Assembly (NCBI GenBank): GCA_002350725.1
Contig: DEFJ01000025.1
Coordinates: 2,565-66,564, forward strand
Source: Cyanobacteria bacterium UBA2855
GTDB taxonomy: Bacteria > Cyanobacteriota > Vampirovibrionia > Gastranaerophilales > Gastranaerophilaceae
Length of the DNA stretch: 64,000 bases
Direction of reading: 5' to 3'
The translations under genes and the position numbers were made by a program. The notes under the pieces were generated by a model. It searched no databases. It was not told the DNA's origin and saw only the letters and a list, made by a program, of their open reading frames with translations. Below, one piece after another: positions 1-64,000 of this stretch (positions are counted from its first letter, which is position 1; every line of letters begins with the position of its first letter).

Positions 1-788
1 TTTATGGCATTTGAATCCATAAAATCAATAGTTGCAGGATAAATTCGCTGCTCAATAATACTGTTTACCGCAGAAATTGAATCCTCTATAGTATCAAAAT
101 ATGCCATTACAACCTTGCTTGCTTCAGGCTTTGGTATAAGTTTTAATGTTGCCTCGGTTATAATACCTAATGTTCCCTCTGAACCGACAAACAAACTTGT
201 TAAATTATAACCTGTCGCATTTTTTACAGTATCAGCTCCTGTTTTCATAACTTTGCCATCGGCCATTACGACTTCCAAATTTAAAATATAATTTTTGGTA
301 GAACCGTATTTGAATGTTTTAGCACCACCCGAGGCTTGAGCTATACTGCCGCCGATAGTTGAAACTTTTAAATTTGACGGGTCGGGCGGATAAAATAATC
401 CTAAATTTTCAACTACTGCCTGCAAATCACCTAAAATAACCCCCGGTTGGACAACTGCCGTCATATTTTCTTTACTTATACTGATAATTTTATTCATTTT
501 TGAAAAATTTAAAACTATTCCTCCATGTTCTGTGCGACATGCACCAACAGTATTTGTCCCCGCGCCACGACAGATAATAGGAATTTTGTATTTTTTTGCA
601 CACTCAACTACTTCTATAACATCCTCTTTTGTTTGTACAAATACTACCGCATTCGGAATACTTTTTATCTCTTTTGTATTTGAAGCATCTTGAGCATAAG
701 CATAGCACTCCTCTTTCGTCGATAAGACATTCGAGGGGGTCAACTTCCTTTCTAAATCTTTTATTAAATTTTTCGTATTAGTCAACAT
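1..788 (-). CDS. FAD-binding oxidase, GlcD / D-lactate dehydrogenase family (partial, C-terminus outside window)
   Basis: Not in the ORF track because it runs off the window edge. Reverse-strand translation from ATG at 788-786 reads MLTNTKNLIKDLERKLTPSNVLSTKEECYAYAQDAS...IPIICRGAGTNTVGACRTEHGGIVLNFSKMNKII...VQPGVILGDLQ...YPPDPSNLKVSTIGGSIAQASGGAKTFKYGSTKNYILNLEVVMADGKVMKTG...SLFVGSEGTLGIITEATLKLIPKP. This is a typical FAD PCMH-type domain. The start overlaps the stop of the upstream giant ORF by 11 nt. Confidence 0.8.
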   Translation of the reverse strand, partial: MLTNTKNLIKDLERKLTPSNVLSTKEECYAYAQDASNTKEIKSIPNAVVFVQTKEDVIEVVECAKKYKIPIICRGAGTNTVGACRTEHGGIVLNFSKMNKIISISKENMTAVVQPGVILGDLQAVVENLGLFYPPDPSNLKVSTIGGSIAQASGGAKTFKYGSTKNYILNLEVVMADGKVMKTGADTVKNATGYNLTSLFVGSEGTLGIITEATLKLIPKPEASKVVMAYFDTIEDSISAVNSIIEQRIYPATIDFMDSNAI

Positions 789-3700
789 ATTCTGTCAGTT
801 TTTCAATATTTGCACTTAATTTTGCAAGAGTTTTATCTATATTATCTATTCTGTCATTAATTGTTGAATCAGATTGCTTACTCAAAATATCCGCAATCTT
901 ATCCAGTTGCTTTTCAATTCTGTCTAGCCTGAAATCTTGTTGCGTTATTTTGGCTTCAATAGAATCTAGGATTGAATTCAACTTTTCGTCTTGAGCATTT
1001 AATCTGCTGTATATAGCATTTTGTAATTCTTCTGCTCTCAAATCACTTTGGGACGAAATATTTTCGACTGTATTCTGTAAATTTTCAATATTACTTTCCT
1101 GTTCTTTGTGCTTTGAATTAATAAATTCGTAAAGTTCTGCTTTCTGAGGCAAATAAGTTTTAATCTCATCAAGAGTTTCCGGCACAGCACATCTGTCATA
1201 TATCGTAGATAGCGTATCAGAAGTACCGTCCATCCATTCACCTAAATACATCATTACGTTTTTCATAACTTCCATCAAATCTGAAGTTATGCTTGATTTT
1301 TTATAAATTTCAGAAAGATATTTTTCCATACGTCTTGCGACTATTTTATTATCCAACCCTGAAATAGCATCTATGCTATTATTAAGTTTTTCAACAATCT
1401 CATTATCAATTTGCTTTTGCGAAAGCAATAATTGATTTAATCTTGAGCTGATACTCACAACATGTTCATTCAAATCACCATGTTCTGCTCTTTGGATTTC
1501 ATTTTCCACAAGAACATTTCTCAAATCTTCTAGCGATTTTGACATTTTATTAAAATTTGCTGAAATAACAGATAAATCATCACCCTCAGCTTTTGATGCC
1601 ATATCATTTATAACTAATCTCAATTTTGCAAAATCTGATTCAACGTCTTGCATTGTATAAGTATACAAATCCATATCGTCAGTATTATTATTCATTTCAG
1701 AAAGCTGACGTTTTACTTCAGTAAGCATATGATGTAATTCGTTAGTTTTTACATCGACAAAATCTTTTATTTCTTCAGCTTCCTCTACAAACGAAATTTC
1801 ATTTGTCGCTGCAACTACCGCAGAAATAACAGATTCTTTTATCTCTGCAGCACTTTTTGTCATATCAATTTCGTTAATATTTTTATCAATTTTATTAAGC
1901 TCATCAATAAGCTTATTTAAAGAAGTTTCTGTTGAGGAATTTTCTGAAGCATCTTTAATAGTCTGAATTTGCTCTTCAACAATTTGCCTTATTTCGGAAA
2001 TTTCTTCTAAAATATCCGAATCATCCGACATTGCAATAATATCAACCTTATTATTCAATTCTTTAATAAGATTTTCAAATTCTTTACCTGATTTTATATC
2101 GGATTTTATGGTATCAAGTTTTTCATGTACATCTGTGAATTGCGAGATTTCATCCAATTTATAATCCAAGTTTTTGGAATAATTTTCCAAATTTTCACCG
2201 GCAGATACCAACTGCTCTCTTATTTCACTCAGACTATCTTGAATTTCCCCAATTTCATTATATTCGTCATCATTTGTTGATAACGCAATAACATCCAATT
2301 TAGCATCAATTGATTTAACAAATTTATCTAACTTATCATCGGAAGACGAGATGTTATCCTTTATATCTTCAAGACTTGTCCTGATTTCTCCAACTTCATC
2401 GAGGACTTCCTCATCATTATTCTGAGCGATAATATCTAATTTATTGTTTATTACATCTACAGATTCTTTTAAACCTTCAAGTCCCGAAACACCACTTGTT
2501 TCAGATATATTTTCTATTTTTTCTTTTACTTCCTGTATTTTTGTTACTAACTCGGAATTTATAGCCGAAGCAAGCAGTAAATCTAATTTTTCAATGACAG
2601 TAGAAATATTATCTTCGTTTTTTCCTGATTTTTTGTCGGAGCCTTTTTTACTGCTATTTAATATATCTTTTAATTCATCAATAGCCTCAAGAATTACGGT
2701 ATTATCAGTTGCCATTGTAATTACATCAAGCTTTGCACCAATCTCATCCAAAGAACCCAGAATTTTATCTGCCTTTTCACCGGAATTTTCAAATTTGCTG
2801 TTTATTAGGTTAAAAGTTTTATCTAAGGTAGATTTTACATCAGTAACTAACTCGGTAAGTTCGGTAATTGAATAATCTGTATCCTGTTTTAGCTCATGTA
2901 TTCTATCCGCCAAACTCTTATTTAAACCGCGAATAACTTCCAACATATCATCGTTATCAATTAACGGAAGTATAGTATTTTTAATAGCCTCAGGATCGAA
3001 GTTACTTTTTGTAATTGCTCTTTGAACTTCTGCCAACCCATCCAAAATAGAAGAAGTTGTAAAAGTTCTGCTTTCTTGTATCTTTGATTCAATCTGCAAT
3101 AATTGTGCCTGAAAATCTGATTGGATATCTTCTGATACAGACAGATTGCTCTGTACATTTGTATTTATTGTATGAAGTATATTATTAATAGTATCAAGAT
3201 TAGCACTTACCGTATAGTTTAAAGAATCATCCAATGCAGAAAGCTTATCAACAGTATCTTTATAAGAATTTTCTATATTTGAAAAAGCTTCACTTTCAAG
3301 AATTTCTTCTTTTAACTCTGAAACTAAGTTTGCATAAGATAATTCCAAATCATCCTTAACACCTTTAACATTGCCGGATAAATCTTTTTCAGTAATAGCT
3401 AAAATAGCATCCTTTAATGGTTCAAACTCGGAAGTAAGTGTCTCTATTTTTTCACTAACAGCATCATCGATTTTATTTATGACACTTTCTACGTCTTCTT
3501 TAATGGAATTCAAGCCGGAATCCAAGCTGTTAACGAGATTGGTAGAAGTTTCTGAATTATTGTTATACAAGCCTTCTATGTTTTGGATTATCAAATATAA
3601 ATTGTTGTTTATCACGGAAAGCATCTCATCAAGAGTTTCCTTAACATCAGATACCGCACCCTCTTTTTCTTTGGTAATCTGGTCATCAATCACATTAAAT

Positions 3701-6300
3701 TGCTGTCGAATATTTGCTAAAATTTCAATTAAACCTGAATTTCCGACAAGATTTGTCAGTTTTTCAGACAAGTCATCGAAACGGGATTTAATATCATCAA
3801 ATTCTTCTGTAGCATCTTCCAATTTTGTATTTGTAAGAGTTGAAATTTGTTCAACTTTTTCCAGATACTCATTTACCTTTGAGCCAACGACAGCAAATGC
3901 TTGCTCATAATTTTGAGAATACTCGGAAAGTTGATTCCCCATTTCTGAAATTTTCAATGACAACGCAGAATCATCATACTCAGGATTAAACTCAGCCAAA
4001 GCCGAAGTTATCAAATCCAAAGAAGATTTCACCGTATCAATTTCCCACAACAAGGTTTCCTTACACTCAAAAACTTTACCGCTTATTGATTCTGAAATTA
4101 TTTCAATAGCTTCTTTATGAGGTAAAACATCACTTGCAAGAATTTTTAATTCGGAAATTTCGGATAATGCTTCGCTGCTCTTTGCATTTAACTCACTCGT
4201 AGCTTTATCAATATTTTCTTTGTATTCATTTATTACCGATGAAATTTTATCAAGCTTTTCATTCTTTTCGGCACTTTTTTCATTGATTAAATTTTCTAAT
4301 ATTGCAGCATCAAAATTTCCTGTATTAGCTTTATTTATAGACATTAAAGCTGTCTTAATCTCAGCAATTTTATCTGATAAATCCTCTTGAGTTAAATTCA
4401 AAGAGGTATTCAGCTTATCAAGTTTTTCGTCCTTATTCCTGCTGTGTTCGGAAATTATACCCTCGATCTTTCCATAATCGAAACTCTCTGACTTGTTTGC
4501 ACTACCATACTCAATAATTGAATCTTTTACCATATCAAGTTTTTGGGAAATTTCGTCTTTCGCCTCAAAAACTCTTGAAGAAATTCTATCCGAAACACTT
4601 TCAATATTTTCTTTATGAGAAATAACATCATTAACCAACGCTTTTATTTCAGATATTCCGGATAAAGTATCCTGATTTTTAGAATTTATTTCTCCTGAAA
4701 TTCTATCAAGTGAGTCTTTATAATCACGAACTGTATTATTTAAAGTATCTAATTTTTCATCCTTTGATGCGCTATGCCCTGATATGAAATTTTCTACACG
4801 TTCATAATCAAAATCATTTGCTTTAGCATTTTTAATTTCGTCCAATGCTGCGGCATTGCTCTCTAACAAAGATTGCAAACGTTCAAAATTTTCGTTTCTT
4901 TCAATATCAAATCGACTTACCAAAACATCCAAATCAGACAATTTTTCCAAAATTTCCGAATTATCCTGAGATGCCTGAATTTTATCAGAAAAATCTACAA
5001 ATAAGTCTTTTATACTTGAAAGATAATCTCCCAATTTTTCTGCGGTGTTATTTTTGAAGTCATCAACAGAATTAGCTACACCTTGCACCTTATCAAGAAT
5101 TGACTCTAAATTAGCAGAAGATTTTGCAAGCAAATCCTCTCTTACATTATAAATTTCAGCTATATCCGTTTCCTGTAAGCGTTTTACAACATCCTCAGAA
5201 TTCCTTTCTATAGATTCGGAAACAGCCCTAACTTCTTCTGCAGAAGCTTTTATCAGATTTTCCATTCCCTCATTCAATCTGACAAATCTGTCTTCTATTA
5301 CATCAAATTTATCATTTATGGATTTTTCATTATCAGCATGAGCAGAAGAAAATACTTCTCTAAATGCATTCAAAATCTCTATCAAATTATTTACTTTTGC
5401 AGAAACCGAATTTTCATAATCTTCAGCTTTGTTATTAATTTGATTTTCTACTTTCTTTACATAGTCCAAAATATCATTGCTAATCATTATCTGGCTATCA
5501 CCGCTTTGAACTATTTTATTTGTAATATCGCCATTTAAACCGCTAAATCTTTCGTTTATATTATCAGAATAGTGCAAAACATTTGCTTTCAAAGATTCCA
5601 TAGTAGTTCTCATATCCAGAGAAGTACTGTTCATTGATTCTGCAATATTACTGCTCAAATATTTTAAATGATCGAATCCGTCATTCAATATTTTCTGAAT
5701 ATCATCGCCTAATGCATAAAGTTTTGAATTTACATTACCTAAATTAGAAGAAACAGAAGCTTCCAACCCCTCTATTTTTGAGTTTGTATCATTAATTGAA
5801 TGCTCAATTGTTCCATATACATAGTTATTCTTTGAGGAATAATCATCGACTTTATTTTTTAAATCGACAAGAGCAGAAACCATGTTTCCATGACGAAGAT
5901 TTGAATCGGATATAAAGTTTTCATAACCTTTAACAAGTTCATCGGTTCTTTGTCTCAATGTTTCAACCATAACTCCGTTCTTGACCGCATTTTCTAACGC
6001 ATCTAACCTGTCTAACAAAAGATTTTTTGCATCTGCATCACGATTTGCAAATGTTACAACAGAATTAAATCCTGAACGAAAGTTATCTGCAAGAGTTTTT
6101 ACCTCTTCCGCTATCTCCGAATTATCCGTAGCTCTTGAAATTGTATTCTGAAGTTTTTCAAGGGTATCTTCTACACCCTGAAAGCTCCTTACACCTGCTT
6201 GGATTTCAGTTAAAAGTTTTTTATAATCTTCGTTATTAACATCATTATCACGTTTTAAATCTTCAATAAGAACTGCTAGTTCGTCTACTCTGTCTGCCAT
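778..6300 (-). CDS. Giant (~1840 aa) acidic coiled-coil protein, function unknown
   Basis: Uninterrupted 5.5-kb ORF. The preferred start is MADRVDEL (ATG 6300-6298), preceded by aaggaaaaagaa. Composition is dominated by E/D/K/L/I/N/S with heptad-like periodicity. No hydrophobic TM segment, signal peptide, Walker motif or catalytic motif was seen. Internal repeats are present. Confidence 0.85.
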   Translation of the reverse strand: MADRVDELAVLIEDLKRDNDVNNEDYKKLLTEIQAGVRSFQGVEDTLEKLQNTISRATDNSEIAEEVKTLADNFRSGFNSVVTFANRDADAKNLLLDRLDALENAVKNGVMVETLRQRTDELVKGYENFISDSNLRHGNMVSALVDLKNKVDDYSSKNNYVYGTIEHSINDTNSKIEGLEASVSSNLGNVNSKLYALGDDIQKILNDGFDHLKYLSSNIAESMNSTSLDMRTTMESLKANVLHYSDNINERFSGLNGDITNKIVQSGDSQIMISNDILDYVKKVENQINNKAEDYENSVSAKVNNLIEILNAFREVFSSAHADNEKSINDKFDVIEDRFVRLNEGMENLIKASAEEVRAVSESIERNSEDVVKRLQETDIAEIYNVREDLLAKSSANLESILDKVQGVANSVDDFKNNTAEKLGDYLSSIKDLFVDFSDKIQASQDNSEILEKLSDLDVLVSRFDIERNENFERLQSLLESNAAALDEIKNAKANDFDYERVENFISGHSASKDEKLDTLNNTVRDYKDSLDRISGEINSKNQDTLSGISEIKALVNDVISHKENIESVSDRISSRVFEAKDEISQKLDMVKDSIIEYGSANKSESFDYGKIEGIISEHSRNKDEKLDKLNTSLNLTQEDLSDKIAEIKTALMSINKANTGNFDAAILENLINEKSAEKNEKLDKISSVINEYKENIDKATSELNAKSSEALSEISELKILASDVLPHKEAIEIISESISGKVFECKETLLWEIDTVKSSLDLITSALAEFNPEYDDSALSLKISEMGNQLSEYSQNYEQAFAVVGSKVNEYLEKVEQISTLTNTKLEDATEEFDDIKSRFDDLSEKLTNLVGNSGLIEILANIRQQFNVIDDQITKEKEGAVSDVKETLDEMLSVINNNLYLIIQNIEGLYNNNSETSTNLVNSLDSGLNSIKEDVESVINKIDDAVSEKIETLTSEFEPLKDAILAITEKDLSGNVKGVKDDLELSYANLVSELKEEILESEAFSNIENSYKDTVDKLSALDDSLNYTVSANLDTINNILHTINTNVQSNLSVSEDIQSDFQAQLLQIESKIQESRTFTTSSILDGLAEVQRAITKSNFDPEAIKNTILPLIDNDDMLEVIRGLNKSLADRIHELKQDTDYSITELTELVTDVKSTLDKTFNLINSKFENSGEKADKILGSLDEIGAKLDVITMATDNTVILEAIDELKDILNSSKKGSDKKSGKNEDNISTVIEKLDLLLASAINSELVTKIQEVKEKIENISETSGVSGLEGLKESVDVINNKLDIIAQNNDEEVLDEVGEIRTSLEDIKDNISSSDDKLDKFVKSIDAKLDVIALSTNDDEYNEIGEIQDSLSEIREQLVSAGENLENYSKNLDYKLDEISQFTDVHEKLDTIKSDIKSGKEFENLIKELNNKVDIIAMSDDSDILEEISEIRQIVEEQIQTIKDASENSSTETSLNKLIDELNKIDKNINEIDMTKSAAEIKESVISAVVAATNEISFVEEAEEIKDFVDVKTNELHHMLTEVKRQLSEMNNNTDDMDLYTYTMQDVESDFAKLRLVINDMASKAEGDDLSVISANFNKMSKSLEDLRNVLVENEIQRAEHGDLNEHVVSISSRLNQLLLSQKQIDNEIVEKLNNSIDAISGLDNKIVARRMEKYLSEIYKKSSITSDLMEVMKNVMMYLGEWMDGTSDTLSTIYDRCAVPETLDEIKTYLPQKAELYEFINSKHKEQESNIENLQNTVENISSQSDLRAEELQNAIYSRLNAQDEKLNSILDSIEAKITQQDFRLDRIEKQLDKIADILSKQSDSTINDRIDNIDKTLAKLSANIEKLTEYVD

Positions 6301-6484
6301 TTCTTTTTCCTTAAAAAATACACTTTCCCATATATATTTTACCAAACTTATAGCAATTTTATCAATATGTTAAGTAATCTTACGTATAGAAATCGTATTT
6401 TGAAAATAAGTTTTATTCCGCTCATTGCTTTATTTTTATTAGGTGATATAATACACATGACATGGAGTTGTGAGGTTATAAAGG

Positions 6485-6697
6485 ATGAGTCATATTGTTA
6501 TAGATAAAGACAGATGTAAGGGATGTTACCTCTGCATTGATGAGTGTCCGAAGAAACTCATTAAGGTCGGAGAAGAAGTAAACAGTTTAGGAGTTCACCT
6601 CGCTGAATTTTGCGATCCGAACGGAGAATGTTTAGGCTGTGCAATGTGTGCAACGAGATGCCCTGATATAGCAATTACAGAGGTATACAGAGGATAA
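6485..6697 (+). CDS. 2x[4Fe-4S] ferredoxin, delta subunit of 2-oxoacid:ferredoxin oxidoreductase
   Basis: Two CxxCxxCxxxCP motifs (CKGCYLCIDECP, CLGCAMCATRCP). It is the first gene of a 4-gene OFOR operon. An extended -10 TGaTATAAT lies upstream (~6441-6452). Confidence 0.85.
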   Translation: MSHIVIDKDRCKGCYLCIDECPKKLIKVGEEVNSLGVHLAEFCDPNGECLGCAMCATRCPDIAITEVYRG

Positions 6698-6700
6698 AAA

Positions 6701-7780
6701 ATGACAGAATGTTTAACAGAAAGAAATAATAAAGTTTTAACCAAAGGCAATTATGCAATTGCTAATGCTGCGATACTTGCAGGATGCGAATGTTATTTTG
6801 GATATCCGATTACACCACAAAGTGAAATCGGAGAATTTATGAGCGGGAAAATGCAGGAACTTAAGAGAGCATATGTTTCAGCAGAAAGTGAATTAGCGGC
6901 AATTAACATGGTTATGGGAGCTTGTTCTACAGGTGCAAAAGCAATGACATCATCCTCTTCTTGCGCAGTTGCTCTTATGCAGGAAGCACTTTCATACGCT
7001 GCTTCAGACGAATTGCCTGTGGTTTTAGTTAGTGTAATGAGAGGCGGTCCGGGGTTAGGAAATATATATCCTTCACAAGGGGACTATAATCAAGCTACAA
7101 TAGGCGGCGGAGATGGCGACTATAAATTGATAGTTCTGGCACCTGCAACGGTTCAGGAATGTGTAGATTTAACATATAAAGCATTTTATTTGGCTCATAA
7201 ATATAAAAATCCGACAATTCTGCTTGCAGACGGATTGCTGGGACAAATGATGGAGCCTGTTGAATTTAAAGAGTACCCGTACCCTAAAATTGACAACTCC
7301 GAGTGGGCTTTAACCGGAGCAAAAAATCGTAGAGGAAGAGTAATTCGTTCCTATGCACCGAGCGCAGATGTTCAATGTGAATTTTTGAACCGACTTCACG
7401 CTAAATACAGATTAATCGAGGAAAACGAAACTGAATGGGAAGAGATTAATACTGAAGATGCCGATATTATTCTTGTAAGTTTTGGTTCACCTGCTAGAAA
7501 TGCTAAGTCTGCAATGAAAGAATGCAGGAAACTTGGGATTAAGGTAGGTTTATTAAGACCGATTACCCTATTCCCGTTCCCATCAAAAAGGTTGTTCGAA
7601 TTGGCAGATACTGCAAAGAAATTTATTTCTGTCGAAATCAATATGGGACAAATGATTAAGGATATAAGACTTGCCGTAAACGGAAAAGTCCCTGTTGAAT
7701 TACTCAACAGACCTGTCGGTAACCCGCCGTCTGTTGATGAAATTGTTGAAAAAATAAAAAAAGAAAGTGAAGTATTATAA
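6701..7780 (+). CDS. 2-oxoacid:ferredoxin oxidoreductase alpha subunit (Kor/Vor type)
   Basis: N-terminal GYPITPQSEI motif and overall KorA/PorA-like layout. Translationally coupled to its neighbours. Confidence 0.9.
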   Translation: MTECLTERNNKVLTKGNYAIANAAILAGCECYFGYPITPQSEIGEFMSGKMQELKRAYVSAESELAAINMVMGACSTGAKAMTSSSSCAVALMQEALSYAASDELPVVLVSVMRGGPGLGNIYPSQGDYNQATIGGGDGDYKLIVLAPATVQECVDLTYKAFYLAHKYKNPTILLADGLLGQMMEPVEFKEYPYPKIDNSEWALTGAKNRRGRVIRSYAPSADVQCEFLNRLHAKYRLIEENETEWEEINTEDADIILVSFGSPARNAKSAMKECRKLGIKVGLLRPITLFPFPSKRLFELADTAKKFISVEINMGQMIKDIRLAVNGKVPVELLNRPVGNPPSVDEIVEKIKKESEVL

Positions 7781-8550
7781 TGGCAGCAATAACTCAAGTT
7801 TTTAAAATGCCTGAAAGTATAAAAAAAGGCTCAAAATTTTCATTTTGTCCGGGATGCGACCACGGAGTCGCCGTAAGATTAGTGGCAGAAGTACTGGATG
7901 AACTTGGATTAAGAGATAACTCTATTTTAGTTGCATCAATCGGGTGCTCTGTTACTTTATATGACTTTTTGGAAGTCGATAGTTTAGAAGCTCCGCATGG
8001 CAGAGCATTGGCTGAAGCTACCGGAATTAAGAGAGCAAGACCGGAAAGAACCGTTTTTACATATCAGGGTGATGGAGATTTTGCTTCAATCGGTATGGCA
8101 GAAAGCATGCACTGCGCATTACGAGGAGAAAATGTTACTGCAATTTGTATAAACAATACTACATACGGAATGACGGGCGGTCAATTAGGACCTACGACTT
8201 TGTTAGGACAAATTACTACAACTTCTCCAACAGGAAGAAATCTTGAGTATTACGGCTATCCGATTAAGATTACCGAGCATATTGCTATGTGTGACGGAAC
8301 AGCCTATGCTGCAAGAGTTTCGCTTGATACGGTACCAAACATCAGAAAAGCAAAAGCTGCTATAAAAAAAGCTTTTGAAATTCAACAAAAAGGTTTAGGG
8401 TTCAGCTTTGTAGAAATTCTTTCTACTTGCCCTACAAACTGGAAAAAATCACCTCAAAAAGCCCATGAAAGAGTTAGAGAGGAAATGATACCTGTATATA
8501 AACCGGGAGTATATAAGGACGTAACAGATACTTCTGTGGAGGTAAAATAA
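7780..8550 (+). CDS. 2-oxoacid:ferredoxin oxidoreductase beta subunit (TPP-binding)
   Basis: FCPGCDHG motif and GDGD...N TPP/Mg site. ATG overlaps the alpha-subunit stop (TAATG). Confidence 0.9.
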   Translation: MAAITQVFKMPESIKKGSKFSFCPGCDHGVAVRLVAEVLDELGLRDNSILVASIGCSVTLYDFLEVDSLEAPHGRALAEATGIKRARPERTVFTYQGDGDFASIGMAESMHCALRGENVTAICINNTTYGMTGGQLGPTTLLGQITTTSPTGRNLEYYGYPIKITEHIAMCDGTAYAARVSLDTVPNIRKAKAAIKKAFEIQQKGLGFSFVEILSTCPTNWKKSPQKAHERVREEMIPVYKPGVYKDVTDTSVEVK

Positions 8551-9104
8551 TGGAAAATAATTTTATAATAGCAGGATTTGGCGGACAAGGTGTCCTATTA
8601 GCAGGAGAAGTCCTTGCAAATGCTTTTATGCTTGATAATAAAAATGTCACTTGGTATCCGAGTTACGGTGCTGAAATGCGTGGAGGCACGGTTAACTGCG
8701 AAATAGTGATGAATGACTCTGAAGACGTAAGCTCTGTTAACAAATCCGAAACTGATTATATTGTAGTATTAAATCAAGCTTCTTTTGACAGATTTATTCC
8801 TAAAGTAAAAAAAGGCGGATGGATTATTGCAAATTCAACATTGGTAAAGGAAGAAAAGCCAAGAAATGATATAAATTATGTGTTTGTTCCTGTTTCAAAA
8901 CTTGCTGATGATTTGGGTAATGTAAAAATGGCAAATATATTGGCTTTAGGAGTATTATCTAAAGTAAGCAAATTAACTTCCGTTGAAACACTTGAAAAAG
9001 CCTTAGATAATGTAATTCCGGCACATAGAAAACATTTTATGCCATTGAATATTAAAGCTTTAAATATCGGCTATAAGTATGATTTATCGACAATTAATGT
9101 ATAA
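8550..9104 (+). CDS. 2-oxoacid:ferredoxin oxidoreductase gamma subunit
   Basis: N-terminal AGFGGQGV motif typical of OFOR gamma subunits. Start overlaps the beta-subunit stop. Confidence 0.9.
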   Translation: MENNFIIAGFGGQGVLLAGEVLANAFMLDNKNVTWYPSYGAEMRGGTVNCEIVMNDSEDVSSVNKSETDYIVVLNQASFDRFIPKVKKGGWIIANSTLVKEEKPRNDINYVFVPVSKLADDLGNVKMANILALGVLSKVSKLTSVETLEKALDNVIPAHRKHFMPLNIKALNIGYKYDLSTINV

Positions 9105-9209
9105 AATCACCTAAAAAGTCGATTTAAAATTTTAAAATTAATATTATCCTTATAATGTAAACAAAAGGATTTTAATAAGGTTATATTTATTTTAAAAGAG
9201 GTTTCTACA

Positions 9210-9440
9210 GTGAAAAAAGAACTGATACAAGCAATTAAACGTAAAGAGATACAACTGGAAAAATTAGCATCCAAGGTTGATAAAAGCTATATATGTTCAC
9301 AACTTTATAATAAAGTTGTAATAGAAAAAGCTAAGCTAAAAAAGGAACTTGATGATTTAAGCAAAAATAAATTTGCCGATAAAATTATACGTTTATTCCC
9401 GCATAAAAAAACTCTAATTTGTGATTATTTCAATGAATAA
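9210..9440 (+). CDS. Hypothetical small helical protein (76 aa)
   Basis: GTG start with agagg about 9 nt upstream. Lys/Glu-rich helical sequence with no recognisable motif. Confidence 0.4.
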   Translation: MKKELIQAIKRKEIQLEKLASKVDKSYICSQLYNKVVIEKAKLKKELDDLSKNKFADKIIRLFPHKKTLICDYFNE

Positions 9441-9449
9441 CCGCTTATA

Positions 9450-9803
9450 CTAAATATTTACGTCAATTTCTTCCCCAAGCTGTTTTAATTCCGGTTCGAT
9501 TTTTGCATAAATTTCACATTTTTTTATGTAAGGATTTTCGGATTTTAATACTCTTACAATCTCTGCAAGATTTGACAACTCAGGATATTTATCACAAATA
9601 ATATTGGCATATTGCTGAGCATAATACCTGTAACCTCGAAAACCGGTAGCTCTCATTGGTTTTGGATGAAATGCGTTTACGACATTTTTTATACCTTCTA
9701 TGTTTTCACTCTGAATTACTGTACTGGTTGCAGCCTCAATAATTTCTACAGGTTTTAATTTTATTCCAAAATTTATTTTGTTATCATAATTTTGAATTTG
9801 CAT
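9450..9803 (-). CDS. Hypothetical protein (~117 aa)
   Basis: Open frame. The ATG at 9803 (MQIQNYDNKINFG...) is preferred over the TTG at 9821. No clear SD and no recognisable motif. Confidence 0.45.
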   Translation of the reverse strand: MQIQNYDNKINFGIKLKPVEIIEAATSTVIQSENIEGIKNVVNAFHPKPMRATGFRGYRYYAQQYANIICDKYPELSNLAEIVRVLKSENPYIKKCEIYAKIEPELKQLGEEIDVNI

Positions 9804-9880
9804 GTACAAATGAAAACGCAAAAATCTAAAATTTTGCTAGCTGTAAAAAAATATTGTAAGAAAAAAAATTTTCATATAAA

Positions 9881-11002
9881 ATGCTAAATATGAAAAATCT
9901 AAATCTCAAAGATAAAAGTGACAAATTATACTATATTGGCGGAATTGTTAGAGATGAAATCCTTGGAAAAGAAAGTTTCGACATTGATTTAACGTATGTC
10001 GGCAATGCAATCGAATACGCTAAGAATTGTGATATACAGATACTAAAAATTAATGAACCGTTTGGAACAGTAAGAGTTCTTGTTGACGGAAAGGAAGTTG
10101 ACATAGCCTCAACAAGAAAGGAGATTTACGAAAAAGCAGGGCATTTACCGACAGTTACGGAAATCGGTTGTTCTCTTAAAGATGATGTCTTAAGAAGAGA
10201 TTTTACCATAAACGCAATGGCAAAAAATTATAACACCGGAGAGGTTATCGACTATACCGGAGGATTAAACGACATAAAAAATAAAACAATCAGAGTATTA
10301 CATGACAAGAGTTTCATTGATGACCCTACAAGAATTATAAGGGCGCTTAAATTTTCTGTTCGCTTTGATTTTACGCTTGACAAGCATACAGAAGAATTAA
10401 GGGAGGATTATCTGAAAAATATAAACTATGATATGAGTTTTAAAAGAGTAAAAAAAGAGTTGATTGAAACCTTTAATCTAAATTCTCAAAAAGCATATGA
10501 CGAATTTATGGATAAAAATATCTATAAGCTTGTTACGAAAAAAACAGTAAATAAGCCCACAGTAAATATTGAAAATTTGATAAACAAGTATAAATCCGAA
10601 ATTAACCCCAAAAACATATGGCTGATATATGTTGGAACACTGATAGATTTAACCAATCTTGAATTAACAAAAGAAGAACAAAATATATTAAATGAATATA
10701 AAAACCTGAAGCAATCAACATATACGTCAGATTTTGATATATACAAAATCTTTTCAGATTGCACGACAGAAGCCATCTTGTTATATGCTATTCTTGACGA
10801 TGAAAAAAATGCAACAAGATTTTTAGATAAATTAAAACGGATAAAAATCTCAATAGGCGGAGAAGAACTTAAAACTATTGGAATTAAGCCTTCAAAGAAA
10901 TATCAAGAATGTTTTGATTACATTTTAAAAGAAAAACTAAATAATCCCGAAATTTCTACTCAAGAAGAGCTTAAACTTGCGAGATTATTTTTTGGATTAT
11001 AA
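9881..11002 (+). CDS. Class-II tRNA nucleotidyltransferase / poly(A) polymerase family protein (CCA- or A-adding)
   Basis: YYIGGIVRDEILGK...DIDL head-domain motif and RRDFTINAMA motif of the PolyA_pol family. Confidence 0.8.
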   Translation: MLNMKNLNLKDKSDKLYYIGGIVRDEILGKESFDIDLTYVGNAIEYAKNCDIQILKINEPFGTVRVLVDGKEVDIASTRKEIYEKAGHLPTVTEIGCSLKDDVLRRDFTINAMAKNYNTGEVIDYTGGLNDIKNKTIRVLHDKSFIDDPTRIIRALKFSVRFDFTLDKHTEELREDYLKNINYDMSFKRVKKELIETFNLNSQKAYDEFMDKNIYKLVTKKTVNKPTVNIENLINKYKSEINPKNIWLIYVGTLIDLTNLELTKEEQNILNEYKNLKQSTYTSDFDIYKIFSDCTTEAILLYAILDDEKNATRFLDKLKRIKISIGGEELKTIGIKPSKKYQECFDYILKEKLNNPEISTQEELKLARLFFGL

Positions 11003-11012
11003 AATTTGTCTA

Positions 11013-11345
11013 CTATGCCAATGAATAGCTCATTTCTTCTTTTATTTCCTGACTTAAACGCTGACGAACCTGACCATATTCAGCCTCAACCATTTCTAAC
11101 TGAATTTGATATTCTTGCATTTGCTGATTTAGTCTTTCTTCCATAATCTTTATTTTAGCTTGACGCTGTTGCAAAGTTTTCATTACAGGAGAATCGGGAT
11201 CATAGTCTGTTCCGACCTTCATCAAATCATCACCTGCATTGACTAAACTGGATTTTGTTGATGTGATTTCAGAAATTTTGAACTGCAAGTCCATTTTTCG
11301 ACCTTGCAATTGACGTAACCTTAAAGTATCACTAATCATTCCCAT
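11013..11345 (-). CDS. 110-aa 'termini-only' mini-paralog of the filament-like family
   Basis: Starts MGMISDTLRLRQLQGRK, which aligns without gaps to MGMAASQARWLALTARK of the 414/497-aa proteins. The C-terminal heptad helix (AKIKIMEERLNQQMQEYQIQLEMVEAEY...) resembles their C-terminal helix. SD aaggaag is present. Confidence 0.7.
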   Translation of the reverse strand: MGMISDTLRLRQLQGRKMDLQFKISEITSTKSSLVNAGDDLMKVGTDYDPDSPVMKTLQQRQAKIKIMEERLNQQMQEYQIQLEMVEAEYGQVRQRLSQEIKEEMSYSLA

Positions 11346-11359
11346 TTTCTTTGCTTCCT

Positions 11360-11635
11360 TTATCTGGTTTCATTCAGATTGTTTCCCCTTAGAAAGCTGT
11401 GTTGGTTATTTTCTGCTATCAGCTGCTCCATCTTTCTGAACTGATGTTGGTGATAATTTAGTCTGTACTGAGCCATTTTTAATTTCTTTTTCATGGTCAG
11501 AAAGTCTTTTATGCCTTCCACAATCGAGTTCATCAAGGATTTTAGAGGACTCTTTCTGATGATAAAGTTCTTTGAATATATCAAGAAATCGAACATTCTT
11601 TTTATATTCATCTCTAAAGTATCTTGAAGCGCCAT
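11360..11635 (-). CDS. Hypothetical basic protein (91 aa)
   Basis: Good SD (taggag, 8 nt upstream). Ends 14 nt upstream of the 110-aa gene, so the two are probably co-transcribed. Confidence 0.6.
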   Translation of the reverse strand: MALQDTLEMNIKRMFDFLIYSKNFIIRKSPLKSLMNSIVEGIKDFLTMKKKLKMAQYRLNYHQHQFRKMEQLIAENNQHSFLRGNNLNETR

Positions 11636-11861
11636 GTTTATCTACTCCTATAACACTTTAGATTTCTACATGTATATAAAAACATAGGTTCACAAAATAT
11701 TGCTTATTTTGTAACATGTTCTTAACATGTCTTAATCTAATGTGTTTTTCCATATTACTCAAAGAATGATTTGCTCACTCTCCGATATATATATCGGAAA
11801 AAAGTTAAAAAACTTTAACACATAATCATTAATACAATATAATATGTAATATTTTTTTACA

Positions 11862-12698
11862 TTATAAGTTTTGAATAGCTTTACTATCGCTGTCAATAGA
11901 CTCTTTAAGCATTTTCTTGACAACATCACCTTGAGTATCAAGCATCTTACAAACAGTTTCGATATTTCTTACTTTATTTGAAAGAATAGCATCAGCATTA
12001 GCGGTAATATTGCCTGTAACTCTTTGATAAGCAGCAAGAGCAGGAGTTGTAATACCTTGCATCAAGTTCCCCATAACAAGTGCAGGCAATCCATATTCAC
12101 CCAAATATGGCGCTGCTGATTGCATAATACCGCCCCAACCTGAAATCATACCGGCAACAGGAAGAACAATATTTCTACCGACAAAACCGTAACCGTTTGC
12201 AGCACCGACACCGTATGCTGCAGCACTTGCAACGTCGGCAATACCGCCTACACCTGAAGCAAAACCTGTCGGAGTACCTGAAACAGAAGACCAGGAAGTT
12301 GCACTATCAGTACCCCAGCCTGACAATGCTGAAGCACCGCCTGTTGCAAAACCTTCAGACCAAGAAATAGGTGCTGCCCCACCGGGAAAACCCGAATAAT
12401 TATATAAAGAATTCAAACCAAAAGCTGAACCGCCGTTTAATCCTGAATAATATGAAGTCCCGGGAATATTCATTGTCTCCGAACTTCCAAATAAATTTGC
12501 ATAAGAGGACGGTGCCATTAAGCTTGCCAACCTGTATAAGAAGCTGCCTGACATACCCCAACCGGTACCTTGGCCTGAACCTGAAATTGTCAAATCTCTT
12601 AACTGGTCATAAGTTTCCCAAAGTTGAGCTTTCGCATCAGACCCTGCGGATCCAAATTTGTTTGCTATTACAAGATAACTATCATTCTTATATGACAT
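11862..12698 (-). CDS. Gly/Ser/Ala/Tyr/Trp low-complexity protein with ordered helical C-terminus (278 aa)
   Basis: SD agagagg. Sits 34 nt downstream of the 414-aa filament-like gene. The long middle region resembles SGSGQGTGWGMSGSF...GGASALSGWGTDSATSWSSVSGTPTGFASGVGG. No signal peptide. Confidence 0.7.
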   Translation of the reverse strand: MSYKNDSYLVIANKFGSAGSDAKAQLWETYDQLRDLTISGSGQGTGWGMSGSFLYRLASLMAPSSYANLFGSSETMNIPGTSYYSGLNGGSAFGLNSLYNYSGFPGGAAPISWSEGFATGGASALSGWGTDSATSWSSVSGTPTGFASGVGGIADVASAAAYGVGAANGYGFVGRNIVLPVAGMISGWGGIMQSAAPYLGEYGLPALVMGNLMQGITTPALAAYQRVTGNITANADAILSNKVRNIETVCKMLDTQGDVVKKMLKESIDSDSKAIQNL

Positions 12699-12732
12699 TT
12701 TTGCCTCTCTTTACTTATTTGTATTAAGCTAA

Positions 12733-13977
12733 TTATGATTCGAAAGTCTTGAATGTAGATTCAATATTCTTCTGAATTACTTTTTGTACAGCTTCCATTT
12801 CGGTTTGTAATGCTTCTTGTTCCGTATCAAGCTGTCTTAATCTCAATTCAAGGGTTCTATCCTGTTCTTGAATTTTTTCTGTCTTTGCATTGATATCTGC
12901 AATCCTTTTTTCATAAACTTCCATCTTATAATGATATTGATTCATCGCATCTTCATATGCAGCCGTATCGGTTTTTGTGTTGGTTGATACAGGATATGTA
13001 GCTGAAGAATCTTCGTATCTTATAGATTGAATTCTGCCTTCATCGTTTATGTCGACAATAGCTTTTTGTTTATTTTCAATTTTTGTTGACAAGTCTTGTG
13101 CTACATAATAAGCCAGTTTTGATTGGTTTTCTGTAGGGGCTTTAGGGTCAGGACCGCTTTTTGAACATGTTTCTAAATCCTTTGCACAGGCGTACCTTAC
13201 TTGACCTTGGAATACCCATTTATAAATTTCAGACGGTTTTGATTTTGCAAAATTTGAATTTGGCCAATCTCTACAAATTTGTTCATATGCAGCTTTATCC
13301 GTAGTATCTTCTGGGTCATAACTTTGCAAATTTGATGTTCCTACATATTTCGGGATATTTGTTTTTGAATAATAATCCGGAACCATTTCTGCAGTAGAAG
13401 CAAGAGCATCGGAATAGGTGAAATGAATTTGACCGTCGCTTCCTGTGTATGTCATTAATGCAGATTTTTTCTTACCAATTTCCGGATAATTTTCAATGAT
13501 ATTTTCATAAGCCGTTCTCTGTGCTTCAACATTTTGGTCGTATGGAGTAACATGAGCTCCTTTAATATAATATTCATCACCTTGTTTTGTAATATCAATT
13601 CTTTCAATATAATCTTTTACACCTGAAGTGCCCATCGCAACCTGCGGATTTACAAGCATATTTTCAATACCCGTATAAACATCAGCATAATGAAAGTGAG
13701 TAACCATATAATTATATCCGCCCGGATCATTGTTTAACAAAGACATTTCTTCGATTGTTTCACTAATTGTTCCGTCCATATAAGTATATTCAAGCTTAGT
13801 AAAATCCTGTGTACTAGGAGCCGTTGGAACTTCAAGAGCCAATAACTCATTAAAGGTATTTGCACTCTTCATCGCAAGGGCTGTACGCGCCTGATTTACC
13901 TGCTGACCTTCATATTCTACGTTAGTTTTTCTTGCCGTTAATGCAAGCCATCTTGCTTGCGATGCTGCCATACCCAT
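12733..13977 (-). CDS. Filament-like protein, paralog 1 (414 aa): conserved N/C-terminal helices, variable core
   Basis: SD aaggaga. The N-terminal ~65 aa and C-terminal ~85 aa are clearly homologous to ORF 41562..43055, while the middle is unalignable. Confidence 0.85.
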   Translation of the reverse strand: MGMAASQARWLALTARKTNVEYEGQQVNQARTALAMKSANTFNELLALEVPTAPSTQDFTKLEYTYMDGTISETIEEMSLLNNDPGGYNYMVTHFHYADVYTGIENMLVNPQVAMGTSGVKDYIERIDITKQGDEYYIKGAHVTPYDQNVEAQRTAYENIIENYPEIGKKKSALMTYTGSDGQIHFTYSDALASTAEMVPDYYSKTNIPKYVGTSNLQSYDPEDTTDKAAYEQICRDWPNSNFAKSKPSEIYKWVFQGQVRYACAKDLETCSKSGPDPKAPTENQSKLAYYVAQDLSTKIENKQKAIVDINDEGRIQSIRYEDSSATYPVSTNTKTDTAAYEDAMNQYHYKMEVYEKRIADINAKTEKIQEQDRTLELRLRQLDTEQEALQTEMEAVQKVIQKNIESTFKTFES

Positions 13978-14070
13978 AAGCAGTTCTCCTTATGTATATA
14001 TATTTATCCTGTCTACTACATTGAACTTTTTAATGATTATTTTTTAAAAGTCAATATATCCTACAATATA

Positions 14071-14098
14071 TTATACGGCACTATGTTTTAATTATTTT
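14071..14098 (-). promoter_or_regulatory. Candidate sigma-28-like promoter (AAAA-N15-GCCGTATAA) for filament paralog 1
   Basis: The minus-strand 11-mer AGTGCCGTATA is shared with the paralog-2 upstream region. It resembles the FliA/SigD -10 GCCGATAA. There is no TTGACA -35, unlike other promoters in the window. Confidence 0.35.
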
Positions 14099-14169
14099 GC
14101 TATTATGCTCAAAAATACAACATTTACTGTAGAAAAATCTATACATATACATTGCCTATATGACATACT

Positions 14170-14200
14170 AAAAGCACCCTAATTATACAAGGGTGCTTTT
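14170..14200. terminator. Bidirectional rho-independent terminator downstream of rpsA
   Basis: aaaAGCACCCtaattatacaaGGGTGCTtttt: a 7-bp GC-rich stem flanked by an A-run and a T-run. Confidence 0.75.
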
Positions 14201-14226
14201 ATATATTATATAATAATGCAGAACAA

Positions 14227-15294
14227 CTATTCAGCCGATTCAACACCATCATTTGGCTCATCAATTGTGAGGGCAATTCTCTTGTCGTTAGGATTAAACT
14301 TAAGGATATAAGTCATTACTTTATCCCCAACTTGTAAAATATTACCGCCTCTATTTTGGAGTTCGACAACTTCATTATGAGGTAATAACGCTTCAACACC
14401 AGGGAATACCTCTACGAATGCGCCAAAATGCTTAATTCTTGTGATAGTACCTTCAATCTTGTCCCCCTCTTTGATTTGCTTTTCAGCTTCCACCCAAGGG
14501 TCAGGTTCAAGATTTTTCAAACTCAAAGAAACACGTTGTTTTTCATGGTCAACAGCGATAACTTCGACATCAATTTGGTCACCTACATTAAGAACATCTG
14601 TCGGATGATCAATCCATCTCCATGAAAGTTGAGAAAGCGGAAGTAAACCATCAATACCGCCAAGGTCAACAAACGCACCAAAATCAGTAATTCTTACTAC
14701 ATCACCCTTCAGCACTTGACCGGCTTCGATTTGAGAGAATACGGTTTTTCTTGCTTCAACAACACTATCATCATATACTTTCTTATTTGATAAAATAAAA
14801 TTATTTTGCTGACTGTCAAGAGTTAATATCTTCAACTCAATTTTTGAGCCTACTTCAAAATCAGATTCTTTACTTCTTAACTGAGAAGAAGGAACAAAAC
14901 CTCTAACCCCTGATACTTCAACAAGAATACCACCTTTAACTATTCCGGCAATTGTACCGAGAATTGTTTCATCGGCTTCCTTAATTTTTTCAAGTTCTTT
15001 CCAAGCATAAGCAAAATCAACTTTTTTACGAGAAAGAAGGAATTTCCCATCTTCATCTTCTTCTCTTATAATTAAAAATTCATATTCCTTACCCTTTTCG
15101 AACTTATCTTCAACTTTTTCATCTTTGTCAACAGCTTCTCTGGTTGGGACCACTGCAATAGTCTTAGCACCAATATCAACCATTACGCCTTGACCGTCAT
15201 ACCCGCAAACAATGCCTTTTATAAGGTCACCTTTTTGAAACTTATAATCATATTGCTTTAGCAGTTCTTCAAAATCTAATTCTTTTGATGTCAT
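14227..15294 (-). CDS. rpsA: 30S ribosomal protein S1 (4 S1 domains)
   Basis: Repeated S1 OB-fold signatures (G.V..I...GA.VD.GG..G.LP.S). The start MTSKELDF at 15294 has SGGAG upstream. Confidence 0.9.
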   Translation of the reverse strand: MTSKELDFEELLKQYDYKFQKGDLIKGIVCGYDGQGVMVDIGAKTIAVVPTREAVDKDEKVEDKFEKGKEYEFLIIREEDEDGKFLLSRKKVDFAYAWKELEKIKEADETILGTIAGIVKGGILVEVSGVRGFVPSSQLRSKESDFEVGSKIELKILTLDSQQNNFILSNKKVYDDSVVEARKTVFSQIEAGQVLKGDVVRITDFGAFVDLGGIDGLLPLSQLSWRWIDHPTDVLNVGDQIDVEVIAVDHEKQRVSLSLKNLEPDPWVEAEKQIKEGDKIEGTITRIKHFGAFVEVFPGVEALLPHNEVVELQNRGGNILQVGDKVMTYILKFNPNDKRIALTIDEPNDGVESAE

Positions 15295-15416
15295 TTCCAC
15301 TCCATTTTCTAAGACTAATCTGATAAACTTTTTACACATTCTAGCAAAGGGTTGTCAATTTGTAAATATTTTTTAACATTATGTTACATGTCTTTGTTAT
15401 TACAAGTTTTTGAATG

Positions 15417-15443
15417 TAAAAGAGCCTTATTTAAAGGCTCTTT
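15417..15443 (-). terminator. Rho-independent terminator after the GH57 gene
   Basis: AGAGCCTtatttaaAGGCTCT hairpin, followed by TTTT on the minus strand. Confidence 0.7.
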
Positions 15444-15447
15444 ACAT

Positions 15448-17955
15448 TTATAATTCTCTATCTAAAATATTCTGATAAAAATCAGTATTGATATTCAATC
15501 TACACCCTATATCCAAAAGCATCTGAGCAAAATTTTTCTCGCTTCGGCGTTTTGATTTCTTGCCAACTTCAATAATTTCACCTATGCGATGATATATTCT
15601 TGTGTAATATGTATTTTGAGCCTCTGCAATATCAATCTCCAATTCCATTTTTTCCGCATAATCAAACAATTCCATCAAAAGCTCTGCCTGCTGAAATTCA
15701 AGACTGTATGCCAAACGATTAATATTTTGCTCTATTTTTTTTGCAAAAATTTTATTCGCCTGAGTTTTATCCAATTTTAGGTTTATTACTTTTGCCTCGT
15801 AGTTTATACCCTTTATCAGCTGCAAATCTGACTCATCTACAAAACCGCCGGCCTCGACAACAATGTCGTTAAACTTCTTACTCAAGGCATATTTTGCAGC
15901 AATCTTAAACTCTTCAGGTAATTCGACACCAAGCTCCTGCATTTGCCCAATAGAGCCCTTTGCCTCATTATATAAAGCTTGATAAGTTTGAGCAAAACGC
16001 TTCATTTTATTCCTCAACAATATTTGAAGAATTTTTCTCCTTTCCTCAATAAAAATATCCTTTAGTGTAAAATATTCTTTACCAAAAGCCTCATCCAAAG
16101 CTCGAATAATTTCTGTTATAGGGTTTTGTCTGAAAGTATTTATTAAAGATTGCTTTATATTTTGATACTCATCAGCATCAGAATACTCTTTTATTGAACA
16201 ATGGAAATCCCCATCCGCATATTGCATTAAAGCAAACATCAGATTAGACCTTTGTCCAGTAATACCCGACAACACCTCGATATGCCCAACAGCAAGAGTT
16301 GAGCTGCCTTTTTGAATATGCTCATAATCCTTACGAGTAACGGTATAGCAATATATATTTTCTTCATCCTCAAAATCTTCATACAAAGAAGAAACTGCCC
16401 ATACGCATGCTATTTGCTTAAGGGTAACAATCGAAGGTCGCACAAATCTTTCAAATATATCTTTACCCGTCCCAAACTCAGGAATATTACTTTTTGCTTC
16501 TGATAAAATCTCCAAAAATCTCTTTTCAAGATTTTTACCGGTAAATTTCGCAGCCAATTGCATTGCACGTGCTGCATACTTCATGATTTGAACAGTTTCA
16601 ATGCCCGATATTTCAGAGAAAAACCAACCGCAGCTTGTGTACATAAGCATTGCCTGACGCTGAATTTCCAATAATTCCATAGCTCTTACTTTATCTTCAT
16701 CAGATAAATCTTTTAAGAAATTATCACGCTGGAAACTTTCCATATTCATACGACTTCTATCCAATACAACGCGGATATAATCATTACGAACAGCCCAAAC
16801 ATCTTCAAAATATTTTGCACCTTCTTTTTCAAAAACCTTTACAAGCTCATCTCTTAAATAATCAAGAGCCTCTCTAAGAGGTTTTCTCCATTTTTGGTTC
16901 CAACCCGGATGTCCGCCTGTTGAACATCCGCAATCTTCCTTCCATCTTCCTACGCCGTGAAAACAGCTCCAAGAAGAACCTTGTTTTATATCAACCTCAT
17001 AGTTACTTCTATATTGTGATAAATACTCTGCATAATTTGTTATTTTAAAGCCTTCGGACTCTGCTCTGACCTTTACAACATATGCAAGCGCCATATCACC
17101 AAATTTTGTATGATGGCCGTAACTTTCACCATCCGTCGCTATATTTATAAGTTGAGGATAATCTCTTAAATCTGATATTCCTTCTTTTAAACGTTTTACG
17201 AACTTATTACCGTCTTTTAGCAACTCATCAAAAGCTACAGAACGTGAAATTGCACCATCATAGAAAAACAAATCTATATATTTTTCCGGTGCAGATTTTA
17301 TGTAATACCTGTAAGAACGAGCAGGATCAATATTTCCCCAACTTACATCCTGCCAATTATTTGTACCTTCTTCTCGAATTTGAGCAGCCTGATAAGGAGA
17401 AAGAACAACAAACTTTATGCCGTTAGCTTCACAAACTCTTAAGGTATCATCATCAACAGCAGTTTCAGCAAGCCATATGCCTTCCGGTTTTCTGCCAAAA
17501 CGATATTCAAAATCGTAAATTCCCCATTTTACTTGAGTTTCCTTGTCATGTTCATTTGCAAGCGGCATTATCATATGATTGTATACTTGAGCCATTGCAT
17601 TACCATGCCCGTTATGAGTTACTCTACTTTCAATATCAGCCTTTATTACCCTTTCATATGTGTGCGGAGCAAATTTTTCCATCCAAGACAACAATGTCGG
17701 GCCAAAATTAAAACTCATATATTCGTAATTATTAACCATATCTAAAATATGGTTACGGTTATCAACTATTTTAGATACAGAATTAGGATTATAACATTCC
17801 CTATTTATACGCTCATTCCAATCATGAAACGGTAGCGCACTTTCTTGAAGTTCTATTGCATCAAGCCACGGATTCTCTCTCGGAGGCTGATAAAAATGTC
17901 CGTGAATTGTTAAAAAAATGTCTTTTTCGGATTTTTTCTCATCAATATCTGCCAT
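15448..17955 (-). CDS. Glycoside hydrolase family 57 alpha-glucan enzyme with C-terminal DUF3536-like region
   Basis: N-terminal HGHFYQPPRENPW motif and GH57-like catalytic region (E...WLAE.A; ATDGESYGHH). Confidence 0.9.
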   Translation of the reverse strand: MADIDEKKSEKDIFLTIHGHFYQPPRENPWLDAIELQESALPFHDWNERINRECYNPNSVSKIVDNRNHILDMVNNYEYMSFNFGPTLLSWMEKFAPHTYERVIKADIESRVTHNGHGNAMAQVYNHMIMPLANEHDKETQVKWGIYDFEYRFGRKPEGIWLAETAVDDDTLRVCEANGIKFVVLSPYQAAQIREEGTNNWQDVSWGNIDPARSYRYYIKSAPEKYIDLFFYDGAISRSVAFDELLKDGNKFVKRLKEGISDLRDYPQLINIATDGESYGHHTKFGDMALAYVVKVRAESEGFKITNYAEYLSQYRSNYEVDIKQGSSWSCFHGVGRWKEDCGCSTGGHPGWNQKWRKPLREALDYLRDELVKVFEKEGAKYFEDVWAVRNDYIRVVLDRSRMNMESFQRDNFLKDLSDEDKVRAMELLEIQRQAMLMYTSCGWFFSEISGIETVQIMKYAARAMQLAAKFTGKNLEKRFLEILSEAKSNIPEFGTGKDIFERFVRPSIVTLKQIACVWAVSSLYEDFEDEENIYCYTVTRKDYEHIQKGSSTLAVGHIEVLSGITGQRSNLMFALMQYADGDFHCSIKEYSDADEYQNIKQSLINTFRQNPITEIIRALDEAFGKEYFTLKDIFIEERRKILQILLRNKMKRFAQTYQALYNEAKGSIGQMQELGVELPEEFKIAAKYALSKKFNDIVVEAGGFVDESDLQLIKGINYEAKVINLKLDKTQANKIFAKKIEQNINRLAYSLEFQQAELLMELFDYAEKMELEIDIAEAQNTYYTRIYHRIGEIIEVGKKSKRRSEKNFAQMLLDIGCRLNINTDFYQNILDREL

Positions 17956-17999
17956 CTCTTCTCTTAACCCCTCAAAATATTACAACACTTTACTATTCG

Positions 18000-18548
18000 C
18001 TATTTTACGGCAGCAGTTTTTAATACGGTGAAGGTTTCTACACTCATCCACGCATCACCTAATGCTACAGAAAATATATTGCCTGAGACCTCAACCTCAT
18101 CACCTGAATTTAAGTCTATATGCTTTTCAGCACTCGTTCTATCGACAAATATCTTTAATTCTGACAACGGAATATCATGTCCGTATGAATCAGGTCGTTG
18201 AATTAATAATGTAATATATTTTTCAGAACTCCTGAATGCCGGCTTATAATCTAAACCCAAAGTTGAAAATTTATCAAATTTTGCTCTGAACTTCACATTT
18301 TTACCCAAATAAAACTTAGGTCTTGCAACTATTTCCAAAGGTGAAACCATTAAATAGTTTTTGGATGAAGACGGATTTGTAACAACAGCTTTTTGAGGTG
18401 TATTAACCGGCGCAGCTGCTTCAACTCTGTTGCCGTTATTCAACCTATTTATAGTTTGGATAGGATCCACAGAAGACCCATGGGCTAAGCCTAAACCAAA
18501 AGCTACTGCTAATATCAAAATTGGAGTTATAAATTTTGTCTTATTCAT
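18000..18548 (-). CDS. Secreted hypothetical protein (182 aa)
   Basis: Signal peptide MNKTKFITPILILAVAFGLGLAHG. Lies 44 nt upstream of the GH57 gene. Confidence 0.65.
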   Translation of the reverse strand: MNKTKFITPILILAVAFGLGLAHGSSVDPIQTINRLNNGNRVEAAAPVNTPQKAVVTNPSSSKNYLMVSPLEIVARPKFYLGKNVKFRAKFDKFSTLGLDYKPAFRSSEKYITLLIQRPDSYGHDIPLSELKIFVDRTSAEKHIDLNSGDEVEVSGNIFSVALGDAWMSVETFTVLKTAAVK

Positions 18549-18676
18549 TTCAGAAAATTCCCCTTATATATTTCACAAAAACATCTTAGCACAATAAAAA
18601 ATTTTTGGTAACTACCCGAGTAAATAATTTTAGCTAAATACATCCAAAATATCGGTATAACAACATATTAAAATAC

Positions 18677-18705
18677 TTGACTGAAAAAAATCATCAGGGT
18701 ATAAA
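18677..18705 (+). promoter_or_regulatory. Sigma-70-type promoter of dxs (TTGACT-17-TATAAA)
   Basis: Hexamers with 17-bp spacing, about 45 nt upstream of the dxs ATG. Confidence 0.55.
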
Positions 18706-18749
18706 AATATTATAAACAACATACGGATTAGTTTAAGAAGGAGAAATAT

Positions 18750-20525
18750 ATGATATTAGACAAAGTTAACAACCCTCAAGATGTAAAAACTTTATCTATT
18801 GATGAAATGAGTCAACTTGCAGATGAAATGAGAAATTTCATAGTAAAAAAAGTTAATACGGTAAGCGGACACTGTGGTCCAAACCTTGGTATAGCAGAGG
18901 CTACTATTGCTTTACACTACGTATTTAACTCTCCTATCGACAAAATAGTATTTGATGTTTCTCATCAATGTTATCCGCATAAATTTTTAACAGGTAGAAA
19001 AGAGGGATTTATTAATCCTGCAAACTATCATATGTATACAGGGTATACAGCTCCGGAAGAAAGTGAACACGACTTCTTTAAAGTAGGACACACCTCAACC
19101 TCGGTTTCTCTCGCAACAGGATTAGCTAAAGCAAGAGATTTAAAAGGTGAAAAAGGTAATGTTATTGCGCTTATTGGTGATGGTTCCCTTAGCGGGGGAG
19201 AAGCTTTGGAAGGCTTGGATAATGCTGCAGTTCTCGGTTCTAATATCATTATTATAGTAAACGACAATGATATGTCTATTGCCCCAAACGAAGGCGGGTT
19301 ATATAAAAATCTTAAAGAATTACGTGACTCTAACGGTCAAGCAGAATGTAATTTCTTTAAATCCTTAGGATTTGATTATTTATACATTGGAGAAGGAAAT
19401 AACGTAGAAAAACTTATTGAAGGCTTCAAGAAAGTAAAAGACATTGACCATCCTATTGTTGTACATATTGTAACGGAAAAGGGTCACGGCTTAAAAGCTG
19501 CAACAGAAAATAAAGAAATGTTCCACTGGATTATGCCAAATACATTAGACGAAAACAACGAAATCGTTGTCTCAAGCGGAACAACAGGCGAAGATTGGAA
19601 CAGCATAACAAAAGATTATATCTCAAATAAAATAAATGAAGATAAATCTGTCGTTGTAGTAAATGCCGCAACTCCTGGGGTTTTTGGATTTGATAAAAAC
19701 TATAGAGCTCAGCTTGGAAAACACTACGTTGATGTAGGTATCGCAGAAGAACACGCTGTTGCTTTTTCATCAGGCATAGCAAAAGGCGGCGCAAAACCTA
19801 TATTGAACATCATGAGCTCATTTATTCAAAGAACATACGACCAATTGTCACAAGATTTATCATTAAACAATTCTCCGGTAACACTTTTGATATGGTGGGG
19901 CGGAATTTCCGGCGCAGATGCTACTCACCTTTGCACATTCGATATGGCAATGATGGGTAACATTCCTAATCTGATTTATCTTGCTCCGACAAATAAGGAA
20001 GAATATCTTGCAATGCTTGATTGGTCTGTAAATCAAACAAAATATTCAACCGCAATAAGAGTCCCTACCTGTGGACTAAATTCTACCGGAGTAAAAGACA
20101 CCACAAATTATTCGAATGAAATAAACAAATTTAAAATGGTTAAATCAGGCGAAAAAATTGCAATTATCGGTTTAGGCAATTTCTATTGGTTGGCAGAAAA
20201 TGTTGCTAGGGAAATTAAAGCCAAATTAAATATTGATGCTACACTAATAAATCCAAGATTTATAACAGGAATTGATAAGGAAATGCTTGATAGCCTTAAG
20301 AAAAATCATGATGTTGTTATAACTCTTGAAGACGGAGAACTCAACGGGGGCTTTGGTGAAAAAGTTGCAAGTTATCTTGGTAATTCTGATATTAAAGTCT
20401 TAAATTACGGAGCAAACAAAGAATTTACAGACAGAGTACCTCTTGACGAATTGTATAAACGATACAGACTTACCCCGTCACAAATTGTTGAAGACACTGT
20501 AAAATATTTAAAGGTTGGGGTTTAA
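18750..20525 (+). CDS. dxs: 1-deoxy-D-xylulose-5-phosphate synthase
   Basis: SGHCGPNLG...DKIVFDVSHQCYPHKFLTGR and the GDGSLSGGEALEGLNNA-like TPP motif. Transketolase-like pyrimidine and C-terminal domains are present. Confidence 0.85.
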   Translation: MILDKVNNPQDVKTLSIDEMSQLADEMRNFIVKKVNTVSGHCGPNLGIAEATIALHYVFNSPIDKIVFDVSHQCYPHKFLTGRKEGFINPANYHMYTGYTAPEESEHDFFKVGHTSTSVSLATGLAKARDLKGEKGNVIALIGDGSLSGGEALEGLDNAAVLGSNIIIIVNDNDMSIAPNEGGLYKNLKELRDSNGQAECNFFKSLGFDYLYIGEGNNVEKLIEGFKKVKDIDHPIVVHIVTEKGHGLKAATENKEMFHWIMPNTLDENNEIVVSSGTTGEDWNSITKDYISNKINEDKSVVVVNAATPGVFGFDKNYRAQLGKHYVDVGIAEEHAVAFSSGIAKGGAKPILNIMSSFIQRTYDQLSQDLSLNNSPVTLLIWWGGISGADATHLCTFDMAMMGNIPNLIYLAPTNKEEYLAMLDWSVNQTKYSTAIRVPTCGLNSTGVKDTTNYSNEINKFKMVKSGEKIAIIGLGNFYWLAENVAREIKAKLNIDATLINPRFITGIDKEMLDSLKKNHDVVITLEDGELNGGFGEKVASYLGNSDIKVLNYGANKEFTDRVPLDELYKRYRLTPSQIVEDTVKYLKVGV

Positions 20526-20537
20526 TCCCAACCTTTT
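20511..20537. terminator. Bidirectional terminator between convergent dxs and the GGDEF gene
   Basis: AAAGGTTGGGgtttaatCCCAACCTTTtt perfect 10-bp stem overlapping the dxs stop. Confidence 0.75.
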
Positions 20538-20544
20538 TCATAAA

Positions 20545-22545
20545 TTAAATTATTGTTGACAAAGATGGCGCAATTGCAATAAAGTGCCTTACTAAATCAG
20601 CATCCCAGAGTTTACCTGCACCCTCTTGAAGAATTTGACAAGCTTTTTCAACAGGCATCCCTTTTCTGTATGGTCTGTCACTAATCAAAGCGTGATATGT
20701 ATCTGCCACAGCAACAATTCTTGCGGAAAGCGGAATTTTATTACCTTTCAACCCTTCAGGATACCCGCTGCCATCAATATGTTCATGATGATACTTCACT
20801 ATTGGAATTAAATGAGAAAGTGCGTCATTAGGAGCAAGCACCTTCTCCGCACCAATTACAGGATGCTGCTTCATTATTTCCCATTCATCCGGTTCAAGAC
20901 GTCCCGGCTTTCTCAAAACATTTTCAGGAATACCGATTTTTCCGACATCATGCAACAAACCGCCTAATGTAATTTTTTGGACTTCTTCTTCAGGAAGATT
21001 GATTGCCCTTGCAAGAGCTTCGGCATATCTGGATACACTTGTAGAGTGACCCTTTGTATAAGGATCTTTTGCATCTATTGCACCCGCAAGAGATGTTACC
21101 ATCTCTATCAAATGATTTTGAGAAATTATTTCTTCATTATTGAATTTATGAACAAGCTCATCTTCAAAATTTATACCCAATTGTGCATGACGTTTAGCAA
21201 CAACTTCTGCAAATGAATTTAACGCTGCATCATCCCAGAAATTAAAATCAGAAGAACTGATAATTGCAGACATCCCTTCCTTGTATCCCTTCGCCTGAGA
21301 AATATACATAGCCTGTTCAGCAAGTATAAGCAATTTTTCCTGATCTTTTGAATTGTCAGGATATGTAGAAATACCTACAGATACTTTCACCGGTCCAACA
21401 TCATCCACAAAACAACAAGATAATGTATATGTAATATATTCAGCCAAATATTTTGCATCCGCAGTAGTTGTATTCGGTAAAATTACAGCAATTTCATCAC
21501 CGCCGTATCTTCCGGCTTTATCATTTGAACGAATATTTTGTTTTATTTTTTCTGCAAGAAGCTTAATTACTTCATCACCTTTTGCATGTCCCAATTCTCT
21601 GTTAATTTTTGATATGTTATTTATATCAAACATTACAACAGACAAAGGAGTATCTGTTTCTTTTGCTTTTTGTAGTTCATTTGCCAAAACCTCTTGGAAA
21701 CCTCTGTGGTTATACAGATTTGTCAGGGTATCGGCATTATTATACTTATTTGCTTTTTCTCTTAATTCTATATTTTGCAAATATAATGCAGCATAGTTTG
21801 CGATAAAAGATAGAATACCTAAATTGCAATCTTCATTATTTTTGCCCAATATCATTACACCAATAGTCTGATTAAGAGAAACCAACGGCAATATAACAGT
21901 AGCACTATCTTTTAAATATGGAATATTTAAAAATCTATTGTCATTCTTAATTATAGAAGATGCCTTTGTAAAGCATTCAATTACAGGATTTTCAACTTCT
22001 GATAAAAATATTTTTGAAGAATATGTACTACCGGAAACACTGGTTAATTTTAAATTAATACATTTTGACTTCTCATGATATGAACCGAATGCCAAAAAAG
22101 AACAATTTAATTTTTCGATAAATATAGAAGTATATGCCCCAATAATATCATTTAAAGAACTTTTGTTTTTCAAAGCAACATTCAAATCAGAAATTATTGA
22201 ACTGTAATCATCATATCCGGAAATAGTTGGAGAAATAGAGTTGTGGAGATATCCTCCATACATTTTATTAGAGGATTTTACCATATTGATATTATTTATT
22301 TTGGCAACAATCTCTCTGTTACGATTAATAGGATTATCCGTAGGCAGAATATCTCTCGGATTAGCGGTTGTCACAGACGAATTTTTCTTACGTACGACTT
22401 TTGAAGGCATGCCTGAGCGATTTTTACGCGCATCAGAAGATGGCACATTGTTTTTTGCCGTAGGATTCGATACAAGTTGAGCTGAAACTGCTTCCGCCTC
22501 ATTTGTCTCAATATTTTGTTTTGATTTTACATTTTTATCCAACAC
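20545..22545 (-). CDS. GAF-GGDEF-HD-GYP composite c-di-GMP signalling protein
   Basis: RYGGDEIAV (GGDEF) and HDVGK...HHEHIDGSGYPEGL (HD-GYP) motifs. The N-terminus is disordered and Ser/Asn/Lys-rich. Confidence 0.85.
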   Translation of the reverse strand: MLDKNVKSKQNIETNEAEAVSAQLVSNPTAKNNVPSSDARKNRSGMPSKVVRKKNSSVTTANPRDILPTDNPINRNREIVAKINNINMVKSSNKMYGGYLHNSISPTISGYDDYSSIISDLNVALKNKSSLNDIIGAYTSIFIEKLNCSFLAFGSYHEKSKCINLKLTSVSGSTYSSKIFLSEVENPVIECFTKASSIIKNDNRFLNIPYLKDSATVILPLVSLNQTIGVMILGKNNEDCNLGILSFIANYAALYLQNIELREKANKYNNADTLTNLYNHRGFQEVLANELQKAKETDTPLSVVMFDINNISKINRELGHAKGDEVIKLLAEKIKQNIRSNDKAGRYGGDEIAVILPNTTTADAKYLAEYITYTLSCCFVDDVGPVKVSVGISTYPDNSKDQEKLLILAEQAMYISQAKGYKEGMSAIISSSDFNFWDDAALNSFAEVVAKRHAQLGINFEDELVHKFNNEEIISQNHLIEMVTSLAGAIDAKDPYTKGHSTSVSRYAEALARAINLPEEEVQKITLGGLLHDVGKIGIPENVLRKPGRLEPDEWEIMKQHPVIGAEKVLAPNDALSHLIPIVKYHHEHIDGSGYPEGLKGNKIPLSARIVAVADTYHALISDRPYRKGMPVEKACQILQEGAGKLWDADLVRHFIAIAPSLSTII

Positions 22546-22796
22546 TACCTGCCTAACACCTTTTCTTTAAAACACATGAATGTTAGAAATTGTTAAAACA
22601 TCAAATAATTTTAACATTCCTTAAAATATATTTTACTCTTTCTCCGGTGAATGGGCAATACTCCATTCAGACGGCAATATCAACATCCTTTCACACAACT
22701 TTCTACTACATTAGTAGTATAACATTTTTTTTATCTCTTTTAAACCCTAAATTTGAAATTATTTACAATAGTTCACTTTTAAGAATTTTTAAATTG

Positions 22797-22825
22797 TTGT
22801 CAAAATTTTGAAAATATATTAGGAT
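22797..22825 (+). promoter_or_regulatory. Promoter TTGTCA-17-TAGGAT, 6 nt from the ATG (leaderless transcript likely)
   Basis: The hexamers have 17-bp spacing. There is no SD between the -10 and the ATG at 22832. Confidence 0.45.
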
Positions 22826-22831
22826 TAATAT

Positions 22832-23035
22832 ATGTATAAATGTAAAATTTGTAATAAGATATACCCAAATAGAATTGATTACTGCGAATGCGGCAGCAGC
22901 GATTTTGAAATTATAGAACAGAGAAAACCTGCGGCGCAACCCGCGGAGAATCCTGAAGAGAGCAGAAAAAGATTAATCTCATGGATAATCTTCGGCGTAT
23001 TTGTATTTGCAGCAATACTTATTTGGTTCATATAG
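22832..23035 (+). CDS. Zinc-ribbon membrane-anchored small protein (67 aa)
   Basis: CKIC...CECG zinc-ribbon followed by a C-terminal TM helix (LISWIIFGVFVFAAILIWFI). Confidence 0.55.
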   Translation: MYKCKICNKIYPNRIDYCECGSSDFEIIEQRKPAAQPAENPEESRKRLISWIIFGVFVFAAILIWFI

Positions 23036-23037
23036 TA

Positions 23038-23616
23038 TTAATATTCAATACCTTTTCGTGCAGTAACTCCGGTATCCCAATAGTGTTTTATCGGATTGAT
23101 TTCCGATACCAAATGTGCTATCTCAACAATTTCAGGCTTGGCATTTCTGCCAGTCAACACAATTTCCATATCCTCAGGCTTATTTTTTAAAACTTTAAGC
23201 ATCTCTTTCATTTCAATAAACCCTAAATCTATAGCGATATTAGCCTCATCAAGAATAATAAGATTGTATTCATCATTTTGAATAGCTTTTTTTGCCAAAT
23301 CCCAGCCTTTCTTAATTTCAGTTAAATCGGCATCACACTTGTTATTACGATATACAATTCTATCTAATCCTGCTTGGACAATAGTTAAATTTTCGGCTAT
23401 TGCAGGGGATAGATTTCTAAACGAATTTAATTCTCCATAATCATCTCCGCCTTTTGTAAACATAACAATAAGCACCTTCCAATTACGCCCCAAAGCTCGC
23501 ATTGCAAGCCCCAACGATGCAGTTGTTTTTCCTTTGCCATTTCCGGTATAAACTTGAATGTATCCGTGTTTTGCCCAATCAGGATTTATTAAAGTATTTT
23601 TTAATTCGTCTTTCAT
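23038..23616 (-). CDS. cobO: Cob(I)yrinic acid a,c-diamide / cob(I)alamin adenosyltransferase
   Basis: YTGNGKGKTTASLGLAMRALG P-loop and CobA/CobO/BtuR family layout. Confidence 0.85.
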   Translation of the reverse strand: MKDELKNTLINPDWAKHGYIQVYTGNGKGKTTASLGLAMRALGRNWKVLIVMFTKGGDDYGELNSFRNLSPAIAENLTIVQAGLDRIVYRNNKCDADLTEIKKGWDLAKKAIQNDEYNLIILDEANIAIDLGFIEMKEMLKVLKNKPEDMEIVLTGRNAKPEIVEIAHLVSEINPIKHYWDTGVTARKGIEY

Positions 23617-23639
23617 TGTGCTTATTATATAATAAATTT

Positions 23640-24149
23640 ATGGAAAATAAAACTGCCTTAAGATTACATTATAAATCCATTAGAAAGACACTTGACAGAA
23701 ATTTGGCAAGTCAAATTATTGTTGAAAAAATTAAAAATCTTGACATATACAAAACATCAAAAAACATCATGTTATTTTACCCTATGACGCACGAAATTGA
23801 CTTAAGAGAACTTACAAATGATTGTTCAAAAAACTTTTACTATCCGCGTGTATCAGGAGAAAATCTTCTTGTATGTCCAAACAATAATGAGTATATAAAA
23901 TCAAAATTCGGAGTCCTGGAACCTACATCAAATCCCGTTAATCCTGAGATATTAGATTTAATATTTGTTCCGGCACTTGCGGTTGATAAAAACTTTTATC
24001 GTCTGGGGTATGGCGGAGGATACTACGACAGATTTTTACAAAATTATCATTTAATAACTACAGTAACACCTATTTTCAAAGAACTTACAACAGAAAAATT
24101 GCCCACGGAAGATTTTGATAAACCTATAAATTACATAGTTACAGATTAA
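23640..24149 (+). CDS. 5-formyltetrahydrofolate cyclo-ligase
   Basis: Family-typical length and motifs (FYPM..E.D...L; VPALAVD..G.RLGYGGGYYDRFL). The start was moved to MENKTAL because the ORF-track start overlaps cobO. Confidence 0.8.
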   Translation: MENKTALRLHYKSIRKTLDRNLASQIIVEKIKNLDIYKTSKNIMLFYPMTHEIDLRELTNDCSKNFYYPRVSGENLLVCPNNNEYIKSKFGVLEPTSNPVNPEILDLIFVPALAVDKNFYRLGYGGGYYDRFLQNYHLITTVTPIFKELTTEKLPTEDFDKPINYIVTD

Positions 24150-24152
24150 ATT

Positions 24153-24572
24153 TTAAGATTTTGGAATTTCTTTAATTTGCTCATTCAAATTCATATCTAT
24201 AAATTTAAAAATATTTAATACTATCCCAGGCGCAAAATAATAAGAATTATTAGCCGGAGTAATTTTTAAAATACTTTTATTTGGTCCGTAATAAGCAACC
24301 GCAGCAAGAAATTCTCTACCGGCAGCTTTAAATATAATATAACCGCTTTTTGATTGTAGCTCTTTTATCTCAAAGCGATTAGCGGCAATACTGTCCAAAG
24401 CATAATAATACAAGTTATCCGCAGATAAATTATATGTTTTAAAACAATCACTAAACGGAACATTAGTAGGAGTTGTAAGCTGTTGCATTGTCAATTCTTC
24501 AGCACGTACACTCGTTATAATTCCTGTTATACATATAATGATAATAGCTAAAAATTTTATGATTCTTTCCAT
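24153..24572 (-). CDS. Secreted hypothetical protein (139 aa)
   Basis: Signal peptide MERIIKFLAIIIICITGIITSVRA. Its start overlaps the polA stop. Confidence 0.6.
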   Translation of the reverse strand: MERIIKFLAIIIICITGIITSVRAEELTMQQLTTPTNVPFSDCFKTYNLSADNLYYYALDSIAANRFEIKELQSKSGYIIFKAAGREFLAAVAYYGPNKSILKITPANNSYYFAPGIVLNIFKFIDMNLNEQIKEIPKS

Positions 24573-27436
24573 GTTTCACCTGTATTTATATCTATTTTGA
24601 GCGGGACTCTAAGTGGTTGATTTAATTCCATAGCAGCTTTTACAATAGATTTTACCTCTTCTAATTCAGATTTAAAAGTTTCTATTACAATTTCATCATG
24701 AACTTGTAATATCATTTTTGATTTTAAATTTCTCTCATTTAACACTTTTGCGCATTCAATCATAGCATACTTCATTAAATCAGCAGCAGTACCTTGTATC
24801 GGTTGATTGATTGCGGCACGTTTTGCAAACTCTCTAATCATACCGTTAGGACTATTCAATTCAGCGAGATATCTTCTGCGACCAAAAACTGTTTCAACAT
24901 ATCCGTTTTGTTCGGCAGAGTTTATTGTTGATGCCATATACAACTTAATATTCGGATATGTTTCAAAATACTTATCTATAAATTCTTCCGCCTCTGCATT
25001 AGAAATTCCGATAGCTTTTGCAAGTCCATATTTACTCTGTCCGTATATTATACCAAAATTTACAGCCTTTGATTTATATCGCATATCCTTTGTTACTTCA
25101 TCTATCGGCACCCCAAACACCTTTGATGCCGTTAGAGTATGAACATCTACATCATTTGTAAAGGCTTCAATCAAATGCTTGTCCTGCGAAATATGTGCTA
25201 ATAATCTTAATTCTATTTGAGAATAATCAGCAGATAAAATTAAAGCTTTTTCTCTATCCTCAGGAACAAAAGCCGCTCTTATTTTATTACCATCCTCCGT
25301 ACGTGCAGGAATATTCTGTAAATTCGGATTTGAAGAGGACAATCTTCCTGTAGTTGTAACTGTTTGATTAAATGATGTGTGAATTCTGTTATCTTTCTTA
25401 CTTATCAATTCCGGCAGAGCATCAGTATAAGTAGAAATTAATTTTGCATATTTTCTATATTCCAATATCAGCCCTGCAATTTCGTAATCTTCTGCCAATT
25501 CCTCCAAAACTTCTGCGCTTGTGGATTTTTTCTTCTTCTTTGATTTTAAACCCATTTTATCAAACAAAATTTCACCCACCTGTTTTGGAGAATTTATATT
25601 AAAATCACAACCGGCCAAACTATAAATTTTTGTTTCTATTACTTTTAACTTGTTTTCCATATCGAAGGATAACTCAGATAAATATTTTGTATCTAAACTT
25701 ACTCCGTTATACTCCATATCAGCTAATACTTTTGCTAATGGCAACTCTATATTATTTAAAATCTTTATTTCATTTTCGTTAAGATGCTCTTTCCAATATT
25801 TAACTAAATCCAAAATTACCGAGCTTTCCGCATTTACAGCATTTGTAATATTGTCAAGATTTGCATTTTTTAAAGTCAATTTTAATTTTTTTATTTCGTC
25901 AGGCTCTGCAAACTGAGGAATAGTCATATTGAGATTTTCAATAGATTGAATATCTATCTCATGACGTACGGAAGGATTCGCAACGTAACTTGCCAACTCA
26001 ACATCAAACTCTGCACCTGCTAAATTGATTCCTTCATTTTTTAATACATTATACAGCTCTTTTAAATTGTATACCGCCTTTTTAACTTCATCGGACTCAA
26101 TAAAAGGTTTTAAACCGCTTATGATATTTGCTTTTGGTAACAAGTTTAGCGCAGTATCATGTTTTATTGGAATATAAAAAGATTTTGTTTCAACTGAAAA
26201 TCCAACCTCTTCACTGATAAACTCTGCATCAACACCATCTTTGTATGCTAATGAAATACCTATTATATCATTTTCAACTGCATTTGAAAAATCATATTTT
26301 ACATTCAATGCAACAAGTTTTTGTTTTTTAAGCTGCTCGCATAAATCATTGAAATCTTTACTGTCCGTTATAAGTTTTGATGAATGACCGGATGATTTAC
26401 TGTTTTTATTTATTTCTTCTGAAACAGCCTGCGCAAACAAACCCAACTGCATTTGTCCGTTTGCCAAATTTGACGAATTTACCGAAATTTTAGCCTCATT
26501 ATTTTGCTCCTGCACAATTTCACTAAAATCGCCATCTGAATTAAATGTTGAAAGTATAGAATTTATATTTTTTAAAAACTTATAAAATTGCATAGATTTT
26601 AAAAATTCGGTTGCTTTTGTTATATTCGGCAACTCGACTTTCGTTTTATCAAAATCAAAATCAACATCCAAATCTCTGATTATGGTAGCAAGATAATAAC
26701 TCAACTTTGCATCTTCAACTCCATTTTTAATTTTTTCTCTTATGGAATTTCCGGAAATCTTATCAATATTTTCTAAAACACCATCAAGATGTCCGAACTC
26801 TTTTAGTAAAGCTTGTGCGGTTTTTTCACCAATACCTCTGATGCCGGGAATACAATCGGATGTATCACCTCTAAGAGATTTATAATCTATTATCTGATTT
26901 GGATAAACGCCTAACTTATTATACACACCTTCCCAATCGTATGTCTTTAATTCACCTTTTGTCGGAATTATTACCTTTACGCAACCCTCTTTATCTATAA
27001 GTTGAAAAGCATCTTGATCCCCTGTTAAGATAAGAACTTTATGACCTAAGGCGCATGCTTGCTTTGAAATTGTCCCGATTACATCATCCGCTTCAAAACC
27101 CTCTTTTGTGTAAATAGGAATATTGAAAGCTCTTAAGCCCTCATAAATTAAGTCCATCTGAGAACGCATTGTATCAGGCATTTGTTCTCTGTTGCTTTTA
27201 TAATTCACATATTTTTCAACTCTGAAAGTTTTATGACTAACATCAAAAGCAACCGCAATTGCATCGGTTTTTATTTTCTGATTTTTTAATAAATCAAATA
27301 TTGCATGAAAAAAACCGTAAACAGCCCAGGTAGGTTGCCCGTCAGTTGTACTCATATTCGTTCTTTCAAGAGCATAATATTCTCGAAAAGCTAATGCGTG
27401 ACCATCTATTAAGATTAAAGTCTTTGAATTCCCCAT
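24557..27436 (-). CDS. polA: DNA polymerase I
   Basis: 5'-nuclease N-terminus (LILIDGHALAFR), 3'-5' exo-like middle, and pol motifs A/B/C (DYSQIELR, RRxAKxxNFGxxYG, QVHDE). Confidence 0.95.
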   Translation of the reverse strand: MGNSKTLILIDGHALAFREYYALERTNMSTTDGQPTWAVYGFFHAIFDLLKNQKIKTDAIAVAFDVSHKTFRVEKYVNYKSNREQMPDTMRSQMDLIYEGLRAFNIPIYTKEGFEADDVIGTISKQACALGHKVLILTGDQDAFQLIDKEGCVKVIIPTKGELKTYDWEGVYNKLGVYPNQIIDYKSLRGDTSDCIPGIRGIGEKTAQALLKEFGHLDGVLENIDKISGNSIREKIKNGVEDAKLSYYLATIIRDLDVDFDFDKTKVELPNITKATEFLKSMQFYKFLKNINSILSTFNSDGDFSEIVQEQNNEAKISVNSSNLANGQMQLGLFAQAVSEEINKNSKSSGHSSKLITDSKDFNDLCEQLKKQKLVALNVKYDFSNAVENDIIGISLAYKDGVDAEFISEEVGFSVETKSFYIPIKHDTALNLLPKANIISGLKPFIESDEVKKAVYNLKELYNVLKNEGINLAGAEFDVELASYVANPSVRHEIDIQSIENLNMTIPQFAEPDEIKKLKLTLKNANLDNITNAVNAESSVILDLVKYWKEHLNENEIKILNNIELPLAKVLADMEYNGVSLDTKYLSELSFDMENKLKVIETKIYSLAGCDFNINSPKQVGEILFDKMGLKSKKKKKSTSAEVLEELAEDYEIAGLILEYRKYAKLISTYTDALPELISKKDNRIHTSFNQTVTTTGRLSSSNPNLQNIPARTEDGNKIRAAFVPEDREKALILSADYSQIELRLLAHISQDKHLIEAFTNDVDVHTLTASKVFGVPIDEVTKDMRYKSKAVNFGIIYGQSKYGLAKAIGISNAEAEEFIDKYFETYPNIKLYMASTINSAEQNGYVETVFGRRRYLAELNSPNGMIREFAKRAAINQPIQGTAADLMKYAMIECAKVLNERNLKSKMILQVHDEIVIETFKSELEEVKSIVKAAMELNQPLRVPLKIDINTGETWKES

Positions 27437-27487
27437 AAGGCTATTTTGCCATAAAAACTTTAATATTTCAATTTTTAAAGATATATT

Positions 27488-28303
27488 TTACTTTGAATTT
27501 ACAAGATAAGAATATACTTCATTTTTACTGACATCATATAATTCGGATAATATTATTGATATATCTTTATCGGAGAAATTTTTTGATTTCAGCAATTTAA
27601 TTTTGTCAGCATACATATCGACCCCGATTTTTGAATTACTACGATGAATCATGACAACAATCTCACCCTTAACTTCCTCTTTTGAAAAATACACTGACAG
27701 ATTTTTAGCTGTATCGGTTATAACTTCCTCAAAAACTTTTGTTAATTCTCTACCAACAGAAACCTGTTTTTCAGGGAATTCCTGTTCAATAATTTTCAAT
27801 GTTTCAATTAGGCGCTTTGGAGATTCGTAAAACACTATATCAGTATCGCTATATTTTGCGACAAGTTCGATTATTTGAGTTTTTATACGGGGCAAAAACC
27901 CAACAAAAATAAAATCTTCACACTCTCTTGGAATTTGAGAAATAAATGTCACAACAGCATTAGCTCCTGCCAATGCCGTTATGGTTTTCCCGTTTTTCTT
28001 TAATTCCCTAACCAAAACAGCCCCGGGGTCACAAAACAAAGGAGTTCCTGCATCGGACACAAGCGCAATCTTTTTACCCTCATTGATTAATTCAATAAAT
28101 TTTGAAACTCTTTCACGTTCATTAAATTTATGATAAGAAATACATTTTGTACCAATAGAAAAATGGTTTAGAAGTTTTTGAGTATTGCGACTATCTTCAC
28201 ACGCAATTATATCAACCGATTTTAATACTTCGATTGCTCTGTTTGACATATCACCTAAATTTCCGATAGGTGTAGGCACAATATAAAAATCAAATTCTCG
28301 CAT
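27488..28303 (-). CDS. rsmI: 16S rRNA (cytidine1402-2'-O)-methyltransferase
   Basis: Tetrapyrrole-methylase-fold N-terminus FYIVPTPIGNLGDMSNRAIEVLKSVDIIACEDSRNT. Confidence 0.9.
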   Translation of the reverse strand: MREFDFYIVPTPIGNLGDMSNRAIEVLKSVDIIACEDSRNTQKLLNHFSIGTKCISYHKFNERERVSKFIELINEGKKIALVSDAGTPLFCDPGAVLVRELKKNGKTITALAGANAVVTFISQIPRECEDFIFVGFLPRIKTQIIELVAKYSDTDIVFYESPKRLIETLKIIEQEFPEKQVSVGRELTKVFEEVITDTAKNLSVYFSKEEVKGEIVVMIHRSNSKIGVDMYADKIKLLKSKNFSDKDISIILSELYDVSKNEVYSYLVNSK

Positions 28304-28326
28304 AGTGGTATTGTATCATAAAATGC

Positions 28327-29724
28327 TTAAATTTTATAATATAATTGAGGGGTTATATCATAAAATCTGTGCAGTAATGATAGTTCACTTGAAAATAGTA
28401 TTAATATCAGCATAATTATCAAAATTGGTTTTATTTTATTTATATCATATTTACAATTGCAATTTTTAAATAATAGTAAGGCAGGTAAAATTATCGGGAT
28501 AAAATATTTTCCATTCAGCCCAAGAATTATGTTGTTTGTAACCGGAGACCACATAATATACAAACTTGTAAAGGTTATTATTATTCCGAGTATTACCGTC
28601 ATTAAGATAATATATTTCTGCCATTTTAAAAACTCAAAATCGCAATTATCCAAGACGGCAGAAATGTATATTATTAACGAATACAAAATATATGTAATAA
28701 AATCCAGCTTGGTATCTTGCCAGCCGAGTACTCCAATCATTGTAATGATTAATCTCGGTAATTTTATAAAGAAAGTTTTTACAATTATAATTGCATAGTT
28801 TACCGGATGAGAAATTATATAACTTATTTGTTCCATTGGGTTTGCAATCCCCGGATTCATATTTATCGAAATTCCTTTAATAAAACTACTCCACAGCATT
28901 AATCCGATAATTGCAGATATTAATACCGATAACATTATTATTATGTAGTTTTTAAAGGTTTTAAATTTATTTATTGGAATAATAAAGCATAGTGGAATTA
29001 ATAAAAAATATGATTTTGAAATTGATAATAAAAATGCTAATAATAACAGGATAATAAAAGTTTTAAATATATGCAATGTTTCTTTTTGTGTAATAATTTT
29101 CATAATAAATGCTAGCCACAGAAAATTAAGTCCATAAACAATTACATCGGAAGAATATGCTCCGGCTAAAGATAAACTCATGGGCATCAGTGCAATAACC
29201 ATTAACGATAACTTATATAGCGGAATAATCCTTATTGCGAAAAATACAAGCAAACAGTATATAAATAAATTGCTAAGTCTTCCAAGATAAAATTGTACTG
29301 CGATTTTTGGAGTAAGCAGCTTACCGAGTATTATTCCGGGCAAATGACTTATATAACAAACCGGTGAATAGAGTGCTGTATTTGGGAAACTGACAAATTT
29401 TGTTTCTTTTTTATTGACAGAAATTTTTAAATCATCTTTTAATTCGGCCAAACTAACCTTTTTATCAACATTTTTTATCAGTGGTATATACTTTTCATAA
29501 TAAGTTGAAATTGCTTTTGGAAGATAATCCCCGGTTTGTCCGTCCTTTTGGGTTGCGAGGAAATGTCCTTCGGTAATTTGGTATGCCCTGAAAAAATGTG
29601 TAGTTTCATCTACGGACTGAAATGGCGGAAGGATAAGACTATACATTAGTCCAAAGAATAAGGCAATTATCACAAATATTTTTTCTACAGATAAATTTAT
29701 AAAAAAATTTTTCACGCTAACCAC
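28327..29724 (-). CDS. Polytopic membrane protein, DUF2142/GT-C-like (putative glycan-assembly membrane enzyme)
   Basis: About 12 hydrophobic segments. VDETTHFFRAYQ motif follows TM1, as in DUF2142-type proteins. Confidence 0.55.
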   Translation of the reverse strand: MVSVKNFFINLSVEKIFVIIALFFGLMYSLILPPFQSVDETTHFFRAYQITEGHFLATQKDGQTGDYLPKAISTYYEKYIPLIKNVDKKVSLAELKDDLKISVNKKETKFVSFPNTALYSPVCYISHLPGIILGKLLTPKIAVQFYLGRLSNLFIYCLLVFFAIRIIPLYKLSLMVIALMPMSLSLAGAYSSDVIVYGLNFLWLAFIMKIITQKETLHIFKTFIILLLLAFLLSISKSYFLLIPLCFIIPINKFKTFKNYIIIMLSVLISAIIGLMLWSSFIKGISINMNPGIANPMEQISYIISHPVNYAIIIVKTFFIKLPRLIITMIGVLGWQDTKLDFITYILYSLIIYISAVLDNCDFEFLKWQKYIILMTVILGIIITFTSLYIMWSPVTNNIILGLNGKYFIPIILPALLLFKNCNCKYDINKIKPILIIMLILILFSSELSLLHRFYDITPQLYYKI

Positions 29725-29768
29725 ATAAAAAGTACCCCTATTATACTTAACAGGGGTACATATTTTAA

Positions 29769-32273
29769 TTATTTAACAACAATATTAACCAACTTTTTAG
29801 GTACAACAATTGTCTTTACAACTGTCTTACCCGCTGTTTGAGATTTTATTTTTTCGCTAGATAAGGCTTTTTCTTTCATTTCTTCTTGAGATAAGCCTTC
29901 ATCAACTTCTATTTTATCTTTAACCTTGCCGTTGATTTGAACAACCAAAGTTATCGAGCTTGATTTTGCGAGATTTTCATCCCACTTACACCACTGTTGG
30001 TTATGGATAGAACCTTCACCACCTAAATCATGCCAAGCTTCTTCTGTTAAATGAACTGCAACCGGTGACATCAATTTCATTAATGAAACTATTGCAAAGC
30101 TCAAAACAAGCTTGTCCTCATCATCTAATGTCGACTTCTTGCTCTGCCAATCATATATAGCATTTGTAAGTTCTCTATATTTAGAAATTACCGTATTGAA
30201 TTGAAAATCGTTTGAGATATCGTTTGTAATTCCTTTTATAGCAATATGGACATTACGCAGCAAATCGTCATTTTCTTTCTTATTCAAATCACCCGCTTTA
30301 ATTTCAGGAATATCTAAAGAAATATTATCCGCATTTGTTGCTATCAATCGCCATACACGATTAAGGAATTTATAGCATCCCTCAACACCTGCATCAGACC
30401 AATCAAAATCACGAGCCGGAGGAGAATCAGAAAGAATAAACAATCTTGCCGTATCTGCTCCGTAATTTTCAAATATCTCATCAGGATCAACAGTATTACC
30501 CTTAGATTTAGACATCTTTGAACCGTCTTTTAGTACCATACCTTGCGTCAACAAGTTTTTAAACGGTTCGTCAAAATCCAACAATCCGCAATCCCTTAAC
30601 GCTTTTGTGAAAAATCTTGAATATAGCAAGTGAAGAATTGCGTGTTCAATACCACCTACATATTGATCAACAGGTAACCAGTGATTTACCTTATTTTTGT
30701 TAAAGCATTCTTTATTATTACGCGCATCTGCATATCTTAAATAATACCAGCTTGAACAAATAAATGTATCCATAGTATCCATTTCTCTGGTAGCATGCCC
30801 GCCACACACAGGACAAACAGTATCTTTAAACGTAGGTGAAGTTGTAATAGGAGATTTTCCTACCACAGAAAAATCTACGTCTTTTGGAAGTAATACAGGC
30901 AACTGATCCTCAGGAACAGGTTGAATACCGCACTTGTCACAATATACAACAGGTATTGGCGCTCCCCAATATCTTTGACGGGAAATCAACCAATCACGAA
31001 GTCTGTATTGAGTTTTAAACTCTCCAAAACCGTCCTTTACAGCTTTTTCTGTTATTGCTTTTTTCGCACTTTCATTATCCATTCCGTTAAATTCACCGGA
31101 ATTTACAAGAACACCGGAGTCAACATAAGCATCATCCCAAGATTCCGGAGCGCCTAAATCTTTATCCGCAGGTTTGATAACGGTTTTCAACGGCAGGTTA
31201 TATTTTTTTGCAAATGCAAAATCTCTTGTATCGTGTGTTGGTACCGCCATAACAGCCCCTGTACCGTATTCAACCAGAGCATAATCCGCAGTCCATAAAG
31301 GGAATGTTTCCCCTGTGAACGGATTTTTACAATGAGTACCTAACGGAACTCCTGTTTTTGGACGGTCTGTAGAAAGTCGCTCTATTTCGGACATCTTTCT
31401 TGCATTTGCTCTGTATTCTTCAACCGCAACTTTATTTTCAGGAGTTGTTAGTTTTTCTATATCTTTATACTCCGGAGCTACAACAAGATATGTTATACCA
31501 TGAACAGTATCCGGTCTTGTTGTATAAACAGGAACATCCATTTTTTCACCATTTGGAGCATCGAGAACAGGAAATCTGAATATTGCGCCATGTGATTTCC
31601 CAATCCAGTTTGCCTGCATTGTTTTTACATTATCGCCCCAGCCCGCAAGTTTATCTAAGTCTTCTAAAAGTACATCTGCATAATCAGTAATTTTCAAAAA
31701 CCATTGAGAGAGGTATTTCTTTTCAACTACACTGTCACATCTCCAGCATTTACCATCAATAACCTGCTCGTTAGCAAGAACGGTACCGCAATCATTACAC
31801 CAGTTTACGGCAGCCTCTTTTTTGTATGCAAGGCCTTTTTTGTATAACTGTAAGAATAGCCACTGAGTCCATTTGTAATATTCAGGCTTACAAGTAGCAA
31901 CTTCTCTATCCCAATCATAAGAAAGACCTAACATTTTAAGTTGTTTTGTCATGTAAGCGATATTTTCATCAGTCCAAGTTTCAGGATTTGCACCGTGTTT
32001 CATAGCAGCATTTTCAGCCGGCAAGCCAAAACTATCCCATCCTATCGGATGCAATACGTTATAACCCTGCGCCTTTTTAAAACGCGCAATTACATCGGTA
32101 ATTGTATAGTTTCTGACATGTCCCATATGCAATTTTCCTGATGGGTAAGGAAACATAGATAAGGCATAATACTTAGGTTTATCACTGTCATCAGGAGTTT
32201 TGAAAGCACCTGTTTCTTCCCATACTCTTTGCCATTTTTTCTCTATTTCTTGCGGAAAATACGCTTCTTTCAT
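29769..32273 (-). CDS. leuS: Leucyl-tRNA synthetase
   Basis: HMGHVRNY (HIGH) and KMSKSKGN motifs, with the LeuRS editing-domain layout. Confidence 0.95.
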   Translation of the reverse strand: MKEAYFPQEIEKKWQRVWEETGAFKTPDDSDKPKYYALSMFPYPSGKLHMGHVRNYTITDVIARFKKAQGYNVLHPIGWDSFGLPAENAAMKHGANPETWTDENIAYMTKQLKMLGLSYDWDREVATCKPEYYKWTQWLFLQLYKKGLAYKKEAAVNWCNDCGTVLANEQVIDGKCWRCDSVVEKKYLSQWFLKITDYADVLLEDLDKLAGWGDNVKTMQANWIGKSHGAIFRFPVLDAPNGEKMDVPVYTTRPDTVHGITYLVVAPEYKDIEKLTTPENKVAVEEYRANARKMSEIERLSTDRPKTGVPLGTHCKNPFTGETFPLWTADYALVEYGTGAVMAVPTHDTRDFAFAKKYNLPLKTVIKPADKDLGAPESWDDAYVDSGVLVNSGEFNGMDNESAKKAITEKAVKDGFGEFKTQYRLRDWLISRQRYWGAPIPVVYCDKCGIQPVPEDQLPVLLPKDVDFSVVGKSPITTSPTFKDTVCPVCGGHATREMDTMDTFICSSWYYLRYADARNNKECFNKNKVNHWLPVDQYVGGIEHAILHLLYSRFFTKALRDCGLLDFDEPFKNLLTQGMVLKDGSKMSKSKGNTVDPDEIFENYGADTARLFILSDSPPARDFDWSDAGVEGCYKFLNRVWRLIATNADNISLDIPEIKAGDLNKKENDDLLRNVHIAIKGITNDISNDFQFNTVISKYRELTNAIYDWQSKKSTLDDEDKLVLSFAIVSLMKLMSPVAVHLTEEAWHDLGGEGSIHNQQWCKWDENLAKSSSITLVVQINGKVKDKIEVDEGLSQEEMKEKALSSEKIKSQTAGKTVVKTIVVPKKLVNIVVK

Positions 32274-32429
32274 TCTTTATCCCTCTCGATTTCAATTAAT
32301 TAATTGTCCTTGAACAAATTCAGACTAACACAAAGATGCCCTAAAGTAAATTAAGATTATCCTATACTTTAAAATTGGAAAAGATTATTTTCGGACAAAA
32401 ATTATAAAATTTAATACTTTTAAATATTT

Positions 32430-34226
32430 TTAACTATTCACCGCAGATGTTTCTTCCTGCTTTTTGAATTGCATTTCATATAAGGCTTTATAAGCACCAT
32501 TTTCAATATTCAACAATTCTTCGTGGGTACCCATTTCTGCAATTTCACCTTGGTTTATTACAACAATCATATCTGCATTTTGAATAGTAGATAATCTGTG
32601 CGCTATTACAAATACGGTTTTATCCTGCATCAAATTATCTATTGCTTTTTGAACAATTGCTTCTGCCTTGTTATCCAATGCAGAAGTTGCTTCATCAAGT
32701 ATAATTATCGGAGCATTTTTTAAGAACGCTCTTGCAATAGCTACACGCTGTTTTTGCCCACCTGACAACAATACCCCGCGTTCACCGATTACCGTATCAA
32801 GTCCATCTTTTAATGTTGCGATAAACTCATCCAAAAATGCCATCTTAACCGCTTTTTGGATATCTTCTTCTGTTGCATTCGGGTTACCTAACAAAATATT
32901 TTCCCTGATTGTTCCGGAGAACAAGAAATTATCCTGAAATACCACTGCAATATTTTGTCTTAAAGATTGCAATGTGAAATCTCTTATATCCGTTCCGTCT
33001 ATAGTTATACTGCCGGATTTTATATCGTAAAATCTTGGCAACAGATTTACAATAGTGGTTTTACCTCCGCCTGAATTTCCGACAAACGCAACTGTTTCTC
33101 CCTTGTGAATATCAAGATTTATATTTTTTAGAACCGGGACATTTTCTACATATTCAAAATTTACATTTTCAAACTTTATCAAGTTGTGATCTTTAGCCAT
33201 TGGAATTGCATTTTCCTTGTCTCGTATTGCCGGATTAGAATCTAACAAATTAAAGATATTTTCTATTGCAAAGAAAGACATCTGTACTTGATTTAAGTTG
33301 TTTCCGATATTCTTTACCGGAGTATAAAGTAAAATAAGCGCTGTTATAAATGATACAAAATTACCGGCAGTGATTTGATTTGTCATAATCAAATGCGAAC
33401 CGTAACCAATTGCAGCAGCAATACCGACAGACACGATTACGTGCATCATCGGAGATAACCACTGTGTCTTTTGAACCATTTTTATTCTTAGTCTAAAGAT
33501 ATTTCCAAGAATCCATTTAAACTTATTAGTCTCATTTGCCTGCAAATTATAAGAAGTAATTGTTTTATTACCCGCAAATACTTCATTATACTCAGTAATA
33601 ATTGCAGAATCCGCAACAACAGTTTTGTCCAATACGCTTTTAATTCTTTTTTGTAACTTTGCAACCGGAGCAAATGCACATGCTAATACCAAACACGCAA
33701 TCAAAGCAAGCTGCCAAGAGTTATAGAATAATACACATACTAAAGACACAGACGAGAATATTCTTTGTGTGAACACACTCAAGTTATCCAATAATCCCGC
33801 ACACGCCATATCTGCCATATTATTAAACTGAAATACGACATCACCTGAATTTCTTTTGTCATAAAATGATGTTTCGTACGTTAACAATTTCTTGAATAAA
33901 TCAAATTTCAATCCGTTAGTTATTCTCCCGCCTACCCATGTCGAAAGATAAGCTGACATATACTTTAAACCGCCTTGCACTGAGGTAAATGCAACAATAC
34001 CCAAAGGGATATACCAAGGAGAACTGACGGATTTTTCTACCATAACCAAATCCATATATGGCTTGAGTGCCAATGCTATAACCGCATCTAAAGAACCAAT
34101 CGGTATACATATCAACATTGAACATAACGCTCTAAACCATACCGGTCGAACGTACGGCCACATACGTTTATAGTTGATTACAAAACGTTGACTATTAATC
34201 TTATCTATTATATCTGAAAATTTCAT
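32430..34226 (-). CDS. ABC exporter, fused permease/ATPase, MsbA-like
   Basis: Six N-terminal TM helices, Walker A GNSGGGKTT, signature LSGGQKQR, Walker B IILDEATS. Confidence 0.9.
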   Translation of the reverse strand: MKFSDIIDKINSQRFVINYKRMWPYVRPVWFRALCSMLICIPIGSLDAVIALALKPYMDLVMVEKSVSSPWYIPLGIVAFTSVQGGLKYMSAYLSTWVGGRITNGLKFDLFKKLLTYETSFYDKRNSGDVVFQFNNMADMACAGLLDNLSVFTQRIFSSVSLVCVLFYNSWQLALIACLVLACAFAPVAKLQKRIKSVLDKTVVADSAIITEYNEVFAGNKTITSYNLQANETNKFKWILGNIFRLRIKMVQKTQWLSPMMHVIVSVGIAAAIGYGSHLIMTNQITAGNFVSFITALILLYTPVKNIGNNLNQVQMSFFAIENIFNLLDSNPAIRDKENAIPMAKDHNLIKFENVNFEYVENVPVLKNINLDIHKGETVAFVGNSGGGKTTIVNLLPRFYDIKSGSITIDGTDIRDFTLQSLRQNIAVVFQDNFLFSGTIRENILLGNPNATEEDIQKAVKMAFLDEFIATLKDGLDTVIGERGVLLSGGQKQRVAIARAFLKNAPIIILDEATSALDNKAEAIVQKAIDNLMQDKTVFVIAHRLSTIQNADMIVVINQGEIAEMGTHEELLNIENGAYKALYEMQFKKQEETSAVNS

Positions 34227-34571
34227 TTTTTTATTCTGTTCTCCTACGACATTTTCTTTATGACAATTCCGATAACTACATAGTTTTCGGTTTTGAAACT
34301 ATAAAAAACTTACTTTTGCCAATATCTCTTATTCTTATTTGAACAACGCCTTTAGGCTTATGTTGCGTAACAGCCTAAAAACAAATCTATTACATATTAT
34401 CACAAATAAATTATTTTTACATTTTACACTTAATATTTTTTACATACAGCATTGAACAACACTTCTTAAAATATATAACATACAATACCGCGGACAATAA
34501 GTTACCGCAATCTGTTAAAAAGTGACTTTAGTTACAATAATATTAAAAAGCAAAATCTATACACATTACGG

Positions 34572-35522
34572 CTACTTATGAGAAATCTTTTTTCTTCTTT
34601 TGATTTTAACTTTAATCCCTAAAATATTAATAATTTTATGATTCTCACTATTTTTAATTGAAAACATAAATTGTAAGCATTTTTTTATATAATTTATTTT
34701 ATATGGTGTAAATTTCAAATAGTTAAAATATTCATATGCTAACGGATGAATACTATTTTCTACCCATGGTTTATTTCGTCCTCCTCCCGTATAATGGATT
34801 ATCATAGGAGTTTTTAATGCTTGAACTTGTTCTTCAGCGGAAATATATAAATTATTTTCACAAACATCTTTTAAATATAACAATGACGTTACATTCCAAA
34901 TAAATGGCACATATTTAGTATTTTCAGAAAATAAACCATTCAAAATATCTTGATCTTGATATATAATTTTTTTATTATTTTGCTTGTAAAATTCTATACA
35001 TTTGCTTGCTAAATTAATCTCTCTGAGTTTTGCCAAATTAAAAATTAACACACCAGCATTAAAATATTTTTTTATTCCTAACCTTTCAGCATTATCTTTA
35101 TAAGTTTCATCCAACACCGCCCCAAAAAGATTATTACCCAAATCTGTATTATACAAATTAAACAAATCTCCTTTGACAATAATGTCACAATCCAAATATA
35201 TAACCTTGTTTATTGTTTTATCAATAATATCAGGAATAAATAATCGATAATAAGTTTCAACAGAAATCCAATCTCTATTTAACGGTAATTCAGAAAAATC
35301 AAAATTTTTCATATCATGATAAGATATATTAAAATCACGCACTCTTTTTAATTTGGCTATTTTGTTTTTATTGCTCTCCGAAATACCTCCATCTAAAACA
35401 TGAAAATGGAAAAAAGCTTTACTATTTTTTAATATAGAAGTAATTACAACCGCACATTGAGCAGAATAGGAATCATTTATTGCAAAAATTATATGGATTG
35501 TATCATTGTTACATTGTTCCAT
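34572..35522 (-). CDS. Glycosyltransferase family 8 (LPS/LOS hexosyltransferase-like)
   Basis: GT8 layout (IHIIFAINDSY..., YLDCDIIV DxD, HYTGGGRNKPW). C-terminal basic tail ...KIINILGIKVKIKRRKK. Confidence 0.85.
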   Translation of the reverse strand: MEQCNNDTIHIIFAINDSYSAQCAVVITSILKNSKAFFHFHVLDGGISESNKNKIAKLKRVRDFNISYHDMKNFDFSELPLNRDWISVETYYRLFIPDIIDKTINKVIYLDCDIIVKGDLFNLYNTDLGNNLFGAVLDETYKDNAERLGIKKYFNAGVLIFNLAKLREINLASKCIEFYKQNNKKIIYQDQDILNGLFSENTKYVPFIWNVTSLLYLKDVCENNLYISAEEQVQALKTPMIIHYTGGGRNKPWVENSIHPLAYEYFNYLKFTPYKINYIKKCLQFMFSIKNSENHKIINILGIKVKIKRRKKISHK

Positions 35523-35527
35523 TTATA

Positions 35528-36544
35528 TCACCCTTTCCTTTTAAATTTAAACTTAATTCCAAAGATACATATAACTTTTCGATTATTTTCATTGTATAAA
35601 GAGAATATTGATTTTAAGATATTTGAGAGTTTTATTAAAAATTCTTTTTTTAAATATTCATTTTTCCAAGGTGAAATCAACGCATATCTTTTATACACAG
35701 AATTATAATACCTTGGTTTATTTTTTCCCCACGGCTTTTTTGCACCCGCAAAATGAATGATTTTAGGAGACTGCATTGCTGATTTTAAAACGGAATCATC
35801 ATAACTTAAATTATCATATAATAAGTTATAATCTATATCAGCAAACACATTATATTCAGGAGATAAATATATAACTAAATCTCGAAATTCTTGTCCAAAA
35901 ATAACATTCAAAACATCTTGATCAGGCATAGGAGGATTTGGATGCTCCTTAAAAAAATCAAATATTTTGTTGTAAATATTTAATTCGCGAGATTTTTTTA
36001 AATTTACAACATAGAAACCGCTGTTAAAATAAGGATTATTTAATGCATCTTCTTGAAACTTTTTAAATTCAGGATACTCATAACAATGTTTTAAAATATC
36101 TTCTCGCCATTGCATCGCGCAAGGCTCAGGAACTGCTATAAAAATTTTATCTTTATCCAATTTTATTTTAGATATATCACAATTAATTATCAAGTCTGAA
36201 TCTAAATAATAGCATTCTTCAACAGTTTCCGGCAATATATCAAACATTAATAATCTAAAATGTCCCGCTATTGATATCCATTGATTACGAAAAGTTGCAA
36301 TATCAACAAAATCAAATTTGTGAATATGCTCTTCCATAGGAATATTTATAATTTCGCAATCGTACTTATCCTTTAATTTATTTAGTTCTGCGATATCATT
36401 GTCAGTAAATTTATACGAAAAAATATAAAATCTTGCTGTTTTTGCTTTATCTAAATTTTCAAGAACAGAAGTCATTGTAATTCCAATAACTTTTGTGTAA
36501 TTATTATCTGCTGTTAAAACTATATTGATATAATCTTTATCCAT
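35528..36544 (-). CDS. Glycosyltransferase family 8
   Basis: INIVLTADNNY..., YLDSDLII (DxD), IHFAGAKKPW. C-terminal tail ...RKVICIFGIKFKFKRKG. Confidence 0.85.
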   Translation of the reverse strand: MDKDYINIVLTADNNYTKVIGITMTSVLENLDKAKTARFYIFSYKFTDNDIAELNKLKDKYDCEIINIPMEEHIHKFDFVDIATFRNQWISIAGHFRLLMFDILPETVEECYYLDSDLIINCDISKIKLDKDKIFIAVPEPCAMQWREDILKHCYEYPEFKKFQEDALNNPYFNSGFYVVNLKKSRELNIYNKIFDFFKEHPNPPMPDQDVLNVIFGQEFRDLVIYLSPEYNVFADIDYNLLYDNLSYDDSVLKSAMQSPKIIHFAGAKKPWGKNKPRYYNSVYKRYALISPWKNEYLKKEFLIKLSNILKSIFSLYNENNRKVICIFGIKFKFKRKG

Positions 36545-38606
36545 GAGCTTTCCCCCTAAAAATACTATTAAACGAAATTTTTATTCCTAATATTCGAATA
36601 TAAAAGATTTTTTGTTTTCTATTAACCTGAACATGCAATAAAAATTTTCTAAGATTACCATATTTAGCTTTAAATGCATAAGCTTTTTCAGCCATTTTGC
36701 CACTTCTGGCAACTGAGATAAAACCCAGTTGATTAAATTTATCTATACCTAACAATATTTTAAGAAAATCAATAAAATTATATTTTGGGGCACATTCTTG
36801 TAACATTTTCTCATATCCGATACTGGAATATGGAATTGTCCCAATTATATTAGCAGTATCTTTATCCAAATTGTATAAGAAATATTTAAAATAGTCTATA
36901 TATACATTATAAGAACACAATGACAAATTGTTTTTATATTCGAAATCAATAACACGGGAAGTATAATCCTGTAGACCTTTTATATATTGAAAATAGCCCC
37001 ATTTTTCAAGCATTTTGGAATTATATCCGTCTTCAAATACCGGAATTACTCTACCATCTTTTTGCTCATAACCTAATGTTTGTCCATGCATAGTTCTGCA
37101 AAACAACTCAATACAAGAATTATGATAACTTACAGTCGGGATATAAGGTAATTTCAACGACTCCTCTTTTTGTTCTACATTAAACTCCAAATGGAAATAA
37201 TACCCTATAATTTTTTTATTTGGACTTATTTCTGATATTATATTGGAAATTATATCTTGAGTTCGACCGGAGCCATTTATATCAACAAAAACTATTTCAT
37301 CTTGCGAAAAATCTAAATTCTGTTCAAAGTATCTTTGAATTTTTTCTTTCTTGCTTTTATTTAATTTTATTATATAGTTCTTAAATTTAGAATTATTCAA
37401 CAATTCATTTTTTAAATTTCTTATCTGCTTAGACTTAAATTTACCCTTATACTTAGATTTATCTACAAATTTTGAAAATTTTTCAGGAGAAATTCCAAAT
37501 CTTTCTGCTATGAAATTTAAATTAAATAACGAACAGTATTCACTAAAAATATATTCTATATAACTATCCACAGTCTTATCGTCAGGTATTCTCCACGCCT
37601 TTCTGGAACCATATATGTACTTAGTATTTATATTCAAATTACGTTTTGATATGATTACATCAGCAATTTCTTTAAGGACAAATCCGTCACGAGCAATAAA
37701 ATGTAGAGTTTTTATATTTTTATTTAATGCTTGTCCTATTAACCAGTTAACATAATTAAAAAGAATAGGGCCGGCAAAAGAAACTCCTAAATTGTAGACA
37801 TTGCTCTTATCCTCGCTCAATGCTCTTGTAGCTTTTGCACAACCAATCAACCCCTGATAATAATAATTATCAATATTTGCAAATAAACAGGCATTTTCAT
37901 ATGGCATTAAATCTTCAAATTTTAACCAATTTGCTTTAATTCCTTTTTCTTTTGCTATCTTGATATCTGAAAAAGAATTATCGCCATTATGTACCCAATT
38001 GTTATACTCAATTTGTTCTAGTTCTCGTACGTATTCATATAACTCGCCATTATATTTTGCTTTATTATATTCAACCGAAACATAAAGTTTAATATCTTCA
38101 AATATTTTATCTATAGGAACCAATATACTCCTTATTTGTTGAGCATTTAAATACATATCCGAAATTAAAACAACTCTTTTACCTTCGTTTATTAGTTCTT
38201 TTACTTTGTCTATATTTTTTTGAATAGGAACAATATTCTTTCTTTCGGTTTCAAGTTCCAAATTAATTAAGGTTTGAACCTGTTGATCCGTCAAGTTTTG
38301 ATTTAGCTGCAATACTCTATAAATATCATCTAAAGTAATATCAACAAGTTTAAAGTTATTGTATCTGTACGTTCTGGCAAACGCTTCACCTTCAGTTCTT
38401 AATACATAAAAATTTTCTTTTACAAAATATGGAATATCCTGATACGCAGGATTTATTTGTAAAGTTTTTTGCATAATTGAAAAAATTCCGACAGGAACTG
38501 CTGTAGTTCTGGTTATTAAGGTATCGAAAACATCAAAAGAGTATAATTCTTTAGTTTGCACATTTTTTATATTACAATTTTGGGATAATAGTACATTTTC
38601 TGACAT
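36537..38606 (-). CDS. Large HAD-superfamily-like protein of the glycan cluster (689 aa)
   Basis: N-terminal HAD motif I (YSFDVFDTLITRT). The rest is unrecognised. C-terminal tail ...KQKIFYIRILGIKISF. Overlaps the downstream GT8 start. Confidence 0.6.
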   Translation of the reverse strand: MSENVLLSQNCNIKNVQTKELYSFDVFDTLITRTTAVPVGIFSIMQKTLQINPAYQDIPYFVKENFYVLRTEGEAFARTYRYNNFKLVDITLDDIYRVLQLNQNLTDQQVQTLINLELETERKNIVPIQKNIDKVKELINEGKRVVLISDMYLNAQQIRSILVPIDKIFEDIKLYVSVEYNKAKYNGELYEYVRELEQIEYNNWVHNGDNSFSDIKIAKEKGIKANWLKFEDLMPYENACLFANIDNYYYQGLIGCAKATRALSEDKSNVYNLGVSFAGPILFNYVNWLIGQALNKNIKTLHFIARDGFVLKEIADVIISKRNLNINTKYIYGSRKAWRIPDDKTVDSYIEYIFSEYCSLFNLNFIAERFGISPEKFSKFVDKSKYKGKFKSKQIRNLKNELLNNSKFKNYIIKLNKSKKEKIQRYFEQNLDFSQDEIVFVDINGSGRTQDIISNIISEISPNKKIIGYYFHLEFNVEQKEESLKLPYIPTVSYHNSCIELFCRTMHGQTLGYEQKDGRVIPVFEDGYNSKMLEKWGYFQYIKGLQDYTSRVIDFEYKNNLSLCSYNVYIDYFKYFLYNLDKDTANIIGTIPYSSIGYEKMLQECAPKYNFIDFLKILLGIDKFNQLGFISVARSGKMAEKAYAFKAKYGNLRKFLLHVQVNRKQKIFYIRILGIKISFNSIFRGKAHG

Positions 38607-38828
38607 AGTCTTCTCCTTTTATTTTATCGGATTATTTGATATCTTAATAGCCAAAACTGCAATACACCTATAGTACTAACGCAACCAGTTTCAAACAAAA
38701 AAATGGCATACTATACTAAATCCAGATGATTAAATTTACATACTATATTAGGTATTACAACTTTTAGTTTACTGTAACACAACAGGGTAAACTAGTCAAT
38801 ATTGTACAGCTTTAGTTCTACTGCAATA

Positions 38829-39398
38829 TTATGCTTCTCTGACGACTTTACACGGGTTGCCAAAAGCAACAACGTTTGACGGTATATCTTTTGTGACTAC
38901 GCTTCCTGCACCGATTACAACATTATCCCCTATCGTAACTCCGGCAAGAACTGCGACATTTCCCCCAATCCAAACATCATTACCTATTGTAATAGGTTTT
39001 GCATTCTCTAAACCCTTTGCCCGTTCTTTTGCATCAATCGGATGTAATGCCGTATAAAAACCGCAATTTGGACCTATTAAAACCCTATCACCAAAAGTCA
39101 CTTTTGCGCAATCCAATATTACACAATTGTGATTTACGTAAAAATATTTACCTATTGAAATATTATAACCGTAATCACAGAAAAAATTTGACTCGATTGA
39201 GATTATGTGCTCATATTTCCCCAAAAGCCTTTTTAAAATATCTTTACGCTTTTGTTTTTCGGAATTAGGCAAGCTATTATACTGAAAGCACAAGTCTTTA
39301 GCACGTTTTCTGTCAGAAATCAACTCCTTGTCTCCGGGGAAATAATTCTCTCCTGATATCATTTTTTCTTTTTCTGTTTTGTAGATTTTTTTAACCAT
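38829..39398 (-). CDS. Maltose/galactoside O-acetyltransferase (hexapeptide-repeat)
   Basis: Mac N-terminal domain followed by left-handed beta-helix repeats ([31 protein letters not shown]). Confidence 0.85.
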   Translation of the reverse strand: [189 protein letters not shown]

Positions 39399-39399
39399 A

Positions 39400-40362
39400 C
39401 TAATCCAACCTTAAAGTTTTAATTCGAGTAAGCGGCCAGAATAGAAATACGGCTCTGCCTATAAATCTTTCTTTTGGTAATAACCCCCAATATCTTCCGT
39501 CTTGAGAATTTCCTCTGTTATCTCCCAACATAAGATATTGTCCTTCCGGAATAATTTCCGGTCCGCAGTGCATACTCTCCGAACAAGGCGTATAATCATA
39601 CGGACTTTGTATATATAATTCTTCCAACGGTTTATCGTTTATATAAACCATACCCTTGCCATCAGCATCGAATTTAATTTCAAACTTTTCACCCGGCAAA
39701 CCCACTACACGTTTTATATACGCTATGTCTTTACAGAAAAAACCGGTCAATCTTGAAAAGACTTTTAACGGAGTATTTTTTAAAGTTTCAAACGGAGGAT
39801 AAAATACCATTATATCTCCACGTTCAGGAGCCCTATAAAAACGGGAATATCTCTCAACAAAAATTCTGTCACCCTCGTATAATGTCGGGTGCATAGAACC
39901 TGACGGAATCCAACGAATTTCACCGAGAAAAAATCTTATCAAAATTACCATAACTACAACAAATACGATGGTATCAACAGTTTCCCAAATAAAAGCTTTT
40001 ACCTTTTTACCTTTTCTGATAAAAACTTCCTTAGTCAATTCTTCCGGCTCGGTGTTAGCTTCTTCTTCATCCTCCCCAAAACCTAAAAATTCCAGTATAT
40101 TATTTTTCACCCCTATCCAAAATTGAAGAGTAAATATTGAAAAAATCCATTTAAAAAATTTTATAACATTATCTAATAAATCCTTAAAAATACGGACAGA
40201 AAAAACATATTTTACAAAATCCACAAAACTTCTACCGCAATCATCAATACGTTCCTTTAATGTTTTGCGCTCAATATTATCCTCCTCACCCTCTTTAGAA
40301 AGGATAATTTTTATTGCATCAATAAATTCCTCGTATGACATTTTTCCTATAAAATTACTCAT
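39400..40362 (-). CDS. lepB: Signal peptidase I with ~140-aa N-terminal extension
   Basis: SGSMHPTL (catalytic Ser box), YIKRVVGLPGE (Lys box), GDNRGNSQDGRYWG. Confidence 0.85.
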   Translation of the reverse strand: MSNFIGKMSYEEFIDAIKIILSKEGEEDNIERKTLKERIDDCGRSFVDFVKYVFSVRIFKDLLDNVIKFFKWIFSIFTLQFWIGVKNNILEFLGFGEDEEEANTEPEELTKEVFIRKGKKVKAFIWETVDTIVFVVVMVILIRFFLGEIRWIPSGSMHPTLYEGDRIFVERYSRFYRAPERGDIMVFYPPFETLKNTPLKVFSRLTGFFCKDIAYIKRVVGLPGEKFEIKFDADGKGMVYINDKPLEELYIQSPYDYTPCSESMHCGPEIIPEGQYLMLGDNRGNSQDGRYWGLLPKERFIGRAVFLFWPLTRIKTLRLD

Positions 40363-41221
40363 ATTTTAATAACTCCGTAAGCTCAATCAATGCCGTTTTA
40401 TATTTGTTATCTTTTATATTTTTAAGTTCACTGACAGCACTCTGTATGTAATTATCCGATAAACCAACGGCTTTTTCAATACCGGAGGAATACTTTTCCA
40501 CAGAACCCCCAAATATAACAGGCGCCGCATAAATGCCGTTTTTTATATCACCATTTACACTGTTTTCAACAACATTTTTTATATCATCCCTTAATTGAAA
40601 AGCTATACCAAAAGATTTTGCGAAATTTGATACTCTATAACCTTGACATCCAGAAATATTTATTGCGCCTGCAATAGCCATATTAAAAAGGGCTCCGGTT
40701 TTTTTGTATGTTTTATCAATATATTCTTCTAAACTCGGAATTTTATAGAGAGAATTTTGCTGAATTATCTCACCCAAACACATGTCCGACATTGTATTTG
40801 AAAATAACTCAAATATTTCCGCATTATGTAATTTACACAATAATTTTAAAGCTTTTGATATAACATAATCCCCCAGAATTACAGCAAGATGGTTCCCCTC
40901 AGAATAATTCAACGATAAATACCCGCGTCTGACCTTACTGTCATCAATTACATCATCATGAATCAATGAGGCATTATGTATCAACTCAATGACAGTTTGA
41001 AACAATATTTGTTTATCATCAATTGATATATCTAAAGAACGCAAATACAAAAAGGATAATACCGCCCTAATATGTTTAGACGGAGTACTAAAATATTCCG
41101 CTAGCCTTTCCAAAACAGGATTGTTATCGGGGAATTCGGCAAAAACTACTTTTTTAACCCTCTCTACATCGTCACTAACAAGCTCGTATATTTTTTTATA
41201 TTCGGTATTAAAATCTCTCAT
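40355..41221 (-). CDS. Polyprenyl diphosphate synthase (trans-IPPS)
   Basis: First DDxxD (LIHDDVIDDS) and second Asp-rich motif (FQLRDDIKN). Confidence 0.85.
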   Translation of the reverse strand: MRDFNTEYKKIYELVSDDVERVKKVVFAEFPDNNPVLERLAEYFSTPSKHIRAVLSFLYLRSLDISIDDKQILFQTVIELIHNASLIHDDVIDDSKVRRGYLSLNYSEGNHLAVILGDYVISKALKLLCKLHNAEIFELFSNTMSDMCLGEIIQQNSLYKIPSLEEYIDKTYKKTGALFNMAIAGAINISGCQGYRVSNFAKSFGIAFQLRDDIKNVVENSVNGDIKNGIYAAPVIFGGSVEKYSSGIEKAVGLSDNYIQSAVSELKNIKDNKYKTALIELTELLKYE

Positions 41222-41258
41222 AATCCGATTTTAACACAAATTTTTAGTTCTCACATAA

Positions 41259-41484
41259 CACGAGCGAAGCATCGCATGATGTGCCTCAGGCTTAACAAAT
41301 TCCGTCGGATAAATAATATCCTCAAAACAATTCTCAAATTTATCCATCGCGTTTCACGAGCGAAGCATCGCATGATGTGCCTCAGGCTTTACAATACATG
41401 TTAAATTCATAAGATAACCCAAACTCAAATCCTGCATTTTCCGTCGCACTACACGAGCGAAGCATCGCATGATGTGCCTCAGGC
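41259..41484. repeat. 3-copy tandem repeat (period 96-97 bp) with an invariant 33-bp core
   Basis: The core CACGAGCGAAGCATCGCATGATGTGCCTCAGGC is identical at 41259-41291, 41355-41387 and 41452-41484. The intervening 63/64 bp are AT-rich and only weakly related to each other. Confidence 0.9.
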
Positions 41485-41485
41485 A

Positions 41486-41516
41486 CAAAAAAAACGACTA
41501 AGTAGAACCCAGTCGT
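41486..41516 (-). terminator. Rho-independent terminator of filament paralog 2
   Basis: Minus strand: ACGACTgggttctacttAGTCGT followed by TTTTTTTT. Confidence 0.75.
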
Positions 41517-41561
41517 TGGAAATTAATAGGAAAAAGGAAAAAGGAAAGGAAATTTTTGTTA

Positions 41562-43055
41562 TTATGCTGAGAAAGTTTTGAAAGTATCAGATGTATTCTT
41601 TTCAATAACTTTAGATACAGCATCTTTTTCTGTTTGAATAGCTTTTTGCTCAGTATCAAGTTGTTTCAATCTCAATTCAAGATTTTTATCTTCAGCTTGA
41701 ATTACTTCAATTTTAGCGTTGATTTTTTCAACAGCTTGATCATATAAAGCTTTATCATATTCATATTGATTCATTGCATCGTTATATTTTTCTTGATCGG
41801 TAGCAGTTTCAGTTGTCAAAGGATAATCAACATAGATTAAAGAACCGTCATCTAATGCTGTCGGAATACTCAAGGTAATCAATCTGCCGGAAGAATCTTT
41901 TTCAATCTTACAATTTTGAACACCTTTAAATTCTTCAATTTTTTGTTCACTACCGATTGTGTAGCAGTTAATTTTTGATAAAGAAGTTTTTGTTGTTCCG
42001 TCATATATAGCATTTTCTAAATCATTTACCGCATAGAAGTATGGTCTGTGAATACCTGTAGTAGTATCAAGGGCATATCTGACCATCCAGTCTTTTTGAC
42101 CATATTTTTGAGTTAATAATTCTCTCCAAGCAGCTTCTTCTTTTAAAGTATTAGCAAGCTGAGTCGGAGATAAAGTGCTTAAATATTCATCGTCAGTCGC
42201 ATAAGAGCTTGTTGTAATGCTGTTTATTTGATCTTGAGTAAGGTAGTTTTTATTTGTTACTTGCTCATACGGTTCATAATAATAATTACCGTCTGCATTT
42301 TTTTCAATTAAAGTAGTACTGTATTCCGCATCATCCTCGGCATTACCGGTATTTACTTCATTATATAATGCAATAAGCAAATCATCTTCGGTTACCCCCG
42401 GTAAATCAGTACGATTTTCATCATCGTCAAGAGTGTAGAAACCGCCTGTTGCAGCATCTTTAAACACTTGAGATATAATTTTATTGGTTGTCTGATCGTA
42501 TTGGTAATATTCAAAATTAGCAATTTCGTTTTGCGGTACTTGTTGTCTTGGTTGTTTTTCATAAGCCAATTCTTCATAGTAAGGACCGGCAGCATCTGTC
42601 TTGACATTGTAAGTCTTACCATTAACAACTATAGAATTTCCAAGAGTAGTGGTACCCGTAAGAGAACCTAATTCTCTAAGATTTCTTGAACCTATAGCAT
42701 AGATATAATTACCTGCTGTACCCAACTGAGAAACAACACTTGTCGCAGCAGCAATTGCAGCATAATCGTCTTGCCATTTTGACAAATAACTCATTGTATA
42801 CATACCGTTTGATTGAGCAATCATAGAGGTAACAGTATTTGTTAAAGCCCCATCAGAGAATGTATAAATTGTTTTTGTATAACTGTCGACAGAAGGAGGT
42901 GTAGGTACTGACATACCTAACAAATCATTATAATAATTTGCAGATTCGTTAGATAACATTGTACGCTGTTGGTTAATCTGTTGACCTTCAAACTCGACAT
43001 TGTTTTGTCTTGCCGTAAGCCCTAAAAATCTAGCTTGTGATGCTGCCATTCCCAT
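41562..43055 (-). CDS. Filament-like protein, paralog 2 (497 aa)
   Basis: MGMAASQARFLGLTARQNNVEFEGQQINQQRT... and ...YNDAMNQYEYDKALYDQAVEKINAKIEVIQAEDKNLELRLKQLDTEQKAIQTEKDAVSKVIEKNTSDTFKTFSA match paralog 1. The core is unrelated. Confidence 0.85.
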   Translation of the reverse strand: MGMAASQARFLGLTARQNNVEFEGQQINQQRTMLSNESANYYNDLLGMSVPTPPSVDSYTKTIYTFSDGALTNTVTSMIAQSNGMYTMSYLSKWQDDYAAIAAATSVVSQLGTAGNYIYAIGSRNLRELGSLTGTTTLGNSIVVNGKTYNVKTDAAGPYYEELAYEKQPRQQVPQNEIANFEYYQYDQTTNKIISQVFKDAATGGFYTLDDDENRTDLPGVTEDDLLIALYNEVNTGNAEDDAEYSTTLIEKNADGNYYYEPYEQVTNKNYLTQDQINSITTSSYATDDEYLSTLSPTQLANTLKEEAAWRELLTQKYGQKDWMVRYALDTTTGIHRPYFYAVNDLENAIYDGTTKTSLSKINCYTIGSEQKIEEFKGVQNCKIEKDSSGRLITLSIPTALDDGSLIYVDYPLTTETATDQEKYNDAMNQYEYDKALYDQAVEKINAKIEVIQAEDKNLELRLKQLDTEQKAIQTEKDAVSKVIEKNTSDTFKTFSA

Positions 43056-43091
43056 AGTTGGATTTCCTTTCGATTAGTTCCTTATGTCATG

Positions 43092-43120
43092 ATATACGGC
43101 ACTCTCGATAGGAAACTTTA
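43092..43120 (-). promoter_or_regulatory. Candidate sigma-28-like promoter (TAAA-N16-GCCGTATAT) for filament paralog 2
   Basis: Shares AGTGCCGTATA with the paralog-1 upstream region. Sits 36 nt upstream of the ATG. Confidence 0.35.
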
Positions 43121-43148
43121 ATAATTTATCGCATCATGTTAAGTAATG

Positions 43149-44552
43149 TTAAGCTTGGTATGTCCACCACTTCCAAGATGGCTCTAAATTAACATCTTCC
43201 TGACTATAATAAGTTGCGATATGTTCTCTTATTTCGTCAAGTTCTTTAAAGCCCCACCACGCACCTTCGCTGACGCTATCTAAGTAATCTTCACCTGCTT
43301 GGTAAGCAACATGTTCACCCCATTTAGGTAAATTTGTAGGATATAAATATGCTGTGGCATGGGTCACTTCATGAACCATTACTTCAACCAAATCATACCA
43401 TTTTGTGCTTGAATTTTTTGCCATGTTTACATCTAAAAACATACCGCCCATACCATCACCCTCATCATCATCAGAATACCATGAGGTTCCGGCACTGTTC
43501 ATATAATACAAGTATACACCCAGCGTTGTTCCGCTACCGCTGCTGTCTTTATTTAAGTCATCATATGCAATTTTATTTGCAGCTTTTAATCTGGCAAGAG
43601 CATTTGCTTGATCTGTCATGCCGGCAGCATTAAAATATTCTTCCGTTCTTGCGATAACAAACGCTTTCTTTTGATCTAATGTCATTGCACTGAATTTTGC
43701 TTGAATTTTTGCGGCATAAGCCTCTATTCTTTGTTGATATTCACGTTCGACAGAATTTGCCAAATCCGAATCATTTGCTATCGTTCCTGTTTGAATATCA
43801 ATCATACTGTCAATTAAATCAGGATAAGCTTTTATAAATGCTTTAATTTCATCCGCTGACAATACACTGTTTGAATTGTCATCCAATACATTAAATACTT
43901 TATTTATCTGGCTGAAAAAATATCCGAAATCTTCTTCTAAATCATCATCTTGAGTCAATTTTACAAGTTGAGCTCTTGTAATACCTGTATCTTTTGTTAT
44001 AGAACCGTTTTTGGAATTTACATAAGTAAAAAACTTATCAAAAACAAGATTTACTTTTTCGTCTAACTCAGTTTCACTATCTCCGCCATCTTCACCCCCT
44101 GTAGGGTCAGTAGGATCGGTTGGATTTGTCGGATCGGTTGGATCTGTTGGATCTGTTGGATCCGTTGGATATATCGGTTCCTCTATAGGAAGCGTCGGAT
44201 TAGTCGGATTAGTTGAACCAGAAGATTTATGGTGCAATTCATAAATAACTTGTTTAATATCTTTAATTTGCTGTTCGGACAAATCACTAATAGTAATTGC
44301 ATACCCTTTTTTAATATTTTCCGTAGCCGTAGCATCATGAACACAAGAGTTCTTCGTATTGCCTGAAACGGCAATATGATTTGCTATACTAAATATGGTT
44401 TCATTCTCGTTTTCTTCCAAGACTTTTTCCACCAACTGTTTAATCTCCATGGCTTCATCCGGATTTTTCAAAGTGAAGTCTTTTGTAGTCTGCAAGTCAA
44501 CTTTCTTTTGTGTAGCTACCATCTTTAAAAACGGGGTATTTTGAATTTCCAT
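43149..44552 (-). CDS. HExxH (zincin-like) protein with (PTD/PTN)n linker and an EF-hand-like loop (467 aa)
   Basis: Start MEIQNTPF at 44552 has a strong SD (aaggag, 7 nt upstream). HEVTH is encoded at 43359-43373. The linker reads PTNPTNPTLPIEEPIYPTDPTDPTDPTDPTNPTDPTDPT. DDNSNSVLSADE fits the 12-residue EF-hand loop pattern. No signal peptide. Confidence 0.75.
   Translation of the reverse strand: MEIQNTPFLKMVATQKKVDLQTTKDFTLKNPDEAMEIKQLVEKVLEENENETIFSIANHIAVSGNTKNSCVHDATATENIKKGYAITISDLSEQQIKDIKQVIYELHHKSSGSTNPTNPTLPIEEPIYPTDPTDPTDPTDPTNPTDPTDPTGGEDGGDSETELDEKVNLVFDKFFTYVNSKNGSITKDTGITRAQLVKLTQDDDLEEDFGYFFSQINKVFNVLDDNSNSVLSADEIKAFIKAYPDLIDSMIDIQTGTIANDSDLANSVEREYQQRIEAYAAKIQAKFSAMTLDQKKAFVIARTEEYFNAAGMTDQANALARLKAANKIAYDDLNKDSSGSGTTLGVYLYYMNSAGTSWYSDDDEGDGMGGMFLDVNMAKNSSTKWYDLVEVMVHEVTHATAYLYPTNLPKWGEHVAYQAGEDYLDSVSEGAWWGFKELDEIREHIATYYSQEDVNLEPSWKWWTYQA
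44101..44170. repeat. 9-bp tandem repeat (GGATCNGTT)n encoding the (PTD)n linker
   Basis: ggatcggttggatttgtcggatcggttggatctgttggatctgttggatccgttgga: about 7 imperfect in-frame units. Confidence 0.85.
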
Positions 44553-44641
44553 AAAGTACTCCTTATATTCATCGTATATATCGGAATACTTTTTTATTAT
44601 CTTTAGTGATTTCAAAATATATGTTACAAATTTTTACATAC

Positions 44642-44665
44642 AAAAATACCGCTATAAAAGCGGTA
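44642..44665 (-). terminator. Rho-independent terminator after the 91-aa orphan gene
   Basis: Minus strand: TACCGCTtttatAGCGGTA followed by TTTTT. Confidence 0.7.
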
Positions 44666-44728
44666 CTCATTTAACAATATGTTTTGGGGTAAATATAAAT
44701 ATATATCGATATCTGAACAAGTGAACCA

Positions 44729-45004
44729 CTACCCTAAGAAAGAAATTCTCTGATCCGGAGTTTTACTTTGCATATTAGCTTGTTCAGATGAGGAAACTAC
44801 ATATTTATAAGTTCTTGCAATTTTCTTAATAACCGTTGAAATCGGGTTAGACGGCATAGAATTACTCAAATTACCCTCAAATTCTCTACGAGCATTTGGA
44901 TTTTGCAAAGCAAGAATCGCCATGTTCGGTGTTACAGTATTTCCATCACCGAAAGAAATGTACTGTTTAGATGTGTTAAATTTTACAGGATTAATTGTTA
45001 TCAT
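44729..45004 (-). CDS. Orphan small protein (91 aa)
   Basis: Strong SD gaggagga. Has its own consensus promoter and its own terminator. The sequence MITINPVKFNTSKQYISFGDG... has no recognisable motif. Confidence 0.7.
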   Translation of the reverse strand: MITINPVKFNTSKQYISFGDGNTVTPNMAILALQNPNARREFEGNLSNSMPSNPISTVIKKIARTYKYVVSSSEQANMQSKTPDQRISFLG

Positions 45005-45064
45005 ATGCTTCCTCCTCTCTTGAGGTTTATTAAGTGTTGTTTGAACACTTCATCTAACAATTTC

Positions 45065-45093
45065 AATATACATTATAAAAAATATTTTGTCAA
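45065..45093 (-). promoter_or_regulatory. Near-consensus promoter TTGACA-17-TATATT for the 91-aa gene
   Basis: Minus strand: ggggTTGACAaaatattttttataatgTATATTgaa. Confidence 0.6.
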
Positions 45094-45340
45094 CCCCTAT
45101 TATAAAGTTTTGTAAAGGTGGCTACAAACTAATTATATTAACACTTATGGATAAAGTGGCGAAAATACACTTATTCAAGATGTTTTCTGATTATTTTCAT
45201 TTTTAATCATATTTTTTTTAAAAAATACAAAAAAAATTCCTTACCAATAAAACTAGCCAAGTGGGCAATTGTATTAATGACACTTATTGCGTTTAATATA
45301 ATTAATCTTTTTCATACTTCCAGCTATTCTTAATTCCAAC

Positions 45341-45366
45341 GAGCCTCTTTCTGAGGCTCTTTTTTT
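45341..45366 (+). terminator. Strong intrinsic terminator whose U-tract is on the plus strand
   Basis: GAGCCTCtttctGAGGCTC followed by TTTTTTT on the + strand. On the minus strand the stem is followed only by GUUGGAAUU. Confidence 0.6.
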
Positions 45367-45378
45367 GCAGTATTGCTG

Positions 45379-45840
45379 CTATTTTGACAGATAACTTAAT
45401 ATTGCCCCGCCAATTTCTTCATTTGGATCAAACGGCACGGTCGCAGATTTACTCAAAGAATTTTGAATTAGAAAATTTAATAATACCCCAAATGCATCCG
45501 GAACTTGCGTTTTTCGATAAATTCCGGCCAAAAAGGTTTGAAGATAAGGAGATTTTGAGCTATTCAGACGTGATAAAGAAGGATACATTTTATCAATCCC
45601 TTTTGTACCGTTATCAAGCATGCGATTTAAAATATACAAAGTTTCTGTCAATTGAGCCTCATTTTGAGAATATTTTACAATTTCTTCCAAATACGGCAAA
45701 GCTTTTTCACCTTGTCGAACAAACATATCTGTTTTATTCTCATCAAATTTTATATAGTTATACTGTTTTTTAGGCATATATTGTGGTGTTGGGTATTGTA
45801 CATATTTAATATCTACAGGATTTCCTACCGGATTAATCAT
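45379..45840 (-). CDS. Orphan helical-repeat (HEAT/ARM-like) protein (153 aa)
   Basis: Start MINPVGNPV at 45840 has SD aaggag. The ORF-track start overlaps the upstream gene. The helical repeat pattern is ALPYLEEIVKYSQNEAQLTETLYILNRML. Confidence 0.65.
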   Translation of the reverse strand: MINPVGNPVDIKYVQYPTPQYMPKKQYNYIKFDENKTDMFVRQGEKALPYLEEIVKYSQNEAQLTETLYILNRMLDNGTKGIDKMYPSLSRLNSSKSPYLQTFLAGIYRKTQVPDAFGVLLNFLIQNSLSKSATVPFDPNEEIGGAILSYLSK

Positions 45841-45853
45841 GATTATCTCCTTT

Positions 45854-47356
45854 TTATGAATATACAAACGGAGGTCCGTTTTTAATTTCCAATAATATAT
45901 TTTCTGCCATGGTCTTGAGCTGTTCTTTAGGTTTACCCTCATCAACTTTTGAGAAAAACTCCTCGACGAGCGGCTTTATAGCGGCATCTTTCTTAGCTTT
46001 AAAATTTCTTAATTCAGTTGATATGAGTCTGCGCTGCAAATCTAACTCAGTTTGGGCATTAATTTTTTTGACCTGAACCTCTTTAATAGCATCTCCTACA
46101 ATTTTTCCTCCATAACTCACAGCCGCAAGAGCAGTTGTACCAAAGAAAAGTTGCTGAAATTGCTTGTTATCCGGTTCAATCAACAAATTATAGAAAAACG
46201 CTCTGTAATCATCAACAAAGGAAGAAAATGAAGGTTTTTGAGTCCCATCGCCACCGATATTTGGATTAACTTTTACTGTCGAAGTATTTATTTTATTCAT
46301 TACGCGAGTAACAAAGCGTTGCTTCTCTTTTTTAGACCACGAAGTATGTTTCACCACTTCATCAATATCTGATTGATTTGCATTTATAAATTGAAGCATG
46401 TTTTCCAAATAGTCTTGAACATATTTTTTATTCTTTGAAGATTTTGCAATTATTTGCATATCCTGCTTAGTTTTCTCAATAAACTTTTGAGTTTCAACTG
46501 TTCCTGCTCTCAAATTTTTCATTGAATAAAGCGACAGGGCAACAATAGATGCAAAAGTAGCCGAACCAAGTGCAAAATATTTAAAAAATCCGGAATGCTC
46601 TTTTTTATTGGCATCGGATGCTCCAAATGACAAATCTTTTGAAGATGTAAACATTCCAAATGGCTGTATTTTTGGCTCAGACGGCATAAGATATTCCGAG
46701 AAAAGTTTTGTTTTTTCGGAAAGCATATTTCTTATAATTTGCATTTTTCCGCTAAATGATTGAGTTTCAACCGCAATAAGATTTTCCTGCAAGTCTTTTT
46801 GAATATCAGCTTCACGCTTTTTTACCCAAACATCTTTAAATCCGTCAAGAAATGTTTTACCCATAAATGCAGTGGCGGTCAAGGTTAATACCCCAAGTCC
46901 GGCACGAACGGTTTTTCTGTTCGGGTTCTGAACCATTTGGACAATAGCCTGAACAGTTTCTTCATTAATTGATATATTACGGGTGAAGGAAGTTATCCAT
47001 TTTTCTTTTGCAATCTCGTTTGTAATTTTTGCATTACGTTTTACAAACGCTGATACGCCTGCGAATATTCCCATCACACCGACCGCTAAAGCGCTAATTG
47101 GGAGCAAACTGCGCTCAGGATTTGTCAAATTCTCACCCAATTGTTTTGGCAGTTTTGTATGGCTTGAAATTATCAATGTATCCCTTGTATCATCAAGATT
47201 ATAAGAATTTGGTAATACATTATTTTCATCATTATCTTTAATGAAATTGTTTACAATTACCCCTTCTTTTGTTTTATAACTGTTAACCTTTTGACTGGTA
47301 GTCAGATTTCTGTGCTGACGGCGAGTTTCACTATCATTAAATTGTATTTTATTCAT
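45854..47356 (-). CDS. Orphan membrane protein (500 aa, ~4 hydrophobic segments)
   Basis: TM-like segments LLPISALAVGVMGIFAGVSAFV, GLGVLTLTATAFMG, FKYFALGSATFASIVALSLYSM and LFFGTTALAAVSYGG. The ATG overlaps the upstream stop (ATGA). Confidence 0.8.
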   Translation of the reverse strand: MNKIQFNDSETRRQHRNLTTSQKVNSYKTKEGVIVNNFIKDNDENNVLPNSYNLDDTRDTLIISSHTKLPKQLGENLTNPERSLLPISALAVGVMGIFAGVSAFVKRNAKITNEIAKEKWITSFTRNISINEETVQAIVQMVQNPNRKTVRAGLGVLTLTATAFMGKTFLDGFKDVWVKKREADIQKDLQENLIAVETQSFSGKMQIIRNMLSEKTKLFSEYLMPSEPKIQPFGMFTSSKDLSFGASDANKKEHSGFFKYFALGSATFASIVALSLYSMKNLRAGTVETQKFIEKTKQDMQIIAKSSKNKKYVQDYLENMLQFINANQSDIDEVVKHTSWSKKEKQRFVTRVMNKINTSTVKVNPNIGGDGTQKPSFSSFVDDYRAFFYNLLIEPDNKQFQQLFFGTTALAAVSYGGKIVGDAIKEVQVKKINAQTELDLQRRLISTELRNFKAKKDAAIKPLVEEFFSKVDEGKPKEQLKTMAENILLEIKNGPPFVYS

Positions 47357-48057
47357 TCTGTACTACCTTTCCGTCTTAATTCCGTATCATCATCACCCTT
47401 TAGTCTTTTATATAAATTATGTATAAAGGTCTTTAGTTTGAAGGCTTTTTTAGCCTCATCGACTTTCTTTTCATCATTTTGCGCATCTTGAGGATTAAAA
47501 ATGGAGAACAATGATTTTACTTTTTTCTTAAATTCGTTAAGAGGTTCTCCTATTTTTTTGGAAATAGCAGCCTTTATTTCGCCATAAATAGCAGACAATT
47601 TATCAGAAATATCAATTAGTTTTTGAGATACAAATTGCACTATATTATGTACTACATGTGGGATATTTTTAATGATATTCAGAGCATTACCAATAGTGAA
47701 ATTAATAACAAAATTTATAGGTCTGGCAAGTATTTGCGGCAAAGAATTTGAAATTTGCCCCGTTATATTTGCGAGTCTTTCTGACACACTCATCATAAAT
47801 TTATCAAAAGCCGCAAGACGTTGTGCAAAGCTTATAGCATCTTGCTGTCTTTGAAGCTTCGCATTTTGTTGAGCCTTTAGCATTGCACCAATTGCCGCAC
47901 ATTCATTCCAACTCATTTCTCCCGGCTTTGCCGTATGGTCAGCAGTTTTCATCCCTCCGCCCATTCCGTTACAAATAGGGCAAGCACCCAAAGGCGCACC
48001 ATGCGGACAGGTACCCGATTTCATAATATTAGGTTGTGACATCACTGCAGACGGCAT
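47353..48057 (-). CDS. Orphan protein with N-terminal Cys/His knuckle (CPHGAPLGACPIC) and helical body (234 aa)
   Basis: The preferred start MPSAVMSQ at 48057 has SD gaagagga 9 nt upstream. It is the first gene behind the structured leader. Confidence 0.7.
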   Translation of the reverse strand: MPSAVMSQPNIMKSGTCPHGAPLGACPICNGMGGGMKTADHTAKPGEMSWNECAAIGAMLKAQQNAKLQRQQDAISFAQRLAAFDKFMMSVSERLANITGQISNSLPQILARPINFVINFTIGNALNIIKNIPHVVHNIVQFVSQKLIDISDKLSAIYGEIKAAISKKIGEPLNEFKKKVKSLFSIFNPQDAQNDEKKVDEAKKAFKLKTFIHNLYKRLKGDDDTELRRKGSTE

Positions 48058-48224
48058 TAAAAAATCCTCTTCATATACACATTGCAAAGAGGACAACTCT
48101 AATCGGATAAGAATTTCCATATCGCACGTAGAAATTCATCACATATTGAGCATTCCGGCTTTCCCGCAGATGCGGCATACGGTTGCGGCTACAGTCGGGG
48201 AATTTCACCCCGTTTCCTCGTTTG
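48058..48224 (-). promoter_or_regulatory. Structured 5' leader: candidate short (class-II-like) cobalamin riboswitch plus SD-sequestering/terminator hairpin
   Basis: Minus-strand RNA: CGAGGAAACGGGGUGAAAUUCCCCGACUGUAGCCGCAACCGUAUGCCGCAUCUGCGGGAAAGCCGGAAUGCUC (48146-48222). It is the only GC-rich intergenic block in the window. Downstream are hairpin GAAUUUC-13-GAAAUUC (48111-48137) and hairpin UCCUCUU-15-AAGAGGA (48065-48092), which contains the SD and is followed by UUUUUU and the AUG. Confidence 0.5.
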
Positions 48225-48231
48225 TATTCAT

Positions 48232-48260
48232 ATCCTAAAATAACCATATACCAATGTCAA
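48232..48260 (-). promoter_or_regulatory. Promoter TTGACA-17-TAGGAT driving the riboswitch-like leader
   Basis: Minus strand: TTGACAttggtatatggttatttTAGGAT. Confidence 0.55.
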
Positions 48261-48278
48261 CAACCGCAGCGGTTTTTC

Positions 48279-48307
48279 TTGACAATAATAATGCGGCATT
48301 GTACTAT
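48279..48307 (+). promoter_or_regulatory. Divergent promoter TTGACA-17-TACTAT for the DUF4145-like gene
   Basis: TTGACAataataatgcggcattgTACTAT, 15 nt upstream of the ATG at 48323. Confidence 0.55.
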
Positions 48308-48322
48308 TATATCGGGAAATTA

Positions 48323-49099
48323 ATGATGGCTGCAAATTTTGATTTTTTAAAAAAAACTGACAAAAATTTATTTGAAATTATTAATGAAGCTGAAAAACTA
48401 TATCGCGATGAATATTTTTCACAATGCATTACTCAAACCAGACAATTTGCAGAAAATGTATGTAAAAATGTACTTGGAGATAAACGTACGGTTGAAGAAA
48501 CTTTTGACGATATGTTGGCAACGCTAAAGGATAACTCCTCAGGAGAAGAGCAGGAAAAAGAATTTATTGATGACTTATATTTTCTAAAAAAACAAGGAAA
48601 TGATGCAGTTCACTCTTCAACAAACAATAAAAGCGGTATGGAGGCACTTGAATGCTTACAAAGAGCCTTTGAAGTCGCAATAAATTATGCGGTATACAAC
48701 AAGGGCGCAAAATCGGATATTTTAAAATTAAGATATGATACAGAGCTTCTTGTTACAGGTAAAAAGTCTAAAAAATCTTTATCAGAAAAATATGAAGAAG
48801 CTAAAGAAAACGAAGAAAAGAAAACTTCAACAAAAACTAAAAAATCTACAGGTTCAAAAAGGGGAAGAAAATCAAAAAAAGAAATAAGTGTATTCCCCAT
48901 AAGTTGGGGTATAAAGCCTAAAGAAAAACCTCAAACAAAAAAAGAAAATAAAAAGAAAAAAGTTTTCACAAAACAATCATACTCAATGAAACATAAAAAT
49001 AACAAAAAAGGTCTGCCGATATTTTGGATAATCGTCGGTATATCTTCTTTCATTTCGTTAGTTGTAATATTATCAATGTTTATCGCAAGTGTTCTGTAA
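48323..49099 (+). CDS. DUF4145-like N-terminal domain, Lys-rich linker, C-terminal TM anchor
   Basis: The start was moved to MMAANFDFLKK, downstream of the promoter found inside the ORF-track N-terminus. FDFL...AE.L....P..C....R.FAE pattern, KKSKKS.../KRGRKSKK linker, and final TM helix IFWIIVGISSFISLVVILSMFIASVL. Confidence 0.55.
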   Translation: MMAANFDFLKKTDKNLFEIINEAEKLYRDEYFSQCITQTRQFAENVCKNVLGDKRTVEETFDDMLATLKDNSSGEEQEKEFIDDLYFLKKQGNDAVHSSTNNKSGMEALECLQRAFEVAINYAVYNKGAKSDILKLRYDTELLVTGKKSKKSLSEKYEEAKENEEKKTSTKTKKSTGSKRGRKSKKEISVFPISWGIKPKEKPQTKKENKKKKVFTKQSYSMKHKNNKKGLPIFWIIVGISSFISLVVILSMFIASVL

Positions 49100-49115
49100 A
49101 TTAAAGGGATCTATT

Positions 49116-50399
49116 ATGAAAAAATATATTTTATTATTATGCGTAATCTTAATGTTCAATCAGAATTACACAAGTGCAGATATAATAAATCCAAATTACA
49201 ACAACGGTAATGTATATAAGCAGGATAAAAGATTTATTCCAGTACAAGCGCCTGATTATGCAAGATTTTACGATATCGATTCCGAAAAATTCACGGCAAA
49301 ATTTATCCCATACAGTAACTCCGCCGAAAAACTTCTTTCGGGGTCTATAAAAACTTCGTACAAGAATGCGAAAAAGATTGAAAAATACATTGCCGATAAA
49401 AACTACAAAAAAGCTGTCGGTGTTGACGGAAACTTTTTACCAACTCATTTAAAATACTATCATTATTTGGTAGATAAAAACGACATGCACTCTGCAATGA
49501 ACGAAATGATGATAATTAAACGTATAAATTCTGCTGACAGAGTTCTTAATGACGATATTGTTTCTTATAAACTCGGAATGCTCTATTATCTGAACAAAAA
49601 TTACGCAGGCGCGCTTAGTTATCTTGCGGATTTTGCTGATAAAAAAAATCCGTCCGAGGAAAATTTATGGTTTGCATTAGGGGATATTTATTCTAACCTC
49701 AACAACTACGAAATGAGTCTGAAATATGCAAAAAAAATTCCCTCAACATCAATAAATTATACACCGGCTCTGGAAATTTTATATAACGACTATTATGGAC
49801 TAAAAGACAATAAAAATGCTGAAATTTATGCAAGAGAACTGGTTAAACGGAGTCCAAATGCAACTAATTATGTAAGACTTGCAACCGTTTCAAGCTCCAA
49901 CGACTCGGAAAAACTCAGACTTTTATATACGGCAAAAGACTATGCGGTTACTAACTATGATTACGACTCTTTACTAAGAGCCGATTTTGGCATAGCAAAA
50001 TTAGAACAGAAAAAAATTGATGCGGCAGCTTCTAAATTATACGGTTTTGTAGTAAAACCCGATTGGAATAAAATATACGAAGTATTATCACCTATATTAG
50101 AACCGCTGGAATTAAGCAAAATGCAATCCGAATTTTTTGGCGCCACAAATAATTGCATAACAAGATACAACGGAAATGATTTAATCAAATGCTTTGAAAA
50201 TGTAAATTCAGAAGAAAATAGTAAAGTAAACGGGATACTTCAAGAATACGAGCAAGCATATATCGAGCAGCTGCAAGCAGAAGCCGAAGCGCAAAGACAA
50301 CAAGAATTTCTGATGAGAACATATTATCAAAGAATGTATATAGATGATTTTATGTATATGAGGCATTATCCAAGATATTTTATGAACAATTTTTGGTAA
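49116..50399 (+). CDS. Secreted TPR-repeat protein
   Basis: Signal peptide MKKYILLLCVILMFNQNYTSA. Several TPR-like helical pairs (e.g. ALSYLADFADKKNPSEENLWFALGDIYSNLNNYEMSLKYAKK). Confidence 0.7.
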   Translation: MKKYILLLCVILMFNQNYTSADIINPNYNNGNVYKQDKRFIPVQAPDYARFYDIDSEKFTAKFIPYSNSAEKLLSGSIKTSYKNAKKIEKYIADKNYKKAVGVDGNFLPTHLKYYHYLVDKNDMHSAMNEMMIIKRINSADRVLNDDIVSYKLGMLYYLNKNYAGALSYLADFADKKNPSEENLWFALGDIYSNLNNYEMSLKYAKKIPSTSINYTPALEILYNDYYGLKDNKNAEIYARELVKRSPNATNYVRLATVSSSNDSEKLRLLYTAKDYAVTNYDYDSLLRADFGIAKLEQKKIDAAASKLYGFVVKPDWNKIYEVLSPILEPLELSKMQSEFFGATNNCITRYNGNDLIKCFENVNSEENSKVNGILQEYEQAYIEQLQAEAEAQRQQEFLMRTYYQRMYIDDFMYMRHYPRYFMNNFW

Positions 50400-50434
50400 A
50401 AATAATTACTATATATTATATAATGTTTATACAA

Positions 50435-50463
50435 TTGACATTTAATATATAACATTATAAAAT
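50435..50463 (+). promoter_or_regulatory. Promoter TTGACA-17-TAAAAT embedded in a 10-bp inverted repeat
   Basis: ATAATGTTATacaaTTGACAtttaatatATAACATTATAAAAT. Confidence 0.45.
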
Positions 50464-50491
50464 ATATCCGTTGATTAAAGGGGTTTTATGT

Positions 50492-52168
50492 ATGGAATTA
50501 CGAAATAGTAGAATTTTATCATTATTGGAAACTAAAACGGGAGATTATGAAAACCGTGTAGCACTTGGGATAAAAGGACCTTACGGGTGGAGAGAATTTA
50601 CGTATAAAGGACTTGGGCTACTTTCAAGAAGAATTGCCAGATATCTGATTGAAGATTTAGGTATAAAAAAAGGCGAAAGTCTTGCAATATTGTCAGAATC
50701 AAAGCCTGAATACGGAGCTTGCGTCTTTGCATCCGTGTTAACAGGTACAATAACGGTTCCTTTGGATATTAAACTTTCAAAATATGAATTAATATCTATA
50801 TTATCTGATTGTTTACCTTCAGTTATGCTTGTATCTCAAGACTATCTTGATATGGCACTTGAAATACAAAAAGAAGTTCCGTCTATTAAACATATTCTTT
50901 TAATTGACGAACATGCGGTTAAGGATGACGTTACAAATATTTACGATTTACCGGAAAAATATGATGCAAAATGGAGACAACGCAGCTCTAAATCAACAGC
51001 ATTTATTATTTATACATCAGGAACGACAGGAGCACCTAAAGGGGTTGAAATTTCTTTCAAAAATGTAAATGCCCAGCTTGTAGACTTAATGGAAGTTGTA
51101 GGAATAATTTTACCTAAAAATCAAAAAATTAACATGCTGTCTATTTTACCTATGAATCATTTATTTGAAATGACCGTAGGCTTTTCAACTTTCCTAAATT
51201 CAGGATTTTCGGTATTTTATACAAGCAGCTTTAAGCCAAAAGACATAACCGGAGTAATGAAAGAAAAAGGAATACAATTTATGATTGCAGTTCCGGCTTT
51301 CTTGAAATTATTAAAAGCCGGTATAGAAAAAGAGCTTTCTGCATCACCTATATACGTAAGGCTTGCCTTTAAGGTTATGTATTTTATTGCACAATTTATA
51401 CCGTCATACAAAATGAGAAGAAAATTATTCAAAAAATTACATCAGAATTTAGGCGGAAAATTCTTTGGATGCATCTCAGGCGGAGCACCACTGGATGTTG
51501 AAGTCGGGGAGTTTTTTGAAAGAATCGGCATTCGAGTTTATCAGGGCTACGGCTTATCCGAAACAAGTCCTGTTGTATCTGTAAACTACGACAAGAGAGG
51601 TGAACTTGCATCAGTTGGACATCCGTTAAGTCACTTTGAGGCAAAAGTTGACGAACAAACAGGAGAATTGTTATTAAGAGGTCCATCTGTTATGAAAGGA
51701 TATCATAATCAACCTGAAATGACAGCAGAAGTTATTGATGAAGACGGTTGGCTGCATACAGGTGATATTGCAAAAATTGATAAAGACGGACATATTTATA
51801 TAACCGGTCGTATTAAGAATATGATTGTTCTACAAGGCGGTAAAAAAGTTTTTCCGGAAGAAGTTGAAGCTGTTTTGGAAAAAAGCCATTATATTTCTGA
51901 AGTATGTGTTCTTGGAACATCAAGAAGCTTTGGCTCTAAAGATGGCACGGAAGAAGTTACAGCTGTTGTTGTACCAAAAGATGAATTGTACAATACTTAT
52001 TCAGATGAAGATATTGACAGAATGATAAAATTAGAAGTCAAAACATTGTCATCCCACTTGGCATCATATAAACGTCCGACAAATGTTGTTATTTCCCGCG
52101 AACCGCTACCTAAAACGACAACAAGAAAAGTCAAACGTAACGACGTTAGAGAATTAATTAAAGCATAG
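50492..52168 (+). CDS. AMP-dependent long-chain acyl-CoA synthetase/ligase
   Basis: YTSGTTGAPKGV AMP-binding motif, plus GYGLSET and GDIAKIDKDGHIYITGRIK motifs. Confidence 0.85.
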   Translation: MELRNSRILSLLETKTGDYENRVALGIKGPYGWREFTYKGLGLLSRRIARYLIEDLGIKKGESLAILSESKPEYGACVFASVLTGTITVPLDIKLSKYELISILSDCLPSVMLVSQDYLDMALEIQKEVPSIKHILLIDEHAVKDDVTNIYDLPEKYDAKWRQRSSKSTAFIIYTSGTTGAPKGVEISFKNVNAQLVDLMEVVGIILPKNQKINMLSILPMNHLFEMTVGFSTFLNSGFSVFYTSSFKPKDITGVMKEKGIQFMIAVPAFLKLLKAGIEKELSASPIYVRLAFKVMYFIAQFIPSYKMRRKLFKKLHQNLGGKFFGCISGGAPLDVEVGEFFERIGIRVYQGYGLSETSPVVSVNYDKRGELASVGHPLSHFEAKVDEQTGELLLRGPSVMKGYHNQPEMTAEVIDEDGWLHTGDIAKIDKDGHIYITGRIKNMIVLQGGKKVFPEEVEAVLEKSHYISEVCVLGTSRSFGSKDGTEEVTAVVVPKDELYNTYSDEDIDRMIKLEVKTLSSHLASYKRPTNVVISREPLPKTTTRKVKRNDVRELIKA

Positions 52169-52218
52169 TATTACAAATCCTGTTTTCATGTTATAATATC
52201 TATACTAAGGAGAATATT

Positions 52219-52563
52219 ATGACATTAAGAAACGAACGTGTAAGAAAAGAATTAATGCGCGACATCTCTGAAATTCTCAGAAAAGAAATTCGAGGGTTGG
52301 CAGGTGTTGTTTCAATCGTTGATGTTGAAGTTGCGCACGACAATTCGTTTGCACGCGTTATATACAGTGTTTTAGGATCTGAAGAACAGATTGAAAAGAC
52401 AAAAGAAATTATTGAAAAAAGCACCCCAAAAATCAGATTTGAAGTAGGTAAGCGTATACGCTTACGCCTTACTCCCGAACTAAAATTTGTATATACAGAC
52501 TCATTAGAAAAGGGTTCAAGAGTCAGCGAATTAATAAACAAAATTTCCAGAGGAGAAATATAG
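52219..52563 (+). CDS. rbfA: Ribosome-binding factor A
   Basis: RVRKELMRDISEILRKEI... and the LRLTPELKFVYD-like C-terminus, upstream of truB. Confidence 0.9.
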   Translation: MTLRNERVRKELMRDISEILRKEIRGLAGVVSIVDVEVAHDNSFARVIYSVLGSEEQIEKTKEIIEKSTPKIRFEVGKRIRLRLTPELKFVYTDSLEKGSRVSELINKISRGEI

Positions 52564-52569
52564 ACAATT

Positions 52570-53487
52570 ATGTTCGGGGTAATAAACATTTACAAACCTC
52601 GAGGCTTGACCTCTCACGACGTTGTCGAAATTATCAGGAAAATTTTAAAAATTAAGCAAGTCGGACATACCGGAACCCTAGACCCGTTTGCAGAGGGAGT
52701 TTTACCAATATGCGTAGGAAAAGCTACTCGGCTTATTGATTATTTTGATGATGACAAAGAATACCTAGCAACAGTGAAATTTGGGACTTCTACAGACACT
52801 TATGATACAGAAGGAAAAATCACAAAAACCTCAGATAAAATAATATCTGCAAGTGATATTGAAAAAAACTTGGTAAATTTTAGAGGAGAAATATCTCAAC
52901 TGCCTCCTATGTATTCGGCGGTAAAAGTCAACGGCAAAAAGCTCTATGAATACGCTAGAGTTGGGGAAACCGTACAAATTGAACCGCGTAAAGTCACAAT
53001 ATATAAACTTGAACTTGAAAGTTTTAATGAAGCTGAACAAACCGCAAAAATACGTGTAAAATGTTCTAAAGGCACATATATCCGCTCAATCGCAAACGAT
53101 TTAGGAGAAGAGTTAGGATGCTATGCTCATTTATCTGCTCTCGTACGAACACGGTCAGGGAAATTTAATGTACAAAATTCTAAAAAATTGCCTGTAAAAA
53201 TTCTACCAAAAACAGGAGAAGATAAATTTATAAAATATGAAATTTTTGAAAACGCAAAAGAAGAAATTCTATCGGCTATCCAATCGCCTCTTGACGCACT
53301 ATCTTTACCAATCGTAGAAGTCGAAGAGAATGAACATATAAAAATTTCTCACGGTAATTCAATAAAAAAAGATATAAAAAATATTAATAGTGGTGATTTT
53401 TTAATTTTGTTTTATAATAATAATGTTGATGCCGTTGGGCAATTTGATGGTACGGAAATAAAGGTTAAAAAGGTGTTGTTACAATGA
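52570..53487 (+). CDS. truB: tRNA pseudouridine55 synthase
   Basis: GVINIYKPRGLTSHDVV and the catalytic GHTGTLDPFAEGVLPI motif. Confidence 0.9.
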   Translation: MFGVINIYKPRGLTSHDVVEIIRKILKIKQVGHTGTLDPFAEGVLPICVGKATRLIDYFDDDKEYLATVKFGTSTDTYDTEGKITKTSDKIISASDIEKNLVNFRGEISQLPPMYSAVKVNGKKLYEYARVGETVQIEPRKVTIYKLELESFNEAEQTAKIRVKCSKGTYIRSIANDLGEELGCYAHLSALVRTRSGKFNVQNSKKLPVKILPKTGEDKFIKYEIFENAKEEILSAIQSPLDALSLPIVEVEENEHIKISHGNSIKKDIKNINSGDFLILFYNNNVDAVGQFDGTEIKVKKVLLQ

Positions 53488-54344
53488 AAAAGATACTAAT
53501 TATGTTAGGGTTAATTATGTTGACAGGAACGGCAGTTCAGGCTGCTAATTGTGAAAATTTTGGCTGTGCAGCTAATCCATACTCAAATTCTTTATCTTTT
53601 AGTAATTTGACGGGAACAAATTTCTTGGCTGAAAAAATCGGGAATTTGGTTATAAAAAAAGCAATCAAAAAAGACTCTAAAGGTAAATATAAAGTCAATT
53701 TACAATCATATAATTTAACAGCATTGAAAAAAGGGATATTTAAATCGCTTGAAATTGACGGAACAGATACCGTTACCGACGAAATTTATGTGTCAAAAGT
53801 TAAGCTAAAAACACTTTGTGACTACAACTATGTTGATATCAACAACAAAGATAATACAGCAACTTTTATGGAACCGTTTGCAATGTCATTTGCTTTGCAG
53901 ATAACAGAAAATGATTTAATTAAAACAATGGAAAGTAAGTCCTACACTGAACTTCTCCGCAGAGTAAACAGTATCGGAAACACATCAAAACTTTTTAATA
54001 TAGTATCAACTAAAGCTAAAATTGAAGATAATAAATTATACTATATTATGTCTGTCGGCATTCCGTTTGTAAAAGCAAAACAAGATATTACAATTGAAAC
54101 TGATTTCAAAGTAAGAAACGGTGAAATTGCACTTAACAACACAAAACTTGTTACTAATGTATTCAAATTTGACATAAGCAAATTGGAAAAAATTATTAAT
54201 TACTTGAACCCTCTTGAATTTTCAATGGGAATATTGGAAAATCAAGAAGTACAAACTCAAGTTAAGGAAATAACAATTAATGACAATAAAATTGATATCA
54301 GCGGTATCTTTACCGTAGAAAAAGGGTTTGTAACAGAAAAATAG
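53484..54344 (+). CDS. Secreted hypothetical protein (LmeA/DUF2993-like?)
   Basis: Signal peptide MKKILIMLGLIMLTGTAVQA. Start overlaps the truB stop. The family assignment is tentative. Confidence 0.55.
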   Translation: MKKILIMLGLIMLTGTAVQAANCENFGCAANPYSNSLSFSNLTGTNFLAEKIGNLVIKKAIKKDSKGKYKVNLQSYNLTALKKGIFKSLEIDGTDTVTDEIYVSKVKLKTLCDYNYVDINNKDNTATFMEPFAMSFALQITENDLIKTMESKSYTELLRRVNSIGNTSKLFNIVSTKAKIEDNKLYYIMSVGIPFVKAKQDITIETDFKVRNGEIALNNTKLVTNVFKFDISKLEKIINYLNPLEFSMGILENQEVQTQVKEITINDNKIDISGIFTVEKGFVTEK

Positions 54345-54358
54345 AAGAGGTTTTCGGC

Positions 54359-54970
54359 ATGAAAAAACAGCAACTTTTAATTATACTAGGCGGTCTTTTT
54401 ATAGTTATATTATCCGTTGTCATAGGTTTGGCATTTTTGTCACCGATATTTAAGAACAGAGATAACGAAGGTCCTGGGGTTGTAGCGGAATTACCGCAGG
54501 TAAACCCTGATGAACAAGAGGAACAACCAGAGGAACAGAAGCCAAAAGACTTTATTCAAGTAGTATTTATCGGTAAAAATTCCGGCGGAGATGAAGTATA
54601 TAAAGTCGTAAAAAGAGAGTACGATGCAAATATTGACGGGTCAAAATTGAGATTTGCAATATCTTCTTTAATTATGGGACCTATACAAACCGAAAAAGCC
54701 ACCGGAATATATTCTGAAGTACCGACAAGCACAAATATATTGCACGTATACGATAATGAAGATAAAGTTATAGTTGATTTATCCTCAGGTTTTGTATACG
54801 GCGGCGGGACAGAAAGTGTTTACAAAAGATTATTCCAATTAATTAAAACAATAACAAGAAACACGGAAAAACCGGCATATTTATACATTGACGGCAGACA
54901 AGCAGACGTAATAGGCGGAGACGGAATAATGATTACCCAACCGCTCAGTGAAAATTCAATCGGAGAATGA
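54359..54970 (+). CDS. Membrane-anchored GerMN-domain protein
   Basis: N-terminal TM helix, acidic linker, then a GerMN-like region (LRFAISSLIMGP...GIYSEVP...L.V......VIVDLS). Confidence 0.6.
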   Translation: MKKQQLLIILGGLFIVILSVVIGLAFLSPIFKNRDNEGPGVVAELPQVNPDEQEEQPEEQKPKDFIQVVFIGKNSGGDEVYKVVKREYDANIDGSKLRFAISSLIMGPIQTEKATGIYSEVPTSTNILHVYDNEDKVIVDLSSGFVYGGGTESVYKRLFQLIKTITRNTEKPAYLYIDGRQADVIGGDGIMITQPLSENSIGE

Positions 54971-55236
54971 TGGAAAAGGATTTAGAATACTATTTAAATC
55001 TTGATTGGACACTAATCGAGGGAGAGGACTTGGATTTTGAAGGGAAACCTTATCATTACATAATGATAGACGAAATCCCGAGCTTCTGTTTCTGCGCAAA
55101 GACACCTGAAAAAGCGCACGAAAATTATAAAAAGCAGTTAAAATTAACTCTAACGGTAATGCTTGAAACGGGGGAACACATAAAAGAGCCGGGAGAAGAA
55201 GACTCCGAACCCGATTGGGAATCTCTCTGCCCGTAA
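54967..55236 (+). CDS. Small acidic protein, HicB/UPF0150-like fold (tentative)
   Basis: 89 aa, ATGA-coupled to the upstream gene. The pattern Y...I.E.P.....A.T.EKA is reminiscent of the HicB N-domain. No hicA-like partner was seen. Confidence 0.35.
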   Translation: MMEKDLEYYLNLDWTLIEGEDLDFEGKPYHYIMIDEIPSFCFCAKTPEKAHENYKKQLKLTLTVMLETGEHIKEPGEEDSEPDWESLCP

Positions 55237-55238
55237 AC

Positions 55239-56261
55239 TTATATTTTTATCTTGTTATACGAAATTTTTATTTTAAAACCCAGAATTTTAAATATTTTAT
55301 ATTTCTTTTTATCTATTACCAGATTATAAACAGAAAATATATTCCCTACTATTTCAATAAAAATTATTTTTATCATAAAAAACAAAAATTGATATATGGG
55401 CAAGTAACTGCGCACTTCTGCAATATAAGAGTATTTGTTCCCAACAAATTTATTGTAGTTATCAATTAATTTACTTATAACCCAATCATTATATTCTTGT
55501 TTTATATTTTCATACACATTGTGCTCTGATAAAATATTTTTTATGTCGGATAAAAAGTAAAATATATCCTCATTCTTTTGTTTCGCCAACTCTGTATTAA
55601 CGATTACACTATTATCACTTTTTATTCGATAAAAATAATCAGCATTATCTATATATACAATTTTATCAGCTAAAGCTCTGCTCAATACAGTAAAAATGAT
55701 ATCCTCAGAACGTACAATATCCATAAACTGTATATTACATTTTTTTATAAAATTTGTTCGGTACAATTTATTCCATACAGCTAAATTCACACTAAAAACA
55801 TAATTTTTTCTTATCCGATAGTTAAATAAAGTATTTATAGGCAAGTGCAACTTGTTTTTTCGTTTTTTTATATAGTTACGTGCCTCATTATTTATCATAA
55901 AAGACTCTTCCACCAAATCTGCATCATATAATTTTGCAGTATTATATAAGACTTCAAACATTTCAGTATTAACCCAATCATCCGGATCAACAAATCCTAA
56001 ATATTCTCCCTTTGCAATTTTTATAGCATTATTTCGAGCAACACCTTGCCCCGAATTTTTTTGACTAATTAATTTTATTCTATTATCAATCTTGACATAT
56101 TTTTCCAATATTTCTAAAGAACTATCTGTTGAACCATCATTTACACAAATTATTTCTATATTATGCATTGTTTGAAAAATGAGAGTTTTCAAACACTCTT
56201 CCAAATATTTTTCTACATTATAAACCGGAACAATTATACTTACATTTGGTTTCTGCATCAT
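55239..56261 (-). CDS. Glycosyltransferase family 2
   Basis: VSIIVPVYNVEKYLEECL...NDGSTD...FVDPDD (DxD) motifs. C-terminal tail ...KKYKIFKILGFKIKISYNKIKI. Confidence 0.85.
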   Translation of the reverse strand: MMQKPNVSIIVPVYNVEKYLEECLKTLIFQTMHNIEIICVNDGSTDSSLEILEKYVKIDNRIKLISQKNSGQGVARNNAIKIAKGEYLGFVDPDDWVNTEMFEVLYNTAKLYDADLVEESFMINNEARNYIKKRKNKLHLPINTLFNYRIRKNYVFSVNLAVWNKLYRTNFIKKCNIQFMDIVRSEDIIFTVLSRALADKIVYIDNADYFYRIKSDNSVIVNTELAKQKNEDIFYFLSDIKNILSEHNVYENIKQEYNDWVISKLIDNYNKFVGNKYSYIAEVRSYLPIYQFLFFMIKIIFIEIVGNIFSVYNLVIDKKKYKIFKILGFKIKISYNKIKI

Positions 56262-56287
56262 TTATCTTTCTTAACGTAATTATCGCA

Positions 56288-56327
56288 CATGATAAATTAT
56301 TCTCGTATACGAGAATAATTTATCATG
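56288..56327. promoter_or_regulatory. Perfect 40-bp palindrome (operator-like) between divergent GT2 and HTH genes
   Basis: CATGATAAATTATTCTCGTA|TACGAGAATAATTTATCATG, with no mismatch and no loop. It abuts the predicted -35 of the HTH gene promoter. Confidence 0.85.
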
Positions 56328-56364
56328 ATTACACACATCCTGTCAAATAAAATATAATATTGGA

Positions 56365-56574
56365 ATGAACGAGAATAAAAATTACATCAGATCTCTTTTA
56401 GTTTTAAATAACATGCCTATTGCCAAGTTGGCAAAAAAAATGAGTGAATTATCCGGCAAAGAATACTCAATAGGCAGCTTATACGGGAAATTAGCAAGGG
56501 ATACTCTGACACTTAAAGAATGTCAACTTATTGCCTCTATTATTGGTTATCATATAGAATTTATAAAAAATTAG
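56365..56574 (+). CDS. Small HTH (XRE-like) DNA-binding protein (69 aa)
   Basis: MPIAKLAKKMSELSGKEYSIGSLYGKL has a helix-turn-helix pattern. TATAAT lies 6 nt upstream of the ATG with no SD, so the transcript is probably leaderless. Confidence 0.5.
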   Translation: MNENKNYIRSLLVLNNMPIAKLAKKMSELSGKEYSIGSLYGKLARDTLTLKECQLIASIIGYHIEFIKN

Positions 56575-56641
56575 TATTAAAGTTTACTTTAGCGCATAAT
56601 TTTGGTACATTTGTGTTAGGATTACGAATGGAGGATTTATC

Positions 56642-56914
56642 ATGCAGACATATTCAGTACAAACTCATGGGATTTGCCCGAAAGCTATCTCTTTTGCCAT
56701 TGATAACGGCAAAATTTATGACATAAAATTTTTTGGCGGATGCCCGGGTAATACTGCAGCTATCGCAAAATTACTGGAAGGCACTGATGCAAAAAATGTT
56801 GTTGATGTATTAAAAGGCAACGATTGCGGTGGCAGAGGAACATCATGCGCAGACCAACTTGCAAGAGGTGTTGAACAAGCACTGGCCGAAGCAGGTGCCG
56901 TTCAACAAGCCTAA
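56642..56914 (+). CDS. TSCPD-domain small protein (TIGR03905-like)
   Basis: Strong SD ggagga. ...I.DIKF.GGCPGN..AI..L.EG......V...L.G..CG.RGTSCADQLA pattern. Confidence 0.7.
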   Translation: MQTYSVQTHGICPKAISFAIDNGKIYDIKFFGGCPGNTAAIAKLLEGTDAKNVVDVLKGNDCGGRGTSCADQLARGVEQALAEAGAVQQA

Positions 56915-56999
56915 AACTACTACACTTTACTGATTTACTATTTATCAAATTAAATGTATAATAAGCCTATAAGTTTAGTTTGAAAGGTTAAATAATATA

Positions 57000-57515
57000 A
57001 TGATAGAAATGAAAGTTATGGGTATCGCACTTGATACCAGAACGGGTTCCCCGATTGTTGTACTTCACGATAAAGAAAACAGAAGAGCTTTACCGATTTG
57101 GATTGGCTCTGCTGAAGCAAGTGCAATTATTAGAAAAATCGAAAATCTTAACGTAGCTCGTCCTATGACCCACGATTTAATTATTAATGTTATAAAAGAA
57201 ACCGGCTACACATTAGAAAAAGTCGAAATAAACGACGTTGAAAAAGAAACTTACTATTCAACTCTTTATCTGACAAATGATAACGGAGATACTATTGAAA
57301 TTGACTCTCGCCCGTCAGATGCTATTGCTATCGCAATAAGAGTTGACGCACCAATTTTTGTTACGGCAAACGTTCTATCTAACGGTTCTGTTTCTACAGA
57401 TTCAGCTAAAGACGAAGAAGAAGCTCAGGAATTTAAAAAATTTATTCAGGATATTAAGCCTTCAGACTTTGAAAAACTTTTAAAAGACAATGACCACCAC
57501 GAAAGCGATCAATAA
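57000..57515 (+). CDS. Bifunctional nuclease family protein (BFN/DUF151)
   Basis: PIVVLHDKENRRALPIWIGSAEASAI...RPMTHDL...SRPSDAIAIAIR motifs. Confidence 0.85.
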   Translation: MIEMKVMGIALDTRTGSPIVVLHDKENRRALPIWIGSAEASAIIRKIENLNVARPMTHDLIINVIKETGYTLEKVEINDVEKETYYSTLYLTNDNGDTIEIDSRPSDAIAIAIRVDAPIFVTANVLSNGSVSTDSAKDEEEAQEFKKFIQDIKPSDFEKLLKDNDHHESDQ

Positions 57516-57617
57516 TTGTTAAAATTGTAACAAAAATTTCAAAAACTGAAATTTGCTAAATTATAAAATTTTTATATTAATGAAAGCAGAGAGAGAACAA
57601 TTCAAGAGGTCAAGAAG

Positions 57618-57830
57618 TTGGATTATTCGGTTAACGCTATACAGCAACAGTATCTTTTCAAGGTACAGCCTGTAAGCATTGATGAAAAACTTAATCAACA
57701 CAACTATCAACAACAGCAACAACAGCCGTTGTCAGGTGTAAATCCGTTTACATCAAAATCATACAATCCGCTGTATCCGTCTGTTGAAAACAGTCCTACA
57801 CTCGGGCACTCTTTAGATTTGCTCGGATAA
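57618..57830 (+). CDS. Orphan small Gln/Asn/Pro-rich protein (70 aa)
   Basis: TTG start with agagg upstream. Contains a QQQQQQ run and NP-x motifs. Followed by a weak hairpin CGTAAT-12-ATTACG plus a T-run. Confidence 0.4.
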   Translation: MDYSVNAIQQQYLFKVQPVSIDEKLNQHNYQQQQQQPLSGVNPFTSKSYNPLYPSVENSPTLGHSLDLLG

Positions 57831-57977
57831 CTTTGCGTACCCGAAAATTATACTATTTGTCGATGTTTTAAGGTTTAAGACATCTCTTAATATTTCGTAA
57901 TAATCGAGAGAGAATTACGCAATTTTTTATGCCTAAAATTGTTTATATATATGTAAGGAAAAATTAAGGGGTATTAT

Positions 57978-58196
57978 ATGTTTCCGAAAGTTGATTTAGG
58001 CGCACTCAATGTATTTGATTTAAGACCTGCAAACACAAATTTTGACGCAGGGCTTAGAAAGAGTTTTGCCTATGCAAGCAACAATCCTTTTAATAACGGA
58101 AGCAATTATAATTTATCTCATCCAAGAGTAAATGATTCAGCAGGAGTAGACGGAGAATCACAAAACGGGAAAGTTTTACCGTATTTACTCGCATAA
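57978..58196 (+). CDS. Orphan small Asn/Gly-rich protein (72 aa)
   Basis: SD aagggg 7 nt upstream. Followed by a strong terminator. Confidence 0.5.
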   Translation: MFPKVDLGALNVFDLRPANTNFDAGLRKSFAYASNNPFNNGSNYNLSHPRVNDSAGVDGESQNGKVLPYLLA

Positions 58197-58222
58197 AAAG
58201 TTTTATTGCAATCACGAAATAG

Positions 58223-58260
58223 AAAAAAACCGGCTTATTCATTAAGCCGGTTTCTGGTTT
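58223..58260. terminator. Bidirectional terminator between convergent genes
   Basis: aaaaaAACCGGCTTAttcatTAAGCCGGTTtctggtttt: 10-bp perfect stem. Confidence 0.8.
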
Positions 58261-58300
58261 TAATGCAAACTTCGAAAATATTTCGAGAGTCAACACCTTG

Positions 58301-60775
58301 TTAGAGTGAAAAGTCTTCTTCTTCAGGCAACACCTTTGGAATATCTAACATCCATTTTTTAGCTTTATCATTTGCCTTAGCCCAGTTAACAGCAAGTAAT
58401 CCTCTCTGTACCCAAATAAGCTCTTTAAAGAACTCATACTGAGAATTTAGAGCATCAATTTTTGCCTGAAAATAAAGATGTTGAGCATCCGTTACCTGAT
58501 CAATAGGAGCTTTACCAAGCAAATATTTGTTCTTGACCATTTGATAATTTTCACCTTCAGCAAACATTGCCTTATAAGATTTTTCGATTATAAAGTACTT
58601 GGCAATCGCACGATTTACTACAGATCTAACCTTCATTTCAATCTCTGTATCAACCTGTTCCAAATAGGCATTCAATTCATTCAATTCGGACTTACATCTT
58701 GCAATCTCAGCAATCTTATGTCCGCCCTCTATCGGTTTCCATTGAGCACCAATAAAAAATCTGAAAGAGTTTTTATCCAAACCTAAATATGGAGAGCTTG
58801 CCCAGGCAGCACGCCCCATAGGATTCATCATACCACCCATAACACCTGATTGAACGGCTTTAATCTGATTATGTCCAGCATCTTCATAAGGAATATTCCT
58901 ATCAAATTGGGTTTGGTACTCTAATGACATTTTCGCATTTGGCATTACAAATTTTTGTGCATAATTAGACATTTCTGCCTTTTTCATAGCAATTGCAGCT
59001 TTCAACTTGGTGGTTTCAGGTGACAAATAAATAACCTCATCTATCAACATTTCAGTAAACTTTTCAAGTTTTTGCGGATTTCTGACGTGGTCTATGATAT
59101 GAACATCTGAAGAGAAAAACGCCGGATCACTTGCTGTTAACGGAGCAAGTGTAAAATCCGTCTTTTGGTCTTTATGAAGCAATTTATTTATATGAATTTT
59201 TATATTCTTATGCTCAGCTTTCATTGATAATAATTTTTTCTCAGCTTCACTTACTTCACCTGCCCATCGCAAAATCTCTTCAGTACCGCACTTACCGGTT
59301 TTTTCACGAACACGTGCAATAGCGAGATTTTCTCTCACTTCTCTAACGTATTCTTCTTGAACCTTAATCATATTTTCTAACATTAAAGTTTCAATATATA
59401 AGTTTGCAGTCTGATATTCAGTATTAGCTTTTGTTAATGCGGCTTCGGCTTTATCAAATTTCAATTTTTTATGTTTTACAATAATATTTGTAACCAAATC
59501 AGGAGAATACAAAACCTGATCCATACCAACAGTAAAAGCACCTGCACGAGTCGGAATATCGGAATATGAAGTTGCATAATCACTGTTATACGTCTGATAC
59601 CCCAAATCCAATCTCAATGTCGGTAGATATCTTAAATAGGAACTTGCAACAGAACGTCGTGCCGCACTTATTAAGTATCTTTTTCTGGCAATATCAAGGT
59701 TACTCTCGTCTAATGAGGTTAAAAGCATATCCAGATTATAAACAGGTAATTTCTTGTGAGAAATTATAGTCGAATTATTCAACAATCTTAATGGAGCTAC
59801 ATAACCAACCATTTCCGCAGTATCAGAATTAAAGAAAATCACCTTATCATCATAAAAAGGAATTTTTTCATTCTTTACAACGTTACCGTGCAAAACTCCG
59901 TGGATATTAAACGATGTCGCTTCAGCAAGTTTTCGGTCAACATCAAATGCCGAAGTTCCAAGCATTGCGCCTAAATCAACATCCTCTTTTCCAACAGCAG
60001 CATATGACGGTAATTTCTTTAAATTTATATAATTATATAATTCCTGTCTTTGAGCAGCCGACAAATTAAATAGCGGGGTAACATACACGCCGTCAATATT
60101 TGACGGAATCTTTGATAAAGATGCTTTCAAATTAGAATTTATAGGAACAACTACAAAACCTAGATTGCAATTTTTCTCTCTCAATTTCTTTGTAATTATA
60201 CCATTCCAATCAGATTGAGTTTTATAAAAATTCTCATTTATAAGAATTGCAACCTTCTTCATATCAGGAACTAATCTTTGAAAAGTCACAAAATCATTTA
60301 CAGATTGTTGTACCGGATTAAAGAATTTATCTCCAAAATCTCTAAGACCGTATTGATCAATTGTCACAACGTACTTATTTTTATTTTTCTTACTTGCGTA
60401 ATATTCACTGGACATATAGCCTAAAGATATTACCATTAACGCTCTTGAAGATAACGCCTTATTAGACGCATTTATAGCCCCCTGTTTTGTCCAATCGCCG
60501 GTATAAACCAATTCTTTTGGAAAAACAGCTTTGTAATCAGGCAACAAAGATTTTGTAATCGTAGTTTGGAAAGTTTTTAACACCTCTGTATTTTTATCAG
60601 ACGGTCCGTCCAAAACAAATGCAAACTCAATAGATCTTGCATTTGGTGCCGCTTGCAATGTTTTTTGCTGTGGTCTTGGCATATTCGGATTAATTTTTGC
60701 CGCAAAAGTCATGCCCCCACTATACGTAAACGCCAGCATGCCAGCTAACACCAAGCTCAATAACCTTTTAATCAT
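58301..60775 (-). CDS. Outer-membrane efflux (TolC/OEP-like) protein fused to an N-terminal periplasmic-binding-like domain (824 aa)
   Basis: Signal peptide MIKRLLSLVLAGMLAFTYSGGMTFA. The first ~330 aa resemble ABC_sub_bind/PBP-type domains. The C-terminal ~480 aa show the duplicated OEP helical/beta pattern. Confidence 0.65.
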   Translation of the reverse strand: MIKRLLSLVLAGMLAFTYSGGMTFAAKINPNMPRPQQKTLQAAPNARSIEFAFVLDGPSDKNTEVLKTFQTTITKSLLPDYKAVFPKELVYTGDWTKQGAINASNKALSSRALMVISLGYMSSEYYASKKNKNKYVVTIDQYGLRDFGDKFFNPVQQSVNDFVTFQRLVPDMKKVAILINENFYKTQSDWNGIITKKLREKNCNLGFVVVPINSNLKASLSKIPSNIDGVYVTPLFNLSAAQRQELYNYINLKKLPSYAAVGKEDVDLGAMLGTSAFDVDRKLAEATSFNIHGVLHGNVVKNEKIPFYDDKVIFFNSDTAEMVGYVAPLRLLNNSTIISHKKLPVYNLDMLLTSLDESNLDIARKRYLISAARRSVASSYLRYLPTLRLDLGYQTYNSDYATSYSDIPTRAGAFTVGMDQVLYSPDLVTNIIVKHKKLKFDKAEAALTKANTEYQTANLYIETLMLENMIKVQEEYVREVRENLAIARVREKTGKCGTEEILRWAGEVSEAEKKLLSMKAEHKNIKIHINKLLHKDQKTDFTLAPLTASDPAFFSSDVHIIDHVRNPQKLEKFTEMLIDEVIYLSPETTKLKAAIAMKKAEMSNYAQKFVMPNAKMSLEYQTQFDRNIPYEDAGHNQIKAVQSGVMGGMMNPMGRAAWASSPYLGLDKNSFRFFIGAQWKPIEGGHKIAEIARCKSELNELNAYLEQVDTEIEMKVRSVVNRAIAKYFIIEKSYKAMFAEGENYQMVKNKYLLGKAPIDQVTDAQHLYFQAKIDALNSQYEFFKELIWVQRGLLAVNWAKANDKAKKWMLDIPKVLPEEEDFSL

Positions 60776-60888
60776 CCCTCTCTACTCCTTAATATAAAAA
60801 ATAAACAACTATTTATGAGATAAATATATCAGTAAAGTTTACACATGTCAAAAATTTAATACAAAGTTTTAAGATTTGTAGACAAATT

Positions 60889-60927
60889 AAAAGGCAGATT
60901 CAATAAATACTTTTGAACCTGCCTTTT
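60889..60927 (-). terminator. Terminator after adhE
   Basis: AAAAGGCAG-21 nt-CTGCCTTTT: a 9-bp stem with a U-run on the minus strand. Confidence 0.6.
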
Positions 60928-60944
60928 ATAATATTAGTTAATTA

Positions 60945-63647
60945 CTATTTTTTGGACGATTTTGAAGCTTTTGAAGATGATTTATAATAATCTCTTACAA
61001 CACCTTCATACGCATCCAAATAAATAGCCTTGATATCGCTCATCAAAGGATAAGCAGGGTTAGCACCCGTGCATTGATCGTCAAATGCTAATTCAACCAT
61101 TTCGTCTAACTTAGACATAAATTCGTCTTCCGAAATACCGAAATCTCTGATTGAATTAGGAAGATTGATTGCCTTCATCAATTTATCAATTGCCTTTATG
61201 TACAATTCAACCTTTTCGTCATTTGTCTTACCGCCTAAGCCAAGTTCATCAGCAATTTGACCATATTTTTCTTTTGCATTAGGGAACTTGTACTGAGGGA
61301 ATGTTGCTTGTTTGTGCGGATAATCAACAGCGTTATATTTGATAACTTGTCTGATTAACAATGCGTTAGCAACACCATGAGGTACGTGGAACATTGCACC
61401 CAATTTATGAGCCATTGAGTGACATAATCCTAAGAATGAATTTGCAAATGCCATACCCGCAATAGTAGCGGCATAATGCATTTTTTCTCTTGCAATAGGA
61501 TCATTTGCGCCTTCTTTCCATGATCTTTCCAAATATCTGAATACTAATTTACAAGCCTCTAAAGCATTTGAATTTGTAAAGTTTGTAGCCATACAAGAAA
61601 CATAAGCTTCTGTTGCGTGAACAAGAGCATCAATACCGGATGCTGCAGTTAATCCTCTAGGCATACCATCAACATAATTCGGGTCAATAATAGCCATTGT
61701 CGGAGTTAGTGCATAATCCGCAATTGCATATTTAACCTGAGATTCATCATCCGTAATAATTGCAAACGGAGTAACTTCCGAACCTGTACCTGATGTTGTA
61801 GGAATAGCAACCATAGTTGCTTTAGCACCTAAATCAGGAATAGAACAAATTCTCTTTCTGATATCCATAAATCTCATAGAAATATCAGAGAAGTCAGTTT
61901 CCGGATGTTCATACATCAACCACATAATTTTAGCAGCATCCATCGGAGAACCGCCACCCAAAGCGATAATTACATCAGGCTCATACGGCTTAATAATTTC
62001 CATAGCCTGTCTGATTGTAGACAATGTTGGATCCGGCTTAACATCAAAGAAGATTTGATGATCAATACCAATATCATCCAATACTCTAACTATACTATCA
62101 ACAGCTCCTGAATTGAATAAGAATCTGTCTGTAACAATGAATGCACGTTTTTTACCTTTAAGCTCACGAAGTGCCAAATCAACAGCACCACGTTTGAAAT
62201 AAACTTTTGGCGGAACCTTAAACCAGAGCATATTTTCTCTCCTTTCAGCAACTGTCTTGTAGTTAAGTAAGTGTTCAACACCGATATTACCGGATACAGC
62301 GTTACCGCCCCAAGAACCGCAACCAAGTGAAAGTGACGGTTCAAGTTTGAAGTTGTACAAATCACCGATACCACCTTGTGATGATGGTGAATTGATTAAA
62401 ACTCTGCAAGATGGCATAAGTTCTGCGTACATATTAACTCTATCTTGTTTTCTTGTATCAGTATAAAGAACAGATGTATGTCCGGCACCACCTTTTGATA
62501 CCAATTCGTAAGCCATTTCAGTAGCTTGTTTAAAGTCTTTGGCTTTATACATTGTAAGAATTGGTGATAGTTTTTCTCTTGAGAACGGATCGTTCCAATC
62601 AACAGAAGGTCTTTCCGCCAACAGAATCTTAGAATACTCAGGAATTTTAAAACCTGATAATTCAGCAATTTTATATGCTGATTGACCAACAATTGCCGGA
62701 TGAGCCGTACCTCTGTTAGGATCGATGAACGGTAAATCCATCATTTTCTTTTCTTCAGCTTTGCTTACAAGGTAAGCACCTCTGTACAAAAATTCTTTCT
62801 TAACTTCTTCATATACATCTTCAACAACAACAACAGATTGTTCAGAAGCACAAATCATACCGTTATCGAAAGTTTTAGACATAATAATTGAAGATACAGC
62901 CATTTTAATATCAGCAGTTTCGTCTATAACAGCAGAAGTATTACCGGGTCCGACACCTAACGCAGGGTTACCTGAAGAATACGCTGCTTTAACCATCCCA
63001 GGACCGCCTGTAGCCAAAATACAAGCAACATCAGGGTGTTTCATCAACTGACCTGATAATTCAACAGACGGAACATCAATCCAACCGATAATATCAGCCG
63101 GAGCACCAGCTTTAACTGCAGCATCCAAAACAACTTTTGCCGCCGCAATTGTAGATTTTGTTGCTCTCGGATGTGGTGAAAAGATAATTGCATTTCTTGT
63201 TTTTAAAGCAATTAAAGATTTAAAAATAGCAGTTGATGTAGGGTTAGTTGTAGGAATAATACCAGCAATAATACCTAAAGGTTCTGCTACAATCTTTGTA
63301 CCGTTTGCAATATCTTCTTTTATAATACCGCAAGTCTTTGCGTTCTTATGTTTGTTATAAATGTATTCTGATGCAAAGTGATTCTTGATAATTTTATCTT
63401 CAAGAACACCCATACCTGTTTCTTCAACAGCCATTCTGGCAAGAGGAATACGAGCCTTGTCTGCTGCAGTAGCAGCAGCTTTAAATATTGCATCAACTTT
63501 TTCTTGAGAGAAAGTTGAGTAAATTTTTTGAGCCTTTTTTACTCTTTCAATGAGTAATTCAAATTGCTCAGCTGAATCAACAACGCTTGATTTATTTAAA
63601 GCCTTTTCAAGCTTATCAACCGTTTTCTTTGTGCTTTTTGTTGCCAT
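60945..63647 (-). CDS. adhE: Bifunctional acetaldehyde-CoA / alcohol dehydrogenase
   Basis: N-terminal ALDH domain (catalytic NGMICASEQ) and C-terminal Fe-ADH domain ([10 protein letters not shown]; HSMAHKLG). The start MATKSTKK at 63647 has SD aaggaga. Confidence 0.95.
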
Positions 63648-63859
63648 AAATTCATTCTCCTTTATAAAATGATATTTGATTAACCTTCCGTCATATATCA
63701 TGCTACCTGTCATCTGAGTATTTTTGGGGTTAAAATAGCATGACTAAATGTTTTGTATTCGTGAATTATTTCACAAATACATTCTACATCAAATATCATC
63801 AAAAATCAAGTGTATTTTTTACAATCTTTATCTAATTTTAATATCACAAAATTTAGATA

Positions 63860-64000
63860 ATTAGGAGAATAAATCTTTTATAGAACCTATCATATCTTTT
63901 ATGGAACCTAAGGCAGTAGTTACCCCTTCAGCCGTCATCGCAGGCTTTTGCTGTTGGTATGCCATTTCTTGCATTTGTTTTTGCATCATCAAGTATTCAA
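63860..64000 (-). CDS. C-terminal fragment of an unknown ORF (partial)
   Basis: Minus-strand frame open to the window edge: ...EYLMMQKQMQEMAYQQQKPAMTAEGVTTALGSIKDMIGSIKDLFS*. No motif recognised. Confidence 0.3.

Follow-up and report, generated by a model that had tools for sequence, protein, structure and literature searches.

Gastranaerophilales are relatives of Cyanobacteria that are widespread in the gut. Most of them carry only an 'incomplete' flagellar gene set, as has been known since 2013–2014. Sigma-28 (FliA) promoters are the class of promoter that belongs to late flagellar genes. Four Gastranaerophilales genomes, including that of the organism of locus L016 discussed below, have FlgB/C/F/G, FliE, FlhA/B, FliI/J and FliP/R, and lack FlgD/E/K/L, FliC/D and MotA/B (Soo et al., 2014, Table S5). 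Recognizable FliF and FliG are also missing from these genomes (Soo et al., 2014), so a functional basal body may not be assembled. Approximately 75% of Gastranaerophilales genomes keep only partial flagellar genes, such as flhB, fliI and flgG, and the authors of that survey postulated that the partial set acts in secretion (bioRxiv 10.64898/2026.04.24.720558). A canonical flagellin has been reported for MEL.A1. The supplementary data of Di Rienzi et al. (2013) gave no usable table of flagellar genes, and our literature search brought up no cultured representative of the order.

The locus described here belongs to Cyanobacteria bacterium UBA2855 (Gastranaerophilaceae; assembly GCA_002350725.1), and 'the window' denotes the whole 64,000-nucleotide stretch of contig DEFJ01000025.1 that was analysed. 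It shares the Gastranaerophilales setting of the reduced flagellar exporters (bioRxiv 10.64898/2026.04.24.720558), for which no substrate has yet been named; the protein family reported here and its sigma-28-type regulon would provide a first candidate. We report the family, its architecture, age, selection, promoter and genomic neighbourhood. No paper describing the family was found in the literature.

Results

Both open reading frames (ORFs) that a preliminary description of the window had paired, A and B, are present on the minus strand exactly where it had placed them, and their translations contain the shared motif strings that it had quoted (Table 1). BLASTP of A against B gave 58% identity over residues 1–78 (E 4e-27) and 57% over the final 87 residues (E 2e-28), with no significant similarity in the stretch between these two ends. 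When the terminal blocks were compared with the whole window by tblastn, A and B were the only significant matches. The centre, which had been called unalignable, is so in pairwise BLASTP but not in profile–profile alignment: the profiles of A and B orthologues gave a single collinear alignment (1–496 versus 1–413, E 9.5e-72), in which the part of the core adjoining the C-terminal helix (approximately 300–420 in A and 225–335 in B) is visibly homologous. The ends of A and B are as different within one genome (identity 0.70 at the N-terminus and 0.64 at the C-terminus) as between genomes (0.71 and 0.65), excluding recent gene conversion, whereas the corresponding values among orthologues are 0.90 and 0.83 for the A type across the order and 0.95 and 0.91 for the B type. 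Both types are kept throughout the order Gastranaerophilales. A and B are old paralogues within a lineage-specific superfamily of Vampirovibrionia (Melainabacteria).

Table 1. Family genes, neighbouring genes and transcription signals located in the window
Feature	Position	Strand	Description
Family member A	41562..43055	minus	497 aa; N helix 3–47, beta-rich core, variable insert ~141–300, C helix 421–496
Family member B	12733..13977	minus	414 aa; N helix 2–47, mixed alpha/beta core, C helix 338–413
Hairpin-only member	11013..11345	minus	110 aa, MGMISDTLRLRQL...; N helix joined to C helix, without core; in B operon
Conserved ORF of B operon	11360..11635	minus	91 aa; function without assignment
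Gly/Ser-rich partner protein (MSYKNDSYLV...)	11862..12698	minus	278 aa; C-terminal coiled coil
HExxH protein	43149..44552	minus	467 aa; PTDPTD repeat linker, EF-hand-like segments, C-terminal HEVTH metalloprotease-like motif; ORF to 44615 from TTG
Cluster c21 ORF	44729..45004	minus	Conserved, 91 aa; in a subset of cassettes
c1	45379..45840	minus	Helical, ~155 aa; directly upstream of A-type genes in ~41 loci
c2	45854..47356	minus	500 aa, about four hydrophobic segments; cassette partner kept in ~40 loci
c3	47353..48120	minus	255 aa; CPHGxPxGACPICNG motif, helical C-terminal part
Sigma-28-type promoter of A	43094..43120	minus	TAAAGTTT-N12-GCCGTATA, ~40 nt before ATG; then GAAAGGAA ribosome-binding site
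Two direct CTTAACAT half-sites	43136..43153	minus	Spaced by one helical turn, immediately before the -35 element
Terminator-like hairpin of A	41493..41517	minus	11 pairs and T run, 45 nt past the stop codon
Sigma-28-type motif ahead of the gene pair (91 aa, 110 aa)	11792..11817	minus	TAAAGTTT-N11-TCCGATA
Sigma-28-type motif of the HExxH protein	44579..44605		

The core had also been described as hypervariable and diversifying. Hypervariability was found in the internal insert only, not in the remainder of the core. At positions 141–300 of the A orthologues, consensus amounts to 26–40% and gaps to 30–45%, and many A orthologues (333–360 aa) are missing the insert; B orthologues are 58–90% identical over their full length. 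Conservation in the A type is nested, with scores of 0.84–0.93 for the termini, 0.5–0.8 for the inner domain and 0.26–0.40 for the often deleted insert. Between the window and one 92%-identical orthologue, dN/dS was approximately 0.06 in the core and 0–0.03 in the termini, indicating purifying selection and rejecting diversification of the core at this single level of divergence. Synonymous divergence was lower at the termini, which might reflect an exchange of core cassettes as in flagellins. Of the proposed flagellin-style architecture, the conserved helical ends, inserted core and nested conservation stand, but a diversifying, surface-exposed core is not supported.

The shared N-terminus (MGMAASQARFLGLTARQNNVEFEGQQ) is polar and charged rather than hydrophobic and has no class III prepilin motif (G/FTLxE), and Pfam and NCBIfam returned no Flagellin_N/C or Flg_bb_rod, in agreement with the earlier statement that signal peptide, prepilin motif and flagellin signature are absent. 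The conserved polar residues on the helices are N19, E21, E23, G24, Q25, Q26, N28, Q29, R31 and T32.

AlphaFold modelled both proteins with a pLDDT of 89 (A) or approximately 90 (B, 89.7), predicting a single N-terminal helix (about 3–47) and a single 76-residue C-terminal helix around a beta-rich core. Flagellar filaments were the top three matches of both models in Foldseek searches of the PDB, with TM-scores of just 0.10–0.16; the best E value was 3.7e-5 for A, and those for B were not significant (8e-3 or worse). The matches may reflect just a layout of long helix, beta domain and long helix, and with TM-scores of about 0.1 the likeness to flagellar filaments is a resemblance, not membership. 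A Foldseek search of model A against viral structures (BFVD) gave nothing meaningful. Sequence and profile searches of the PDB with the family found no match, and searches of Pfam, NCBIfam and PHROG with A, B and all cassette neighbours gave coiled-coil noise only. In hhalign, the family and its termini alone scored against Escherichia coli FlgB/C/E/F/G/K/L and FliC in the same range as unrelated controls, with E values of 0.025 or worse for the seven Flg proteins. B shows no convincing match to the PspA/Vipp1/ESCRT-III group, its residues 296–401 reaching only 15 bits (E 0.013) against TIGR02977, whose cutoff is 243. This weak match sits amid coiled-coil noise such as SMC and prefoldin.

The family comprises more than 5000 clusters at 90% identity. 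Its best genome matches are all Gastranaerophilales, hairpin-only forms being found in one distant relative as well, and it includes at least five large paralogue types (among them A, B, c23, type 3 and type 4), of which a genome carries several with the same termini and different or dispensable inserts. Natural hairpin-only members of approximately 110 aa join the N-terminal helix directly to the C-terminal helix; they show the helical hairpin to be an autonomous module, into which the core has been inserted. The A profile aligned with Ma109 in hhalign over the N-terminal helix (E 6.7e-14) and the C-terminal helix (E 3.9e-15), as did the mini family of the window (E 3.1e-10), and jackhmmer started from Ma109 collected A, B and the 110-aa ORF of the window. 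A direct link between this ORF and A or B was unconvincing, with hhalign E values (0.009–0.017) at control level, and its profile, searched against 1.84 billion representatives, retrieved nothing but proteins of approximately 110 aa, in 167 clusters; it is tied to A and B solely via the hairpin-only proteins of MW495066.1. The common module is predicted to be a helical hairpin with a 45-residue N-terminal and a 76-residue C-terminal helix, at the tip of which a domain may be inserted. No sign of a mobile origin was seen, with no plasmid match, only noise in PHROG scans and housekeeping genes as the window context. The single 'phage' match of the family proved to be a mislabelled bacterial contig.

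The motif aTTAAAGTTT-N12-TG(C/T)CGATAA precedes 71 of 78 non-redundant A-type genes, at a median of 42 nt before the ATG. Its conserved form, TAAAGTTT-N12-G(C/T)CGATAA, matches the E. coli sigma-28 consensus TAAAGTTT-n11-GCCGATAA (PMC2859248). At L016, the A-type gene lies behind TAAAGAAA-N12-GCCGACAC. The half-site element found upstream of A (TGTTACAA / CTTAACAT) recurs at constant spacing in most promoters of the A type, the c23 type and types 3 and 4. When 933 other genes served as background for a weight matrix derived solely from A-type genes, scores above the 99th percentile were obtained for all seven c23-type genes, the one type 4 gene, the 91-aa/mini operon in three of three loci and the HExxH protein in six of 12, and both type 3 genes scored above the 95th percentile. 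Across 250 kb of the distant contig, whose GC content is 54%, the promoter pattern has a single strict match, and this immediately precedes the hairpin-only member. The upstream region of B is conserved and sigma-70-like (TTGACT-N17-TAAAAA), without a sigma-28-type promoter. The 8-mer GCCGTATA, considered as a promoter element common to A and B, was rejected because it is not conserved in B orthologues and the B region is sigma-70-like. Across the whole window, a relaxed promoter pattern was not enriched (seven matches versus 6.0 expected); the promoter signal appears only by position-specific analysis and with the weight matrix. At the level of motifs, putative late (class 3) sigma-28 promoters are assigned to the A type, the c23 type and types 3 and 4, and not to B.

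In approximately 38 loci, c3 is the first gene of a c3-c2-c1-A cassette, and orthologues of the 467-aa HExxH protein are often found upstream of family genes. Genes of flagellar export lie close to family genes elsewhere in the order. The cluster fliN/sctQ-fliO-fliP-fliQ(-fliR) is 6 kb from the B operon in L004 and L005 and directly adjoins a c23-type paralogue in L030 and L067. In L079 and L081, flhB (Bac_export_2, E 1.5e-57) is immediately followed by a gene for a sigma factor of 220 aa. FliA/WhiG is the family that this protein fits best (E 1.2e-20), with a score under the curated cutoff. MEL.A1 also carries family members (L021 and L078).

Discussion

The family resembles flagellin (FliC/Hag; PF00669, PF00700) in its conserved helical ends, its variable and dispensable insert, the nesting of termini, inner domain and insert by conservation, the several paralogues per genome, the lack of a signal peptide, the sigma-28-type promoter, the terminator of its own (in the case of A) and the best Foldseek matches. 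However, it shows no sequence match to Flagellin_N/C even at E ≤ 1 in hmmscan and a TM-score of only about 0.1, its N-terminal side is one 45-residue helix without the ND1 helices of flagellin, its core is under purifying selection, and its hosts lack motor and hook genes. The axial proteins FlgE, FlgK/FlgL, FliD and those of the rod are likewise paralogues with beta-rich inserts, whose end helices build the axial core, and in its short N-terminal helix, with beta domains following directly, the family is more like FlgE than FliC. It is precisely FlgE/K/L and FliD that these genomes lack. Unlike the axial proteins, the family has neither Flg_bb_rod (PF00460) nor Flg_bbr_C (PF06429) and stays at control level in hhalign, and its C-terminal helix of 76 residues far exceeds that of hook or rod proteins in length. 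The hairpin-only members, consisting of two helices and a loop, are near in size to HrpA/EspA-class subunits, which polymerize on a type III base. However, the PDB profile search revealed no sequence relationship with SctF, HrpA or EspA, and the nearby export genes are of the flagellar type (FliO, FliP, FliQ, FliR and FlhB), with no injectisome gene set seen.

A flagellin-like build, a sigma-28-type promoter and an export machine without hook or filament genes together suggest that the family may be the product or cargo of the orphan machine. With a probability of roughly 0.45, we infer that its members are late substrates of flagellar type III export that polymerize outside the cell into an axial or filament-like structure. 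Transcription of most subtypes, namely the A type, the c23 type and types 3 and 4, would start from sigma-28 (FliA)-type promoters, in a host order that keeps the export gate, ATPase and rod and has lost the hook, junction, filament and cap genes. The reduced flagellar export apparatus may then take the family proteins as late substrates, whose terminal helices would stack into the axial structure with the inserted domains facing outward. The family would functionally replace the hook–filament part, probably for adhesion or secretion and not for swimming. As MEL.A1 has both flagellin and family members, the family is not simply a replacement wherever it is present. In a stronger and rather doubtful form of this proposal, gut Melainabacteria that lost hook, filament and motor would have rebuilt the whole distal flagellum from an unrelated hairpin family, with the minis, A, B, c23 and types 3 and 4 in hook-, junction-, filament- and cap-like roles. 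The result would be an appendage outside the cell that does not rotate, put together by the flagellar type III exporter with its timing set by the FliA-like sigma factor. The flagellum and the injectisome needle/pilus would thereby be joined by a third type of filament built through type III export.

The proteins might instead stay inside the cell, as a cytoplasmic or membrane-associated coiled-coil scaffold or a regulator of the sigma-28 regulon, with the hairpin docked on a partner such as c2, the export gate or the C-ring; specificity would come from the inserts. Sigma-28 regulons normally hold cytoplasmic components, among them those of the motor and of chemotaxis, and the promoter is thus no proof of secretion. 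The absence of a signal peptide, the tight linkage of the A type to c3-c2-c1 with its protein of about four hydrophobic segments, and the failure of the PDB profile search and hhalign to find homology to exported axial proteins are also consistent with a scaffold, and the conserved polar helix residues would fit a specific partner interface. Nevertheless, a scaffold leaves unexplained why several paralogues per genome have the same termini and differing or dispensable inserts, and why conservation reaches the very first and last residues in a flagellin-like nesting; we regard it as somewhat unlikely. The conserved c3-c2-c1 cassette, with its membrane protein, could also be a separate, unrelated assembly machine.

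The evidence from promoter and neighbourhood applies in the same way to monomeric effectors or adhesins leaving through flagellar type III export, in which the end helices would be a module for export signal and chaperone binding and the insert a payload. The sigma-28-type motif stands ahead of the HExxH/EF-hand protein as well, which is outside the family, effector-like and without a signal peptide, and c1, being small, helical and encoded directly upstream, could be a chaperone, although this is only a guess. However, sequence conservation is usually low in export signals and chaperone-binding regions, whereas the termini are the most conserved parts of the family (0.90 and 0.83 in the A type), with many invariant polar residues, and the hairpin-only members have no payload at all, making effectors of this kind unlikely.

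True but extremely diverged homologues of flagellin, hook-associated or hook proteins would account for flagellar filaments ranking first in Foldseek for both models, for the weak register of the family N-terminus with residues 1–73 of E. coli FlgE (E 0.05), and for at least five large paralogue types facing five missing distal axial proteins (FlgE, FlgK, FlgL, FliC and FliD). We consider such descent quite improbable, given that Pfam and NCBIfam find no Flagellin_N/C, Flg_bb_rod or Flg_bbr_C even at E ≤ 1, that hhalign does not separate the E. coli axial proteins from unrelated controls, and that the models reach a TM-score of about 0.1 with one 45-residue N-terminal helix and no ND1 counterpart. 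Finally, recent partial gene conversion between unrelated genes, suggested solely by the single-genome pattern, can be dismissed because the ends of A and B are equally identical within and between genomes, orthologues are far closer and both types occur order-wide.

On the reading as late substrates of the exporter, the orphan flagellar set of Gastranaerophilales gains a concrete candidate output that is abundant, order-wide, flagellin-like in design and equipped with a late-flagellar-type promoter. If the family forms a surface filament, it would represent a new class of type-III-assembled appendage and a likely host-facing antigen or adhesin; having no flagellin sequence domains, it might, speculatively, escape TLR5 recognition. 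Even if no filament is formed, the promoter with its upstream tandem half-sites and the helical-hairpin-plus-insert superfamily help to annotate thousands of proteins now listed as hypothetical.

The true pilin-like genes of cluster c4 (...GFTLAEVLITLGIIGVVAAM...), which occur in neighbouring loci, look quite unlike A and B. In this window, as in the distant MW495066.1 contig, the gene of the 278-aa Gly/Ser-rich protein comes after a family gene; the two proteins are 42% identical (E 6e-70).

Architecture, extent and origin of the family

Both ORFs of the preliminary description, here termed A and B, were recovered on the minus strand. BLASTP aligned them over residues 1–78 (58% identity, E 4e-27) and over the last 87 residues (57% identity, E 2e-28), in agreement with the shared ends reported from the sequence; it gave no significant pairwise match between these blocks, and tblastn revealed no further strong copy of them in the window. 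The cores, described as unalignable, are so in pairwise BLASTP but not in profile comparison: profiles of A orthologues only and of B orthologues only could be aligned collinearly from end to end (E 9.5e-72), and kinship was visible in the core stretch beside the C-terminal helix. The two cores thus have a common scaffold and differ mainly in a distal insert. Conservation among A orthologues was nested, being highest in the termini (0.84–0.93), lower in the flanking inner domain (0.5–0.8) and only 0.26–0.40, with 30–45% gaps, in segment 141–300, which many A orthologues of 333–360 aa lack. The lengths of B orthologues include 325, 415, 509 and 599 aa. AlphaFold2 models made with family alignments were confident, with pLDDT values of 89.0 (A) and 89.7 (B). 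They predicted helices at residues 3–47 and 421–496 of A, between which lie a Pro-rich turn and then a beta-rich core; the corresponding helices of B span 2–47 and 338–413.

Features of the window discussed in the text
Feature	Position	Strand	Remarks
Family member A	41562..43055	minus	497 aa
Family member B	12733..13977	minus	414 aa
Mini (B operon)	11013..11345		110 aa
A 5′ leader	43056..43092	minus	two AAGGAA motifs
Sigma-28-type promoter of A	43094..43120	minus	TAAAGTTTcctatcgagagtGCCGTATA, then ribosome-binding site GAAAGGAA
Two direct half-sites	43136..43153	minus	TGTTACAA / CTTAACAT, just upstream of the A −35 element
HExxH/EF-hand protein	43149..44615	minus	467–488 aa, without signal peptide
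Giant protein	778..6345	minus	1855 aa

Neither a Pfam or NCBIfam family (flagellin and rod/hook models were absent even at E ≤1) nor a PDB sequence match was found for A or B, and no description of the family was found in the literature or databases. The window has a G+C content of ~33%, and identical or near-identical copies of A and B occur in MAGs named Candidatus Gastranaerophilaceae. Each query returned more than 4500 clusters at 90% identity, the named ones all being 'hypothetical'. With each GTDB species represented by one genome, a scan yielded at least 529 family stretches; the top 80 came without exception from MAGs of Gastranaerophilales or Melainabacteria, a few of them bearing outdated, incorrect names, and a genome often had several. 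When the 95 full members in the loci collected for comparison (L numbers below) were clustered by core, they fell into the A-type of 330–600 aa, the B-type of about 415 aa, the c23 type, which is divergent and about 575 aa long (MGLAASQARLLTITARK...), and two types seen less often, with lengths near 540 and 662 aa.

A tblastn search against phage records identified MW495066.1, recorded as 'Microcystis phage MaAM05' (GenBank/INPHARED; 273,876 bp, hospital wastewater, 54% G+C). Positions 1–250000 of the record are covered by loci L088–L093. It carries genes for ribosomal proteins, many aminoacyl-tRNA synthetases, SMC/ScpAB, SecDF and TCA-cycle enzymes, together with a pomA-motB-fliL-fliM-fliN cluster and a SigF-like sigma factor. 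This makes the record almost certainly a bacterial contig rather than a phage. Several best-match gene names on it are cyanobacterial (ycf3, psbU, sasA), and its source may be a Vampirovibrionia-like associate or predator of Microcystis. The S1 proteins of contig and window share only 35% identity, which indicates a distant lineage. Two of its proteins, of 109 and 110 aa, consist of the family N helix fused directly to the family C helix (E 2.8e-18 and 2.2e-10 with the N-terminal HMM; 1.1e-18 and 1e-9 with the C-terminal HMM). The 109-aa protein, Ma109, matched A (hhalign E 6.7e-14 and 3.9e-15), B (1.8e-13 and 1.4e-16) and, over its full length, the family of the mini (3.1e-10); jackhmmer started from Ma109 recovered all three from the window, which therefore holds three family members whose common module would be an autonomous helical hairpin. 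The 314-aa protein after Ma109 is 42% identical (E 6e-70) to the Gly-rich 278-aa protein after B, and the pairing of a family member with a Gly-rich protein is thus ancient. As a whole, the family is an ancient superfamily, present across the order, whose members share a predicted helical hairpin that may carry inserted domains.

Terminal identity between A and B was the same within a locus (0.70 N-terminal, 0.64 C-terminal) as between genomes (0.71, 0.65), and higher within types (A 0.90/0.83; B 0.95/0.91). These values exclude recent gene conversion, named in the preliminary description as an alternative source of the shared termini, and show that the termini have long been under purifying selection. 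When A was compared with one 92%-identical orthologue (L006, 10001..11494), dN/dS was 0 in the N helix, 0.03 in the C helix and about 0.06 in all core segments, including the 'variable' one. The flagellin-style interpretation is partly supported, in its architecture, and now stands in much sharper form; the diversifying core it envisaged left no sign at this scale. In the same comparison the core had a dS of 0.87–1.35 and the terminal-helix codons one of 0.35, ~2.5–4 times less, on few sites (10–12 synonymous differences); the cause could be nucleotide-level constraint, or recombination at the conserved ends as in fliC cassette exchange.

Gene neighbourhood

A is the last gene of a cassette kept in about 40 species. 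It opens with c3, whose product bears a CPHGxPxGACPICNG motif; then come c2, for a 500-aa protein with about four hydrophobic segments, c1, for a helical protein of about 155 aa, a 91-aa ORF and a HExxH/EF-hand protein (each optional) and finally the A-type gene. No known families were found among the cassette proteins. A polyprenyl synthase and a signal peptidase lie beyond the cassette, and a terminator-like hairpin lies downstream of A. The HExxH/EF-hand protein has a PTDPTDPTD repeat linker, replaced in orthologues by a Gly/Thr-rich one, as well as segments resembling EF hands and, C-terminally, a zinc-protease-like HEVTH motif; it may be a secreted effector of the sigma-28-type regulon. 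The B operon, identical in order in L004 and L072, comprises B as its first gene, the Gly-rich protein, in some loci a 74-aa ORF, a 91-aa ORF and the mini.

In L004/L005, a distance of 6 kb separates fliN/sctQ-fliO-fliP-fliQ-fliR from the B operon, and in L030 and L067 fliN-fliO-fliP-fliQ directly adjoins the c23-type gene, in divergent orientation. In L004, a Gastranaerophilaceae contig, the order is B operon, glyS (15066..17123), fliNOPQR; on MW495066.1 it is pomA-motB-fliL-fliM-fliN, glyS (L091, 19233..21359), hairpin-only member. This placement of glyS between family and flagellar genes may be a remnant of ancient synteny.

Type IV pilin-like genes (c4; GFTLAEVLITLGIIGVVAAM... N-termini, 200–420 aa) are often no more than a few kb away from family genes (in L004 at 4129..4785 and 13532..14536) and sometimes lie directly 3′ of them, with downstream examples in L007, L030, L031, L049, L051, L056 and L064; a sigma-28-like motif was present at 1 of 32. 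The giant protein of the window was read as largely coiled coil; it has repeats of a helical kind resembling apolipoprotein A1/A4/E, which score below the Pfam cutoff, and matches VWA very weakly.

Promoters and regulatory elements

Most family subtypes lie behind a predicted sigma-28-type promoter. The element of A was present at 71 of 78 non-redundant A-type genes, with N12 spacing in 63 of the 71; its consensus, aTTAAAGTTT-N12-TG(C/T)CGATAAcA (median 42 nt before ATG), matches the E. coli sigma-28 consensus TAAAGTTT-n11-GCCGATAA (PMC2859248). With a weight matrix built from A-type genes alone, the 200 nt ahead of each gene were scored across 1.43 Mb of loci, 933 other genes serving as the reference. 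Scores exceeded the 99th percentile at 7/7 c23-type genes (p = 2e-6), the single type 4 gene (1/1), 3/3 pairs of the 91-aa ORF and mini, and 6/12 HExxH protein genes (p = 3.5e-4), and the 95th percentile at both type 3 genes (2/2). The matrix gave no such signal within 200 nt upstream of B, c1, c2 or c3, and the conserved upstream region of B is sigma-70-like. Directly upstream of Ma109 stands TAAAGGTT-N12-TCCGATAA, the sole strict match on either strand in 250 kb of MW495066.1.

The half-sites upstream of A are one helical turn (10–11 bp) apart, at −33/−32 and −22 counted from TAAAG in the −35 element, and recur at the same place in most loci from L006 to L085 at A-type, c23-type, type 3 and type 4 promoters; they are probably where an additional regulator binds.

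The AAGGAA motifs in the A leader, one of which overlaps the ribosome-binding site, are not universal among orthologues and resemble CsrA-binding sites on Bacillus hag mRNA. The 8-mer GCCGTATA occurs five times in the window (0.83 expected; 0/100 shuffles reached 5): two copies are upstream of A and B and three are intragenic (39049+, 49926−, 54795−). Of these three, two run antisense to the gene they lie in, and the third falls in the region of a spurious antisense ORF. At the expected A-type position of L040 (about 10001..11128) only short ORFs were called behind a high-scoring sigma-28-type promoter (about 9925); the gene may be frameshifted or pseudogenised, or the assembly in error.

Host flagellar system and proposed role

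The host genomes of most subtypes retain the export gate, ATPase and rod of the flagellum as well as a FliA-like sigma factor, and lack hook, junction, filament and cap genes. Four Gastranaerophilales genomes have FlgB, FlgC, FlgF/G, FliE, FlhA, FlhB, FliI, FliJ, FliP and FliR, without FlgD/E/H/I/K/L, FliC/D/F/G/M/N, MotA/B and FliS (Soo et al., 2014, Table S5); one of them is the L016 organism, whose A-type gene lies behind TAAAGAAA-N12-GCCGACAC. About 75% of Gastranaerophilales genomes have only a partial flagellar set, with a postulated secretion role (2026 preprint, bioRxiv 10.64898/2026.04.24.720558). In L079 and L081, flhB (Bac_export_2, E 1.5e-57) is immediately followed by a gene for a 220-aa sigma factor. 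Among NCBIfam models this protein fits FliA/WhiG best, over the full length and with E 1.2e-20, a score that falls short of the curated cutoff.

Considering these results, we propose the following scenario, with a probability of roughly 0.45. The family proteins would be late substrates of the reduced flagellar export apparatus, and contacts between their terminal helices would build them into an axial, filament-like structure on which the inserted domains are exposed. That they represent a new kind of type-III-built appendage is less likely than not, but the chance is substantial. Among the alternatives, a cytoplasmic scaffold or regulator would belong to the same sigma-28-type regulon without using the export apparatus retained by the hosts, and we regard it as somewhat unlikely; monomeric effectors or adhesins would use that apparatus but not the assembly of terminal helices, and are quite improbable.

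Flagellar filaments were the top three Foldseek PDB matches for both models (best E 3.7e-5, probability 0.80, for A; 8e-3 for B), but with TM-scores of only 0.10–0.16, so that the likeness lies in the order of secondary-structure elements and is not a fold match. True flagellin or hook-associated homologues diverged beyond recognition are very improbable, as hhalign scores against E. coli FlgB/C/E/F/G/K/L and FliC were not above those of unrelated controls. Sequence comparison did not place A and B in a flagellin or axial family, and the proposed axial assembly is therefore limited to proteins that may work like flagellins, not ones that are flagellins. MEL.A1, for which a canonical flagellin has been reported, also has family members (L021, L078).

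Follow-up and report, generated by a model that had tools for sequence, protein, structure and literature searches.

What does a leader resembling a cobalamin riboswitch control when the three genes behind it have no recognizable link to B12? The question is raised by a locus on the minus strand of the window, the whole stretch of 64,000 nucleotides analyzed here, which is part of a Gastranaerophilales (Melainabacteria) genome. At this locus an earlier sequence-only reading had placed such a leader in front of the genes g1, g2 and g3. That reading favored a class-II element of the AdoCbl-variant type acting as an OFF switch, allowed for a different or new aptamer class, and suggested that the three genes could be a new corrinoid-related module. 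In a literature search on Melainabacteria or Gastranaerophilales with riboswitches, cobalamin or B12, neither the element nor the genes were found described.

Identification and Structure of the Aptamer

The Rfam models were compared with the 64-kb window, and RF01689 (AdoCbl-II) was the sole family that reached its threshold. The match spans positions 48140..48234 on the minus strand (48234-48140) and scored 42.0 bits, where the gathering score is 36.5; searched over both strands of the whole window, this corresponds to E = 1e-6. The aptamer scored best with this model and not with RF00174. The covariance model search that the sequence-only reading had proposed was thus significant, and its class-II assignment was borne out, with matches to RF01689 also in nine of nine orthologous and seven of nine distant leaders. 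The conserved core that it had quoted, CGAGGAAAC-GGGGUGAAAUUCCCC-GACUGUAGCCGCAACCGUAU...CUGCGGGAAAGCCGGAAUGCUC, was found at 48220-48148. The aptamer is indeed G+C-rich (60%, compared with a window mean of 33%). Its description as the only such intergenic block needs a small correction, since other 80-nt windows of comparable G+C content looked intergenic (56821-56900, 55154-55233 and 22884-22963); the one that was checked, 56821-56900, proved to lie inside a 90-aa open reading frame.

The Rfam consensus alignment, an alignment of 77 leaders (A2) and pair counts were used to draw the aptamer core (48148..48219, minus strand) as a four-way junction. P3 consists of GAG and CUC (48219-48217 with 48150-48148) and is followed by the J3/4 sequence GAAA, the helices P4, P5 and P6, and the J6/3 sequence AAUG. 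The core nucleotides GGAAA, GUGAAAnUC, GCCGCA, CCGU...AGYCGG and J6/3 are present in the window and are invariant or nearly so in the 77 leaders. P4 (48196..48212) is a hairpin, CGGGG-UGAAAUU-CCCCG, with an L4 of the T-loop type. P5 and its loop L5 (CUG-UAGCCG-CAA, 48183..48194) provide the aptamer half of a kissing loop. Drawing P5 as CUG/CAR with a 6-nt loop is preferred over the 3-bp P5 with a 4-nt loop of Rfam because the kissing-loop covariation fits the former, while the invariant bases fit either. P6 (CCG/CGG) together with a short hairpin extension, GCCGCAUCUGCGGG, occupies 48155..48182. This P6 insertion, a 14-nt hairpin in the window, was found in just 8 of the 77 aligned leaders (the window, L001-L005, L044 and L048), and the remaining ones have the 7-nt loop UAAAAGY (CCG-UAAAAGY-CGG). 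The P2 module and the large P6 extension that distinguish class I are absent. Downstream of the core, the P13 hairpin (48111..48137) carries the loop L13, UACGUGCGAUAU (48130-48119), which is the kissing partner of L5.

Covariation among the homologous leaders, assessed by mutual information and pair counts, supported the structure in P4 and P13, in the L5-L13 kissing loop, a defining feature of the cobalamin clan, and in one long-range pair. Compensatory changes were found in four of the five P4 pairs (for example, U-A 64 and C-G 13, or G-C 49 and A-U 20) and in all seven stem pairs of P13. The long-range pair joins 48158, before the 3′ strand of P6, to 48195, after P4 (G-C 46, A-U 25). In the kissing loop, L5 position 48190 covaries with L13 position 48123 (U-A 34, A-U 20), which is the second-highest mutual-information pair in the leader, and a second L5-L13 pair changes between C-G (36) and U-A (9). 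In an unbiased mutual-information scan, the top-ranking pairs were those of P13, L5-L13, P4 and 31-68. Pair counts showed 88% of the cells paired, compared with 29-49% in slid controls; changes on both sides of a pair were counted in 249 cells and in 97 after shuffling, a control that overstates the significance because the leaders are related. P3, P5 and P6 are invariant, and covariation therefore neither supports nor contradicts these helices. The kissing pairing read from the 77 leaders leaves one L13 nucleotide unpaired, and in the window's clade an A stands opposite a G, a non-canonical pair, at the covarying position. An L5-L13 kissing loop in which one nucleotide of L13 stays unpaired has been described for the cobalamin family (PMC5028336; PMC7367189).

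Conservation of the Riboswitch and of the Genes behind It

A set of 80 species-level genomes and nine distant g1-g2 loci (~28-48% identity) was retrieved; 77 leaders were aligned and 75 were folded. g1 stands behind the same combination of promoter, aptamer and expression platform in all 80 genomes, where the leader can be recognized by eye. RF01689 was found in each of the nine orthologous loci tested, at 37.2-49.2 bits and always directly upstream of g1. In all nine distant loci a riboswitch of the cobalamin clan reached the gathering score, that of RF01689 in seven (37.7-51.3 bits) and that of RF00174 in two, L081 and L082. A metagenome scan with a two-sequence alignment of distant g1 homologues yielded one contig, L081. 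The kissing loops of the distant leaders have been re-matched (UGGGCC/GGCCCA, CUGG(U)CC/GGCCAG and AGCG/CGCU), and their expression platforms have been rewired into three designs, all of the OFF type. g2 follows g1 in 78-80 of the 80 loci and in all nine distant ones, and g3 is found in 75-78 of the 80 as well as in the distant loci L083, L084 and L086. The coupling to a cobalamin riboswitch is therefore retained in 89 of 89 related loci, through two riboswitch classes and three kinds of platform, and on this comparative ground repression of the g1-g2-g3 module by B12 appears to be strongly conserved. A link to nrdD/nrdG, found upstream in 11 loci, was rejected; these genes are more than 1 kb away, on the opposite strand, and present in a minority of the loci.

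These data bear on whether the RF01689 match could be a chance resemblance within a G+C-rich patch, a reading for which the score, just 5.5 bits over the gathering score, and the spurious outer P1 of the match would speak. The E value of 1e-6 argues against it, and it is refuted by the comparative data, in which the element is kept in 80 + 9 loci with compensatory changes; its probability is negligible. Because the Rfam match lies above threshold, orthologous and distant leaders match as well, and P4, P13 and the L5-L13 interaction covary, the leader is very probably a class-II cobalamin riboswitch (Rfam AdoCbl-II, or 'AdoCbl-variant') that would repress the three-gene operon g1-g2-g3 when corrinoid is plentiful.

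Promoter and Layout of the Leader

The minus-strand promoter noticed in the sequence-only reading is present at 48260-48232 and is of the sigma-70 type, with a -35 box TTGACA (48260-48255), a 17-nt spacer and a -10 box TAGGAT (48237-48232). It was the second-best promoter-like site in the promoter scan. Among the 77 orthologous leaders, 56 have TTGACA or TTGACT, 54 have a 17-nt spacer, and in 59 the -10 box ends 8-13 nt upstream of the GAGG of P3. Transcription is predicted to start near 48225, and the leader counted from this start is ~168 nt, close to the ~165 nt estimated before.

This layout affects how the Rfam match is to be read. Rfam aligns an outer P1 (48234-48229 with 48145-48140) that shares positions with the -10 box and probably lies outside the transcript. 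It was dropped from the structure after the same overlap had been read in three leaders (the window, L010 and L033), and the conserved promoter position suggests that the overlap is general. Since the -10 box of the conserved promoter lies so close to P3 (8-13 nt upstream, in 59 of the 77 leaders), P1 and J1/3 are probably absent, the transcription start being a predicted one; with a start further upstream, a weak P1 could form.

In Cbl-IIa the peripheral P1 and J1/3 element touches the ligand, and Cbl-IIa and Cbl-IIb are told apart by the form of J1/3 and by the P6 extension, a loop in IIa and a short hairpin in IIb (PMC7367189). Here the subtype features disagree: J1/3 is apparently absent, and P6 is a plain loop in most orthologues and a short hairpin in the window's clade. 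The probable absence of elements that touch the ligand in the Cbl-IIa structures, together with regulated genes that have no recognizable B12 link, would suit a cobalamin-riboswitch fold that senses another ligand, in which case the Cbl scaffold would have given rise to a new aptamer class. Nonetheless, every RF01689 core position is retained, and distant orthologous modules use a class-I-type aptamer (RF00174), which is hard to explain unless both bind the same corrinoid ligand. We regard another ligand as very improbable, and the different or new aptamer class that had been left open before found no support.

Expression Platform and Proposed Switching Mechanism

The hairpin that closes the leader was found as it had been described, at 48093-48055 together with the U-run and the start codon. 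It consists of UCCUCUU, a 15-nt loop and AAGAGGA (48093-48065) and is followed by U6 (48064-48059), so that the whole element, a terminator and Shine-Dalgarno-sequestering hairpin, occupies 48059..48093. The Shine-Dalgarno GAGG lies at 48069-48066 and the AUG of g1 at 48057-48055. Upstream of the hairpin, AUUAGAG (48097..48103) was identified by direct reading and in the predicted ligand-free fold as the 3′ strand of a helix with CUCAAU (48150-48145). Two GAG copies, the one in this strand and the 5′ one, compete for the CUC of P3; in most loci the sequence reads CUCAAAGAA...UUCUUUGAG.

Thermodynamic folding predicted the Shine-Dalgarno hairpin followed by U6, in agreement with the OFF switch proposed in the sequence-only reading, and also revealed a competing anti-terminator. 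The hairpin is part of the minimum-energy fold in 52 of the 75 full leaders. When the leaders were folded without its 3′ arm, 67 of 75 showed the 5′ arm paired to the aptamer's 5′ GAGGA. Constrained folds of the two states gave -41.0 and -38.7 kcal/mol, a difference of ~2 kcal/mol that makes them nearly isoenergetic. From these folds we infer an OFF switch, in which ligand binding and the direction of switching are modeled as follows.

The aptamer would be the P3-P6 four-way junction alone, without P1 or J1/3, with transcription starting a few bases upstream of GAGGAAA. In the ligand-free state, the 5′ GAGGA would base-pair with the UCCUC that forms the 5′ arm of the hairpin downstream, and the CUC that otherwise closes P3 would pair instead with the downstream GAG in a helix bearing P13. 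The Shine-Dalgarno sequence AGAGGA would then be accessible and the terminator absent, leaving the operon ON. With corrinoid bound, GAG/CUC would close as P3, GGAAA would enter the binding core, and L5 would kiss L13. The released UCCUCUU could then pair with AAGAGGA, and the resulting hairpin with its U6 would both terminate transcription and mask the ribosome-binding site, turning the operon OFF.

A simpler switch could act solely on translation or solely on termination, or could transmit the signal through the kissing loop alone, without the 5′ GAGGA as anti-terminator. Several leaders would suit such a scheme: L054 and L078 have no terminator hairpin and their Shine-Dalgarno sequence abuts P13, L084 and L085 put L13 inside the sequestering hairpin itself, and in L089 a clean terminator precedes the Shine-Dalgarno sequence. 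Such variety shows that the platform is plastic, and the pairing of GAGGA, both copies of which are under other constraints, lies beyond the reach of covariation. On the other hand, a run of U5-7 follows the hairpin in nearly all leaders and the 3′ arm of the hairpin is the Shine-Dalgarno sequence, so that termination and masking are physically coupled, which argues against a single mode of action; GAGGA:UCCUC is also the minimum-energy solution in 67 of the 75 truncated leaders, which argues against the kissing loop as the only route. The simpler switch is possible but rather unlikely, and the dual OFF switch with a GAGGA anti-terminator is the mechanism retained here.

The Regulated Genes

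g1 (47353..48057, minus strand, 234 aa) lies directly behind the leader, and its start was confirmed by homologues. The protein has long helices and no transmembrane segment, and carries a family-wide invariant N-terminal motif, C-x-H-G-x5-C-P-x-C-x-G ... M-S/T-W/Y-x-E. Its homologues number 1763, and clustering at 50% identity gave 247 groups. For g1, AlphaFold2 produced an unusable model (pLDDT 40). g2 (45854..47356, minus strand, 500 aa) overlaps g1 by ATGA and has four hydrophobic segments (two strong, two weaker) with a long helix after each one, as well as a highly conserved C-terminus, NILLEIKNGPPFVYS. With its AlphaFold2 model (pLDDT 58.6), g2 looks like a membrane coiled-coil scaffold rather than a channel or transporter fold, as far as a prediction of this confidence can indicate. 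g3 (45379..45840, minus strand, 153 aa) starts 13 nt after g2, is soluble and has no family match. Just after its stop codon there is a G+C-rich hairpin (45341..45359), and a 370-nt gap and a strong promoter-like site (45093-45065) then separate it from the next gene. The regulated unit probably ends at this hairpin; the T-run of the hairpin lies on the plus-strand side alone, so termination on the minus strand is presumed.

Searches of g1-g3 against Pfam, NCBIfam, PHROGs and PADLOC returned at most sub-threshold coiled-coil noise, and a phage or defense origin of the module found no support in the PHROGs and PADLOC scans. The g1 family profile gave nothing below E = 0.006 among PDB sequences, all of its weak matches being coiled coils. 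Foldseek comparison of the g2 model with the PDB gave no match with E <= 0.001 and at most generic helical bundles. The precomputed Pfam fields contained no domain in any of the 240 listed homologues. None of the three proteins matched BtuB, BtuC/D/F, ECF-CbrT, BtuM or CbiMNQO in Pfam, NCBIfam or PDB sequences, or, for g2, by Foldseek.

Possible Function of the Module

The g1-g2-g3 unit is a lineage-specific module made of a membrane protein, g2, and the soluble g1 and g3. The suggestion of a new corrinoid-related module was strengthened, short of proof, by the lack of detectable homology and by the coupling in 89 of 89 loci. The cobO gene that had been noticed elsewhere in the window was confirmed at 23038-23616 (minus strand; PF02572, E = 7e-59). 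Gut Melainabacteria genomes are predicted to lack a complete B12 synthesis (PMC4914512, Table 1). As a best guess, the module most likely serves corrinoid acquisition or intracellular handling in these predicted B12 auxotrophs.

More specifically, but only tentatively, g1-g2-g3 may form a previously unrecognized, Melainabacteria-specific system of corrinoid acquisition or trafficking, with C-x-H-G-x5-C-P-x-C of g1 as a putative cobalt or corrinoid site and g2 as its membrane partner. If true, such a system would explain the family-wide repression by B12 across two riboswitch classes and three platform designs. The usual cargo of cobalamin riboswitches consists of genes for B12 uptake and handling (BtuB/BtuFCD, ECF-CbrT, BtuM, BtuG). 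Like these, g1-g3 lie directly behind an OFF-type cobalamin riboswitch and include a membrane protein, and the cysteine by which BtuM ligates cobalt has a parallel in the invariant Cys/His cluster of g1. They differ in having no similarity in sequence or fold to the uptake genes, g2 being coiled-coil-like and not a transporter fold; no transporter or binding-protein fold was found among g1-g3, at low AlphaFold2 confidence.

The riboswitch could be a true cobalamin riboswitch and the module still be unrelated to corrinoid uptake, acting as a B12-independent substitute or in a membrane or envelope function cued by B12. OFF-type B12 riboswitches also govern B12-independent isozymes, such as metE and nrdDG. 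Transporter, binding-protein and enzyme signatures are all missing from g1-g3, g2 is predicted to form long coiled-coil helices anchored by 2-4 hydrophobic segments, and the neighboring genes are of an envelope type (a coiled-coil protein family, a polyprenyl synthetase and a signal peptidase). A substitute enzyme is hard to reconcile with proteins that have no enzyme-like domain able to replace a B12 enzyme, and the invariant Cys/His motif of g1 would suit the ligation of a metal or corrinoid. Moreover, the genes marked by a conserved cobalamin riboswitch in B12 auxotrophs are most often uptake genes. A function outside uptake is a serious alternative, if somewhat short of an even chance, and corrinoid acquisition or handling remains our best guess.

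Comparison with Known Riboswitches

The closest features are shared with env8HyCbl (Cbl-IIa, PDB 4FRN; RF01689). Both have a P3-P6 four-way junction with GGAAA in J3/4, a T-loop-type L4 (GUGAAAUUC), AAUG in J6/3, and a ligand-side L5-L13 kissing loop with an unpaired L13 nucleotide; they also share OFF logic, which is predicted for the window leader. The short P6 of env8HyCbl resembles that of most orthologues, with their 7-nt loop UAAAAGY, and its kissing loop contains an A-G pair, as in the window's clade. In contrast, the window leader probably has no P1 or J1/3, since its promoter sits 8-13 nt upstream of P3. Its L13 contains no ribosome-binding site; a separate terminator and Shine-Dalgarno-sequestering hairpin would act instead, with the 5′ strand of the aptamer itself predicted to serve as anti-terminator. 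The short P6 hairpin extension of its clade is a Cbl-IIb trait (PMC7367189). Class-I riboswitches (RF00174; T. tengcongensis 4GMA and the E. coli btuB leader) share clan CL00101, the core and the kissing-loop principle with the window aptamer, which has neither their P2 module nor their large P7-P11 extension of P6; riboswitches of this class precede the same g1-g2 module in the distant loci L081 and L082.

Conclusions

For RNA biology, the leader offers a compact form of class II that, given the predicted start, does without P1 and J1/3 and in which the 5′ strand of the aptamer would double as anti-terminator. Unannotated genes found behind cobalamin riboswitches have time and again turned out to belong to new B12 biology; transporters, surface binding proteins and decyanases are among the examples. 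The g1-g2 pair, which g3 usually accompanies, is without known relatives and occurs solely in non-photosynthetic relatives of cyanobacteria from the gut and rumen. Its position behind a cobalamin riboswitch at every locus examined, even after the class or the platform has been replaced, is an unusually clean signal. The module is thus a well-defined and testable candidate for corrinoid supply or economy in an abundant, uncultured and predicted B12-auxotrophic gut lineage.

The g1 Leader Belongs to RNA Family RF01689

The leader in front of g1, g2 and g3, three consecutive genes on the minus strand, was located by direct sequence reading. It starts with a promoter consisting of a -35 box TTGACA (48260-48255), a 17-nt spacer and a -10 box TAGGAT (48237-48232), followed by a G+C-rich block (48220-48148), a hairpin formed by UCCUCUU, a 15-nt loop and AAGAGGA (48093-48065), U6 (48064-48059) and the AUG of g1 (48057-48055). 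All of these elements, on the minus strand, had been described in the sequence-only reading, which suggested a class-II cobalamin riboswitch. The whole window was scanned against 4227 Rfam families, and the only match at or above the gathering score was RF01689 (AdoCbl-II) at 48234-48140 on the minus strand (42.0 bits, gathering score 36.5, E = 1e-6). A permissive scan of 47900-48400 detected no competing Rfam family. The proposed class was thus borne out, and the leader RNA is an additional member of this known family. The G+C content is 60% in the aptamer and 33% in the window. The divergent upstream ORF at 48254-49099 (plus strand) combines an N-terminus similar to that of a type I restriction endonuclease subunit (E = 5e-13 to NF008521 positions 1-210) with a linker rich in lysine and a hydrophobic C-terminal tail; only in L001 is it also conserved upstream of g1. 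Because the ATG listed for this ORF overlaps the -35 box of the riboswitch promoter, translation probably begins at a later codon.

Conservation and Covariation of the Leader

With each GTDB species represented by one genome, a scan identified 80 loci with g1, and inspection of the 260 nt that precede the conserved CPHG codons revealed the same leader in all of them. The named genomes were mostly Gastranaerophilales or Melainabacteria, a non-photosynthetic sister lineage of Cyanobacteria; among the 120 matches listed from 1763 g1 homologues, the only named one was Candidatus Gastranaerophilaceae. The 76 distinct leader sequences were aligned with that of the window. Each leader has a promoter of the TTGACA type, the aptamer consensus AGAGGAAAYGGRGUGAAnAUCYCC..CUGYWGCCGCARCCGUAAAAGYCGGAAYRCUC, a long helix bearing a hairpin with the loop ACGYGCAG, and an end reading GUCCUCU...AGAGGAUUUUUUAAUG. 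Of the 77 leaders, 56 have TTGACA or TTGACT as the -35 box and 54 have a 17-nt spacer. At nine of nine orthologous loci tested, RF01689 was above threshold (37-49 bits), was the sole Rfam match and lay directly 5' of g1. Two leaders (L044:7778-7985 and L048:1329-1535) carry a P6 insertion of about 50 nt (UGCCCUCUUUUGCAUAUUUUAUGUAAAAUGGCCUCUCC...), far larger than in other leaders of the family.

Mutual information was calculated for all column pairs of the 77-leader alignment, with no structure assumed. Ranked highest are one pair of the P13 stem (the downstream hairpin), one between loops L5 and L13 (U-A 34, A-U 20), the pair that closes P4 (U-A 64, C-G 13) and a long-range contact in which the base following P4 pairs with the final base of the P6 loop (G-C 46, A-U 25). 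In the full proposed structure, 88% of the cells are paired, compared to 29-49% when the partners are slid. Changes on both sides were found in 249 cells, against 97 ± 8 in shuffles, a control that gives no probability because the sequences are related. P4 shows compensatory changes in 4/5 of its pairs, the kissing loop in 3/4 and P13 in 7/7, so that covariation in orthologous leaders supports these three elements; P3, P5 and P6 are invariant and therefore uninformative. Cobalamin riboswitches are characterized by an L5-L13 kissing loop with unpaired or non-canonical interruptions as their regulatory contact (PMC5028336; PMC7367189).

Proposed Switching Mechanism

The end of the -10 box is separated from GAGG by 8-13 nt in 59 of the 77 leaders. 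At this distance the helix aligned as P1 by the Rfam model overlaps the -10 box and probably lies outside the transcript, which appears to start a few bases before P3 and would therefore lack P1 and J1/3, a compact variant architecture in which, we infer, the aptamer 5' strand is the anti-terminator. CUC (48150-48148) has two possible partners: pairing with the 5' GAG would form P3 of the aptamer, while pairing with the downstream GAG (48099-48097) would form the base of the P13-bearing helix. The 5' GAGGA of the aptamer is identical to the Shine-Dalgarno GAGGA; therefore, either can pair with UCCUC (48093-48089). When the leaders were folded without the 3' arm, as during transcription, 5' GAGGA:UCCUC was in the minimum-energy fold of 67/75. 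Folding of the full-length leaders gave the terminator/sequestor hairpin in 52/75, in agreement with the OFF-switch hairpin of the sequence-only reading, whose switching direction is inferred. Enforcing each state gave -41.0 (closed aptamer plus hairpin) and -38.7 kcal/mol (anti-terminator) for the window, and -34.5 and -36.5 kcal/mol, respectively, for L051, a typical short leader. The two modeled states would be near enough in energy for ligand and kissing loop to choose between them, and the presence of corrinoid would turn the module OFF through termination and ribosome access together. In env8HyCbl the ribosome-binding site is in L13 (PMC5028336), whereas the window has it outside L13, in the 3' arm of the separate hairpin that precedes U6.

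Riboswitches at Distant Loci

Nine distant g1 homologues, about 29-48% identical to that of the window, were examined, eight (L082-L089) located by exact-protein look-up and one (L081) by a metagenome scan. A g2 homologue adjoins g1 in all nine, with g3 also present in three, and a riboswitch of the cobalamin clan scoring at least the gathering score lies directly 5' in every case. Seven are RF01689 (37.7-51.3 bits), and those of L081 (40.7 bits) and L082 (46.6 bits) are of the class-I type, RF00174 (gathering score 31.5). The kissing loop is re-matched in L084/L085 (UGGGCC with GGCCCA), L087 (CUGG(U)CC with GGCCAG) and L089 (AGCG with CGCU). Orthologous and distant leaders include three platform designs: a ribosome-binding site abutting or inside P13 (L054, L078, L081, L082, L084, L085), a terminator and sequestor united in one hairpin (the window and most loci) and a clean terminator 5' of the ribosome-binding site (L089). 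The orthologous leaders L054:2305-2410 and L078:7875-7979 have no terminator/sequestor hairpin; their Shine-Dalgarno GAGGA directly abuts the P13 3' strand, so this gene family also includes an env8-like arrangement.

Two riboswitch classes, re-matched loops and three platforms indicate that the riboswitch has been exchanged and rewired without loss of the coupling "corrinoid represses g1-g2". This argues strongly that the function of the module depends on cobalamin status. The sequence-only reading had also considered a different or new aptamer class, and the ligand could then be other than a corrinoid; persistence of the coupling to g1-g2, although the riboswitch was exchanged (RF01689 or RF00174) and rewired, argues against both.

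The g1-g2-g3 Operon and Its Surroundings

The start of g1 (48057-47353, minus strand; 234 aa), the first gene after the leader, was set by homologue alignment, replacing a mechanical ORF call. This gene shares an ATGA overlap with g2 (47356-45854, minus strand; 500 aa), and g3 (45840-45379, minus strand; 153 aa) begins 13 nt after g2. The stretch from g3 to the next gene comprises a hairpin, a gap of 370 nt and a promoter-like site close to consensus. All 80 loci have g1, 78-80 have g2 and 75-78 have g3; the genes upstream of the unit differ between loci, and a coiled-coil protein family, a polyprenyl synthetase and a signal peptidase are frequent but inconstant after g3. The three proteins have no match in Pfam, NCBIfam, PHROGs, PADLOC or PDB sequences, and no published description of them or of the leader element was found in the literature. 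An exhaustive profile search grouped the g1 family into 247 clusters at 50% identity. Its most distant members retain C-x-H-G-x5-C-P-x-C-x-G and, about 20 residues on, M-S/T-W/Y-x-E, which looks like a putative metal-binding-type cluster. AlphaFold2 gave low-confidence models: that of g1 (pLDDT 40) has long helices, and in that of g2 (pLDDT 58.6), which had no significant Foldseek match in PDB, each hydrophobic segment is followed by a very long helix.

Further downstream, g6 (41562-43055, minus strand) belongs to a family that follows g3 in 60/80 loci (other members are L065:9680-10789 and L074:933-2606), with a paralogous family upstream in 16 loci. It has no Pfam match. A conserved N-terminus (MGMAASQARFLGLTARK.NVE.EGQQ.NQQR), a highly variable middle and a conserved C-terminal coiled coil (..KNLELRLKQLDTEQKAI..VIEKN...FKTF) give it a layout that resembles that of filament subunits. 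Between g3 and g6, in only 12/80 loci, lies a gene (43149-44615, minus strand in the window) for a 488-aa protein that is possibly a secreted metalloprotease, because of its PTDPTDPTDP repeat, EF-hand-like stretch and HEVTH (HExxH) motif near the C-terminus. In 26 loci (L060:14775-15476, plus strand, and 25 others) a gene for a type IV pilin-like protein, with the prepilin N-terminus FTMAEVLITIGIIGIVAA, lies at a distance of about 6 kb downstream from g1.

Genes resembling those of the anaerobic ribonucleotide reductase NrdD/NrdG, called by the motifs GGTVVHIY..CPNHGY..CPDCG and radical-SAM CxxxCxxC, lie on the opposite strand 1-4 kb upstream of g1 in 11/80 loci (e.g., L011:5723-7582 and L050:3613-4293, both minus strand). 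NrdD/NrdG are B12-independent isozymes under B12 control in some bacteria; no riboswitch was seen adjoining these genes at these loci. A G+C-rich 90-aa ORF in the window (56642-56914, plus strand; C-terminus ..GNDCGGRGTSCADQLARGVEQAL) may resemble the TSCPD domain, which occurs in small stand-alone proteins and as the C-terminal part of B12-dependent class II ribonucleotide reductases. The 1855-aa ORF at 778-6345 (minus strand) appears to encode a giant helical-repeat protein, its sole family signal being a sub-threshold match to PF01442, an apolipoprotein-type amphipathic-helix repeat (62.5 bits, cut-off 90). Unrelated to the riboswitch, a two-domain GGDEF and HD-GYP-type (HD_5) protein (20545-22545, minus strand) could both synthesize and degrade c-di-GMP.

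Candidate Function of the Module

Our best guess, held at somewhat less than even confidence, is that g1-g2-g3 act in corrinoid acquisition or handling. This is based on the OFF-type control, the combination of a membrane component with the invariant Cys/His cluster of g1, the corrinoid adenosyltransferase gene cobO, confirmed in the window at 23038-23616, and the fact that B12 synthesis was scored incomplete in genome reconstructions of gut Melainabacteria (PMC4914512, Table 1). Two points count against acquisition or handling: the proteins have no likeness to transporters, and g2, as modeled, would resemble a coiled-coil membrane scaffold. With about the same likelihood, the module could spare B12 or serve an envelope function cued by B12. 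Of the corrinoid-related module suggested by the sequence-only reading, the B12 link is supported by 89 loci, and the corrinoid role stays a tentative guess. The value of the finding is a regulated module, a lineage-restricted and wholly uncharacterized protein set that is directly testable by standard binding, reporter and complementation assays.
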